Shown: positions 1-32,000 of the stretch, one piece after another
How positions within the stretch are numbered: the stretch's first letter is position 1
How the letters are laid out: every line of letters begins with the position of its first letter
NCBI GenBank assembly: GCA_013336225.1
Contig: JAAXUC010000007.1
Coordinates: forward strand, 27,554 to 59,553
Direction: 5' to 3'
Length of the DNA: 32,000 nt
Source: Candidatus Moraniibacteriota bacterium
GTDB lineage: Bacteria > Patescibacteriota > Minisyncoccia > Moranbacterales > GWC2-37-73
The notes under the pieces: generated by a model
The model's database searches: none
What the model was told of the DNA's origin: nothing
The model's input: the letters and a program-made list of their open reading frames with translations, nothing else
Program-made: the position numbers and the translations under genes

Positions 1-2
1 TG

Positions 3-1028
3 GAAAAAGGTTTTGATATTGCTGAGGAATATATCAGTGGAATGTTTGCTGATTATATGAGCTTGGAAATGGTGAGTGATCAAGGCACGGTGCATTTCTA
101 TGTTCGCTCGATGAAAAAATATCGTCACTTGGTGGAAGCTTCGCTGTATGCACAATATCCTGACGTGGAAATCGTGGAAGTTCCTGATTATGTCAACGAT
201 GTGCCAAAGATCATTCCCAATGGACAGTGGGATTTGTGGGGTGCTGACATCATGTTTCAAAACCATGATGCCTATCCGATTCGAACATATAAAACTTTTG
301 AAGAAGACATCACTGGCACCATGATTGATCCTTTGGCAGGCCTATTGGAAGTGATGGGCAAACTTGGACCTGGTCAACAGATGTGGTTGCAGTGGGTGAT
401 TGCTCCGCATAAGCCAAATTGGGCTTCGAAAAAAGGCAAGGAATTGACTGACAAATTGAAAGGCAAAGAAAAGAAGGTTGAAAACATTTTTGAAAGATTG
501 TGGAAAGACATCAAGGATGTTTTCAGTGGTGTGCTGACAGGCTGGAACTCTCCAGTCGAGTTTGCTTCAGAGAAGAAAAAAGAAGATTCCCCCTTGGACA
601 CCCGTCTTTCTCCAGGTGAGCGCGATGTGCTCAAAGCTGTGGAAGACAACCTTGGCAAATTGCAGTTTTCCACTAAGGGCAGATTTATTTATTTGGGTCG
701 TCGCGAAAATTATGACAAAGCTTTGGGAGTCTCTGCTTTCTGGGGAAGTCTCAAGCAATTCAATGACGACAACTTGAACAGTTTTAAACCTGACAATGCT
801 TCGAAAACTTTTGCCAATTGGTTCAGTCAAAAGAAGCGTTTGCGTTATCGACAATATAAACTTCTGCGTCGTTATCGCAACAGAAACAGGGATGGCGCAA
901 TGATGACATTGAGCGCAGAGGAACTGGCTTCAATCTATCATTTCCCAGACATGAACGTGATGGCCCCATCGCTTTCTCGCGTGGAAGCCAAGCGTGGTGG
1001 CGCTCCTGCAAATTTGCCAATAGAGTAA
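3..1028 (+). CDS. Conserved hypothetical protein, 5'-partial; upstream partner of the TraD-like ATPase
   Basis: Frame is open from nt 3 (EKGFDIAEEYISG precedes the first listed Met at 42) to the TAA at 1026-1028. No catalytic motif recognised. Basic tail RLRYRQYKLLRRYRNRNR. Confidence 0.7.
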   Translation, partial: EKGFDIAEEYISGMFADYMSLEMVSDQGTVHFYVRSMKKYRHLVEASLYAQYPDVEIVEVPDYVNDVPKIIPNGQWDLWGADIMFQNHDAYPIRTYKTFEEDITGTMIDPLAGLLEVMGKLGPGQQMWLQWVIAPHKPNWASKKGKELTDKLKGKEKKVENIFERLWKDIKDVFSGVLTGWNSPVEFASEKKKEDSPLDTRLSPGERDVLKAVEDNLGKLQFSTKGRFIYLGRRENYDKALGVSAFWGSLKQFNDDNLNSFKPDNASKTFANWFSQKKRLRYRQYKLLRRYRNRNRDGAMMTLSAEELASIYHFPDMNVMAPSLSRVEAKRGGAPANLPIE

Positions 1029-1165
1029 AAAACTAAACACTAAGTTCTAAATTCTAAACAAATATTAATTTTCAAAATTAAAAAATCCAAAAATTTTGAA
1101 TTTTTTATTTATCATTTTGATATTATTTCTTATTTAGATATTCGGATTTAGAATTTAAAATTTTA
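1027..1165. repeat. Intergenic word-palindrome (TCTAAAT words)
   Basis: Left arm ctaaacactaagttctaaattctaaac faces right arm tatttagatattcggatttagaatttaaaa. An inner inverted repeat ttcaaaatt (1071-1079) / aattttgaa (1092-1100) sits in the core. Confidence 0.45.
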
Positions 1166-1181
1166 ATACTACAACGTTAGT

Positions 1182-3422
1182 ATGGCTAATAAAAGCGAAA
1201 TTGCATTTTTTGCAAAAACAACTTTCAGAAATCAAGAGCGAGTTTTCGGAATCAAGACTGACGATCGCACTCGGCACATGTATATCATCGGGAAGACTGG
1301 GATGGGAAAGACCAATCTGTTGGAAAATTTGGTGGTGCAAGACATTCGAAATGGTCACGGCATCTGCTATATTGATCCGCATGGTGACACGGCTGAAAAA
1401 CTTTTGAAAGCCATTCCGTCCAACCGCATCAATGATGTGATCTATTTGAATCCGTCTGATCAAAATTTCCCGTTGGCTTTCAATGTGATGGAATCTGTTG
1501 ATCCTGATTATCGCCACTTGGTGGCCTCAGGGCTCATTGGTGTGTTCAAAAAGATTTGGGCAGATTCCTGGGGACCTCGTTTGGAATATATTTTGCGCAA
1601 TGCTATCTTGGCACTGTTGGAATATCCAGGCAGTACACTTTTGGGTGTGACTCGCATTTTGGTGGACAAGAAATATCGCGAAAGAGTGGTGGAAAAAATC
1701 ACTGATCCGGTGATCAGACAATTTTGGGTGGATGAATTTCCAAAATGGAGCGACAAAGTTTTGCAAGAAGTTGTTTCTCCGATTCAAAATAAGGTTGGAC
1801 AATTTTTGTCCAGCTCACTGATTCGAAATATTGTGGGTCAAACCACCTCTTCTTTTGACATTCGCGAAATCATGGACACACGCAAGATTTTGATCATCAA
1901 TCTTTCCAAAGGAAGAATTGGAGAAGACAATGGCGCTCTTTTGGGAGCGATGATGATCACGAAAATTCAGCTGGCCGCCATGGGTCGCGTGGACATTGCG
2001 GAAGAAGATCGCAATGACTTCTATTTGTATGTGGATGAATTTCAAAACTTTGCCACGGAATCGTTTGCTAATATTTTGTCAGAAGCTCGAAAATATCGTC
2101 TAAATCTGATTTTGGCAAATCAATATATCACTCAAATTGATGAGAAAGTTCGCGATGCTATTTTTGGAAATGCTGGCACAATCATTTCTTTTCGAGTGGG
2201 CGCAATGGATGCGGAATTTTTGGAAAAAGAATTCATGCCAGTGTTTGTGCAAAATGACATTGTGAATTTGCCGAAATATAACATCTATTTGAAATTAATG
2301 ATTGATGGAATTGCAGGGGATGCTTTTTCGGCGCAAGTTTTGCCGCCAATTTATATTGGCGACACCGTTGATAATGAAGAGAAGATCATTGCAGCTTCGC
2401 GCGAACGGTATGCTTCAAGTAAGGAGGAAGTTGAGGACAAAATTTCTCGTTGGGCTGGCGTGATGCCAGTGGGTGGTTTTCAGACAGTCAATAAGGCTCC
2501 TGAAGGACAAGTCATTCAAAGTCCCAATGTCGTGCGCTATGTGGCTCCAAAAAAAGCTCAAAATCAGCCATCGCAAGCCGCTCATCGCAATTTTGCACCT
2601 CAAATCAAGCCTCAACAACCAGCCACAGCTCAAGTGGGTCAATCTGCCTTCGCTGGGCAATATTCCAAGCCTCAGGCCCCTGTGAGCGCTCCAGCGCCTC
2701 ATGGCGACCTGGACACTCAAAAAGTGATTAAGTCGCAGGTGGCAGTTGAAGCTTTTCCAGTGAATCAGGACGATTTGGGAGAATATAATCAGCCGACACC
2801 AGTTGAAAAACCCGTTGTTGAGCCAGTTTTGACATCTCAGTCAGTGGCCACTCCGCAGCGTCGCCACGATGACATCAAGCCAGTTGCTCAAGCTCCAGAA
2901 ATTGCGGCAGTTGAGCCAGTTTCAGTTGCGCTGGAAGAAAATCCTGACTATTATGTGAAACCAATCGATGAAAGACCGAAATTTGATGCTGTTTGCGACA
3001 TGTGCGCCGATCACATCCAGATTCCTTTTCAACCAGATGGAAAAAGACCGACCTTTTGCAAAGATTGTCTTAAAGAATATCAGCGCATGACTGCTAAAGA
3101 GAAACTCAATCAAGAGCGAAAAATTCAGTCGCAGCAGGAAGAAAAGCAAACACAGGCTGCTCCTGTTTCGCAAGCATTGCAACAACCAGTGAGAGTTGCT
3201 CGCGAAGTTCCTCAATATAAAAAAGTTGTGCAAGAACCTGTTGTTGCCAAGCCAACTGAAAGAAAAATCGAGCACAAGGCTTATGTTTCCAATGATCGCC
3301 CCATGAGTCTTTCGCAGATGCAACACATGGCCCCAAAGCAATTCAAGCCAGAGCGGAAAAGACCGCAAATAAATTTGGATGAAGTGCGTCAGCTGATTGA
3401 TGAGAATAAAAAAGAAAACTAG
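1182..3422 (+). CDS. TraD/VirD4-like (FtsK/HerA superfamily) P-loop ATPase with Q/P/A-rich linker and C-terminal CxxC-x17-CxxC zinc ribbon
   Basis: Walker A is IIGKTGMGKTN and the Walker B-like motif is FYLYVDEFQNF. KYRLNLILANQYITQI is typical of coupling-protein ATPases. The zinc ribbon CDMC-x17-CKDC lies at 2994-3068. Confidence 0.85.
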   Translation: MANKSEIAFFAKTTFRNQERVFGIKTDDRTRHMYIIGKTGMGKTNLLENLVVQDIRNGHGICYIDPHGDTAEKLLKAIPSNRINDVIYLNPSDQNFPLAFNVMESVDPDYRHLVASGLIGVFKKIWADSWGPRLEYILRNAILALLEYPGSTLLGVTRILVDKKYRERVVEKITDPVIRQFWVDEFPKWSDKVLQEVVSPIQNKVGQFLSSSLIRNIVGQTTSSFDIREIMDTRKILIINLSKGRIGEDNGALLGAMMITKIQLAAMGRVDIAEEDRNDFYLYVDEFQNFATESFANILSEARKYRLNLILANQYITQIDEKVRDAIFGNAGTIISFRVGAMDAEFLEKEFMPVFVQNDIVNLPKYNIYLKLMIDGIAGDAFSAQVLPPIYIGDTVDNEEKIIAASRERYASSKEEVEDKISRWAGVMPVGGFQTVNKAPEGQVIQSPNVVRYVAPKKAQNQPSQAAHRNFAPQIKPQQPATAQVGQSAFAGQYSKPQAPVSAPAPHGDLDTQKVIKSQVAVEAFPVNQDDLGEYNQPTPVEKPVVEPVLTSQSVATPQRRHDDIKPVAQAPEIAAVEPVSVALEENPDYYVKPIDERPKFDAVCDMCADHIQIPFQPDGKRPTFCKDCLKEYQRMTAKEKLNQERKIQSQQEEKQTQAAPVSQALQQPVRVAREVPQYKKVVQEPVVAKPTERKIEHKAYVSNDRPMSLSQMQHMAPKQFKPERKRPQINLDEVRQLIDENKKEN

Positions 3423-3427
3423 TCATA

Positions 3428-3460
3428 AAAACAATCAACTTTCCGAGTTGGTTGTTTTTC
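3428..3460 (+). terminator. Intrinsic terminator after the ATPase gene
   Basis: Stem aacaatcaact / agttggttgtt (one G-U pair), loop ttccg, followed by a T-run. Confidence 0.7.
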
Positions 3461-3468
3461 TTAGGGAC

Positions 3469-3497
3469 TTGCTTTTGAATCGATGTTGTCATATAAT
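3469..3497 (+). promoter_or_regulatory. Sigma70-like promoter
   Basis: TTGCTT (3469-3474), 17-nt spacer, TATAAT (3492-3497). Confidence 0.45.
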
Positions 3498-3542
3498 CCG
3501 CTCATTGGTTTTTTAAAAATTTTTGCAAAAAAGGAGTTTGTC

Positions 3543-3824
3543 ATGGCGCTGGAATTGGATGATATTTTGGAAATGGATGAGGATGAGTTGCTGGAATATA
3601 TCATTCGTGAGTCCATTGAGAGAGGAATTGTTTTTGATTTGGACATGCTGGATTGCAATGGCAAAATTGCCTTGTATGATTTTATTGCGGACAATTTAAA
3701 CCCTGAATTTCAAGCAGAACTTCACAGTGAGTGTCAGCTTGAATTGGGCTGCAGCATGTTTCCCAATGCCGAAAACCAGGATGATCTCGATGAAGAGATG
3801 GAGCATGATTTTTCAAGAGATTGA
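3543..3824 (+). CDS. Small acidic hypothetical protein
   Basis: AAGGAG lies 7 nt upstream of ATG 3543, which is Met 21 of the listed ORF 3483..3824. The protein is D/E-rich. Confidence 0.7.
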   Translation: MALELDDILEMDEDELLEYIIRESIERGIVFDLDMLDCNGKIALYDFIADNLNPEFQAELHSECQLELGCSMFPNAENQDDLDEEMEHDFSRD

Positions 3825-3844
3825 AGCTTACGCAATTTGCACAA

Positions 3845-3884
3845 AAAAAGAAGCCCCTGGGAAAAATTTCCCGGGGGCTTTTAC
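3845..3884. terminator. Bidirectional terminator between convergent genes
   Basis: Stem agcccctggg / cccgggggct, with an A-run before and a T-run after. Confidence 0.7.
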
Positions 3885-3900
3885 TTTTGTTTACTCGCTT

Positions 3901-4395
3901 TTATCTGGAGAATTCTTTTTCTCCGTTAGACAATTGATAGGCTTTATAATAAAGCGGTCTTCTGTCCAGCGCATTTTGCTGTGCTGCACTAAGACGACAA
4001 TTATAGCCATAGACAAGATCGTCTTGTTCTATTTTTTTTATCATGTCATATGCTGGAAGATCCTCCAATTGTTTGCAACCAAAAAATTCCATTTCTAAAA
4101 CCTCATCGGCATCGGCACAATCTTGATCGCAAAATATCGCATTAGCGATAGTTTTTGGATCAAAGCTTTCCACCGAGATAATGTGACTTCCAGCCAAGAT
4201 AGCTTTGGTGCAGAGGTCGCACTTACATTTCTTGTTTGTTATACTGATATCTGCGTTGAAATGCCTCTTGACAATGTCGTGCACAATTGCGACTGATAAT
4301 TCAATTTCATCAATTTCTTCATACTGTCGGCCACTTGGTTTTTTCACGTCTGACTCCTTTTGACTGCTTGGAATGAACTGCTTTTTCTTGAACAT
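3901..4395 (-). CDS. Cys-rich hypothetical protein
   Basis: 164-codon ORF containing KCKCDLC and FCDQDC clusters. No SD is visible, so the coding call is moderate. Confidence 0.5.
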   Translation of the reverse strand: MFKKKQFIPSSQKESDVKKPSGRQYEEIDEIELSVAIVHDIVKRHFNADISITNKKCKCDLCTKAILAGSHIISVESFDPKTIANAIFCDQDCADADEVLEMEFFGCKQLEDLPAYDMIKKIEQDDLVYGYNCRLSAAQQNALDRRPLYYKAYQLSNGEKEFSR

Positions 4396-4492
4396 GGATC
4401 ATGCATCAAGAAAAGTTATCATACAACAGCAGGCTTTTCTTGTCAATAGTGCTCGAATTGGTTTTTTAAGTGAAATGGGGGATAATGAAGAT

Positions 4493-4765
4493 ATGAATAA
4501 TTTGCAAAAAAATCAAAAGAAAGCCAAATGGAAAGTGTATATTTTGAAATGCAGCGACGAAACTTTTTACACCGGCATCACCACGGATTTAGACAGAAGA
4601 ATTGAGCAGCACAATAGCTCTCCATTGGGAGCTAAATATACTTTTGGGCGAAGACCAGTTGAGCTTTTTTGGGCAAAAAAATTCAACAATCGTTCATTGG
4701 CTTCAAAAGAAGAATGTCGTATCAAGAAATTGCCGCGAGCGCAAAAATTGGAATTGATAGTCTAG
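4493..4765 (+). CDS. GIY-YIG nuclease superfamily protein (small YhbQ/UPF0213-like)
   Basis: WKVYILKCSDETFYTGITTDLDRRIEQH matches the GIY-(x)n-YIG/T...R..H pattern. The start was chosen at ATG 4493 (GGGGGA upstream); 4475 and 4373 are alternatives. Confidence 0.8.
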   Translation: MNNLQKNQKKAKWKVYILKCSDETFYTGITTDLDRRIEQHNSSPLGAKYTFGRRPVELFWAKKFNNRSLASKEECRIKKLPRAQKLELIV

Positions 4766-4959
4766 ATTATTCTAGGCCGTTTTTTGTTTACAGTGAGGAA
4801 AAATGGTGATATGCTAAAAGACATAAAAGGTGACTTATCCCAGCACCAATTCCAAATAAAGTAAAAATCGTTAGTGAGATTTTTGCACGGAATCGCCTGC
4901 GGCTTAGTCACTGGATAGTTTTTGATTAATGATAGAATTGGTGCGGGACGCTCATTTTT

Positions 4960-6075
4960 ATGGCTTCTCGTTCCTCAAAGATAAAAATGGCGAAACAACG
5001 GGTGATTGTGGGCATGAGCGCAGGAGTTGATTCTTCAGTGGCTGCTGCACTGCTTCAGCAACAAGGCTATGATGTTGTGGGAGTCTTCTTGCATTTTTGG
5101 AAAGAGCCAGCGCAAGATGAACTTCGTGAGAACAAATGTTGCAGCGCTGAGTCGCAACAAGATGCTCGCAAAGTCGCGCAAATTTTGAACATTCCAATCT
5201 ACACCGTCAACGCTGCCAAGGAATTCAAAAAAGAAGTGGTGGACTATTTCTTGGAAGAAACCAAGGCGGGGCGCACGCCGAATCCTTGCGTGGTTTGCAA
5301 TGAAAGAATCAAGTTCAATTTTTTGTTCAAAAAGATGTTGGAAATGGATGGCGACTTTGTGGCAACGGGACACTATGCTGAAATCAAAAAAAATGGCGAC
5401 AAATTTCATCTCTACACTTCAAGCGATGAAGAAAAGGATCAAACATATTTCCTATATTCACTTTCGCAAAAACAACTTTCCAGAATTTTGTTTCCAGTGG
5501 GTGGATATAAAAAACCAGCCATTCGAAAAATTGCTGAAAAGATCAAGCTACCAGTTTTTGACAAAGAAGATTCGCAGGGTCTTTGTTTTACGCCTGAAAA
5601 AACACCAACCAAATTCATCAAGCGCAATTTGAAATTGTCACCAGGCGCGATCATCACAACTGAAGGCAAAAAAATTGGGCTGCATGACGGCTTGGAATTG
5701 TATACCATTGGCCAAAGAAAAGGCATCAACATCGGTGGCAATGGGCCATATTTTGTGGTTGGGCGTGATTTCGAAAAAAATCAATTGATTGTGACTAATG
5801 ATGAGAAAGATGAACAGATCTTTAAAGGGACCATGTTGGTTGAGCTCAAGAATTGGATTGCGGATGAGCCTAAATTGCCGCTTGAGGTTAATGTGAAAAT
5901 TCGCTATCGGCATCAGTTGGTGCGTGGTATAATAAGGCAGCATGCAGCAGGAATTCAGAAAAAGACAATTTTGGAAGTTGAATTTTTGGAAAAACAAAAG
6001 GCGATCACGCCTGGGCAATCAGCAGTTTTCTATGCCGATGACAATGAGGTGTTGGGCGGAGGAACGATTTTGTAG
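4960..6075 (+). CDS. mnmA: tRNA 2-thiouridine(34) synthase MnmA
   Basis: PP-loop VIVGMSAGVDSSV plus conserved CC and PNPCVVCN blocks. The likely true start is ATG 4987 (MAKQRVIVGMS). Confidence 0.95.
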   Translation: MASRSSKIKMAKQRVIVGMSAGVDSSVAAALLQQQGYDVVGVFLHFWKEPAQDELRENKCCSAESQQDARKVAQILNIPIYTVNAAKEFKKEVVDYFLEETKAGRTPNPCVVCNERIKFNFLFKKMLEMDGDFVATGHYAEIKKNGDKFHLYTSSDEEKDQTYFLYSLSQKQLSRILFPVGGYKKPAIRKIAEKIKLPVFDKEDSQGLCFTPEKTPTKFIKRNLKLSPGAIITTEGKKIGLHDGLELYTIGQRKGINIGGNGPYFVVGRDFEKNQLIVTNDEKDEQIFKGTMLVELKNWIADEPKLPLEVNVKIRYRHQLVRGIIRQHAAGIQKKTILEVEFLEKQKAITPGQSAVFYADDNEVLGGGTIL

Positions 6076-6219
6076 GCGTTAGGCTGTTAGGAATTAGCTT
6101 ATCAGGAAAATGCAAAACTTAATTTGTTGTGAAAAATAGTTTTTAAAATAGGCGAAGTTTTTGTGCGAATAATTAATAAATTTGGCTAAAAAGCTAAGAA
6201 GCTAATGCCTAAAAAGCTA
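6073..6219. repeat. TAGCTT-word palindromic element E1 (paired arms)
   Basis: Left arm taggcgttaggctgttaggaattagcttatcaggaaaatgc (6073-6113) starts with the mnmA TAG stop. The inverted right arm ggctaaaaagctaagaagctaatgcctaaaaagcta spans 6184-6219. Confidence 0.6.
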
Positions 6220-6479
6220 TGCAAATAAGTCCGGAGTTGGAAGTGCAAAAAAAGAAGTTGCAGATGGAAATCATGCTCAAGGATTCTGACATGAAAAGAA
6301 ATGAGCGCGCACTTATGGAAACGGAAATTGCACTCCGCGACATCAAGCACAAACAGATTCAAATTCAAACTGAATTCGTGGTGAAGGAAAATGTTCTTAA
6401 AAAATTGACGGCGGATCATGTGCAGTTGCAAGCCGAGCTTATCAAGCTTAAACATTTGATGAATAATTTGGGGCGTTAA
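6219..6479 (+). CDS. Small coiled-coil hypothetical protein
   Basis: 86-codon ORF with a heptad-like K/E/L/Q-rich sequence. No SD. Confidence 0.5.
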   Translation: MQISPELEVQKKKLQMEIMLKDSDMKRNERALMETEIALRDIKHKQIQIQTEFVVKENVLKKLTADHVQLQAELIKLKHLMNNLGR

Positions 6480-6518
6480 TTAAAAAATCATATGAAAATA
6501 AATTTAAGAGGATTGATA

Positions 6519-6725
6519 ATGAATCTGACCAAGAATAATGCAGAGATTGCAAAATCAAGTTTCATTCCAGGCAGATTGAGCAAAATTGAAAAAGAAATGA
6601 AAGCTGGCACGATTACTGTCAGTGAAGTCATGGTTAAGCTTCGAGATGAAGAAAAATTTCGAAAAGCAATTTCAGACAATGATTGGAAAATGATTGAAAG
6701 AGAAGTTGAAAAAACGTTAAAATAA
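6519..6725 (+). CDS. Small hypothetical protein
   Basis: AGAGGA lies 7 nt upstream of ATG 6519 (Met 10 of listed ORF 6492..6725). It directly precedes alaS. Confidence 0.55.
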   Translation: MNLTKNNAEIAKSSFIPGRLSKIEKEMKAGTITVSEVMVKLRDEEKFRKAISDNDWKMIEREVEKTLK

Positions 6726-6749
6726 CTTTTAACCTAAAAATTATTCAAT

Positions 6750-8579
6750 ATGACAGCAAATGAACTGCGAGAAAAATATTTAGAATTTTTTGCTTCCAAG
6801 GGACACACCATTATTCCTTCTGCTTCAGTGATTCCCAGGGATACTGATGCTTCAACCTTATTCACCACGGCTGGTATGCATCCTTTGGTGCCATATTTGC
6901 TGGGCGAAGATCATCCAGGTGGAAAACGCGTGGCCAATGTGCAGAAATGCGTGCGCACTGGTGACATTGATGACGTGGGAGACAATCGACATTGTACATT
7001 TTTTGAAATGATGGGGAACTGGAGCTTTGGCGACTATTTCAAGAAAGAAGCGATTGAATGGAGCTTTGAATTTTTGACTGACCCAAAGTGGCTGGGACTT
7101 GATAAAAACAGGTTATATGTGACTGTTTTTAAGGGCGAAGATGGAATTCCTCGCGACGAAGATGCCATTGCTGCTTGGCAGGAAGTTTTTGCCAAGGCTG
7201 GCATGGAGGTTGAGGTGGCTGGCGAGGATGAAATGATCACTGGAAATGTGCGCATCATTCCACTTGGAAAAGATGACAATTTTTGGATTGCAGGGCAAAC
7301 GGGTCCTTGCGGGGGAGACACGGAAATGTTCTATGACATGCGCCCCGAGGAAGGAGTGCTTGCTGGAAAATTTGGCGAGTTGGTGGATGGCTTTAGGATC
7401 ATGGAAATTTGGAACAATGTTTTCATGGAATTCAACAAAACTGCTGAAGGAAAATATGAAAAACTTGCCAAACCAAACGTGGACACTGGCATGGGGGTGG
7501 AACGCACTTTGGCCGTGCTCGACGGGCAATACACTGTTTTTGAAACAGAATTGTTCAAGCCTATTTTTGAAAAAATTTCGGAAATTTCTGGCTGCGGATA
7601 TCAAGACAGCCAGGAAACAGAAAAAGCTTTCAGAATTATTGCTGATCATGTGCGCGCCAGCGTTTTCATGATTGCCGATGGAGTCAGTCCGCTCAACACT
7701 GGCGCAGGCTATGTTTTGCGTCGCCTCATTCGCAGAGCTGTGCGCTATGGCAAATTGCTGGGCATTGAAAAAGATTTCACAGTCAGTGTGGCAGAAATTG
7801 TGATTCAGAAATTCGGAGATTTTTATGGAGAGCTTAAAAAGAATCGTGAAACCATTTTTGCGGAACTTAAAAAGGAGGAAGAAAAATTTAGAAAGACTTT
7901 GGAGAATGGACTTAGACAGTTTAATAAGTTGTCAGTCGCCAGCATTTCAGGCAAGGATGCCTTTGATTTGTATCAAACATATGGTTTTCCTTTGGAGCTT
8001 ACGGTTGAGTTGGCCAAAGAAAAAGCAATAATTGTGGATGAAAAAGAATTTGAGTTAGAATTGAAAAAGCATCAGGATCTTTCTCGCACCGCTTCAGCTG
8101 GAATGTTTAAGGGTGGACTACAAGATAGCGGGGAAGAAACAGCTAAATTACACACTGCTGCACACCTTCTTTTGGCTGCACTTAGGCAAGTTTTGGGAGA
8201 TGAGGTGTTTCAAAAAGGTTCGAACATCACGCCAGAGCGCCTGAGGCTTGATTTCTCGCACACGGAAAAGGTGACGCCTGAGCAGCTTAAAATGATAGAA
8301 AGTCTCGTCAACGCAAGTATAGAGGCCCATTTGGATGTTATGCATGAAGAAATGACCCTGGATGCAGCCCGCAAGGCCAATGCAATGGGTGTGTTTGAAT
8401 CAAAATATGGCGAAACTGTGACAGTATATTCAATTGTGGATGATGGCGCGCGTATCATTAGTCGTGAGATTTGCGGCGGTCCGCATGCCAAAAACACTGG
8501 GGAATTGGGACATTTCAAGATTCAAAAGGAAGAAGCTTCATCAAGCGGAGTAAGAAGGATAAAAGCGATCTTGGAGTAA
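6750..8579 (+). CDS. alaS: Alanine--tRNA ligase, short form ending after the editing domain
   Basis: Class II catalytic core (FFASKGH, LFTTAGM). The editing domain shows HTAAH (HxxxH) and CGGPH (CxxxH). At 609 aa there is no C-Ala domain. Confidence 0.95.
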   Translation: MTANELREKYLEFFASKGHTIIPSASVIPRDTDASTLFTTAGMHPLVPYLLGEDHPGGKRVANVQKCVRTGDIDDVGDNRHCTFFEMMGNWSFGDYFKKEAIEWSFEFLTDPKWLGLDKNRLYVTVFKGEDGIPRDEDAIAAWQEVFAKAGMEVEVAGEDEMITGNVRIIPLGKDDNFWIAGQTGPCGGDTEMFYDMRPEEGVLAGKFGELVDGFRIMEIWNNVFMEFNKTAEGKYEKLAKPNVDTGMGVERTLAVLDGQYTVFETELFKPIFEKISEISGCGYQDSQETEKAFRIIADHVRASVFMIADGVSPLNTGAGYVLRRLIRRAVRYGKLLGIEKDFTVSVAEIVIQKFGDFYGELKKNRETIFAELKKEEEKFRKTLENGLRQFNKLSVASISGKDAFDLYQTYGFPLELTVELAKEKAIIVDEKEFELELKKHQDLSRTASAGMFKGGLQDSGEETAKLHTAAHLLLAALRQVLGDEVFQKGSNITPERLRLDFSHTEKVTPEQLKMIESLVNASIEAHLDVMHEEMTLDAARKANAMGVFESKYGETVTVYSIVDDGARIISREICGGPHAKNTGELGHFKIQKEEASSSGVRRIKAILE

Positions 8580-8583
8580 TCCA

Positions 8584-8612
8584 TTGACATCTTTTATATT
8601 TTCGGTTATACT
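8584..8612 (+). promoter_or_regulatory. Sigma70-like promoter of rplU
   Basis: TTGACA (8584-8589), 17-nt spacer, TATACT (8607-8612). Confidence 0.55.
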
Positions 8613-8650
8613 CTCTTAGTAACTAAATGGCTTAAATTATACATAAAAAA

Positions 8651-8959
8651 ATGTTAGCAATTATCAAAACAGGTGGAAAGCAATACAAAGTTGCTGTTGG
8701 GGACAAAATCAAGATTGAAAAGCTTGAAGGAGAAGCTGGATCAGTGATTGTTTTTGATGAAGTGCTTTTTATTGGAGATGAAAAAGAAGTGACAATTGGA
8801 GCTCCTTTCATCAAGGATGCAAAAGTTGAAGCAACTCTTGTTGAACAAGGACGTCACAAGAAAGTTTGGGGAATCAAGCACAAACCAAAGAAACGATATA
8901 AGGTTAAATTTGGTCACAAGCAACTTTTCACCGAAGTGGAAATCACAAAAATTGCATAA
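8651..8959 (+). CDS. rplU: 50S ribosomal protein L21
   Basis: MLAIIKTGGKQYKV... and KFGHKQLFTEVEI are typical of L21. Confidence 0.95.
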   Translation: MLAIIKTGGKQYKVAVGDKIKIEKLEGEAGSVIVFDEVLFIGDEKEVTIGAPFIKDAKVEATLVEQGRHKKVWGIKHKPKKRYKVKFGHKQLFTEVEITKIA

Positions 8960-8972
8960 TACAGAATCTTCC

Positions 8973-9004
8973 AAAACACTCCATGAAAATGGAGTGTTTT
9001 TTTG
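8973..9004 (+). terminator. Intrinsic terminator after rplU
   Basis: Stem aacactccat / atggagtgtt, loop gaaa, then a run of T. Confidence 0.8.
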
Positions 9005-9145
9005 TATAGTGGCGTGCTCTCAGCTATTTTCCTTTCTGGCACGCTTTTGAATAAATACACAATATTCAAAAGCTCCGATTCGCTCTCGCTGCATATGGGC
9101 CATAAAGAAAAATAGTCTCATGCACGCAAAAGTTTTTGAAATATG

Positions 9146-9183
9146 AAAAATCCCCAGACCAATGTTATGGTGGGGATTTTTTT
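9146..9183. terminator. Hairpin terminator downstream of the minus-strand ORF 9192..9467
   Basis: Stem aatcccca / tggggatt, flanked by an A-run and a T-run. Confidence 0.65.
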
Positions 9184-9191
9184 GTGCATTT

Positions 9192-9467
9192 CTAGCGGAA
9201 GGCATATTCAACCTTCATGTATTGCGAGCTTCCACATTGAGAGCCAACAATCCCAGTCAGCAAAAAGTCTTTGCCTTTTTCTTCCAATGAAATGGAAAAG
9301 CGGGCATCAAAAATTGCTGGGGCTTGATGCATGTGTGATGTCTTGAAAAATCTAACATCAGGTAGGGGCAGGATTTGCTCTGCGGCCAATTCGAAAAACA
9401 TGTTCTTTACCGTTTCTCTTGCTCGGGTGATATCCATTCCTGGGACGTTTGCAATCTTTTTTGACAT
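9192..9467 (-). CDS. Hypothetical protein
   Basis: AAAGGAGG lies 7 nt upstream of the ATG and a terminator follows. No motif recognised. Confidence 0.7.
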   Translation of the reverse strand: MSKKIANVPGMDITRARETVKNMFFELAAEQILPLPDVRFFKTSHMHQAPAIFDARFSISLEEKGKDFLLTGIVGSQCGSSQYMKVEYAFR

Positions 9468-9556
9468 GGTGGTGCCTCCTTTGGGCGGGTTTGTATATAC
9501 ATTGTTAAAGAAATTATATGTCCGGCTGAATAATTGGAAATGACAGTAACTGACTA

Positions 9557-10144
9557 TTATAGCAGAACTTTGCGATTTGTCAAGGCCTCAGAGAGAGTCA
9601 GTTCGTCGGCATATTCCAGATCGGCGCCAGTTGAAAGGCCGCGTCCGAGGCGGGTGATGCGGATGTTTAGGGGCTGCATTTTTCTTTTGAGATATAGGGC
9701 AGTCGCGTCGCCTTCGGTGGTGGGGTTGGTGGCCAGGATGACTTCGGTGATCTTTTCATTTTCAATGCGACTGATCAGTTCTGGAATCTTCAGTGCTGTG
9801 CCATGATCTCCAACAGCAATGACGCCACCTAGAACATGATAGAGTCCATTGTATGCCTTGGTGCGTTCGAGCGAGATGATGTCGAGAGGTTCTTCGACCA
9901 CGCAAATGGAGAATTGATCACGTTTGGAATCTTTGCAATAGGCGCAAAGATGATCCTCAGCGATGTTGAAGCACTTTCTGCAAACCTGCATATTTTTGAT
10001 TTCCAAGAGATTTTCCGCAAAGTCACGAATTTTTTCAATATCTTGCTTGAAAAGAAATAGCACAAGACGCTCGGCCATTTTGGGGCCAACTGAAGGAAGG
10101 GAAGCAAGATTCTTGATCAATTTTTGAAATGCTTTGGGATACAT
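9557..10144 (-). CDS. recR: Recombination protein RecR
   Basis: LPSVGPKMAERL helix-hairpin-helix, C4 zinc finger CRKC..CAYC, and Toprim block VVEEPLDI. The start is set at Met 19 (MYPKAF), because the 18-codon extension lies inside repeat E2. Confidence 0.93.
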   Translation of the reverse strand: MYPKAFQKLIKNLASLPSVGPKMAERLVLFLFKQDIEKIRDFAENLLEIKNMQVCRKCFNIAEDHLCAYCKDSKRDQFSICVVEEPLDIISLERTKAYNGLYHVLGGVIAVGDHGTALKIPELISRIENEKITEVILATNPTTEGDATALYLKRKMQPLNIRITRLGRGLSTGADLEYADELTLSEALTNRKVLL

Positions 10145-10153
10145 ATAAATAGG

Positions 10154-10266
10154 TTTTAGCTTATTAGGCGTTAGCTTTTTAGGAAATGCAAGAAACAAAA
10201 ATATGTTTTTTTTTAATTTTAGGACTTCAAAGCTGAAAAGCTGAGAAGCTAATGCCTGATAAGCTA
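10154..10266. repeat. TAGCTT-word palindromic element E2 (paired arms)
   Basis: Left arm ttttagcttattaggcgttagctttttaggaaatgc spans 10154-10189. Right arm aagctgaaaagctgagaagctaatgcctgataagcta spans 10229-10266 and contains the dnaB stop (cta = TAG). Confidence 0.6.
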
Positions 10267-11673
10267 ATTTTGTTGATGGATTTTCTCAAGTGATCTGAAA
10301 GATGCGGAGTTTTCTTGGAAGAAGGCGCTGACTTCGCCAACTGGACCGTTTCGATGTTTGGCGATGATGATTTTCACAATGCCTTTGTTTGGGGTGTCAG
10401 GTTTTTCACGATCTTCGCGATAGAGGAAAAGCACCACGTCAGCGTCCTGCTCAATTGATCCGGATTCTCGAAGGTCAGAAAGTTTTGGAATTTGCGGTGA
10501 GCGAGCTTCAACGGCACGAGAAAGCTGTGAGAGTGCAATGATTGGAATGTTGAGTTCGCGAGCCAGATTTTTGAGTCCGCGAGAAATTTCTGAAATTTCC
10601 TGCACGCGATTGTCTCCGCCGCGTCCTTCCATGAGCTGCAAATAGTCGATAACGATGAGTCCAAGATTGTTGTCAGCTTGAAGACGCCTGGCCATGGTGC
10701 GCATTTCCATGATGTTGGCGCTGGCTGTGTCATCAATGAAAATTTTGGCTTCAGAAAGAATTCCCATGGCTTCGCCGATTCTTTGAAAGTCATTGTTTTC
10801 TCCTTCACTTTGCATGCGTCCAGTTCGAAGGCGCCATAAATCAACATTAGCTTCAGCAGCTAACATACGGTCAACAAGTTGGTCGGCGCCCATTTCCAAT
10901 GAGAACATTGCCACAGCTGAGTTTTCTCGCACTGCCACATGGCGCGCGATGTCCAAAGCCAAGGATGTTTTTCCCACGGATGGACGAGCGGCCAAGATGA
11001 TAAGATCGGATTTTTGCAGTCCTGCCAGAATGTTATCAAGATCAATGAAGCCCGTTGGAATCCCGCGGAATTTGTTGCCATCGCGATGCAGTTCATCGAT
11101 GCGATTGAAAGCTGCCTCCAAAATTGATTTGATCGGCATGAAATCTTGTTTGATATATTTTTGCGAAACGGCGAAAAGTTTTTGTTCAGCTTCATCGAGA
11201 ATTTTTTCCACATCATCTCCTTCGCGAAAACCTGCTTCAATGATTTCACTGGCAGCATTAATGAGTCTGCGAAGAAGCGCTTTTTTCTGCACAACTTTGG
11301 CATAATGTACGATGTGGGATGCGCTTGGCACACTGCCAACCAAAGATGCGAGATAGCTTGAACCACCAATTTGTTCAAGTTGTTTTTTTTCATCCAACTT
11401 GTTGGAGATGCTGAGTACATCAAGCGGTTCGCGCTGCTCATATAATTCCAACATCGCTTCATAGATGTTGTTGTGAATGTCTTTATAAAAATCACCAACT
11501 TTCAAAAGATCGGCAACTTTGATCACTGCATCTTTTTCTAACATCAAAGAGCCCAAGATTGACATCTCAGCTTCATTGTTGTGAGGCGGGGTGCGCAATG
11601 GATCATAGTTTTGCGCTGGAGCCGCCTTCGGTTTGTAGTCTTTCCATTCTTTAGCCATATCTTGATCAGGCAT
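10264..11673 (-). CDS. dnaB: Replicative DNA helicase DnaB
   Basis: N-terminal PPHNNEAEMSILGS, Walker A ARPSVGKTS, and RecA-like blocks IVIDYLQLM and ALSQLSR. Confidence 0.95.
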   Translation of the reverse strand: MPDQDMAKEWKDYKPKAAPAQNYDPLRTPPHNNEAEMSILGSLMLEKDAVIKVADLLKVGDFYKDIHNNIYEAMLELYEQREPLDVLSISNKLDEKKQLEQIGGSSYLASLVGSVPSASHIVHYAKVVQKKALLRRLINAASEIIEAGFREGDDVEKILDEAEQKLFAVSQKYIKQDFMPIKSILEAAFNRIDELHRDGNKFRGIPTGFIDLDNILAGLQKSDLIILAARPSVGKTSLALDIARHVAVRENSAVAMFSLEMGADQLVDRMLAAEANVDLWRLRTGRMQSEGENNDFQRIGEAMGILSEAKIFIDDTASANIMEMRTMARRLQADNNLGLIVIDYLQLMEGRGGDNRVQEISEISRGLKNLARELNIPIIALSQLSRAVEARSPQIPKLSDLRESGSIEQDADVVLFLYREDREKPDTPNKGIVKIIIAKHRNGPVGEVSAFFQENSASFRSLEKIHQQN

Positions 11674-11766
11674 TAGGCTATTAGCTTTTCAGCTTTTTAG
11701 AAAATGCATTTTGTTGAAAATAATTTTAACACCTAGGAAGCTAAAAAGCTAAAGCCTAAGAAGCTA
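11671..11766. repeat. TAGCTT-word palindromic element E3 (paired arms)
   Basis: Left arm cattaggctattagcttttcagctttttagaaaatgc (11671-11707) begins with the dnaB start codon. Right arm cctaggaagctaaaaagctaaagcctaagaagcta spans 11732-11766. Confidence 0.6.
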
Positions 11767-11847
11767 GTTCATTATAGCAGTTTTGCATGCTCAAGCAATA
11801 GCAAAAATAGGCAAAAAATCAACACTTTATGCAATGTTTACGAACCA

Positions 11848-11876
11848 TTGACAAATCTTTTAAAATGCTGTATGAT
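11848..11876 (+). promoter_or_regulatory. Sigma70-like promoter
   Basis: TTGACA (11848-11853), 17-nt spacer, TATGAT (11871-11876). Confidence 0.5.
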
Positions 11877-11939
11877 ACAAAGTTCTTTAAATCATGAAAT
11901 TTTAGCAGGCCAAATCCAAGGGAAAAGGGAGGATGCGAC

Positions 11940-12449
11940 ATGAAGGAAATCAGTATTGAGGAAAGAGAGTTGGTTTTATTGGAAGTTGGCATGCGAACAG
12001 TGCGTGAAGCTATCAAGGGGATTTGCACTTTCGGGAAGCCAAGCGCCCGGGTTAATTTTGAGGCAGCTGAATTGTGGGTTAAGGATAATGCTCATGATAT
12101 CAATGCTTCAAAAGAATTGTTGCGAATAACTTTCCTTGGGCAACTGAAGAACCATGCCATAGCTGGCCTAAGGGAATATGAATTCGGAGATATCAGTGCT
12201 GAAGATAGAAGGCACGTCTTATCCGAAGTTGGCATGATAATCTTCAGAGGAGATGCGGACAAGAGAGGGATGCTGTACATTGATGTTTCGAGTAACATTG
12301 TTCGAAATGTCATAGTTAACTGGAGTGAGGCCGCCGCTTGGTCCACACTGAGAGCTCTCGAATTGCGCGTGCCAGAGAAAACACTCAGAATCATCATGCT
12401 TGAGTATCTCAGGCAACGGGCGATCGAAGAGATTGAAAAATACCAGTAA
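11940..12449 (+). CDS. Hypothetical protein made of two tandem ~83-aa repeats
   Basis: GGGAGGA SD upstream. EISIEERELVLLEVGM...LRITFLGQLKNHAI..REY is echoed by DISAEDRRHVLSEVGM...LRIIMLEYLRQRAI..EKY. Confidence 0.7.
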   Translation: MKEISIEERELVLLEVGMRTVREAIKGICTFGKPSARVNFEAAELWVKDNAHDINASKELLRITFLGQLKNHAIAGLREYEFGDISAEDRRHVLSEVGMIIFRGDADKRGMLYIDVSSNIVRNVIVNWSEAAAWSTLRALELRVPEKTLRIIMLEYLRQRAIEEIEKYQ

Positions 12450-12467
12450 ATAGGAAAACTGGTAAAT

Positions 12468-12507
12468 AAAAGGCGAGATGATAAAATTCATCCCGCCTTT
12501 CTTTTTG
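12468..12507 (+). terminator. Intrinsic terminator
   Basis: Stem aaaggcgag / cccgccttt (one mismatch), followed by tttcttttt. Confidence 0.6.
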
Positions 12508-12521
12508 CCTAAATTGCGTTG

Positions 12522-12608
12522 TGTCATCCTGAATTTATTTCAGGATCTCGGTTATAGTAAACAAATTGAAATAAAGAAAGTAGATTCTGAAACAAGTTCA
12601 GAATGACA
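12522..12608. repeat. Twin hairpins ATYCTGAA-N5-TTCAGRAT with inverted TGTC/GACA flanks
   Basis: Hairpin 1 (12526-12546) is atcctgaa tttat ttcaggat. Hairpin 2 (12584-12604) is attctgaa acaag ttcagaat and sits just 3' of the cysS stop. Confidence 0.55.
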
Positions 12609-12609
12609 A

Positions 12610-14040
12610 TCACGAAGCTAGTCTTATTTTCTGTCCATCTTTCGTATCTTCCAAGATGAAGCCATGCTCTTCAATCAAGATTCGCAGGGCATCTGATTTT
12701 TTGAAATCTTTTCCAAGGCGCGCTTGCTCACGCTCGGCCACCAGCCTTTTTATTTCTTCGGGAATTTCTGCTTGACCAGAAAGAACGAGACCGAAAACAG
12801 CATTGATTTTTTTCCAAAGTGTCAGAATTTTTTTGGCATCAGTTGATGACAATGTTTCGTCATCATTTTTTTTATTCACTTCAGTGATGAGTTCATAGAC
12901 GGCAGCCAAAGCTAATGGTGTGTTGAGATCATCATTCATGGCAGCTTCAAATTTTTCTTGATAAGCCGTAACATCAAAAGTGTTGGTCACGGAAATGTCG
13001 CGCAAAGCCAATGCTTCTAAAGTTAAAACAAAATCATTGATTCTTTGCAGATTTTTGTGTGCTTGCTCAAGTGCCTCCCAGGAAAAATCTGTTTGTGAGC
13101 GATAGTGGGATGAAAGCATGAGCAAACGCAAATCCATGGCAGAGAATCCTTTTTCTTTAATATCTTCCAGGGTGTATAGATTGCCTTTTGATTTGCTCAT
13201 TTTTTTGCCGTCCACCATGAGGTGCCTGCCATGCAGCCAAAAGCGCACATATTGTTTTCCAGTGTAGCACTGTGTTTGCGCAATTTCTGCTTCATGATGC
13301 GGGAAGATGTTGTCTTCACCGCCAGTGTGGATGTCAATTGTGTTTCCCAAATATTCTGTGCTCATGGCAGAGCATTCAATGTGCCAACCGGGATAGCCGA
13401 CTGACCAAGGCGATGGCCATTTCATGAGATGATTTTCTGGAGCCTTGAGCCAAAGCGCAAAATCCCAAGGATTTTTTTTGTCAGGATGTTCTTCGAGCCT
13501 GGCTCCAACTTTCAAATTTTCCAAAGTGTTGCCAGAAAGTTTTCCATAGTCTTCAAATTTGGTGACATCAAAAAAAACATTGCCATTTTTTTCATAGGCA
13601 AATCCTTTTTCGATCAAGCCTTCCACAATCTTGATCATCTGTGGCACATGTGCAGTTGCGCGTGGGAAAAAATGAGCAGGTAAGATGTTCATTTCTTTTT
13701 CAACTTGCTTGAAATATTCCTCATAGAATCTGGCGATTTCTTCTGGACTCTTTTTTTCTTTGAGCGCCGCTTTCACCATTTTGTCCTCGCCAGAATCTCC
13801 TTGCGCCACGTCGTCATCAGTCAAATGCCCCACGTCGGTGATGTTTTTGATTAAGCGAACTTCATAGCCAATATATTCCAAATATCTTCGAATGGTGTCA
13901 GATAGAAGATATGCCCGGATGTTTCCAATGTGAATATATCCATAGACAGTTGGTCCACAAGAATACATCCCGACTTTACCAGGATTTATAGATTTGAAAA
14001 CCTCCTTCTGTTTTGATAGTGTATTATATAAATTTAGCAT
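12610..14040 (-). CDS. cysS: Cysteine--tRNA ligase
   Basis: HIGN signature ([10 protein letters not shown]) and KMSKS signature (KMSKSKGN). TGA stop. Confidence 0.95.
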
Positions 14041-14057
14041 AAGTTTACTATATAGTG

Positions 14058-14193
14058 CTTAAATCTCAATGTCAAAATCCAAATGTCAAATAAATAATTA
14101 AATGACTTAAAACCTAAAAACACATAAGCATTGTTTTTTAGTACTTGGATTTAGGATTTTATTGGGAATTTAGATTTGAGATTTTGGATTTTT
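14058..14193. repeat. Intergenic word-palindrome (AAATCC/CAAAAT words)
   Basis: Left arm cttaaatctcaatgtcaaaatccaaatgtcaaataaat faces right arm cttggatttaggattttattgggaatttagatttgagattttggatttttt. Confidence 0.45.
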
Positions 14194-14201
14194 TGTTACT
14201 T

Positions 14202-15110
14202 CTAGAGCCATTTTCTGATCTTGAAAACAACTATCGTACAGATAGAAATAAAGATCATAATTGATAGGTGGATGGCAAAGGCATGTGGACTTTTGCCAAA
14301 GGGGATGTCTGCACTCATGGCTAAAATGTTTGAATATACAGTCATGGGCATCATTATTGCAGAAAAAACAGTGAGGACCTTCATGGTGAAGTCCAATTTA
14401 TTTGAAAGCAGGGAATTATTAGTTTCCTCCATGGATTCAATTGTCTCCTTGTTGCTTTCAAGCGCATTCCAAAGGCGTGTGTTGGTGCCAGTCAAATCTT
14501 GAAAATAGGCTGAAAGCTCAGAGGCAATCAAGGGAGATTTCATTTGCGCAAGAGATTCAATGATGTGCCTTTGCGGTTTCAGGGTGCGACGGAAATTGAG
14601 AATGTCTCTTTTGACAACAGAAATTTCAAAAACCATTTCCTTTTCCTTGCCATTGAAAACTTGCTCCTCAATGTTTTCCAGTTTTTCATGAATATGATCA
14701 ATGCGCGGGAAACAGGACTCTAACAGCATTTCGAGAATGTTATAGAGCAGATGAGCAGGTGTCTTGTTCATGTAGATTCTGCGTTTCCCTTCACTTTCTT
14801 CCAGGGTTTTGAAAAAATCATCGAGTTGATAAATTCCTTTCACATGTCCCGTGATCAAATGGTCTTTGGTGATGACGATGTCCAATTCTCCTGGATAGGT
14901 TGTGCGAGCCTTGGTGTCATAAAGCGGAATATGAATGGTGAGAAAGATGCAGTTTTCATATTGGGTGGCTTTTGGGCGATAGGTTGGCGTCATGAATTCT
15001 TCAATCGCCAATGGGTGAATGTCGAAATTTTCCTGCAAATACAGAACATCATCTGCATCAGGATCAGCAAAATCAATCCAGGTTATATTTTTGAATTCAA
15101 CAGTTTTCAT
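14202..15110 (-). CDS. corA: CorA-family divalent cation transporter with non-canonical pore motif (AMS instead of GMN)
   Basis: CorA-like N-terminus (ITWIDF..FDIHPLAIEE) and two C-terminal TM helices. MPMTVYSNILAMSADIP aligns to the canonical MPLTFIAGIYGMNF. The start is set at Met 20 (MKTVEF). Confidence 0.8.
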   Translation of the reverse strand: MKTVEFKNITWIDFADPDADDVLYLQENFDIHPLAIEEFMTPTYRPKATQYENCIFLTIHIPLYDTKARTTYPGELDIVITKDHLITGHVKGIYQLDDFFKTLEESEGKRRIYMNKTPAHLLYNILEMLLESCFPRIDHIHEKLENIEEQVFNGKEKEMVFEISVVKRDILNFRRTLKPQRHIIESLAQMKSPLIASELSAYFQDLTGTNTRLWNALESNKETIESMEETNNSLLSNKLDFTMKVLTVFSAIMMPMTVYSNILAMSADIPFGKSPHAFAIHLSIMIFISICTIVVFKIRKWL

Positions 15111-15140
15111 TTTATTTTTATATTTATTGTGACTGCTGGA

Positions 15141-15159
15141 TCCCGCATCAAGTGCGGGA
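15141..15159. other. GC-rich hairpin tcccgca-tcaag-tgcggga
   Basis: Perfect 7-bp stem in the corA/yidD divergent spacer. It accounts for the spurious N-terminal extension MCCPALDAGSS of the listed corA ORF. Confidence 0.5.
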
Positions 15160-15218
15160 CAACACAAGTTATTGAATCTTGCTATTCTACATATTGATTA
15201 TAGACCATTTTGCCAATA

Positions 15219-15247
15219 TTGACAAAAAACATTTTTTAGTGTAGGGT
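15219..15247 (+). promoter_or_regulatory. Possible yidD promoter
   Basis: TTGACA (15219-15224), 17-nt spacer, TAGGGT. The -10 is weak, and the transcript would be nearly leaderless. Confidence 0.3.
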
Positions 15248-15256
15248 AGCAGGTAC

Positions 15257-15496
15257 ATGAAAAAAATAATTTTATTGTTAATAAAGGTGTATCAGAAGGT
15301 TTTTTCCCTTGATCACGGGATTCCTTCTTGGTTCTGGGGAGGCAGAATCTGTCGTTTTCATCCGTCCTGCAGTCACTATGCCTATGAAGCTGTGGAAAGA
15401 TTTGGAGTTTTGAAAGGAATATGGCTTGGGATAAGGAGATTTTTCAGATGTCATCCTTGGAATGATGGAGGATATGATCCAGTTCCTGAGAAATAG
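15257..15496 (+). CDS. yidD: Membrane protein insertion efficiency factor YidD
   Basis: [19 protein letters not shown]...[14 protein letters not shown] is the YidD signature. Confidence 0.9.
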
Positions 15497-15532
15497 CTTT
15501 TAGCTTTTAGGCATTAGCTTTTTAGGAAATAC
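15494..15532 (+). repeat. TAGCTT-word element E4 (single arm)
   Basis: tagcttttagcttttaggcattagctttttaggaaatac, beginning with the yidD TAG stop. Confidence 0.55.
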
Positions 15533-15552
15533 TGAATATAGAATGTAAAAAC

Positions 15553-15580
15553 TTGTAAATTTGGAAAGAGGGTATATAAT
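15553..15580 (+). promoter_or_regulatory. Possible promoter of ORF 15653
   Basis: TTGTAA, 16-nt spacer, TATAAT (15575-15580). Confidence 0.4.
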
Positions 15581-15652
15581 ATCGAGATTGATATAGGGAT
15601 AGTAATTTTACAATTAAATTTTGTAGTCAAATATATTGAAACAGGAGGCGTT

Positions 15653-16402
15653 ATGAGTGATGGCTTTTTTGAAACAAATCTTCATCCAGTAGCGGTTCAT
15701 AACAAGGATTCATTTCCTGAAAGGGATGCTTCAGAAGAAGGAATTTGCGACAGGATGCGGGCAAGCATGGATAATGCTTTTGCCAGCAATGCCAGTGTCA
15801 TTGAATGTTCGCATTCAGGAGAAAGAGAAACAATTAATTTTGAAGATGGCAGGAATGCTTCCGCGAAAAGAAACAAGTTGCCACTTCCGCGTAAGCGTAG
15901 TAGTTCACTCTTGGCAGAAAAAGGAGACAGCATGAAAGAAATTGAAAAAAAAGAAGAAATTATGGGTGGAGCTTTTTGGCCAAAGGTCGGCAGTTTGGAA
16001 GAAAAAGCGAAACGATTGAAAGCACTCGGTGTTGTTCCAGGTTCAATTGCAGAGCTTATGGATGTGATTGTTGCTGGTGACAATATGCAGGATATAAGTG
16101 CCCTGTGTGCCGCTTTCCCTGATGTTCTATATTGTCATCAGATAAAGCGTAATTTTCCGTTCGTCATGGCTCCACTGGTTACGCCTTATCACAAGAAAGA
16201 CATTACGCTCAAGGGTCATACAATATGCGAAGTTGATTGTGGACGCTCTTGTCAGACTGCACACCACCTGGTTGATGGCAAAAATGATTTCATCTATTCC
16301 ATTCAAGCTTTCAAGTTATGCATAGATGATGAAGGTTTAACTAGAAATGAATTGATTGCTGCTGGTCAACTTGTGCCAGCATCTGTCGGTCTGCATTTGT
16401 AG
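15653..16402 (+). CDS. Hypothetical protein with a low-complexity N-terminal half and a Cys/His-containing C-terminal half
   Basis: CAGGAGG SD lies 5 nt upstream and a strong terminator follows. No family recognised. Confidence 0.7.
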   Translation: MSDGFFETNLHPVAVHNKDSFPERDASEEGICDRMRASMDNAFASNASVIECSHSGERETINFEDGRNASAKRNKLPLPRKRSSSLLAEKGDSMKEIEKKEEIMGGAFWPKVGSLEEKAKRLKALGVVPGSIAELMDVIVAGDNMQDISALCAAFPDVLYCHQIKRNFPFVMAPLVTPYHKKDITLKGHTICEVDCGRSCQTAHHLVDGKNDFIYSIQAFKLCIDDEGLTRNELIAAGQLVPASVGLHL

Positions 16403-16464
16403 AAAAATGATAAAAATCTAGTTTTGCTAACAGCTGATTAAAAATCATGCCTATCAAGCAAAAC

Positions 16465-16502
16465 AAAAAAGGCTTTAACATATTATGTTGAAGCCTTTTT
16501 TC
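16465..16502 (+). terminator. Intrinsic terminator
   Basis: Stem aaggctttaaca / tgttgaagcctt, followed by a T-run. Confidence 0.8.
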
Positions 16503-16522
16503 TATGCTTGTTTTTTTATTAA

Positions 16523-16549
16523 TTAGCACTCGCACTTGACGACTGCTAA
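16523..16549. promoter_or_regulatory. CIRCE operator (HrcA binding site) of the hrcA-grpE-dnaK operon
   Basis: TTAGCACTC-gcacttgac-GACTGCTAA compared with the consensus TTAGCACTC-N9-GAGTGCTAA. There is one mismatch, in the right arm. Confidence 0.85.
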
Positions 16550-16564
16550 TTGGTGGATTATAAT
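16536..16564 (+). promoter_or_regulatory. Sigma70 promoter overlapping CIRCE
   Basis: TTGACG (16536-16541), 17-nt spacer, TATAAT (16559-16564). Confidence 0.7.
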
Positions 16565-16579
16565 ACAAGAGCATTAAAG

Positions 16580-16694
16580 TTTATCAAGCTACTCAAGTCT
16601 ATCAAGTTCATCAAGCAGCAATAGGGAGAGTAAAACACATTGCATTTTAGTATTTTACTTGAAAAACTTTATGAACTTTATAATCTTGAAAAAC
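16580..16694. repeat. Word-palindrome (TCAAG words) filling the predicted hrcA 5' UTR
   Basis: Left arm tttatcaagctactcaagtctatcaagttcatcaagcagc faces right arm ttacttgaaaaactttatgaactttataatcttgaaaaac. Confidence 0.45.
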
Positions 16695-16701
16695 TAATCC
16701 T

Positions 16702-17436
16702 ATGGATTCTAGGCAAGAAAAAATTTTAGCGACAGTGATTGAAGAATACACTCAAACTGCAATTCCAGTTGGTAGTCAGATTTTGGTTGGGAAATATAAA
16801 TTCAAAGTAAGTCCAGCAACAATTAGAAATGACATGACCGCATTGGAAGAGGAAGGATATTTGTTTCAACCACACATCAGTGCTGGAAGAATTCCAACTG
16901 ACAAAGGCTATCGATATTTTGTGGAAGAGATGATGAAGGACAAAATTCTCTCCAAAGATGAGCAACAAAAGATGCAAAGAGAATTTTTGAAATTGAAAGC
17001 TCAAAACACGCGCCTCACCAGAACCACGGCAAAACTGCTTTCACACGTGAGTGGAAATTTTGCAATCAGTGGAAGTAACGATGAATTTTCTGATTTCGGC
17101 ATGCGAGAATTGATGGAAGAGCCTGAATTCAAGGAGCTGGATGAAATGTGTCGCTTGGTTGAAATGTTGGATTATGTGGATGAGAAATTTGATCAGCTCA
17201 CGAAGGGTATTAAGGATGGAGAGGTGAAAATTTTCATTGGCAAGGAGAATCCAATTGAGGCAGCTGCCAATTGCTCGATGATTGTGTCGCCATACACTCT
17301 GAGCAGTGGAGAGAAGGGAATCTTGGCACTCATTGGTCCAAAGCGCATGGCATATGCCAAAAATAAATCAATGATTGAATATGTGAAAAAGCTTTTAGGG
17401 GCGAGCATGATGATAGTAATATTTTTATATATATAA
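16702..17436 (+). CDS. hrcA: Heat-inducible transcription repressor HrcA (short, 244 aa)
   Basis: N-terminal winged-helix block ILATVIEEYTQTAIPVGSQ...SPATIRNDMTALEEEGYL.QPHISAGRIPTDKGYRYFV. C-terminal ALIGPKRMAYAK. Confidence 0.9.
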   Translation: MDSRQEKILATVIEEYTQTAIPVGSQILVGKYKFKVSPATIRNDMTALEEEGYLFQPHISAGRIPTDKGYRYFVEEMMKDKILSKDEQQKMQREFLKLKAQNTRLTRTTAKLLSHVSGNFAISGSNDEFSDFGMRELMEEPEFKELDEMCRLVEMLDYVDEKFDQLTKGIKDGEVKIFIGKENPIEAAANCSMIVSPYTLSSGEKGILALIGPKRMAYAKNKSMIEYVKKLLGASMMIVIFLYI

Positions 17437-17440
17437 AATA

Positions 17441-17550
17441 ATTTTGAATTCTGAATTTTGAATTTCGAATAAAATCTGAATGACATAATGTTTCAAAATT
17501 TAAAACATTAAAAATTCATTCAAAATTCGAAATTGGAAATTCAAAATTTT
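17441..17550. repeat. Word-palindrome (GAATTT words) upstream of grpE
   Basis: Left arm attttgaattctgaattttgaatttcgaataaaatctgaatgac faces right arm attcattcaaaattcgaaattggaaattcaaaatttt. The core contains a hairpin aatgttt..aaacatt. Confidence 0.5.
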
Positions 17551-17563
17551 CTAAACAAAATTT

Positions 17564-18145
17564 ATGAAAAAACAATCAAAAAAAATAGACGAGACAGAAA
17601 AGAAAGATATTAAGGATATTGAAGAACCTGCCCGCAATGCTTCGCATAGCGATGCAGGCGGGGAAATTGTGGAAAAGCCAGAAACCGAGATTGAGCAGCT
17701 TGCAAAAAAAGCGGCCGAAAATCTTGATGGATGGCAACGATGCCAAGCTGACTTTGAAAATTACAAAAAGCGCAGCAGCGAGTCGCAAAAAGATTTGGTG
17801 AAATATGCAACGCAGAGCATCATTTTGGAAATCTTGCCAGTGATCGACAATTTCCATGCTTCAACTGATCACATTCCAGCCGAGCAAAAAGACAATTCCT
17901 GGGTGACTGGAATCATGTACATTCAAAAACAATTGGAAAACATTGTGACAGAAAATGGAGTTGAAGAAATTGAAGTGAAAATTGGAGGAAATTTTGATCC
18001 AATCTATCACGAAGCGATTGAGGACAAGGAATGTGTTGATTGCAAAGTTGATCACAAATACAAGAATAAGATTAAGAAAATTTTGACCAAGGGATATAAG
18101 ATTGGGGACAGGGTCATTCGGGCAGCAAGAGTGGTGGTGGAATAG
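17564..18145 (+). CDS. grpE: Nucleotide exchange factor GrpE
   Basis: WQRCQADFENYKKR and the C-terminal beta domain GYKIGDRVIRAARVVV. Confidence 0.93.
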   Translation: MKKQSKKIDETEKKDIKDIEEPARNASHSDAGGEIVEKPETEIEQLAKKAAENLDGWQRCQADFENYKKRSSESQKDLVKYATQSIILEILPVIDNFHASTDHIPAEQKDNSWVTGIMYIQKQLENIVTENGVEEIEVKIGGNFDPIYHEAIEDKECVDCKVDHKYKNKIKKILTKGYKIGDRVIRAARVVVE

Positions 18146-18184
18146 CTTATTAGGCGTTAGCTTCTTAGCTTTTCAGGAAAATGC
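18143..18184 (+). repeat. TAGCTT-word element E5 (single arm)
   Basis: tagcttattaggcgttagcttcttagcttttcaggaaaatgc, beginning with the grpE TAG stop. Confidence 0.55.
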
Positions 18185-18198
18185 GGGCAAATAAAAAA

Positions 18199-18233
18199 GC
18201 CCCAATGGGCATAAGTTAAATATCCCATGGGGC
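18199..18233. other. Hairpin between grpE and dnaK
   Basis: Stem gccccaatggg / cccatggggc (one bulge). An A6 run lies upstream and no T-run follows on the plus strand, so it looks like a terminator only on the minus strand. Confidence 0.45.
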
Positions 18234-18434
18234 AAAGCAGGCAGCGTTGTGCCAAGCTCTAATGTGATTATATCACAAACAAAAGACAAAATACAACATA
18301 CAAAATGCAATAAGAAATATAATGTATATTTGGTGATAATTAGATAATTAAATTAAAAAATAAATCATAATTAATAGACAATTTACAATAAACATTGGAT
18401 TTTGAATATTGTATTTTGGATATTGAAAAAGTAT

Positions 18435-20366
18435 ATGAGTAAAATTCTCGGAATCGACTTAGGAACAACAAACAGCGCGATGGCAATCGTGACTGGAGGT
18501 AAACCAGAAATCCTCGAAAACAAAGAGGGAAATCGCACCACACCTTCAATGGTGGCAATCTCAAAAACAGGAGAACGCTTGGCTGGACTATTGGCAAAAC
18601 GACAATCAGTGACCAACCCTGCCAACACTTTGTATTCAATCAAGCGTTTGATTGGGCGCGCCTATCACGACGCTGAAGTTCAACGGGATGAAAAATTGAT
18701 GCCATACAAAATTGTGCACGCTGGCGAAAACGTCAAAGTGACCATGGGTGACAAAGACTATTCTCCACAAGAAATTTCAGCCATGATTTTGGGAAAATTG
18801 AAAGCTGATGCTGAAGAAAAATTGGGAGAAAAAATCACAGATGCTGTGATCACAGTGCCTGCATATTTCGATGATGCTCAAAGAAAAGCCACCAAGGAAG
18901 CTGGAGAAATTGCAGGTTTCAATGTGCGTCGCGTGATCAATGAACCGACAGCAGCCGCTTTGGCCTATGGTTTTGACAAGAAAGCTGATGAAAAAATCGC
19001 AGTCTATGATTTGGGTGGAGGAACTTTCGACATTTCAATCTTGGAAGTTGGAGGGGACACAGTGGAAGTGAAATCAACCAATGGCGACACTCATCTTGGA
19101 GGAGACGACTTTGATCAAATCATCATTCAATGGATCATCGATGAATTCAAAAAACAAGAAGGCATCGATCTTTCCAATGATCCTTTGTCATTGCAACGCA
19201 TCAAAGAAGCTGCTGAAAAAGCCAAGATTGAACTTTCAACCGCGCAAGACACTGAAATCAATCAACCTTTCATCACTTCTGATGCATCGGGTCCAAAACA
19301 TTTGGTGATGAAAATGACTCGCGCAAAATTGGAAGAATTGGTTGGCGACCTTGTGCAAAAAACACTTGAGCCAGTGAAAAAGGCACTTGCTGATTCAAAA
19401 CTTTCAGTAGCAGATATCAATGAGATCGTGATGGTGGGAGGAATGACTCGCATGCCATTGGTTTTGCAAACAGTTGAAAAATTCTTTGGCAAAAAACCAA
19501 ACATTTCCGTGAACCCTGACGAAGTGGTGGCGCTTGGTGCAGCCATTCAAGGAGGAGTGCTTGAGGGAAGCGTGAAAGATGTTTTGCTTTTGGATGTGAC
19601 TCCACTGACTCTTGGAATCGAAACCATGGGAGGAATTTCAACTCCGCTGATTGAAAGAAACACCACGGTGCCAACGAGCAAAACTCAGACCTTCTCAACC
19701 GCTGCTGACAATCAACCAGGCGTTGAAATTCATGTGTTGCAAGGAGAACGCGAAGTTGCTTCAGGCAACAAGACCCTTGGAAAATTCTTGCTCGATGGAA
19801 TTCCACCATCACCTCGCGGAGTGCCACAAATTGAAGTGGAATTTGACATTGATGCCAACGGAATTTTAAATGTAACTGCCAAAGACAAAGCAACTGGAAA
19901 ATCACAATCAATCAAAATCGAAGCATCATCCGGTCTTTCAAAGGAAGAAATTGAAAAAATGAAAAAAGATGCTGAAATGCATGCTGATGAAGACAAGCAG
20001 AAGAAAGAATTGGTTGAAGCTCGCAACATGGCTGACACACTTGTCTATACAACTGAGAAAGCCATGCGCGATGCTGGTGAGAAGGTGACCGAAGAGGAAA
20101 CCAAGCCAGTCAAAGAAGCAATTGAGGAATTGAACAAAGTGAAAAACGGTGAGGACTTGAATGAAATTAAAGCCAAAACCGAAACACTTTCGCAAGCTGC
20201 GCAAAAGATTGGTGAAAAACTCTATGCTGCTGCCGAGGAAACAAAAAAGGCTGAAGCTGAAGCCAACGCCGGCGCCGAAGGCGCACCAGTGAAAGAGGCA
20301 GAAGTTGAAGGCGACAAGCCTGCTGACGAAGCAGGGGAGGAGAAAAAAGACGAAGACAAAAAATAA
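18435..20366 (+). CDS. dnaK: Molecular chaperone DnaK (Hsp70)
   Basis: [30 protein letters not shown] and an acidic C-terminal tail. The start is set at Met 12 of the listed ORF. Confidence 0.97.
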
Positions 20367-20372
20367 TCTTTA

Positions 20373-20403
20373 AAAGAGCGAGGCACTTAGCCTCGCTCTT
20401 TTG
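20373..20403 (+). terminator. Intrinsic terminator after dnaK
   Basis: Stem agagcgaggc / gcctcgctct, loop actta, followed by tttt. Confidence 0.85.
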
Positions 20404-20423
20404 TAAAAAAGTGACTAATAAAT

Positions 20424-21227
20424 ATGAACAATACAGAAGAAGTTATACAAACTAGAATTTCTGCATATGGTCCAGGTTATTCAATAATTGATTTTGCATT
20501 GGATACGACAATTTTAAACTCCAATAATGATGGTGATAAAAAAATTTTCACCTTTGCATTCTTAGGGAGAAAAATAATTTGGACAAATCCAATCCAGGAT
20601 AACAAAGGTGGGCAATATGTGCAACGTATAACAATAGATTGGCTTGATCAAAAAGAATATTCGGACTATGGAGTAGTGATGAAATTTTTGAGTGCAGTTT
20701 GTTTTCTGGTTGATGGAATTGTTTTGGATGTGTTATTTGATGCGTCTGGACCATTCCCTGGTCCTAGATGTTCCAGGAAAGTTAGTTTTTCATGTTTGAA
20801 TGGATATGAAATTGATTTTCTTATTGCCAGTGTGGATTGGGAAAAAATTTCAGATAATAATTGGGCAATGTTGGCGTATTACAGACAAGGAGTAAATTCA
20901 AGAAGTTCGCATACAGCATTTCTATCTTTCTGGAATATATTAGAAGTTTATTTCAAAAGAAATCATGATGATATTAAAAAGTACATAAATGAAGAAATTG
21001 AAAAAATGCAAAGTTTTGAAGAGTGGAAGAAGAAAAATGGTTTAAATTTTTATAGGAAATTAAAAGATACAAGGCATAAATCAGCACATGTTCTTTTGAA
21101 TGATGATTCCATGAGTCAAATGCAAAATCCTGATAATCCAATTGAATATATTGAAATGAATGAAAATAAATTGATTATAAAAAGTTTAAGTGAAAAAATA
21201 ATTAATTCATGTCTTTATAAAAAATAA
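20424..21227 (+). CDS. Hypothetical protein with a C-terminal HEPN-like region (Rx4H)
   Basis: 267-codon ORF. The helical C-terminal half AYYRQGVNS..FLSFWNILEVYF ... TRHKSAH has R217-x4-H222 at 21072-21089. The functional assignment is motif-level only. Confidence 0.65.
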   Translation: MNNTEEVIQTRISAYGPGYSIIDFALDTTILNSNNDGDKKIFTFAFLGRKIIWTNPIQDNKGGQYVQRITIDWLDQKEYSDYGVVMKFLSAVCFLVDGIVLDVLFDASGPFPGPRCSRKVSFSCLNGYEIDFLIASVDWEKISDNNWAMLAYYRQGVNSRSSHTAFLSFWNILEVYFKRNHDDIKKYINEEIEKMQSFEEWKKKNGLNFYRKLKDTRHKSAHVLLNDDSMSQMQNPDNPIEYIEMNENKLIIKSLSEKIINSCLYKK

Positions 21228-21322
21228 AAGATGCTATAAAATTCATCATCATCCACATCACTCACGAAAATCTCAAAGAAGCGATGCATGAAAATTGAAG
21301 TCGAGGCAAATGGGGAATATAT

Positions 21323-21393
21323 AAATTGGATAAAACGAGAAACAGAATAAATTTTGCCAAAGAAAAAAGCCCTGCGATTTCGCGGGGCTTTTT
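21323..21393. repeat. Copy A of a ~70-nt module (conserved 45 nt plus terminator hairpin) 3' of ORF 21413..22111
   Basis: aaattggataaaacgagaaacagaataaattttgccaaagaaaaaagccctgcgatttcgcggggcttttt. Compare copy B at 22292-22364. Confidence 0.6.
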
Positions 21394-21412
21394 GTTTCAC
21401 ATTCTTTTAATG

Positions 21413-22111
21413 CTAATGGAGTGATGCATTGACATTGAATTTGTCATGAAGAAAAGTCCGTATGCCGATATCGTCCAAAGTTCTTTCTTTTGTGGTTATG
21501 TCTTTTGTCCACTTGAAAAGTATTCCATATGTCATGAATCCCTTGCTACTCTTGAAAAACCTTATAAACTGGGCATCATGTTTTTCAAAGCAGTTCTTGA
21601 TTTTTGAAATAGTCTCTTCCTCTTTCATTCCTGCGAGAAAATTGACTATCTCTTTTTCACGGCGAAATTCCAATTCAATTTTTAAAAAGTCATAAGATTC
21701 GGCTGCAAAAATTGGTTCGCGCACATTGAATGGTGGTGGATATGCTTTAATAACTTCCATTGCAATCAATTTGCGCATTTGGCCGGAAAGCATTGCCGCG
21801 GTTTTTGGATGCATTTTCTTATTATTCATGGCTCCCTGAAAAAACATTTCCAGGTCTACTTGAAAACCGCCTGTTGTCTTGCTTTTACTTATTGACCATG
21901 ATAATACATTGCCGCCGCTATAGAAATTGAGTTGCTTAATCCACGTCGGCATCATTTTGCGAAGCCATGCTCGATGTCCATTGAGAAAGCATTTTGTTTC
22001 GCAGGAAATCTTTACAGTTGTTCCGAGGTCTGGCTCATAAATATTCTCCAGGCCTAGTAGCAATTTTTTCAACGCAATTGGTTTTCTGACTCCAGGTTTT
22101 GTTCCTTGCAT
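21413..22111 (-). CDS. Hypothetical protein; possible Pol-beta-fold nucleotidyltransferase (weak motif)
   Basis: AGGAGG lies 5 nt upstream of the ATG. FYSGG-x18-DLEM (21848-21919) resembles hG[GS]...[DE]h[DE]h, but the spacing is longer than in minimal NTases. Confidence 0.7.
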   Translation of the reverse strand: MQGTKPGVRKPIALKKLLLGLENIYEPDLGTTVKISCETKCFLNGHRAWLRKMMPTWIKQLNFYSGGNVLSWSISKSKTTGGFQVDLEMFFQGAMNNKKMHPKTAAMLSGQMRKLIAMEVIKAYPPPFNVREPIFAAESYDFLKIELEFRREKEIVNFLAGMKEEETISKIKNCFEKHDAQFIRFFKSSKGFMTYGILFKWTKDITTKERTLDDIGIRTFLHDKFNVNASLH

Positions 22112-22291
22112 GACATCCTCCTGTCACAATCTTTTTATTTGTGCCCGTCCAGGGCCGTTCATTTTTTGCAGATCCTGTCTGCTTGTACACTGCCGCCTCC
22201 TTGTCGGCCATTTTGTTAAAAAACTCATTTCACCCAATATTTATTGGTTTTTTAATATATCAACAAATCTATGCAAAAGCAAGGGATATGC

Positions 22292-22364
22292 AAATTGGAT
22301 AAAACAAGAAACAAGATAAATTTTGCTAAATAAAAAAGCCTCGCGTCACTGCGCGGGGCTCTTT
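22292..22364. repeat. Copy B of the ~70-nt module, 3' of ORF 22381..22938
   Basis: aaattggataaaacaagaaacaagataaattttgctaaataaaaaagcctcgcgtcactgcgcggggctcttt. Confidence 0.6.
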
Positions 22365-22380
22365 GTGCTTAGTTGTGTTT

Positions 22381-22938
22381 TTACTGCATGATGTAATCGA
22401 CTCCTGTGCCGAAATTTGCTCGGCTTCGTTGGTCACTGTAGCGGACTGGATTCCATGGCGAGAGATAATTCTCCTCGAAATATTTCATGAATAAATCAAA
22501 TTGCTTTGAAGTTTCAGGAAAAATCCCAATAGTTAATTCGTGACTGTTCATGACAGCGCGTACGACTTCAAATTGAAAATCCTGCTCCTCTATGAATCCG
22601 CGTTTTGTGAAATGAAGCAGAAAAATCTGACGAAAGAGAAAGGCCACGCCCGCAATCAATTCAGCAGGGTTAAAACTTTTTTCATGTAAAATTTCATGTG
22701 CCTCTTTGTCGCGTCCTTCTTTATTGGCAAGAATCATTTCAATCTGTTGTCTTGCTTCAACCTCACTGCCCATTGGGTTGATTATGAAGAAGTTCAGTGC
22801 TTGTGTAATGAATAGTGAAAACGTTTTCAAGTCATCGCTCGTTTCGCTTTGTTTTAGCAAATACATACTCTTGAACAAAACATTATTGAATATGCTTGGG
22901 GTCAAATAACGAGTTGCCAAAATTTGTAATCTTCTCAT
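22381..22938 (-). CDS. All-helical hypothetical protein with Rx4-5H and HExxH strings
   Basis: AAGGAG lies 7 nt upstream of ATG 22938; the listed TTG start at 22956 lies inside that SD. Motifs are RDKEAH (22696-22713), overlapping HEILH, and RAVMNSH. Confidence 0.7.
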   Translation of the reverse strand: MRRLQILATRYLTPSIFNNVLFKSMYLLKQSETSDDLKTFSLFITQALNFFIINPMGSEVEARQQIEMILANKEGRDKEAHEILHEKSFNPAELIAGVAFLFRQIFLLHFTKRGFIEEQDFQFEVVRAVMNSHELTIGIFPETSKQFDLFMKYFEENYLSPWNPVRYSDQRSRANFGTGVDYIMQ

Positions 22939-23114
22939 GAGAATCTCCTTTTTCAATTGGGAATGTGCTGCTTTTGGATTTTACCACTAACTTTGTATTA
23001 TACTCCAAAATAAGCCAAAAGTCAAGGTAGTAGGGAATTGAGGCTTTTCTCAGGCTCAAAGTGATGGTGCCAAAAAAATGCGGTCGTCTGAATTTGGCGC
23101 CAGGTTGGAACACG

Positions 23115-23151
23115 AAAAAAGACCTTGCGATTTTGACCGCAAGGTCTTTTA
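23115..23151 (-). terminator. Intrinsic terminator of the 23884..23189 operon
   Basis: Stem agaccttgcg / cgcaaggtct. The A6 run on the plus strand gives a T-run on the minus strand. Confidence 0.8.
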
Positions 23152-23188
23152 TTTTGGATTGATAATGCAACTTTGTAGTTTTATGAGA

Positions 23189-23521
23189 TCATGGTTGATC
23201 TTTTGCTTCAGTATTGCTTTTCAACAACACTTTCAGGAATAGGTCTGGAAATTTTTTTCGAATCATTCTTCCAATGAAAAAGAAAATGATCACTGTCAGC
23301 AGATTGAGAACCGAAAATGACTTGTCGTCAATTTGGCCTATCAGGATGAAGCTGAAATTGACCGAGATGATCGTTGTCAACATTGCCATTGATCCAAGAA
23401 TCGCATGTTGTTTTTTGGGTAGTTGCGCCAATCTGATGGCGTCATAATATGCACTTGAAAGGGGAAAAACCATGAGTAAGAAAATGCTGACAAGAAATTT
23501 GATGTTAAATAGTTCTGGCAT
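23189..23521 (-). CDS. Small integral membrane protein (about 3 TM segments)
   Basis: AAGGAG overlaps the upstream gene's TAA stop, indicating translational coupling. Hydrophobic segments include FLVSIFLLMVFPL, ILGSMAMLTTIISVNFSFILI and LNLLTVIIFFFI. Confidence 0.75.
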   Translation of the reverse strand: MPELFNIKFLVSIFLLMVFPLSSAYYDAIRLAQLPKKQHAILGSMAMLTTIISVNFSFILIGQIDDKSFSVLNLLTVIIFFFIGRMIRKKFPDLFLKVLLKSNTEAKDQP

Positions 23522-23533
23522 GGTTATTCTCCT

Positions 23534-23884
23534 TTAGCATTCTGCACATTCGGAAATGAAAAGCACATTTATTCCAAATTGCAGTTGGATTGTTGGATGC
23601 GTGTCAGTGTAGGTCAAACATCCATCCAGGGCTGATTCATTCGTTCTCATCATTTCTTCAAAAATTTCCATTTCTGCGCAGATGTCCTCAGCTCCTTCTT
23701 CAAGCTCCTCAATGTTTTCTCCGAGCGATTGTTGATAGGCGTTTCGGATGTCCTCTGCATCAAAGATGATTTTTTTGACAAATTCCCGGGTTGATTCGGG
23801 CAGGTTCGGAAGTTTTTCAATGGCTGAGGCGTAGGCAATGAAATAATCAACATCATCGATAAAGACCTCCATCTCCGTGATCAA
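23534..23884 (-). CDS. Acidic hypothetical protein
   Basis: The ORF has a TTG start at 23884 with GAGGA upstream; ATG 23872 is an alternative. It is co-oriented with and 12 nt from the membrane-protein gene. Confidence 0.6.
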   Translation of the reverse strand: MITEMEVFIDDVDYFIAYASAIEKLPNLPESTREFVKKIIFDAEDIRNAYQQSLGENIEELEEGAEDICAEMEIFEEMMRTNESALDGCLTYTDTHPTIQLQFGINVLFISECAEC

Positions 23885-24042
23885 GGAGGAATCCTCGAAT
23901 TCAGGATCTATAAAAAGGTTTCTGTGGGTGCTGATTTCATGGGAGCCTCCTTTCTTTGATTTGTTAAATAGCTATCTTTGTTATGGGGCATAATTGAAAA
24001 AAAGTCCATAGCGCGCGATGAAATTAAAAGCAAAAAATGTTT

Positions 24043-24081
24043 AAAAAAATAGAGCTCAGTGAAATTTCACTGAGCTCTTTA
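24043..24081 (-). terminator. Intrinsic terminator of ORF 24092..24448
   Basis: Near-perfect palindrome agagctcagtgaaa/tttcactgagctct. The A7 run on the plus strand gives a T-run on the minus strand. Confidence 0.8.
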
Positions 24082-24091
24082 AATATTTGCT

Positions 24092-24448
24092 TCATTTTCT
24101 AGCAGACTTTTCGATGTTTTCATATACGGTTTCCAACATAATCATTATTTCTTTAATGAGTGCTTTTTTTGTTGGAATAAGTCTTAACTTGTTGTTAAAG
24201 TCTTTTGCAGCCATGAAAAGAAGAAGTTCAATAGAGTTTCCAATCATTTCATTGCGAATGTCAATTCGCACCGCGACGGTTATTTTCAGAAGGTCTTCAA
24301 GAGTAATAATATCCCTCTCGATGAGCTCATGGTGCGCATCGCTGCTGTTTTTTTCACGCTCAAGTTTGAGTTCTTCTTGTATTTCAGTGCAATAGTCATG
24401 GATTTTTGCAAGCATGTCGCAATTAAATGGCCTGTCTAGCTTTCTCAT
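24092..24448 (-). CDS. Helical hypothetical protein
   Basis: GAGGTG SD upstream and a terminator downstream. No motif recognised. Confidence 0.7.
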   Translation of the reverse strand: MRKLDRPFNCDMLAKIHDYCTEIQEELKLEREKNSSDAHHELIERDIITLEDLLKITVAVRIDIRNEMIGNSIELLLFMAAKDFNNKLRLIPTKKALIKEIMIMLETVYENIEKSARK

Positions 24449-24532
24449 GGTTCACCTCGTCCTCGTTTATTTTTTTAAAGTGCTTGTTTGTGTGTGGTAT
24501 TTTTATCCCTGATGCTATATTTAAGCGTAAAA

Positions 24533-24554
24533 TGACAAAGTTGTCAAGCATGCT
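24533..24554. promoter_or_regulatory. Candidate operator palindromes in a divergent spacer
   Basis: TGACAA-ag-TTGTCA (24533-24546) is immediately followed by the perfect palindrome AGCATGCT (24547-24554). Confidence 0.3.
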
Positions 24555-24641
24555 GTTTGTGCACCCTTTACAATAAACAGATTTAATGTTTAACTCATAT
24601 ATTGCTGTTCTTTAAACTATATCTAAAGGGGAGGTGAGATC

Positions 24642-25031
24642 ATGGAAGGATTCTTTGCTAGTGAGGAAAATCGGCAATTGTATGTTCAATACTATATGGA
24701 TCTCCATCAAGCCATTGAAGACTTTAGTGTTGCGCTTAAAATTGAGCTCAATAACCATTTTGCCAATCCCGGTAAGATTATCTCCATAGGAAATTCCCAT
24801 CTTGGTTTTCATGGATTCTTGCGTTGCGCATACAGGCTTTTGTATGAGAGGCCAAATTATTTTAATGTGAGGGCATTTAATAATGAAAAAGAAGATGTTT
24901 ATCGCGTTGGCATCTTGCTGGAATTGGAAAATTTCTTGGTAAATCTTCCAGGCGCGACAATTCCGCTGCGACCGCCAGCCATTAGTGCTTGGCTCTCGCT
25001 TAAACAACGTGATAGATATGTCCAATTTTAA
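24642..25031 (+). CDS. Hypothetical protein
   Basis: GGGGAGGTGA SD upstream and a terminator downstream. No motif recognised. Confidence 0.75.
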   Translation: MEGFFASEENRQLYVQYYMDLHQAIEDFSVALKIELNNHFANPGKIISIGNSHLGFHGFLRCAYRLLYERPNYFNVRAFNNEKEDVYRVGILLELENFLVNLPGATIPLRPPAISAWLSLKQRDRYVQF

Positions 25032-25066
25032 AAAGGCGAAATTTCATTGAAATATCGCCTTTTTTC
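25032..25066 (+). terminator. Intrinsic terminator
   Basis: Stem aggcga(aatttc) / (gaaata)tcgcct, followed by tttttt. Confidence 0.7.
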
Positions 25067-25081
25067 TATGTCCAATAAATC

Positions 25082-25090
25082 TGCTATAAT
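25082..25090 (+). promoter_or_regulatory. Extended -10 promoter
   Basis: TGcTATAAT lies 28 nt upstream of ATG 25118. Confidence 0.45.
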
Positions 25091-25117
25091 GAATGTATTA
25101 ATAATCAAAAATAAAAT

Positions 25118-26176
25118 ATGAATCGTAAAAAAATTGAAATGCTGCTTGGCTCGTTGACGATGGTTGTGGCTTTTTTTTCATGGCTATCCGTGAAAAGTGC
25201 CATTGTTGTGCCTGACTCCAGCACTTGGATGGTTCCAATGGTTCTTTTTTCATTATATGCTGTCTTAATTTGTTCAGATGTCATTCTTTTTCGCAGCGTG
25301 CTGGCCTTAGAGCTTGTTTTGATTGGTTCACTTTTGCTGAGCGCTGTTTTTGCTTTTCACTGGATTCAATTTGTTGCAATTTTGCTTGGCGCATATTTCA
25401 TATTTTTGTCATCAAGAAAAATCAGGGAAGACATGGATTTGAATGTTAAAATCAGCATTTGGAAATCGTTGCAAGTTGGCAAGACATATTTGCTCATTGC
25501 TCTGAGCTTAGTGATTGCAGCACAATACTTTTTTGTGATGAACAGTTTTGATGGAGAGAAAAAAGTTCCACATTTTGATGTGAGTTTTATCACGAAGAAA
25601 GTTGCCATTCCTTTTGTCTCAGCAATCAATCCACAATTTGCAGTGCTCAAGGATGAAACATTGACTGTTGACCAATTCATTTTGCAATCTCAACAAAATG
25701 CTCTTGAGAATGTTGGCATGTCAGAAGAAAATGAGAAAATTTTGGATGAAAATATTCCAACCAACCTCACGCCTTTGCAAAAAGAAGATCTCAAGAAGCA
25801 GGCTATTGAAAATTTCACTGGTGCGCAAACTCAACTTTTGCAAAAAAATCAAGAACTTATTTTGAAAAATGGCAGGAAACAATTCAGTGATCAGGTGGGT
25901 GTTACATTGACCGGAAGTGAAAAAATTTCAGATGTGTTCACTGGGCTTGTGAGCAGCAAGATTGATGATTATTTCAATCCAAAGGTTTCTGGTGGAGAAA
26001 AAAGTTCTGTTTTCCCAATGATTTTGGCAGCAGTGTTGCTTTTGACTATTTATCCGTTGGGTTCAATTTTGAGCATTGCTTGGTTTCTGATTGTGAAATT
26101 GGTGATAATTGCTTTACTGAAATTTAAAGTCATGAGTGTTGGCGTGATGACTGTTTCAAAGGAAACTCTTGAATAA
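25118..26176 (+). CDS. Multi-pass membrane protein, unknown function
   Basis: About 4 N-terminal and 2 C-terminal hydrophobic helices flank a polar central region. No SD. Confidence 0.8.
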   Translation: MNRKKIEMLLGSLTMVVAFFSWLSVKSAIVVPDSSTWMVPMVLFSLYAVLICSDVILFRSVLALELVLIGSLLLSAVFAFHWIQFVAILLGAYFIFLSSRKIREDMDLNVKISIWKSLQVGKTYLLIALSLVIAAQYFFVMNSFDGEKKVPHFDVSFITKKVAIPFVSAINPQFAVLKDETLTVDQFILQSQQNALENVGMSEENEKILDENIPTNLTPLQKEDLKKQAIENFTGAQTQLLQKNQELILKNGRKQFSDQVGVTLTGSEKISDVFTGLVSSKIDDYFNPKVSGGEKSSVFPMILAAVLLLTIYPLGSILSIAWFLIVKLVIIALLKFKVMSVGVMTVSKETLE

Positions 26177-26226
26177 TTAAATACGGCTTGCTCGTGGAGT
26201 ATTTTGGAATCAATTGTGATATGTGG

Positions 26227-26342
26227 TTTTTGCTTCGCCTATTTCCTCTTGAGAGCACGCTTCGCAGCCGAAATCTATGGCTGCTCACTCGGACCTCGCT
26301 CTCGCTCGCTACGGCTTCAAGAGAAAACAGGCGAAGCAAAAA
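26227..26342. other. 116-nt GC-rich long hairpin (candidate structured RNA or palindromic element)
   Basis: The 26-nt arms tttttgcttcgcctatttcctcttga / tcaagagaaaacaggcgaagcaaaaa have 2 mismatches. They enclose a 64-nt GC-rich core with an inner stem gcagcc/ggctgc. Confidence 0.4.
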
Positions 26343-26388
26343 TGCGAGTTAATTTTTGAAATCATATGTTGTGTATATTTCCTGAAGT

Positions 26389-26425
26389 TATAATCCAATT
26401 AGCACTCCCGGCAAGGGATTGCTAA
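26389..26425 (+). promoter_or_regulatory. TATAAT -10 box plus second CIRCE operator upstream of dnaJ
   Basis: TATAAT spans 26389-26394. CIRCE TTAGCACTC-ccggcaagg-GATTGCTAA spans 26399-26425, with one mismatch in the right arm. No convincing -35 was found. Confidence 0.8.
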
Positions 26426-26489
26426 TTTTTTTATTTGGTTGTATTATATATTGGTAACAAAATAGGTAAAATGGTAAATATTTGTATAT

Positions 26490-27584
26490 ATGGCTGACTA
26501 TTATAAAATTTTAGGTGTTGATAAGAACTCATCCGATGATGAGATTAAAAAGGCTTATCGAAAGCTTGCTCACAAGCATCATCCAGACAAGCAAGGTGGA
26601 GATGCGGAAAAATTCAAGGAAATCAATGCGGCCTATCAAGTGCTTTCGGACAAATCCAAGCGTCAGCAATATGACCAATTCGGATCTGGCTTTGAGCAGC
26701 GAGGTGGTGGTGGCGGATTTGGTGGTTTTGGAGGCCAGGGTTTCAGTGGCTTTTCTCAAGGCGGGCAAGATTTTGATTTTGGCGACGGGTTTGAAGACAT
26801 TTTTTCAAACATTTTTGGTGGCGGTCAAAGTGGTGGAAGAAAACAGGACATGCGAAAAGCTGGCAATGACATTCAGGTGGATGTGGAAATGAATTTTGAG
26901 GAGATGGTGAATGGTGCTCATCGTGAAATTGAATTGTATCAGCGAGTGCTTTGTGATGTTTGCGCTGGATCTGGCGGCGAGCCAGGAGCAAAAGAGCAGA
27001 CCTGCGAAACTTGCAAAGGCAGCGGAAAGATTCACAAGACTGTGAGCAGCTTCTTTGGTTCATTTTCACAAGCCTATGTTTGTCCATCTTGCCAAGGGAT
27101 GGGAAAAACTTTTTCACAAAAATGTCACAAATGTCGTGGGGAGGGCAGAGTTAAGCAAGCTCGCAAAATTCCAGTTGACCTTCCGGCAGGAATTTCTGAT
27201 GGACAAACTGTTTCAATGCAAGGACAAGGTGAAGCGGGAGAGCGCGGCGCACAATCTGGAGATTTATACATCACAGTGCATATCACAAAGCATCCTAAAT
27301 TTACACGTGAAGGAAATAATTTGCTTTCAACTGAAACGATTTCATTTTCGCAGGCTGCACTTGGAGATAAAATAAATGTTGCAACAATTGATGAAGTTGT
27401 GAAAATGAAAATTCCTGCCGGCACGCAATCTGGAGAAATGTTTCGCATCAAGGGGCAGGGTGTTCCAAGCCTTGGTCGCACCAATCGCGGCGACCATTTG
27501 GTGAAAATCATTGTTCAGGTGCCAAAAAACCTCTCTCGCGACCAAAGAAAAATTTTGGAAGAGTTGCAAAAAGAGGGACTTTAA
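26490..27584 (+). CDS. dnaJ: Molecular chaperone DnaJ (type I)
   Basis: J domain with HPD, a G/F-rich region, and four CxxCxGxG motifs ([32 protein letters not shown]). Confidence 0.96.
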
Positions 27585-27603
27585 AGCAAGAAACATACTT
27601 TTC

Positions 27604-27633
27604 AAAAAATGCCTCAAATGAGGCATTTTTTTG
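27604..27633 (+). terminator. Intrinsic terminator after dnaJ
   Basis: Stem atgcctca / tgaggcat, followed by a T7 run. Confidence 0.8.
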
Positions 27634-27651
27634 TTTTTGTAACAAAAATTA

Positions 27652-27680
27652 TTGACAAAAACCAATAGGGATGCTACATT
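27652..27680 (+). promoter_or_regulatory. Promoter of the giant repeat-protein gene
   Basis: TTGACA (27652-27657), 17-nt spacer ending in TGc, TACATT (27675-27680). Confidence 0.55.
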
Positions 27681-27747
27681 TTGCTGTCATCTCTTTTGGT
27701 TGATATTTTGTTTAAATTGTTTATAATTTTTTTATATATTTATCCTT

Positions 27748-30700
27748 ATGACCTGGTTTAAAAGCAAGCTGACAAGTATGCAGAAATCTTTAAGTGGCGC
27801 ATCAACAATCGTTAAAAAGAAATTTGATCTTAAGAAATCGACCGCAGTTTTGCTTGTGGTTTTTTTATTGTCCGGAATCGCTTTGGTGCAAGTCAATGCG
27901 CAGACAAAGAAAGTCATCGATGCGTATATTCTGGATATCACACACAGGATTAGAAATAATGATATTTCAAAAAAAGCAAAAATAAGTTACAAAAAACTCG
28001 GACTTAGAAATTCTATCAGATCAAAAGATATTAAAAATGGCGAAGTTAAAACATCTGACATTAAAGATGGTGCAGTGACACTTGCCAAGCTTGCTGGAAA
28101 CGTCATTGGACAAATCGCTGTTCAAAATGGAACAATCTCCTCAGGCTCAATTCAAGATGGCGCTATCGTGACGATTAAGCTGGCCGATGGATCAGTGACG
28201 ACTGTGAAGATTGAAGATGGAGCTGTTGATACCAATAAACTTGCTAATGACAGTGTGACCAGTGCTAAGATTGCAAATGGCACAATCAATAGCATTGACC
28301 TTAATGATGGAATCATCACTGATGTGAAATTGGCTGACGGAGCTGTGACGACTGCCAAAATTTTGGATGGTTCAATCACGGCTGGCAAATTGGAAGCAGG
28401 ACTTTTGGCTTCCATCACTTTGGCTGATGGCAGCGTGACCACAATTAAGCTTGCTGACGGCGCAGTTACTGATGTGAAATTGGCTGACGGATCAGTGACA
28501 ACTGCCAAGCTTTTGGATAATGCAGTTGTGACGAGCAAATTGGCTGATGGTAGTGTGACTGATGTGAAAATTGTCGATGGTGCAATCACCAATGGAAAAT
28601 TGGCTGATGGATCAGTGACCACTTTGAAACTTGCTGATGACTCTGTAACCAGCGCCAAGATTGTGGATGGATCAGTGCAAACACTTGATTTGATTGATGG
28701 CATCATTACTAATGTTAAACTTGCTGACAACAGTGTGACGACCGCCAAAATTTTGGACGGTTCAATTACGGCTGGAAAAATTGCCAATGGAGCAATTCTT
28801 GCAGTTAGTTTGGCTGATGGTAGTGTGACTAATGCAAAAATCGCTGATGGGGCAATTGATAGTTTGAAACTGGCTGATGATTCTGTGACCAGCGCAAAAA
28901 TCCTTGACTCTGCTGTGACTGCCAGCAAATTGGCTGACGACAGTGTAACCGCAGTTAAGATTGTTGATGGAGCTGTGACCAATGGAAAACTTGCTGATGG
29001 ATCAGTGACCACAATTAAAATAGGGGACGACGCAATTACAACTGCAAAAATTGTTGACGGCACAATCGTGGGACAAGATCTTGCTGATTCAATAATCAGC
29101 TCTATTAAGATTGCTGATGGTGCTGTGACAGCAATTAAGATTGCTGATGATGCAATCATCACGGCAAAGATTGCAGACGGAGCTGTGACTAATGGAAAAC
29201 TTGCAAATGACGCTGTGGCCACAATCAATCTTATTGATGGCAGTGTTGTGACAACTAAAATTGCTGACGGAGCTATCGTTAATGCAAAAATTGGTGATCA
29301 GGAAATTAGTGGCGCAAAATTGGCTGCAAATATAACTATTGATACCACTGGTTCAATCACGGCTGCATCATTTACTGACGGCGTTGCCACTATTGCTGGT
29401 GGAGATATTACAGCTAATAATATTTCTATCCTAGGTTCAATCACCTCAGCTGTTGGTGGATTTGTGGGAGACCTTGTTGGAAATGTAATCGGAAATGTGA
29501 CGGGAAATGTCACCGGAAATCTTTTTGGAAATGCTGACAGTGCAACCAATGCTGATAATGCGACAACTGTCACTGATGGTGTATATACAACTGGCTCATA
29601 TGCTGATCCTGCTTGGATCACAAGTTTGAATGCTGTTAAGTTGTTTGGAGTCTTCACTGGAAATGTTGTCGGCAATGTGCTGGGAAATTTGACTGGAAAC
29701 GTGACTGGAGACGTCACTGGAAATCTCTTTGGAAATGCTGATAGTGTTACCAATGGAATCTATTCAACTGGTTCATATAGTGACCCAGCTTGGCTTAGCG
29801 GAATTGGAGCTTCCAAGATTATCGGAACGATTGTTGGAACGCAAGTTGCTGATGGCACACTTACTGGCGGAAAATTGGCTTCTGACGGCAGCATGGTTAA
29901 GTCAATCGTGGCTGGGCCAAATGTGACGGCAACTAATAATAATGATGGAACTTGGACAATTGATATTTCCGGGGGCGTGGGACTTGGAACTATCACTGGC
30001 GTGACCGCAGGCGATGGTCTTGTTGGTGGCGGAAATATTGGAGATGTCACTTTGGATATAGGCGCTGGAACAGGAATGGTTGTGGGTGTGAATACGATTG
30101 GAATTGCAGATGCTGGAGTCAACACTCAGCAAATTGCTGATGGCAGTGTGGTTGCAAGCAAATTGGCTGATGGCAGCGTGATCACTTCAAAAATTGCTGA
30201 TGGCGCAGTTACTGGTGGAAAAATTGCTGCTGGAACTATTTTGGACACCATGTTGGCTGACGGATCAGTGACCACTTCAAAATTGGTTGATAATGCTGTG
30301 ACGGGAATTAAGCTTGCTGATGACAGCGTGGGGACTTCAAAACTTCAAAACTTGGCAGTGACAACCGTCAAGCTGGCTGATGGAAGTGTGACTGCGGCAA
30401 AAATTTTGGATGCCACCATTACGGCTGGAAAAATTGTTGATGGGACTATCACCACAATCAAACTTGCTGATGACAGTGTGACCACTGCTAAAATTGTGGA
30501 TGGAACAATCATGGCTACTGATTTGGCTGATGGAATCATCACCACAATTAAACTTGCTGATGACAGCGTGACCACTGCTAAAATTGTGGATGGAGCTGTT
30601 ACTGCTGGAAAACTTGCTGATGGGAGTGTTGTTAGTTTGAGTCTGGCAGATGGATCAGTGACAACTGCTAAAGTTGCTGACGGTGCAATTACTGATATTA

Positions 30701-32000
30701 AGCTTGCTGATGACAGCGTGACCACTGCTAAAATTTTGGACAGCGCTGTGACTACCGGAAAACTTGCTGACGGAAGTGTTGTCACAAGCAAAATCGCAGA
30801 TGCAACCATCACTTCAGGAAAAATTGCAGACAGTGCAATCACCCCTGCTCATCTTGCTGATAGTGCTGTTACCAATGCCAAGCTTGCAGCTGACGCTGTG
30901 ACAACTGACAAAATTGCTGACGGCACAATCGTGGGAGCTGATTTAGCCTCAGATATTGATATCACAACTACTGGTGTGGTTGTTGCTACTGGTTTCGTGG
31001 GTGATATGATTGGAAACATTTCTGGCAACGCTGAAACTGTGACTGACGGAATTTATGGTTTGGTTGATAATACTTTCTCTGGGGTTAATACTTTTGCTCA
31101 AACGATTGTGGGAAACATTTCTGGTAATGCTGGAACTGTGACTGACGGAGTTTATGCAACAACTGATCAAACAATTTCAGGTATCAAGACATTTACCAAC
31201 GGAATCATTTCTGATGTAACTGGAAACTTGACTGGCGATGTTGCTGGAAACGTTACTGGAGATGTGACGGGAAATGTTGTTGGTGATTTAACTGGAAATG
31301 TAACTGGAGACGTAACTGGAGACGTAATCGGAAACGTGACTGGCGATGTGACTGGTGATCTAACCGGAAATGTTGTTGGCGACGTCACTGGAAATTTGAC
31401 TGGTGATGTTATTGGAAATGTAACAGGCGATGTGGTTGGAAACGTTGTTGGAAATTTAACTGGCGACGTCACTGGAAATCTTTTTGGAAATGCAACCACA
31501 GCTACAACTGCAGACACCGTGCTTGATGGAGCAATCACCAACGTCAAGCTTGCAGCTGACGCTGTGACAACTGACAAAATTGCTGACGGCACAATCGTGG
31601 GAGCTGATTTAGCCTCAGATATTGATATCACAACTACTGGTGTGGTTGTTGCTACTGGTTTCGTGGGTGATATGATTGGAAACATTTCTGGCAACGCTGA
31701 AACTGTGACTGACGGAATTTATGGTTTGGTTGATAATACTTTCTCTGGGGTTAATACTTTTGCTCAAACAATTGTTGGAAACATTTCTGGTAATGCGGAA
31801 ACTGTGACCAATGGTGTGTATGCAATCGGAGATCAGACAATTGCTGGAGTTAAAACATTTACATCTGACATTATTGGAAACATCACAGGCAATGCAGCAA
31901 CTGTGACTGATGGAGTTTATGCGACAACTGATCAAACAATTTCAGGTATCAAGACATTTACCAATGGTATCGTTTCAAACGTTACTGGAAATGTAACAGG
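27748..32000 (+). CDS. Giant secreted/surface repeat protein, 3'-partial (at least 1417 codons)
   Basis: My codon-by-codon translation of frame 1 from ATG 27748 found no stop up to nt 32000. The N-terminus is signal-peptide-like (KKKFDLKKSTAVLLVVFLLSGIALVQVNA-Q). It is missing from the ORF track because there is no stop inside the window. Confidence 0.85.
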   Translation, partial: MTWFKSKLTSMQKSLSGASTIVKKKFDLKKSTAVLLVVFLLSGIALVQVNAQTKKVIDAYILDITHRIRNNDISKKAKISYKKLGLRNSIRSKDIKNGEVKTSDIKDGAVTLAKLAGNVIGQIAVQNGTISSGSIQDGAIVTIKLADGSVTTVKIEDGAVDTNKLANDSVTSAKIANGTINSIDLNDGIITDVKLADGAVTTAKILDGSITAGKLEAGLLASITLADGSVTTIKLADGAVTDVKLADGSVTTAKLLDNAVVTSKLADGSVTDVKIVDGAITNGKLADGSVTTLKLADDSVTSAKIVDGSVQTLDLIDGIITNVKLADNSVTTAKILDGSITAGKIANGAILAVSLADGSVTNAKIADGAIDSLKLADDSVTSAKILDSAVTASKLADDSVTAVKIVDGAVTNGKLADGSVTTIKIGDDAITTAKIVDGTIVGQDLADSIISSIKIADGAVTAIKIADDAIITAKIADGAVTNGKLANDAVATINLIDGSVVTTKIADGAIVNAKIGDQEISGAKLAANITIDTTGSITAASFTDGVATIAGGDITANNISILGSITSAVGGFVGDLVGNVIGNVTGNVTGNLFGNADSATNADNATTVTDGVYTTGSYADPAWITSLNAVKLFGVFTGNVVGNVLGNLTGNVTGDVTGNLFGNADSVTNGIYSTGSYSDPAWLSGIGASKIIGTIVGTQVADGTLTGGKLASDGSMVKSIVAGPNVTATNNNDGTWTIDISGGVGLGTITGVTAGDGLVGGGNIGDVTLDIGAGTGMVVGVNTIGIADAGVNTQQIADGSVVASKLADGSVITSKIADGAVTGGKIAAGTILDTMLADGSVTTSKLVDNAVTGIKLADDSVGTSKLQNLAVTTVKLADGSVTAAKILDATITAGKIVDGTITTIKLADDSVTTAKIVDGTIMATDLADGIITTIKLADDSVTTAKIVDGAVTAGKLADGSVVSLSLADGSVTTAKVADGAITDIKLADDSVTTAKILDSAVTTGKLADGSVVTSKIADATITSGKIADSAITPAHLADSAVTNAKLAADAVTTDKIADGTIVGADLASDIDITTTGVVVATGFVGDMIGNISGNAETVTDGIYGLVDNTFSGVNTFAQTIVGNISGNAGTVTDGVYATTDQTISGIKTFTNGIISDVTGNLTGDVAGNVTGDVTGNVVGDLTGNVTGDVTGDVIGNVTGDVTGDLTGNVVGDVTGNLTGDVIGNVTGDVVGNVVGNLTGDVTGNLFGNATTATTADTVLDGAITNVKLAADAVTTDKIADGTIVGADLASDIDITTTGVVVATGFVGDMIGNISGNAETVTDGIYGLVDNTFSGVNTFAQTIVGNISGNAETVTNGVYAIGDQTIAGVKTFTSDIIGNITGNAATVTDGVYATTDQTISGIKTFTNGIVSNVTGNVT
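28051..29340 (+). repeat. Coding array A: 43 uninterrupted 30-nt (decapeptide) units
   Basis: Consensus x-x-K-[LI]-A-D-G-[SA]-[VI]-T, for example TIKLADGAVT DVKLADGSVT TAKLLDNAVV. No indel across 1290 nt. Confidence 0.9.
29470..29733 (+). repeat. Two short tetrapeptide arrays, each followed by a TDGxY..GSYxDPAW module
   Basis: 29470-29529 has 5 units (DLVG NVIG NVTG NVTG NLFG). 29662-29733 has 6 units ending in NLFG. Confidence 0.8.
30124..30963 (+). repeat. Coding array B: 28 uninterrupted decapeptide units
   Basis: Same consensus and register as array A, running from TQQIADGSVV to GADLASDIDI. Confidence 0.9.
30880..31103 (+). repeat. Intragenic duplication, copy 1
   Basis: Base-for-base identical by eye to 31546-31769 (224 nt, offset 666 nt). 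Confidence 0.85.
31213..31488 (+). repeat. Coding array: 23 uninterrupted 12-nt (tetrapeptide) units [DN]-[VL]-[TVIAF]-G
   Basis: DVTG NLTG DVAG NVTG ... DVTG NLFG, ending in the same NLFG-N-A cap as the smaller arrays. Confidence 0.9.
31546..31769 (+). repeat. Intragenic duplication, copy 2
   Basis: Identical to 30880-31103. Similarity continues with scattered mismatches to about 31795. Confidence 0.85.

Follow-up and report, generated by a model that had tools for sequence, protein, structure and literature searches.

Strain-variable accessory genes probably split the dnaK-dnaJ interval of a heat-shock operon in Candidatus Moranbacteria

The genes dnaK and dnaJ are separated by eight open reading frames (ORFs), O1 to O8, in the 32,000-nucleotide stretch of a Candidatus Moraniibacteriota genome that was analyzed here (the window), and five of the eight lie on the minus strand. 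This raises the question of what these genes are and how they came to stand at this site. A preliminary description of the window presented them as eight orphans in a cassette-like, variable island and proposed a toxin-antitoxin, abortive-infection or defense islet, with lineage-specific genes as a fallback. The features that it listed (terminators, SD sites, CIRCE, and Rx4H in two proteins) are present at the positions it gave. The eight ORFs comprise three classes: O8, O1, and a variable core of O2 to O7 at about 21.3 to 25.1 kb. The islet is probably a set of strain-variable accessory genes that split an ancestral hrcA-grpE-dnaK-(O8)-dnaJ operon in one Candidatus Moranbacteria subclade, with O2 to O7 as the flexible part.

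O8 (positions 25118 to 26176, plus strand) encodes a multi-pass membrane protein of 352 amino acids. In seven other Patescibacteria (L005, L008, L084, L014, L015, L018 and L039), a member of its family was found immediately 5' of dnaJ. O8 has no SD, and its base composition resembles that of the core genes. It represents a conserved Patescibacteria family that always adjoins dnaJ upstream, and it lies outside the variable islet. The dnaJ gene (26490 to 27584) is preceded by a second CIRCE (26399 to 26425, plus strand; TTAGCACTC-N9-GAGTGCTAA), an operator with one mismatch that places dnaJ in the HrcA/CIRCE regulon. A CIRCE before dnaJ was present only in islet-bearing Moranbacteria (the window, L005 and L084) and was absent from L008, in which the operon is contiguous.

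O1 (20424 to 21227, plus strand; 267 amino acids) has a MauJ domain. The protein matched Pfam PF17419 (MauJ) with 39.4 bits, above the gathering threshold of 28, and all six members of the O1 family matched this profile (best E value, 5e-13). To our knowledge, the MauJ family has no established function. All five known homologs of O1 are encoded downstream of dnaK, and four of these adjoin it. An R-x4-H motif inside the helical C-terminal domain (R217 and H222; RHKSAH in O1, R[HNDT]xxAH in the family) is invariant in the six sequences, whose identity ranges from 38 to 100%. The AF2 model of O1 had a mean pLDDT of 50.7, with values below 50 across residues 215 to 246, and a profile search of PDB sequences with O1 gave no matches. 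The gene starts 21 nt past the intrinsic terminator of dnaK (20372 to 20402, plus strand; 13-bp stem, no mismatches). O1 lacks an SD, no promoter-like site was found upstream of it, and the gap is too short to accommodate a separate promoter, so its expression probably depends on transcription that reads through the dnaK terminator. The GC content of O1 is 29% (GC3, 21%). Its 3' flank (21228 to 21290, plus strand) is conserved and in L082 is duplicated around an inserted methyltransferase gene (2552 to 2606 and 3748 to 3802, 96% identical). O1, a MauJ-family gene with a fixed place 3' of dnaK, is part of the flank.

Judged from the sequence, the core genes appear to form five self-contained transcription units that resemble morons: O2, O3, O5-O4, O6 and O7. 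In each, an SD leads one or two ORFs whose products are small, fast-evolving and restricted to the lineage, and a two-way hairpin terminator closes the unit. Together with that of dnaK, six strong A-run/hairpin/T-run terminators were identified: H1 (21364 to 21393) lies between O1 and O2, which are convergent, and is a two-way terminator, H2 (22333 to 22362) is that of O3, H3 (23115 to 23152) that of the O5-O4 unit, H4 (24049 to 24080) that of O6, and H5 (25030 to 25064) that of O7. Consensus matches to sigma-70-type promoters were identified only for O2 and O3; the promoters of the other units are expected from position, and both promoters of the divergent genes O6 and O7 would lie in the region between them (24449 to 24641). 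The contrast in SD strength between island and core held when measured by anti-SD pairing energy. The energies for O2, O3, O4 and O6 were between -8.7 and -10.3 kcal/mol (O3, -8.7) and that for O5 was -5.9; GAGGTG precedes O6, and GGAGGTG was seen by eye upstream of O7. The start codons of alaS, dnaB, cysS, corA, hrcA, grpE, dnaK, dnaJ, O1 and O8 scored -3 or weaker. The earlier statement that most units carry an SD applies to O2 to O7 but not to O1 and O8. Anti-SD loss is reported for Parcubacteria (PMC9297842).

O2 (21413 to 22111, minus strand) encodes a basic protein of 232 amino acids with only two homologs in 5.8 billion protein clusters (75% and 51% identical). One is encoded beside dnaK in L084; the other neighbors a NUDIX gene in L085, whose short contig does not give the genomic context. 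The dN/dS ratio was about 0.13 for O1 and 0.11 to 0.26 for O2, with the highest value, 0.26, against L085; O1 and the O2 comparison with L084 fell within 0.11 to 0.14. These ratios were counted as evidence that both are real genes. The AF2 model of O2 had a pLDDT of 52 overall, about 70 to 86 over most of residues 140 to 232 and 57 around 201 to 210, and a Foldseek search with it against the PDB gave no match below E 0.04. The NTase-like motif previously read in O2 did not hold up: no NTase match was obtained in Pfam, and D86 of 'DLE' is N in the homolog P0009. The promoter and leader of O2 (22112 to 22282, minus strand) contain a -35 element, TTGCTT (22277 to 22282), a 17-nt spacer and a -10 element, TATATT (22254 to 22259). 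The leader of ~135 nt, with four small hairpins (z = -2.2), is nearly invariant across three genomes; compensatory changes are absent among these, so the hairpins stay predicted.

O3 (22381 to 22938, minus strand; 185 amino acids, predicted helical) has the promoter TTGACT-17-TATAAT (22997 to 23025, minus strand) and uses the ATG with an SD as its start, not the upstream TTG. The homolog search returned O3 alone, and it was also absent from IMG/VR and the PDB. The label of orphan fits O3, which is a true ORFan, but neither O8, a member of a conserved family, nor O1 with its PF17419 match and dnaK synteny. The Rx4H of O3 reads RDKEAH, in a single sequence from which conservation cannot be judged. 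The small membrane protein coupled to an acidic protein was correctly noted before: O5 (23534 to 23884, minus strand; 116 amino acids, pI 4.1, C terminus CAEC) lies 12 nt upstream of O4 (23189 to 23521, minus strand; 110 amino acids, pI 9.8, about three membrane-spanning segments by hydropathy). Both have homologs in the L084 islet (O4, 49% identical; O5, 44%), with a 137-amino-acid gene between them. O6 (24092 to 24448, minus strand; 118 amino acids, predicted helical) has a homolog in L084, 43% identical, in a different position relative to O5/O4. The real frame of O7 (24642 to 25031; 129 amino acids) is on the plus strand. An exhaustive HMMER search gave one true homolog, P0012 (36% identity, E 3e-10), which is encoded between two IS3-family transposase genes on an unrelated contig, L087; in L088, an IS3 transposase gene follows the same upstream gene pair and is itself followed only by a short cut ORF. 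The dN against L084 was 0.46 to 0.64 for O4, O5, O6 and O8 and 0.08 for dnaK. The GC content and codon usage of O2 to O7, a comparison proposed in the preliminary description, were host-like, indicating an origin in the lineage's own gene pool.

The distance between dnaK and dnaJ is 27 to 700 bp in 20 of the 33 Patescibacteria loci holding both genes. Among about ten, mostly short, metagenomic contigs of relatives, conserved flanks enclosed differing content, as in a flexible islet. O8 alone lies between dnaK and dnaJ in L008 (Moranbacteria), where the three genes are contiguous; in L005 the interval holds another insert, of 5.5 kb, that encodes a trypsin-like peptidase and a PP2C phosphatase; L082 has other content, including the methyltransferase gene; and L001 (DnaK 96% identical) has a different gene 3' of dnaK. 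The interval of L084 (DnaK 91% identical) contains about 20 small Pfam-less genes, among them homologs of O2, O4, O5 and O6 in a changed order; O1, O3 and O7 are absent. Vertical descent accompanied by loss would likewise fit highly diverged genes shared at one locus. The gene-neighborhood comparison thus bore out the cassette-like, variable island, as both contiguity elsewhere and variability of the interval were seen.

Direct repeats of 29 to 100 nt flank cassettes in four genomes (the window, L082, L084 and L002). The cassette bracketed in the window is O2. A 63-nt module at 21314 to 21376 is 84% identical to that at 22283 to 22345, and a similar hairpin follows each, H1 in repeat copy 1 (21314 to 21393) and H2 in copy 2 (22283 to 22362). 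This pair was described earlier as a ~70-nt 3' module shared by two units; the likeness stands, but a direct repeat bracketing O2 is the better description. A sub-threshold Rfam isrJ match on the plus strand at copy 1 (34 bits; gathering score, 37) was treated as terminator-driven. At least five hairpins of the H2 family are present in the islet of L084, where a two-gene module is also bracketed by repeats (8481 to 8581 and 9748 to 9843). Copies of the dnaK terminator bracket the first inserted gene of L002 on both sides, and a homologous hairpin is also found 3' of dnaK in L082. In L085, a duplicated promoter module and two H3 copies, each one base off the H3 of the window, flank a different pair of adjacent cassettes. 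The sole match in a metagenome-wide scan for H3 was unrelated. The GC-rich terminator stems, being repeated, could partly be convergent.

If the islet were a defense, toxin-antitoxin or abortive-infection cluster, the role of HEPN-type RNase toxin would fall to O1, O3 or both, O4 and O5 would be a membrane toxin and its acidic antitoxin, and the other genes immunity or regulatory partners. The invariant R-x4-H of the O1 family, RDKEAH in O3, the closely spaced O4-O5 pair that is retained in L084, the variable locus with its fast protein evolution and the O7 relative among IS elements are consistent with such a cluster, which we nevertheless consider clearly unlikely. No signature protein of a known anti-phage system was convincingly recognized: PADLOC-DB 2.0 gave one match, O2 to HEC-01A (17 bits, E 6e-4), which the two O2 homologs did not reproduce, and searches of PHROGs, NCBIfam, the PDB, IMG/VR, and phage and plasmid collections were empty. 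O1 resembles the toxin of type VII HEPN-MNT (HepT/MntA) systems in its Rx4-6H motif (R217 and H222 in six sequences), but no adjacent co-directional MNT gene with GSx(n)DxD/E accompanies it; O2 is convergent with O1, not in one operon with it, and its D86 is not conserved. Unlike mobile HEPN toxins, O1 sits beside dnaK wherever it is present and has no operon partner gene, and its conjectural HEPN fold is poorly modeled (pLDDT 51). The O5 and O4 homologs of L084 are moreover separated by the third gene. Lineage-specific accessory genes, the earlier fallback, come closer to the evidence. In its strictest form, with vertically inherited genes that diverge fast, differ by deletion and never exchange cassettes, such an account has a minor chance of being right. 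It agrees with the host-like composition of O2 to O7, with the finding of O4, O5 and O6 homologs only in the corresponding interval of a relative (a further O2 homolog occurs in L085), with the absence of mobility genes from the window, and with the clearly vertical O8 being as diverged as O4 to O6 (38% versus 42 to 44% identity in full-length alignments). It does not account well for the order of O6 versus O5-O4, which differs between the window and L084, the repeats around cassettes in four genomes, or an H3 that differs by one base and accompanies different genes in the window and L085 while the O2 proteins are 51% identical. The IS3 setting of the sole O7 relative and the lack of any relative of O3 also speak against it.

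A decayed integrated mobile element (prophage, integrative element or integron cassette array) could be suspected from the cassette-like units with repeated 3' hairpin modules and from their location between conserved genes. This origin is very improbable and is largely refuted. No recombinase, transposase, integrase or phage-like protein was found in the 32-kb window, and DNA and protein matches were absent from the phage, plasmid and IMG/VR collections, with nothing below E 0.005 in PHROGs for a prophage or moron origin. Small single-gene units followed by related hairpins and bracketed by direct repeats recall integron arrays, but the window has no IntI, attI or attC, its cassettes run in both directions, those examined have their own promoters, unlike co-oriented promoterless integron cassettes, and the hairpins, rather than resembling attC, are perfect terminators with an A-run, a GC stem and a T-run.

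The accessory islet that we favor would have split an ancestral hrcA-grpE-dnaK-(O8)-dnaJ heat-shock operon. The two-way terminators may insulate the O2 to O7 units from their neighbors and from the operon, and dnaJ would keep its heat-shock control through its own promoter and CIRCE. Units would be gained, lost and reshuffled between relatives, likely by recombination at reused promoter/terminator modules, leaving direct repeats around cassettes, and by homologous exchange via the flanking dnaK and dnaJ, both highly conserved. As the window has no mobility gene, we infer the mechanism of mobility only. A broader proposal, that the dnaK-dnaJ interval is a cassette-exchange site of CPR bacteria, independent of recombinases or served by an unknown one, at which promoter-SD-ORF-terminator units move via reused modules and leave the 29- to 100-nt repeats, with strong SDs marking the flexible gene pool of a genome whose core genes are without them and two translation-initiation regimes operating in parallel, is highly doubtful.

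Flexible genomic islets between conserved core genes are known, e.g., the 'minimal mobile elements' of Neisseria and replacement or additive flexible islands. Here, too, the flanks (dnaK and O8-dnaJ) are conserved, whole-gene content differs between relatives, the islet has no mobility genes of its own, and the flanks could serve homologous exchange. It differs in having a CPR bacterium as host, in its position within a heat-shock operon that had to acquire a second CIRCE promoter, and in the short direct repeats that also bracket the cassettes; exchange by transformation and recombination is only proposed here. Phage morons combine a promoter, an ORF and a terminator and are inserted in one piece between conserved genes. 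The units of the window likewise lie between genes that are adjacent in relatives and comprise one or two ORFs with an SD and an intrinsic terminator, with own promoters identified for O2 and O3, but their setting is chromosomal, their GC content is like that of the host, and PHROG and phage matches are absent.

The islet is an ordinary flexible genomic islet with neat features, not a recognizable defense or toxin-antitoxin system. It reveals no new defense system, and its proteins remain dark matter; their role is most likely a strain-specific accessory function, e.g., in the envelope, host interaction or conflict. The interval illustrates how strain-specific genes can be accommodated in a minimal CPR genome, as insulated mini-units within a heat-shock operon that is conserved in other respects and compensates with a second CIRCE promoter. 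The contrast between SD-led accessory genes and SD-less core genes offers a cheap marker of the flexible gene pool in this lineage, and this marker could assist annotation as well as research on how translation is initiated in Parcubacteria.

The dnaK-dnaJ interval is a flexible genomic islet, the architecture of which is well characterised and of an already known kind. In the heat-shock operon, the core genes hrcA (16702-17436), grpE (17564-18145) and dnaK (18441-20366) are followed by eight ORFs before dnaJ (26490-27584). O1 (20424-21227), O7 (24642-25031) and O8 (25118-26176) are on the plus strand, and O2 (21413-22111), O3 (22381-22938), O4 (23189-23521), O5 (23534-23884) and O6 (24092-24448) are on the minus strand. 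The ORF survey thus agreed with the eight ORFs of the preliminary description. The plus-strand frame of O7 is genuine, because it has a homologue and a Shine-Dalgarno (SD) sequence, and O3 starts at the ATG at 22938, which has an SD, rather than at an upstream TTG, in agreement with the public gene call. The terminators were also located where they had been described, as six strong hairpins of the A-run/GC-stem/T-run type, and CIRCE, the HrcA operator, was found ahead of dnaJ at 26399-26425 with one mismatch. The 3' module said to be shared by two units was recovered as 63 nt with 84% identity and a similar hairpin after each copy; the two copies flank O2 on either side. The source is a metagenome-assembled genome of Candidatus Moranbacteria (Patescibacteria/CPR), the closest species representative of which is Moraniibacteriota UBA12142, with a DnaK identity of 96%.

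In a survey of relatives, one genome per species was scanned, yielding 80 dnaK loci. The dnaK-dnaJ spacing in the 33 Patescibacteria loci with both genes was 27-700 bp in 20, 1.2-3.3 kb in 11 and >5 kb in 2, and gaps of 1-3 kb are often filled by DUF3467 and an O8-like membrane protein. The Moranbacteria locus L008 has the gene order dnaK-O8-dnaJ and nothing else. Locus L005 has a different insert of 5.5 kb, encoding a trypsin-like peptidase, a PP2C phosphatase, a YdjM-like protein and unknowns. The interval in L084 (DnaK 91% identical) is about 9.4 kb long and contains about 20 small genes, all lacking a confident Pfam match. In L001 (DnaK 96% identical), a different gene follows dnaK and then the contig ends. 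Several related contigs end <750 bp past dnaK; as purely circumstantial evidence, these breaks would be compatible with differences between strains at this position. The L005 islet has its own palindrome (CTATCGAGGTTCAACCTCGATAG) in three copies (8668-8690, 10246-10276 and 10648-10678), and given these copies the reuse of hairpin modules inside dnaK-dnaJ islets may be general.

A second CIRCE is located between O8 and dnaJ in the window, L005 and L084, all of which bear an islet, but is absent before dnaJ in L008, whose operon is contiguous. This distribution indicates that the operon split predates the divergence of these relatives and that dnaJ was re-wired for heat-shock control. Between O8 and the dnaJ CIRCE lies a MITE-shaped 116-bp element (26227-26342) in which 26-nt inverted-repeat arms, 92% complementary, enclose a centre of 64 nt. 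On both strands it has a T-run at the 5' side and an A-run at the 3' side, which rules out a terminator role, and no further copies were found in the window or any fetched locus. Downstream of dnaJ, a very large ORF of >1,400 aa (about 27800-32000, plus strand) runs past the end of the window. It has a hydrophobic N-terminal segment and tandem 'ADGSVTxxKLxDG'-type repeats and, from these features, probably encodes a surface or adhesin-like protein; long ORFs on the minus strand of the same region were dismissed as its antisense artefacts.

The two outermost ORFs are associated with the flanking chaperone genes. All eight ORFs had been regarded as orphans, but O1 matches Pfam MauJ (PF17419) above threshold, as do its five homologues. 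O1 is identical to NCBI HGA36_03460. The five relatives, retrieved by word-index search, are all downstream of dnaK: a verified dnaK 3' end lies just ahead of the homologue in L083 and L089, acidic C-terminal fragments resembling DnaK tails lie upstream in L090 and L091, and three extra genes intervene in L082. O1 itself starts 21 nt past the dnaK terminator and lacks both an SD and an upstream promoter-like site; the simplest inference is that it would be expressed by read-through of that terminator. Nor was the orphan status of O8 upheld. An HMM built from O8 detected homologues in L005, L008, L084, L014, L015, L018 and L039, ending 13-130 nt upstream of dnaJ (345 nt in L005); O8 is therefore a conserved dnaJ partner. 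The family consists of multi-pass membrane proteins of about 350-420 aa, the genes of which, in several classes of Patescibacteria, always directly precede dnaJ and often follow DUF3467; it appears to be an extension of the chaperone operon specific to CPR bacteria.

The genes between these two have few relatives. The word-index search gave two for O2, one adjoining dnaK in L084 and the other beside a NUDIX gene in L085. For O3, no homologue was found by this search among 5.8 billion protein clusters and no match in IMG/VR. O4, O5 and O6 have homologues of 42-49% identity in the L084 islet, where the O6 homologue lies on the opposite side of O5/O4, the homologues of which are separated by an extra gene. 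An exhaustive HMMER search for O7 gave one true relative, P0012; the other matches were spurious, to TPR or repeat proteins. The P0012 gene is located between two oppositely oriented IS3-family transposase genes (L087, 1291-3548), an arrangement that is composite-transposon-like, in an organism with 40% GC. In L088, the upstream transposase is preceded by the same two genes as in L087, and beyond the gene there is only a short cut ORF.

Repeat, promoter and leader modules are reused around these cassettes. Direct repeats flank cassettes in four genomes: the O2 cassette in the window (21314-21393 and 22283-22362), a methyltransferase gene in L082 (55 nt of the O1 3' flank, repeated at 96% identity), a two-gene module in L084 (repeats of about 100 nt that combine a hairpin with a perfect 20-bp palindrome) and the first gene after dnaK in L002 (two copies of the dnaK terminator). 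The hairpin ending the O5-O4 unit, H3 (23115-23152), differs at 1 base in 34 from two mutually identical copies in L085, although the O2 proteins are 51% identical. A metagenome-wide pattern scan for H3 as a widespread REP-like element gave one unrelated high-GC match, and this possibility was rejected. Upstream of O2, the promoter (TTGCNT-17-TATATT) and a leader of about 135 nt are near-invariant in three genomes (window 22112-22282, minus strand; L084 9812-10000; L085 667-855), with O2 proteins 51-75% identical. L085 also has a duplicated promoter module in front of two neighbouring cassettes. The O2 leader is predicted to form four small hairpins, the last holding the SD in its loop and pairing the start codon's first two bases. 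The leader is possibly a regulatory RNA; no covariation or compensatory changes were seen in its hairpins among the three sequences. No Rfam family, for the leader or elsewhere, reached the gathering threshold, and a sub-threshold isrJ match at repeat copy 1 was judged terminator-driven, copy 2 having no match.

The described difference in SD use between core and islet genes was confirmed by computed anti-SD pairing energies. These were -8.7 to -10.3 kcal/mol for O2, O3, O4 and O6 and -5.9 for O5 (the O7 SD, GGAGGTG, was judged by eye), whereas the start codons of alaS, dnaB, cysS, corA, hrcA, grpE, dnaK, dnaJ, O1 and O8 gave -3 or weaker. The conserved housekeeping genes of the window have A/T-rich upstream sequence without an SD. 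Three further genes with a strong SD, all without Pfam matches, are at 9192-9467 (minus strand), 11940-12449 and 15653-16402; the latter two lie in segments without alignment to the closest relative, the compared contig part of which does not cover 9192-9467. The same split between SD-less core and SD-led accessory genes is present in L084. The anti-SD motif is reported in just 48% of Parcubacteria 16S rRNAs (PMC9297842); the window does not include the genome's own 16S rRNA gene. A putative upstream ORF of 10 codons (MKSAPTETFL), with an AAGGAGG SD of its own, precedes O5 (23885-23960, minus strand) and overlaps a predicted hairpin (23916-23948). An AAGCTAA-rich intergenic motif (e.g. AAAAGCTAAGAAGCTAATGCCTAA) recurs beside core genes on both strands (6094-6113, 6189-6220, 10233-10263, 11670-11770, 15505-15525 and 18146-18176) and does not occur in the islet.

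The islet had been suggested to be a defence or toxin-antitoxin cluster, partly from motifs. R217-x4-H222 of O1, a HEPN-like motif, is indeed invariant across homologues, but the NTase-like motif of a third protein is not conserved, and none of the islet proteins could be tied by any search to a family with a role in defence, toxin-antitoxin systems, phages or housekeeping. When all ORFs were searched against Pfam, PADLOC, NCBIfam and PHROGs, MauJ for O1 was the only assignment kept; the sole PADLOC match of O2, to HEC-01A, was rejected since homologues of O2 fail to reproduce it. PDB sequence searches with O1, O2, O3, O5, O6 and O7 gave nothing, and the literature on MauJ with HEPN and on PF17419 gave nothing usable. 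The AF2 models of O1 (6 sequences) and O2 (3 sequences) had a mean pLDDT of 51 and 52, respectively, and Foldseek of O2 against the PDB gave no match below E 0.04, just generic alpha/beta folds. A defence or toxin-antitoxin islet is quite improbable.

Purely vertical filler is an unlikely explanation as well, given the repeat-flanked cassettes, even though composition points to local origin. GC content and codon usage did not set the islet apart: O2-O7 are similar to core genes and therefore come from the lineage's own gene pool, a recent transfer from a distant donor being ruled out, and O1 alone deviates (GC 29%, GC3 21%). Purifying selection acts on O1 and O2: dN/dS is 0.11-0.14 for O1 and for the comparison of O2 with L084, and 0.26 when O2 is compared with L085, values that are approximate as synonymous sites are saturated. 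The non-synonymous rates of O4-O6 and O8 are 3-8 times those of hrcA or dnaK. A decayed mobile element or integron is very improbable; BLAST of the whole islet and of O1 against phages and plasmids gave no match, nor did O1 in IMG/VR.

On balance, the interval is likely a long-lived insertion hotspot in the heat-shock operon, holding insulated mini-units that are expressed independently and encode small, strain-specific proteins; the descriptive part of this reading is firmer than its mechanism. The content of the islet would turn over by recombination at the reused modules, with the conserved flanks as a second route, and O1 and O8 would be lineage-specific fixtures of the dnaK side and the dnaJ side, respectively. 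The aspects worth pursuing are the SD contrast between core and accessory genes and the repeat-bracketed cassettes.

Follow-up and report, generated by a model that had tools for sequence, protein, structure and literature searches.

The window, a 32,000-nt stretch of a contig from a Candidatus Moraniibacteriota bacterium, carries hrcA, grpE, dnaK, dnaJ, aaRS genes, dnaB and L21, as identified with Pfam. The dnaJ gene (26490–27584) is followed by an intrinsic terminator with a 12-bp stem and a T-run, seen in the sequence at 27604–27631; this and all features described below lie on the plus strand. Past the terminator, the first-pass annotation of this DNA had noted a promoter-like site for a further gene. 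Indeed, TTGACA-17-TACATT with an upstream TG is found at 27652–27680 (10/12 matches), and a second, better site, TTGATA-16-TATAAT (27700–27727; 11/12 matches), ends 20 nt upstream of an ATG at 27748; both are consensus matches only.

This ATG is the earliest start codon downstream of an in-frame stop at 27724, and translation of 27748–32000 confirms that frame +1 continues from here to the window edge for 1417 codons without a single stop, a run with an estimated probability of ~5e-42 given the base composition. By comparison, the other two plus frames contain 81 and 162 stops over the same interval, and the minus frames 17, 126 and 40. Homologues matching this frame number in the thousands, and both the N-terminus and the start are kept in collinear orthologues (alignment with P0001). 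The stop-free frame, the homologues and the orthologue alignment together support a real coding gene of at least 1417 codons (27748–32000), open at the window edge. It is missing from the program-made ORF track, which shows only minus-strand ORFs over 28152–31935, because that track omits ORFs running off the window end, the very cause that had been suggested before. The C-terminus of the protein, which we refer to as the fibre protein, lies past the window edge.

The sole strongly hydrophobic segment of the fibre protein spans residues 31–49 (KD 2.35) and is followed by VNA|Q, while the lysine-rich n-region has eight K/R among residues 1–32. A small-x-Ala sequence precedes the mature part in six of six family members, and the Ala at –1 is kept in the orthologues. 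Hydropathy and conservation of this layout thus support export via a Sec-type signal peptide or N-terminal anchor at aa 1–52 (27748–27903), as had been proposed from an N-terminal sequence that was quoted correctly. The adjoining proximal segment (aa 53–95; 27904–28032), conserved in the orthologue alignment, contains degenerate decapeptides and a 'ISYKKLGLRNSI' motif, which is found again in distant relatives.

From there on, the protein is built almost wholly of nested repeats, in line with its initial description. Its acidic, cysteine-free composition is rich in Thr, Ala, Val and Gly, and the dominant repeat is a decapeptide with the consensus x-D-G-S-V-T-T-x-K-L, a hydrophobic residue at every fifth position and G, D or N at position 3. 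Run 1 (aa 96–525; 28033–29322), delineated by repeat analysis and PHROG tail-fibre matches, comprises 43 such units in perfect register, with no indel. It is separated from run 2 (aa 796–1065; 30133–30942; ~27 units, by repeat analysis and alignment collinear with orthologues) by a central non-decapeptide module (aa 526–795; 29323–30132), defined by its sequence, the orthologue alignment and an outside match, P0121. This module contains a cap, 'AANITIDTTG', G-N-x-x-G repeats, two 'GNADxVTxGxY..DPAW' units, and 'SMVKSIVAGPN..DGTWT' and 'GAGTG' segments. Distal to run 2, sequence and alignment define a first cassette, 'ASDIDITTTG..GNAETVTDGIY..DQTISGIKTF' (aa 1066–1155; 30943–31212), followed by a G[ND]xT tetrapeptide (or octapeptide) repeat run (aa 1156–1250; 31213–31497; TRF period 12/24, autocorrelation), whose resemblance to the T4 gp5 β-helix is weak and non-significant. 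A short third decapeptide run, evident from the sequence (aa 1258–1287; 31519–31608), leads into a second distal cassette (aa 1288–1417; 31609–31998) with further 'GNAxTVTxGVY..DQTIxGxKTF' units, recognized by sequence and by a BppL_N match. Superimposed on this order is an internal 327-bp duplication (copy 1, 30871–31196; copy 2, 31537–31862; 93% identity), which joins aa 1042–1149 with aa 1264–1371.

Collinear orthologues of 915–1080 aa occur in five other Moraniibacteriota-type loci. The family, which is uncharacterized, includes P0001, P0002 and P0004 ('hypothetical protein WAV16_03985'), as well as genes in DOKE01000026, JBBQZC010000005 and AMFJ01004251. Its members align with the window protein from the N-terminal signal to ~aa 1075 at 39–56% identity and share the proximal motif, the decapeptide runs and the cap motifs; the central module is likewise common to them, except in P0004, which lacks it. 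Compared with these orthologues, the window copy is longer by ~370 aa or more: run 1 has ~27 surplus decapeptides, the 'GNAD..DPAW' unit is duplicated, and >340 aa are inserted distally, starting with the first distal cassette. These alignments mark the window copy as a lineage-specifically expanded member of a Moraniibacteriota fibre family. The earlier label 'giant' was therefore overstated, as much of the length reflects repeat expansion within a ~1050-aa family.

Such a repetitive gene raises the question of whether its distal part is a product of collapsed or mis-joined repeats in the assembly, or a decaying pseudogene, with a true protein of ~1050 aa like the orthologues. An independent Logan contig (SRR11449212) matches window positions 26308–30582 with 100% identity and covers the first 945 fibre codons, including the expansion of run 1. 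It ends just short of the duplicated region, so that the last 472 codons come from the present assembly only, and it is past this point that the 327-bp duplication, the simple tetrapeptide-coding repeats and the insertion missing from the orthologues are found. Nevertheless, these 472 codons stay open, in contrast to the many stops in the other frames, and the duplicate copies are distinguishable in the assembly because they differ at 7% of positions. Moreover, the extra modules are genuine to the family and occur in P0004 too, and the expansion of run 1 sits within the independently confirmed part. We therefore consider an artefact or a pseudogene very unlikely.

No family in Pfam or NCBIfam spans the fibre protein, and the first-pass annotation, which could name none either, had seen only a vague likeness to phage tail fibres. 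This likeness is in fact strong. The best family matches are PHROG tail-fibre families (phrog_28766, 6e-133; phrog_892, 5e-132; phrog_21412, 2e-74), and the BFVD matches are tail-fibre proteins. The repeats are common to 132 GenBank phage records in tblastn searches, many of whose genes are annotated as tail fibre or minor tail protein, such as the tail fibres of the T7-like cyanophages S-CBP4 and S-TIP37 of Synechococcus and the minor tail proteins of Arthrobacter and Gordonia actinophages. The shaft repeat is shared with these phage proteins at 31–45% identity over the listed records, a comparison set that also includes Geobacillus 'tail spike' proteins with Prophage_tail and Peptidase_S74 domains, and both groups are similarly modular, with caps and G-N-rich repeats. 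The best outside match of the central module, P0121, is encoded within a block of myovirus tail/baseplate genes, between those for the tail tube and Baseplate_J. BppL_N (PF18338), the N-terminal domain of the receptor-binding protein BppL of lactococcal phage TP901-1, is found at aa 1361–1374 (31828–31869) with 27.1 bits against a cut-off of 25.8 when the distal segment is scanned alone, but falls under the cut-off for the whole protein; the PDB entry 3ejc is a weak sequence match. In BppL, a small baseplate protein, the motif is N-terminal, whereas the 'DQTIxGxKTF' motif is internal here and repeated at least three times.

The same repeats also occur in >4000 metagenomic proteins. Relatives pair the decapeptide with Prophage_tail N-termini and Peptidase_S74 C-termini, and 49 of the 120 closest ones have signal-like N-termini by a crude hydropathy test, some carrying T9SS sorting domains. 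In Bacteroidota, Kapaibacteria and Calditrichia, large secreted 'beta strand repeat-containing' or 'tail fiber domain-containing' proteins (1100–2400 aa) likewise combine a signal peptide with long runs of this decapeptide and are functionally uncharacterized, like the fibre protein. They carry DUF5907/PF19264, PF25296 and T9SS Por_Secre_tail domains; the fibre protein, by contrast, comes from a presumably monoderm CPR lineage and has neither the interspersed DUF5907-type modules nor the T9SS sorting of these diderm cells. Going by sequence similarity, it is thus not an orphan, but part of a large decapeptide-repeat class in phages and cellular secreted proteins.

Given that the tail-fibre families of PHROG give the strongest family matches and that close module relatives are located in phage tail gene blocks, the gene might belong to a prophage, a prophage remnant or a tailocin inserted beside dnaJ, its product being a tail fibre used in particles and not on the cell surface. 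However, Pfam scans of the window, together with gene tables and scans of the orthologous loci, revealed no capsid, portal, terminase, tail-tube, baseplate or integrase genes, and no close relative was found on any viral contig. In all five orthologous loci, the fibre gene is followed by a membrane-anchored PsbP_2-like gene and then by cellular genes, with no phage genes, and dnaJ lies upstream in three of the five. These neighbours are unchanged across genomes whose DnaJ proteins are only 64–66% identical. Furthermore, the Sec signal or anchor occupies the place of the N-terminal virion-attachment domain, whereas phage tail fibres are assembled in the cytoplasm, and the Moraniibacteriota orthologues lack the Peptidase_S74 chaperone, ending instead in a lineage-specific tip domain of ~330 aa. 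The context of the gene is cellular, not prophage, and a phage origin of this kind is extremely unlikely. In the window copy, unlike in the visible loci of the orthologues, the tip domain and the PsbP_2-like gene would fall past the window end.

A second alternative concerns the fold. The runs might form monomeric, pentapeptide-repeat-like β-solenoids and serve as a spacer, sheath or S-layer-like coat of a monoderm CPR cell, making the protein a structural envelope component and not a specific adhesin. Consistent with this, the repeat profile matches monomeric pentapeptide-repeat structures (designed β1, 4yfo, E 2.8e-9; Np275/276, 2.4e-4), and the hydrophobic residue at every fifth position is shared with pentapeptide-repeat proteins (Rfr fold) and the decapeptide region of Legionella DotG/IcmE, with profile-to-sequence matches of E 1e-9 to 1e-10. 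The composition resembles that of many surface-layer proteins, and the conserved location beside dnaJ is housekeeping-like. On the other hand, Pfam Pentapeptide_4 yields only 13 bits against a cut-off of 38, and G/D/N at position 3 ill suits the inward small residue of pentapeptide repeats. AF2 monomer models, which are poor (pLDDT 39 and 47–69), contain no quadrilateral β-helix, and a Foldseek search of the better one against the PDB gave no match. No lattice-forming or SLH-type domain was detected, and the co-occurring BppL_N, Prophage_tail, Peptidase_S74 and T7-type fibres are all trimeric-fibre modules. The profile also matches 9eg4_H, the trimeric head-decoration protein of phage LME-1 (PMC12407071). 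We consider a monomeric envelope component rather unlikely; as its modules are also the building blocks of trimeric phage tail fibres, Tal extensions and a trimeric capsid decoration fibre, the fibre protein is probably trimeric, with trimerization most likely taking place after export.

On balance, we find it somewhat probable that this chromosomal gene of a member of the Moraniibacteriota (Parcubacteria group, CPR/Patescibacteria) encodes a Sec-exported, long, tail-fibre-like cell-surface fibre, probably trimeric, for attachment. The N-terminal signal or anchor would mark its cell-proximal end, the two decapeptide shafts (43 and ~27 units), separated by the central junction module, would give it length, and the distal G[ND]xT repeats and BppL_N-type 'GNAxTVTDGVY...DQTIxGxKTF' cassettes would lead to the C-terminal tip domain. 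The polarity is presumed to equal that of phage tail fibres, with the N-terminus at the carrier and the C-terminal tip at the target, where it may bind to a ligand exposed on the surface of another cell, be it a partner or a host, or of a substrate. As a candidate anchor or assembly factor, we note the single-pass PsbP-like membrane protein whose gene is conserved downstream. What we infer for the present protein is that it is retained on the surface, forms trimers and has a binding function, and that tip domain and partner gene exist in this genome. Of the cell-surface or host-attachment structure first envisaged, the export signal and the tail-fibre modules are supported, while attachment to a host stays a proposal.

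Although databases already contain similar repeat proteins by the thousands, the fibre gene is still a useful lead. Changes in repeat number, as in the window copy, may tune the reach of the fibre. In CPR bacteria, large surface proteins are regarded as likely mediators of host contact (PMC8080830), and in the Moraniibacteriota, putative episymbionts, the fibre may have such a host-binding role.

The frame that opens at ATG 27748 on the plus strand (frame +1) runs through 1417 codons to the window end at 32000 without a stop, as the first-pass annotation had stated. Translated over 27748–32000, the two other plus frames hold 81 and 162 stops and the three minus frames 17, 126 and 40, and the probability of a stop-free run of 1417 codons, computed from the base composition, is about 5e-42. 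An in-frame stop lies at 27724, and ATG 27748 is the next start codon. The same annotation had noted that the gene is missing from the ORF list and had given the correct reason: as ORFs running off the end go unlisted, only minus-strand ORFs appear over this region. There are six of these, of 106–358 aa (e.g. 28152–29228, 358 aa), overlapping the gene within 28152–31935. We set them aside as genes; because all homology belongs to the plus frame, they most likely arise as artefacts antisense to a repeat that is poor in stop codons. The dnaJ terminator (27604–27631) is present in the sequence and is followed by two promoter-like sites, both recognized as consensus matches: the one proposed at first reading, TTGACA-17-TACATT with an upstream TG (27652–27680), and a better-scoring one, TTGATA-16-TATAAT (27700–27727). 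The fibre gene, as we refer to it in the following, is a transcription-unit-like gene located after dnaJ.

A Logan contig from SRR11449212, which represents an independent assembly, is 100% identical to window 26308–30582, so that a second assembly confirms the first 945 codons. The last 472 codons have a single assembly behind them, yet keep the reading frame. This distal region contains a 327-bp duplication with 93% identity between its copies (30871–31196 and 31537–31862), in addition to simple repeats. The Logan contig breaks off at 30582, about 290 nt short of the first copy, which suggests that the distal repeats broke the assembly graph. An exact look-up of DnaJ for a 3′ extension returned a 4275-nt Logan contig ending within the fibre gene as its sole match, and attempts to extend the contig via genome, metagenome and viral collections yielded relatives of 40–55% at most and otherwise nothing. 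The distal repeats and the single assembly leave some room for the view that the distal part is an assembly artefact or a pseudogene; with the frame kept throughout, we regard this as very unlikely.

The encoded protein is acidic (net charge -62), free of cysteine and composed mainly of T, G, A, V, D and I. It begins with an export signal (aa 1–52), in which eight K/R residues are followed by a hydrophobic stretch (aa 31–49), the sole strongly hydrophobic segment of the protein, and then by VNA-Q. The subsequent proximal segment (aa 53–95) is conserved and bears the motif 'ISYKKLGLRNSI'. Here, at the start of the mature protein, we also observed the motif 'I(S/A)Y(K/S)KL.L.NSI' (window 27982–28017, aa 79–90), which recurs several times inside the distant decapeptide-repeat proteins P0013 and P0027 ('SPTAAIAYSKLDLANSI') and resembles a conserved punctuation mark within this class. 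The first decapeptide run (run 1, aa 96–525) comprises 43 units in perfect register, free of indels, with the consensus x-D-[GDN]-[SA]-[VI]-T-T-x-K-[LI]; its ten-residue periodicity is seen in autocorrelation peaks at lags 10, 20 and 30. It is separated from a second run of about 27 units (run 2, aa 796–1065) by a non-decapeptide central module (aa 526–795), which consists of a cap ('AANITIDTTG') and G-N-rich repeats and also holds two 'GNADxVTxGxY...DPAW' units and one 'SMVKSIVAGPN...DGTWT' segment. The distal part (aa 1066–1417) contains two sets of cassettes of the form 'ASDIDITTTG...GNAETVTDGIY...DQTISGIKTF', a G[ND]xT tetrapeptide run of about 24 units (aa 1156–1250) and a short third decapeptide run.

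Searches with the whole protein against Pfam and NCBIfam yielded no family that passes. The protein is no orphan, as there are both a large repeat class and orthologues to which it is related; the first-pass reading, a real gene for an exported fibre-like repeat protein, proved essentially right. PHROG tail-fibre families match it strongly (phrog_28766, 6e-133; phrog_892, 5e-132; phrog_21412, 2e-74), and tblastn found the repeats in 132 GenBank phage records, including T7-like cyanophage tail fibres (S-CBP4, S-TIP37), minor tail proteins of Arthrobacter and Gordonia phages, a Geobacillus phage tail fibre and a Paracoccus phage 'host specificity protein J'. Matches in BFVD likewise share the shaft repeat with annotated tail fibres. 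In a large protein database, more than 4000 proteins were found at E<=1e-10, with source names such as 'phage minor structural protein', 'phage tail spike protein', 'tail fiber domain-containing protein' and 'beta strand repeat-containing protein'. In the phage relatives, the repeat is flanked by an N-terminal Prophage_tail domain and a C-terminal Peptidase_S74 chaperone; in the cellular relatives, it occurs alongside DUF5907, PF25296 ('Decapeptide repeat region') and T9SS sorting domains. A crude hydropathy test indicated a signal-like N-terminus in 49 of the 120 closest relatives. Judged by sequence, the protein is one of a very large decapeptide-repeat class, common to phages and secreted cellular proteins.

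The individual modules follow the same pattern. The best outside match to the central module, P0121, is encoded between tail-tube and Baseplate_J genes on a myovirus-like contig, and a further match, P0128, lies in a cellular Bacteroidota locus next to T9SS-sorted proteins; every module type is therefore common to phage tail and cellular secreted proteins. Otherwise, searches with this module mostly returned short proteins annotated as BppL_N or Gly-zipper, which match just the G-N-rich part and did not deepen the alignment. BppL_N (PF18338), the module with which the trimeric receptor-binding protein of lactococcal phage TP901-1 begins at its N-terminus, scores 27.1 bits when aa 1262–1417 are scanned alone and 14.8 bits with the whole protein (cut-off 25.8). 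Whereas this module is N-terminal in the baseplate receptor-binding protein, its 'DQTIxGxKTF' motif is internal, distal and repeated in the window protein (aa 1140–1150, 1361–1374 and 1394–1404).

Several other families were considered. PF25296, with a gathering threshold of 45 bits, matched neither the whole protein at E<=1 nor its segments at E<=5, and reached 26–28 bits at best in the distant relatives. Pentapeptide_4 (PF00805/PF13599 family) stayed below threshold with 13.1 and 12.6 bits against a cut-off of 38, and a segment-by-segment scan for DUF5907 did not reach the cut-off. We dismissed the NCBIfam match to TIGR04294 (H-X9-DG-CTERM, 31 bits, '0 stretches', aa 224–234) as a sum of 'DG' repeat matches, because there is no His-X9-DG at a C-terminus. 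Gly-zipper matches in Pfam (aa 1156–1250) were dismissed as low-complexity G-x-x-x-G, and so were similarly low-complexity PDB matches to an 'ARID domain' and a 'pyridoxal kinase'.

The sequence of the shaft repeat, which annotated tail fibres and the window protein have in common, raises the possibility that the gene encodes a genuine phage or tailocin fibre. A phage tail fibre, however, would be expected to carry an N-terminal domain for attachment to the virion or baseplate and to be encoded within a phage structural gene module, whereas the window protein has a basic n-region and a hydrophobic signal or anchor instead, and its gene lies among cellular genes. Pfam detects neither the T7 tail-fibre N-terminal domain nor Prophage_tail at its N-terminus. 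Pfam scans of the window ORFs identified hrcA, grpE, dnaK, dnaJ, alaS, cysS, dnaB, L21, corA and mnmA as well as a gene resembling type IV secretion coupling proteins, but no phage gene and no reverse-transcriptase gene; a prophage and a DGR-type diversification system were rejected accordingly. Among viral contigs, none carries a close relative of the fibre gene. We therefore consider a genuine phage or tailocin fibre highly improbable.

Other features of the window are recorded here as observations in their own right. Its alanyl-tRNA synthetase ORF (6750–8579) encodes 609 aa with the catalytic core and the SAD domain; typical bacterial AlaRS are longer. ARAGORN found no tRNA genes in the 32 kb. 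dnaK (18402–20366) and dnaJ (26490–27584) are about 6 kb apart, with a MauJ-like ORF (20424–21227), four minus-strand ORFs (21413–22111, 22381–22956, 23189–23521 and 23534–23884), of which the three scanned gave no Pfam match, and a 352-aa hypothetical protein (25118–26176) in the gap. The latter is 68% and 29% identical to the product of the gene 5′ of dnaJ in the orthologous loci L006 and L002, respectively. Finally, a 746-aa TrwB/TraG-type coupling-protein-like ATPase with a C-terminal treble-clef zinc finger (1182–3422) probably belongs to the type IV secretion/DNA-uptake machinery described in Patescibacteria (PMC12102498).

The closest full-length relatives of the window protein are uncharacterized proteins of 915–1080 aa from MAGs of Moraniibacteriota, a lineage of the Parcubacteria group of Patescibacteria (NCBI taxonomy), and from related Logan and JGI contigs. 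They align collinearly with it over the signal peptide, run 1, the central module and run 2, up to about aa 1075 (39–56% identity), and the N-terminus is conserved; one of them, P0004, is devoid of the central module. As in the window, dnaJ is located 5′ of the fibre gene in L002, L004 and L006, three of the five orthologous loci (L004 apparently stems from the same source as L002). Given that the window DnaJ is only 64–66% identical to the DnaJ of two of the orthologue genomes, this is an old conserved locus and not a recent prophage insertion.

In all five orthologous loci, the very next gene after the fibre gene encodes a membrane protein that spans the membrane once and has an extracytoplasmic PsbP_2-like domain (226–238 aa; L002 5714–6394, L003 13367–14074, L006 6633–7349, L007 5498–6214). 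The four copies compared are 38–51% identical; in each, a cytoplasmic N-terminal portion leads via a single transmembrane helix to the extracytoplasmic domain, which bears the conserved motif 'ADQRTGCD(V/I)R..GINF'. This PsbP_2-like protein, for which PHROG gave no match, is a candidate anchor or assembly partner; the window stops short of the fibre gene's stop codon and so does not reach the corresponding position. Cellular genes (ADP-forming acetyl-CoA synthetase, recJ, nrdD/G, murA) are found 3′ of it. All orthologues end with a domain of about 330 aa with a 'SRWSTIYADAINF' motif, and the window ends before such a position; with the same kind of ending, the window protein would reach about 1750 aa or more in total. 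Unlike phage relatives with Peptidase_S74, the orthologues are free of S74 and carry this different, lineage-specific tip, which has no match in Pfam, PHROG or PDB. A dedicated search with it yielded six further proteins, the sole source-named one from a Candidatus Moranbacteria MAG.

Compared with its orthologues, the window copy has undergone a lineage-specific repeat expansion. Run 1 is longer by about 27 decapeptides, within the stretch confirmed by the Logan contig; the 'GNAD...DPAW' unit is duplicated; and the distal part carries an insertion exceeding 340 aa, which runs on past the window edge.

Concerning the fold, the only meaningful match in a PDB sequence search was chain H of 9eg4 (E 2.8e-5; 7.5e-9 with the repeat profile), the trimeric decoration protein on the head of Legionella phage LME-1; it projects from the capsid, and its distal part is unmodelled (PMC12407071). 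The repeat profile also matches solved pentapeptide-repeat solenoids and the DotG/IcmE decapeptide region (E 1e-9 to 1e-10), as might be expected if the protein were a monomeric solenoid serving as a structural coat. These matches are largely periodicity-driven, repeat position 3 (G/D/N) fits the pentapeptide core poorly, and a right-handed quadrilateral beta-helix is not seen in the low-confidence AF2 monomer model, which is without a PDB match. For aa 53–1100 with the orthologue rows, AF2 reached a mean pLDDT of 39, for which reason this model was kept out of the fold search. A run on 20 decapeptides, aligned in register over 42 rows, gave a best model with 68.9 and four others with 47–57; the five disagree, and the best one shows one short turn per decapeptide. 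Foldseek found no PDB match for it, and in BFVD only predicted phage tail fibres with the same repeat, a sequence-driven result. The G[ND]xT run gave weak, non-significant matches to the T4 gp5 triple beta-helix. Given the poor monomer predictions and the exclusively trimeric contexts of the co-occurring modules, a trimeric fibre appears to be the more likely state, and the monomeric coat an unlikely one.

The protein thus combines a Sec-type N-terminus with modular repeats like those of tail-fibre shafts and receptor-binding proteins, and it is encoded in a conserved cellular locus. We are confident that it is an extended repeat protein exported to the cell surface. With rather less assurance, we favor a model in which it acts in attachment. 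Upon export, it would be retained at the surface via an uncleaved N-terminal anchor or the PsbP-like membrane partner, and would trimerize outside the cell to form a fibre tens of nanometres long, with the polarity of a tail fibre. Its reach would be set by the number of repeats, while the C-terminal tip would bind a ligand on another cell or surface. In other CPR bacteria, large surface proteins have been proposed as mediators of host contact (PMC8080830); their domains differ from those of the fibre protein, but the proposed role fits. More tentatively, and with considerable doubt, one may imagine that a phage tail-fibre kit was domesticated into the Moraniibacteriota chromosome and equipped with a Sec signal, yielding a trimeric fibre that docks on a partner cell. 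The lineage-specific tip would then set specificity, rapid changes in repeat number would set the reach, the PsbP-like membrane protein would be a dedicated anchor or assembly factor, and the partner cell would be recognized much as a phage recognizes its host.

The novelty of these findings has its bounds: large repeat-rich surface proteins of CPR bacteria have been described before, the function is proposed by inference, and both the decapeptide-repeat class and the occurrence of phage-fibre-like repeats in cellular secreted proteins are already visible in database annotations, with clear uncharacterized orthologues within the same phylum. Specific to the present case are the CPR context, the marked repeat expansion and, in the orthologues, the fixed PsbP-like partner and the lineage-specific tip. 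The decapeptide repeat itself is very abundant, being present in more than 4000 proteins, among them cultured-phage tail fibres and proteins secreted by members of several phyla, and we know of no solved structure for it; a soluble fragment of the window protein would fill this gap. To our knowledge, little is known about how ultrasmall CPR/Patescibacteria find and hold their partners beyond Saccharibacteria, where type IV pili have been implicated in attachment. A domesticated fibre kit, if true, would be an episymbiont host-recognition device distinct from these pili, and the conserved, exported tail-fibre-like protein is a concrete candidate for host recognition in Moraniibacteriota.

Follow-up and report, generated by a model that had tools for sequence, protein, structure and literature searches.

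A giant open frame directly after dnaJ on a chromosome of Candidatus Moraniibacteriota (Patescibacteria/CPR) encodes long arrays of a decapeptide, and the question is what such arrays build and what a bacterium of this group might use them for. The window, i.e., the whole stretch of DNA that was analysed, is 32,000 nucleotides long, and the gene is found at its end (27748-32000, plus strand). An earlier note on the same DNA had described the arrays and compared them with pentapeptide-repeat proteins; its claims are taken up below where the results bear on them.

Decapeptide Arrays

The gene consists of a single open frame of at least 1417 amino acids without a stop codon before the window ends. 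Array 1 (28051-29340, plus strand) contains 43 units of the consensus T-a-K-[LI]-A-D-G-[SA]-[VI]-T, array 2 contains 28 units from 30124 to 30963, and "array 3" contains four units at 31510-31629. All are in the frame of the same plus strand ORF and, as the earlier note had it, keep a 30-nt period without indels, all three lengths being exact multiples of 30 nt. One degenerate unit at 30094-30123, just before array 2 and absent from the earlier account, extends this array to 30094-30963. The coordinates and counts of the three arrays were right; however, "array 3" is not independent. Sequence comparison revealed a recent 246-nt duplication of the end of array 2 and the next cap module (first copy 30886-31131, second copy 31552-31797, both on the plus strand), with 98.8% nucleotide identity and 82 identical residues. 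"Array 3" lies partly inside the second copy, which includes about 2.6 of its units, and partly directly upstream of it.

The claimed aliphatic residue at every fifth position was borne out, being present at 98.8% of such positions in array 1 versus 30% overall. The per-position entropy is at its minimum at positions 3 (K), 4 (L/I), 6 (D), and 9 (V/I). The units stay in register for up to 43 in a row, while 300 shuffles of the same protein gave at most three. Conservation is indeed at the amino-acid level, and because the units are only around 50% identical as DNA, Tandem Repeats Finder sees only fragments of the arrays. An independent public contig (L001) is identical to positions 26308-30582 of the window with zero mismatches, thus array 1 did not arise from misassembly.

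Different codons are used at 50.6% of the positions where residues are identical, and codons drawn at random according to local usage would differ at a rate of 0.39-0.73, depending on the residue. The earlier note had proposed that the shuffling of codons would suppress recombinational collapse. This idea was not upheld, as the usage matches a random draw, and both the 246-nt copy and the 90- and 150-nt higher-order repeats contained in array 2 persist. The "shuffling" is synonymous saturation, and no special explanation is needed.

Other Modules of the Protein

The start codon was set at ATG 27748, where the N-terminus (MTWFKSK...) aligns with that of the orthologue P0001 (MSWFNFN...). According to the translation the first part (27748-27900) encodes a putative Sec-type signal peptide or signal anchor, which is kept in the orthologues P0001, P0002, and P0005. 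Judged by eye it is composed of a K-rich n-region, the hydrophobic AVLLVVFLLSGIALV, and then VNA|Q. The following lead-in (27901-28050), with DISKKAKISYKKLGLRNSIRSKDIKNGEVK, is conserved in the same three orthologues and merges gradually into array 1; it gave no PHROG match.

The region between arrays 1 and 2 (29341-30093) encodes a cap-like module with IDTTGSITAASFTDG, short runs of the tetrapeptide G-N-V-x, two GSYxDPAW motifs, and a GPNVTATNNNDGTWTI module, and gave neither Pfam nor PHROG matches. A tetrapeptide array, G-[ND]-[VL]-[TVI], with a 12-nt period at 31213-31496 is weakly similar to the C-terminal β-helix of T4 gp5 and to phrog_430. Modules of 99 nt (GN..GNA.TVT.GVY...DQTI.G.KTFT) are repeated at 31771-31961 and display a tail-fibre/BppL_N-like motif; PF18338 (BppL_N) matches 31630-31998 with 26.6 bits, its cut-off being 25.8. 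A recognised trimerisation or anchoring domain was found neither in the window protein nor in P0001's C-terminal domain. The C-terminus of the window protein itself falls beyond the window. All of these modules are encoded on the plus strand.

Distribution of the Repeat

The earlier note had treated the decapeptide as potentially novel. The same consensus is, however, found under Pfam PF25296, in PHROG tail-fibre families, and in 70,104 protein clusters (clustered at 50% identity, E ≤ 1e-3) matched by a profile of 20 units. Judged by sequence, the repeat is thus of a kind already known, and the window protein is a fresh, unannotated case of a widespread class. The matches to phrog_892 (E 3.1e-132) and phrog_28766 (E 6.7e-133) have their best stretches inside array 1 and array 2, respectively, and together with phrog_21412 the PHROG matches span E values of about 1e-132 to 1e-84. 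A tblastn search located the array in 152 records of phages, among them T7-like cyanophages and minor tail proteins of Gordonia/Mycobacterium phages, and its structural matches in BFVD are phage tail fibres. Among the best 120 homologues, the co-occurring domains are the Peptidase_S74 chaperone (nine proteins), Prophage_tail (14), Phage_T7_tail (four), and Mtd_N (three), all of which we take to be domains of trimeric phage fibre or tail-tip proteins. In-register arrays are common among the homologues and reach 87 units when one degenerate unit per run is allowed.

The Pfam entry PF25296, "Decapeptide repeat region," has the same consensus as the window; its matches in eight homologues that were inspected (P0004, P0010, P0012, P0035, P0058, P0080, P0021, and P0042) are runs of xxK[LI]ADGxVTxx with a 10-residue period. 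The homologues tested score only 20-41 bits, however, all below the gathering cut-off of 45 bits, and neither the whole window protein nor any of nine sub-fragments matched the model even at E ≤ 10. The model appears to be tuned to near-perfect runs of TTAKLADGSVT. In the library of papers that was searched none names PF25296, and no paper describing the decapeptide repeat was found.

Predicted Structure of the Array

Units 13-32 of array 1 were modelled using AlphaFold2. With an alignment each unit is predicted as "HHH-------", i.e., a one-turn helix and an extended segment, and there are no strands. The best of these models (pLDDT 82.8, pTM 0.47) is elongated, strictly periodic, and non-globular, and has no intrachain sheet. 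Two of the five models are confident, while the other three have pLDDT below 70. A Foldseek search with the alignment-based model found no PDB chain at E ≤ 10, pentapeptide proteins included. The single-sequence model (pLDDT 41) displays low-confidence strand pairs around 20 residues apart, and its only Foldseek matches are LRR-like (E ≥ 0.39). No solved structure contains more than about four units of the decapeptide. It is possible, albeit somewhat doubtful, that the array is a fibrous fold unlike those of solved structures, being neither Rfr nor a known triple β-helix or β-spiral, and that this fold is common to fibre proteins of phages and cells in the tens of thousands, the cell-encoded CPR versions being host-attachment fibres with a reach set by the number of units.

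The pentapeptide β-helix suggested in the earlier note stands as far as the five-residue periodicity and the in-register similarity of profiles are concerned, but not when it comes to the predicted structure. If pairs of decapeptides were the coils of a single-chain right-handed quadrilateral β-helix, each 20 residues would make up four five-residue faces. The arrays do resemble the pentapeptide proteins (Rfr; PF00805/PF13599; Np275/276, 2j8k; the designed "beta1," 4yc5) in having a hydrophobic residue at every fifth position and a small A or G two residues earlier. When the array profile is aligned with the designed solenoids 4yc5, 4yei, and 4yfo (E around 2e-8) and with Np275/276 (2e-3), the register is kept, and the central Leu corresponds to positions 4 and 9 of the unit. 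However, such E-values are inflated by periodic low-complexity profiles. Pentapeptide_4 (PF13599) matches homologous arrays, and P0042 passes its cut-off (43.4 vs. 38 bits), but the window protein scores only 13.1-13.5 bits. The period of the window array is moreover truly 10 and not five. In the Rfr consensus A(D/N)LXX, D or N precedes the central hydrophobic residue. The earlier note was correct that the arrays do not match it: the residues before the central positions are K (79%) and S/A/T, so that position i-1 is K or A/S rather than D/N, and about a quarter of the units carry D or N at position 7 (i-2). No two-unit superperiod was clearly seen across 239 arrays. The strand-pair spacing in the single-sequence model would fit a quadrilateral helix, but the only matches of that model are weak and LRR-like, and the alignment-based models are strandless and match no pentapeptide protein. 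For the similar DotG decapeptide, the authors studying it likewise decided against a pentapeptide helix (PMC13244404). Such a fold is accordingly unlikely for the window arrays.

Less likely still, the arrays may be a flexible and largely unstructured spacer, e.g., a linker spanning the cell envelope, in which the periodicity reflects duplication history only. The low confidence of the single-sequence model and of three of the five alignment-based models would fit this, and the decapeptide region of DotG is likewise unresolved. However, synonymous sites are saturated and yet positions 3, 4, 6, and 9 are conserved, and there is not a single indel in 71 units, indicating strong selection to keep the register exact, whereas a linker without structure would have no need of this. 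The long in-register runs in homologues, where only a single degenerate unit was tolerated, and the two confident, strictly periodic models also argue against it.

Genomic Context and Length Variation

In the window the fibre gene follows grpE, dnaK, and dnaJ. Syntenic orthologues are found in Moraniibacteriota MAGs, and in two of the orthologue loci the gene is likewise placed directly after dnaJ. The next gene downstream there is PsbP_2-like, and housekeeping genes are found further downstream in the three loci where those genes were characterised (L002, L003, and L004). A PHROG search with the neighbouring ORFs of the window gave no match. The setting, in the window as in the orthologue loci, is cellular, and not a phage or prophage structural module. 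It is very improbable that this is truly a phage tail-fibre gene residing in a prophage or in what is left of one: the very strong PHROG tail-fibre matches and the many phage homologues would fit, but the gene adjoins dnaJ in the window and in two orthologue loci, is followed in orthologue loci by PsbP_2-like and housekeeping genes, has no neighbouring ORF matching any PHROG family, and encodes a putative N-terminal signal peptide, which would not be expected in virion fibres.

The length of array 1 varies by whole units, with 43 units in the window, 27 in P0005, 16 in P0002 and L004, and 15 in P0001. When the window is compared to P0001, five units at each end are colinear, while around 28 whole units are extra in the middle of the array. 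Several distinctive units of array 2 each correspond to one particular unit in the 28-unit array of P0001, with their order preserved; the matches of other units are ambiguous.

A Proposed Surface Fibre

Considering the repeat, its homology, its cellular context and its variation in length together, we lean towards the arrays being the shaft of a secreted, phage-tail-fibre-like fibre on the surface of the Moraniibacteriota cell. The fibre is most likely homotrimeric, to judge from related phage proteins, and its role is likely attachment to a host cell or a surface. One decapeptide would be one self-contained structural module, in which positions 4 (L/I) and 9 (V/I) would contribute to a hydrophobic spine, D6-G7 would form a tight turn, and T10-x-x-K3 the one-turn helix. 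Because each module would be self-contained, units would be gained or lost only as wholes, making the array a spacer of adjustable length. The other tail-fibre-type modules, together with a distal domain encoded past the end of the window, would be kept at a distance from the cell by this spacer.

With 70,104 clusters at 50% identity, the decapeptide is among the most common units from which the fibres of phages and phage-like fibres are built. A structure of 10-20 units would account for the shaft in receptor-binding fibres of a very large class, and the rise per unit would serve as a ruler by which fibre length could be read from sequence. Patescibacteria live attached to other cells, and a chromosomally encoded, secreted tail-fibre-like protein with an array ranging from 15 to 43 units among relatives is a reasonable candidate for an attachment organelle of these bacteria.

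Comparison with Known Systems

The phage tail-fibre and minor tail proteins share the decapeptide arrays, and the DQTIxGxKTF motif and G-N-V-T runs, likewise modules of tail-fibre type, are also found in the window protein. They differ in that the window gene lies on the chromosome of a CPR bacterium, adjoins dnaJ, has no phage neighbours, and encodes a putative signal peptide.

Among PDB sequences, the array profile best matches the decapeptide region of Legionella DotG/IcmE (E 2e-9). It too has a 10-residue unit in variable copy number with the pattern hydrophobic-x-D-x-x-hydrophobic-[ST], and Pentapeptide_4 also matches its repeats. AlphaFold is reported not to fold this region as a pentapeptide β-helix (PMC13244404). 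In DotG, however, the motif reads [KR]-x-A-G-[FY]-[STND]-x-x-x-[LI], and the window has V/I instead of the aromatic residue and D-G instead of A-G. DotG is furthermore a core protein of the Dot/Icm type IV (IVB) secretion machine and not a fibre with tail-fibre modules, and Pfam scans of the window protein and of neighbours reported no DotG or type IV secretion domain. The similarity may thus be convergent.

The sole solved-structure entry with the motif is the head decoration protein of phage LME-1 (9eg4 chain H), where a profile match (E 1.7e-8) covers only around four units at residues 93-133. These units are known here from sequence, the distal part of the protein not having been modelled. 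The protein, whose base is trimeric, projects from the capsid.

The Bdellovibrio "mosaic adhesive trimer" (MAT) fibres are cell-encoded, surface-displayed, and phage-tail-fibre-like, with exchangeable tips that recognise other cells (PMC10769870). They share a conserved N-terminal domain, their solved parts are trimeric β-helices and tips, and some MATs end in an S74 chaperone (PMC10769870), which was not found in the window protein. The organism and its lifestyle are also different, and the likeness, drawn from the published description of the MAT fibres, is that the two would work alike.

The Reading Frame and Its Arrays

The decapeptide arrays lie within one frame on the plus strand, which begins with an ATG at 27748 (a further ATG is found at 27778) and has no stop by base 32000. 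Since the frame is still open there, 1417 residues is a minimum length for the protein, whose C-terminus lies beyond the window. The N-terminus is kept in the orthologues; it contains a lysine-rich stretch, the hydrophobic segment AVLLVVFLLSGIALV and then VNA|Q, and judged from the translation it reads as a Sec signal peptide. When 28051-29340, 30124-30963, and 31510-31629 are cut into 30-nt pieces they give 43, 28, and 4 units, all in frame, and the indel-free counts of the earlier note were thus confirmed. The units have the consensus T-a-K-[LI]-A-D-G-[SA]-[VI]-T. Per-position entropy is lowest at unit positions 3, 4, 6, and 9, and in array 1 the proposed 5-residue hydrophobic periodicity is seen as an aliphatic residue at 98.8% of every-fifth positions. 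The longest in-register run is 43 units, while 300 shuffles of the same protein gave a maximum of three; the observation holds, and such a run is far outside chance expectation.

The division into three arrays needs some adjustment. The coordinates and unit counts hold, but array 2 has an extra degenerate leading unit, and the four units of the "third array", though present, are not independent. A 246-nt stretch of the plus strand, made up of the final part of array 2 and the next cap module, is duplicated (30886-31131 and 31552-31797; 98.8% nucleotide identity, 82 identical residues), and the four units occupy the second copy and the sequence immediately before it, with much of the third array inside that copy. 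Three long ORFs on the minus strand overlap the arrays (28152-29228, 29298-29753, and 30345-30842; up to 358 amino acids) and are interpreted as side effects of the recurring codon pattern, not as genes.

An independently assembled public contig shows no difference from the window over 26308-30582, and array 1 is therefore no assembly artefact; SRR11449212, from the source sample, contains an identical contig. It is the only other contig with the neighboring dnaJ, and it stops at 30582, inside array 2. This is where the 90- and 150-nt higher-order repeats of array 2 start, and short-read assemblies break there.

A Widespread Tail-Fiber Repeat

No family was significant when the protein, whole or as 12 sub-fragments, was scanned directly against Pfam; PF25296 (Decapeptide repeat region) and PF13599 (Pentapeptide_4) were detected through homologues only. 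In several of these PF25296 scores 20-41 bits, below its cut-off of 45 but significant, with E-values down to 1e-10. The stretches under these matches are exactly the same decapeptide repeat, so the repeat, whose fold and function the earlier reader did not know, is already a named family, and the PF25296 model misses the more varied units of the window. The PHROG tail-fiber families phrog_28766 (E 6.7e-133) and phrog_892 (E 3.1e-132) match the protein itself, with their best stretches inside the arrays. These placements leave no room for novelty of the repeat. No paper on PF25296, DUF5907, or decapeptide repeats in tail fibers was found in the literature searched.

The repeat is found in many proteins. 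A tblastn search with array 1 retrieved 152 phage records, including T7-like cyanophages and minor tail proteins of Gordonia and Mycobacterium phages, and among 8,000 candidates scored in a protein search more than 4,109 were homologues at E<=1e-10. A 20-unit in-register profile run against 1.84 billion sequences gave 70,104 matches to representative proteins at E<=1e-3, of which 7,188 reached E<=1e-30. The best 234 proteins contain 740 in-register arrays of at least eight units (median 12, longest 87), which share the general consensus [TAS]-a-K-[IL]-A-[DAN]-[GND]-[AST]-[VI]-T. The window protein is thus a new, unannotated addition to a repeat class that is already known and very widespread. 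Some homologues (P0009, P0048, P0062, and P0115) have blocks of exactly 12 units with 2-residue separators, repeated four to six times, an architecture absent from the window protein.

Several other matches were set aside. The NCBIfam model TIGR04294 (H-X9-DG-CTERM) scores 31 bits against a cut-off of 19 at residues ~214-224 (numbered from 27778), but no single stretch passes and the score looks like a spurious sum over xxDG units; repeat arrays are evidently able to trip curated cut-offs. PDB sequence matches to designer PPR proteins, ribosomal L5, and the low-complexity chains of ARID and Plasmodium pyridoxal kinase are artefacts of periodicity or composition. A match to the SU10 short tail fiber 7z4b (E 0.02) is uninformative because the matched region is itself AlphaFold-modelled (PMC9509320).

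Genomic Context

The fiber gene is preceded by grpE (17564-18145), dnaK (18402-20366), and, just upstream, dnaJ (26490-27584). The ~6 kb between dnaK and dnaJ (20424-26176) hold seven ORFs, including a MauJ-like one at 20424-21227; none of the seven has a PHROG match, and the six others have no Pfam match either. The closest relatives of the protein, at 54-59% identity, are encoded in MAGs of Candidatus Moraniibacteriota (Patescibacteria/Parcubacteria group). In two of the four orthologous loci dnaJ is found directly upstream of the fiber gene, and in all four it is directly followed by a PsbP_2-like gene encoding 226-238 amino acids (L002 6633-7349, L003 5498-6214, L004 5714-6394, L005 9358-10065). 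Housekeeping genes are found further downstream in L002, L003, and L004, the three loci characterised. The fiber gene belongs to the cell and not to a prophage. The PsbP_2-like protein is a possible conserved partner, whose gene would be positioned beyond the window end.

Array Length and Codon Usage

The orthologues are shorter, 915-1066 amino acids, and their first array has 15, 16, 16, and 27 units compared to 43 in the window. The number of units varies among relatives, in array 1 (15-43) and by whole units only. Units 1-5 and 11-15 of the orthologue P0001 correspond to units 1-5 and 39-43 of the window, and about 28 whole units have therefore been added mid-array. In array 2 both proteins have 28 units, and a number of distinctive ones each pair with a single P0001 unit, in unchanged order; other units are ambiguous in their match. 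The C-terminal domain of P0001 has no match in the PDB or PHROGs.

Different codons are used at 50.6% of the same-residue positions between units. With codons drawn at random from the usage of the array itself, which resembles that of other genes in the window, they would differ with a probability of 0.39-0.73 according to residue. The differences match a random draw, and it follows that the synonymous sites are just saturated, with the protein pattern maintained. The earlier proposal that codon shuffling guards against recombination is thus wrong; the pattern shows old units under purifying selection. Duplication is ongoing: it has left the 246-nt copy as well as higher-order repeats of 90 and 150 nt in array 2.

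In array 1 the identity between units is lowest at lag 1 (0.37, vs 0.40-0.46 at lags 2-10; lags 11-12 give 0.38-0.40), and in 239 homologue arrays it is 0.426 at lag 1 and 0.43-0.47 at other lags. This dissimilarity of adjacent units could be due to avoidance of identical neighbors or to multi-unit duplication.

Fold and Proposed Role

The quadrilateral β-helix of pentapeptide repeats, suggested in the earlier note, has some foundation, since the arrays are pentapeptide-like in pattern. Besides the periodicity, the array profile matches in register the designed pentapeptide solenoids 4yc5, 4yei, and 4yfo (E ~2e-8) and Np275/276 (2e-3). These alignments place unit positions 4 and 9 on the central leucine and 2 and 7 on the small i-2 residue, and Pentapeptide_4 matches homologous arrays, once above its cut-off. 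However, AlphaFold2 modelling of 20 units, using an alignment of 39 in-register array pieces, predicted neither strand nor bridge. The model (mean pLDDT 82.8, pTM 0.47; two of five models confident) is strictly periodic, "HHH-------" per unit, with a one-turn helix on T-x-K and the remainder extended. Foldseek found no match to the confident model in the PDB at E<=10, and therefore no pentapeptide protein either. In BFVD it found 22 viral proteins at E<=1e-3, with low TM-scores, which long flexible chains would be expected to give; the named ones include phage tail fibers, T7-fiber-like proteins and DUF1983 proteins, others are unnamed, and one is from an iridovirus. A model of array 2 made without alignment (pLDDT 41; Foldseek matches to LRR proteins only, E>=0.39) was uninformative. 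Lag identities over the 239 arrays differed by at most ~0.04 and gave no clear signal of a two- or three-unit superperiod. The earlier interpretation holds in part, for the periodicity and the pentapeptide-like pattern; the real value lies in the three-dimensional structure of the array and its oligomeric state.

Among the 120 best homologues, Prophage_tail is found beside the arrays in 14 proteins, Peptidase_S74 in nine, the N-terminal Phage_T7_tail domain in four, and Mtd_N in three. We take these domains, the tail-tip Prophage_tail and the intramolecular chaperone Peptidase_S74 included, to belong to trimeric phage fiber or tail-tip proteins. The window protein also has an array of G-[ND]-[VL]-[TVI] tetrapeptides, one every 12 nt (31213-31496; also 29473-29533 and 29690-29723). 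This array has weak similarity to the C-terminal triple β-helix of T4 gp5 (E 0.014-0.03) and to phrog_430; the gp5 similarity is only a hint, since other 4-periodic low-complexity chains score higher. Further, the DQTIxGxKTF modules of the protein reach the BppL_N cut-off. Based on the co-occurring fiber domains, the tetrapeptide array, and these modules, the decapeptide arrays probably make up the shaft of a secreted, likely homotrimeric surface fiber resembling a tail fiber. The decapeptide would then serve as its rod module, with fiber length determined by the number of units. Conservation and the AlphaFold2 model suggest that L4 and V9 may form a hydrophobic spine, D6-G7 a turn, and T10-x-x-K3 a helical turn. 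The lineage is episymbiotic, and attachment, natural for such bacteria, is our guess at the role of the fiber.

Comparison with Known Systems

In the PDB, the sequences best matched by the array profile are the decapeptides of Legionella DotG/IcmE (E 2e-9). These are reported to match Pentapeptide_4, yet to give no pentapeptide β-helix in AlphaFold, and their fold was unknown to the authors (PMC13244404), the same pattern as observed here. The motif itself, in about four units, occurs in a single solved entry, the head decoration protein of phage LME-1 (9eg4_H); its base is trimeric, while the distal part is unmodelled in the structure. The MAT fibers of Bdellovibrio are cell-encoded, surface-displayed trimers that resemble tail fibers and recognise other cells (PMC10769870), and this family would, to our knowledge, be the closest functional parallel to the window fiber.
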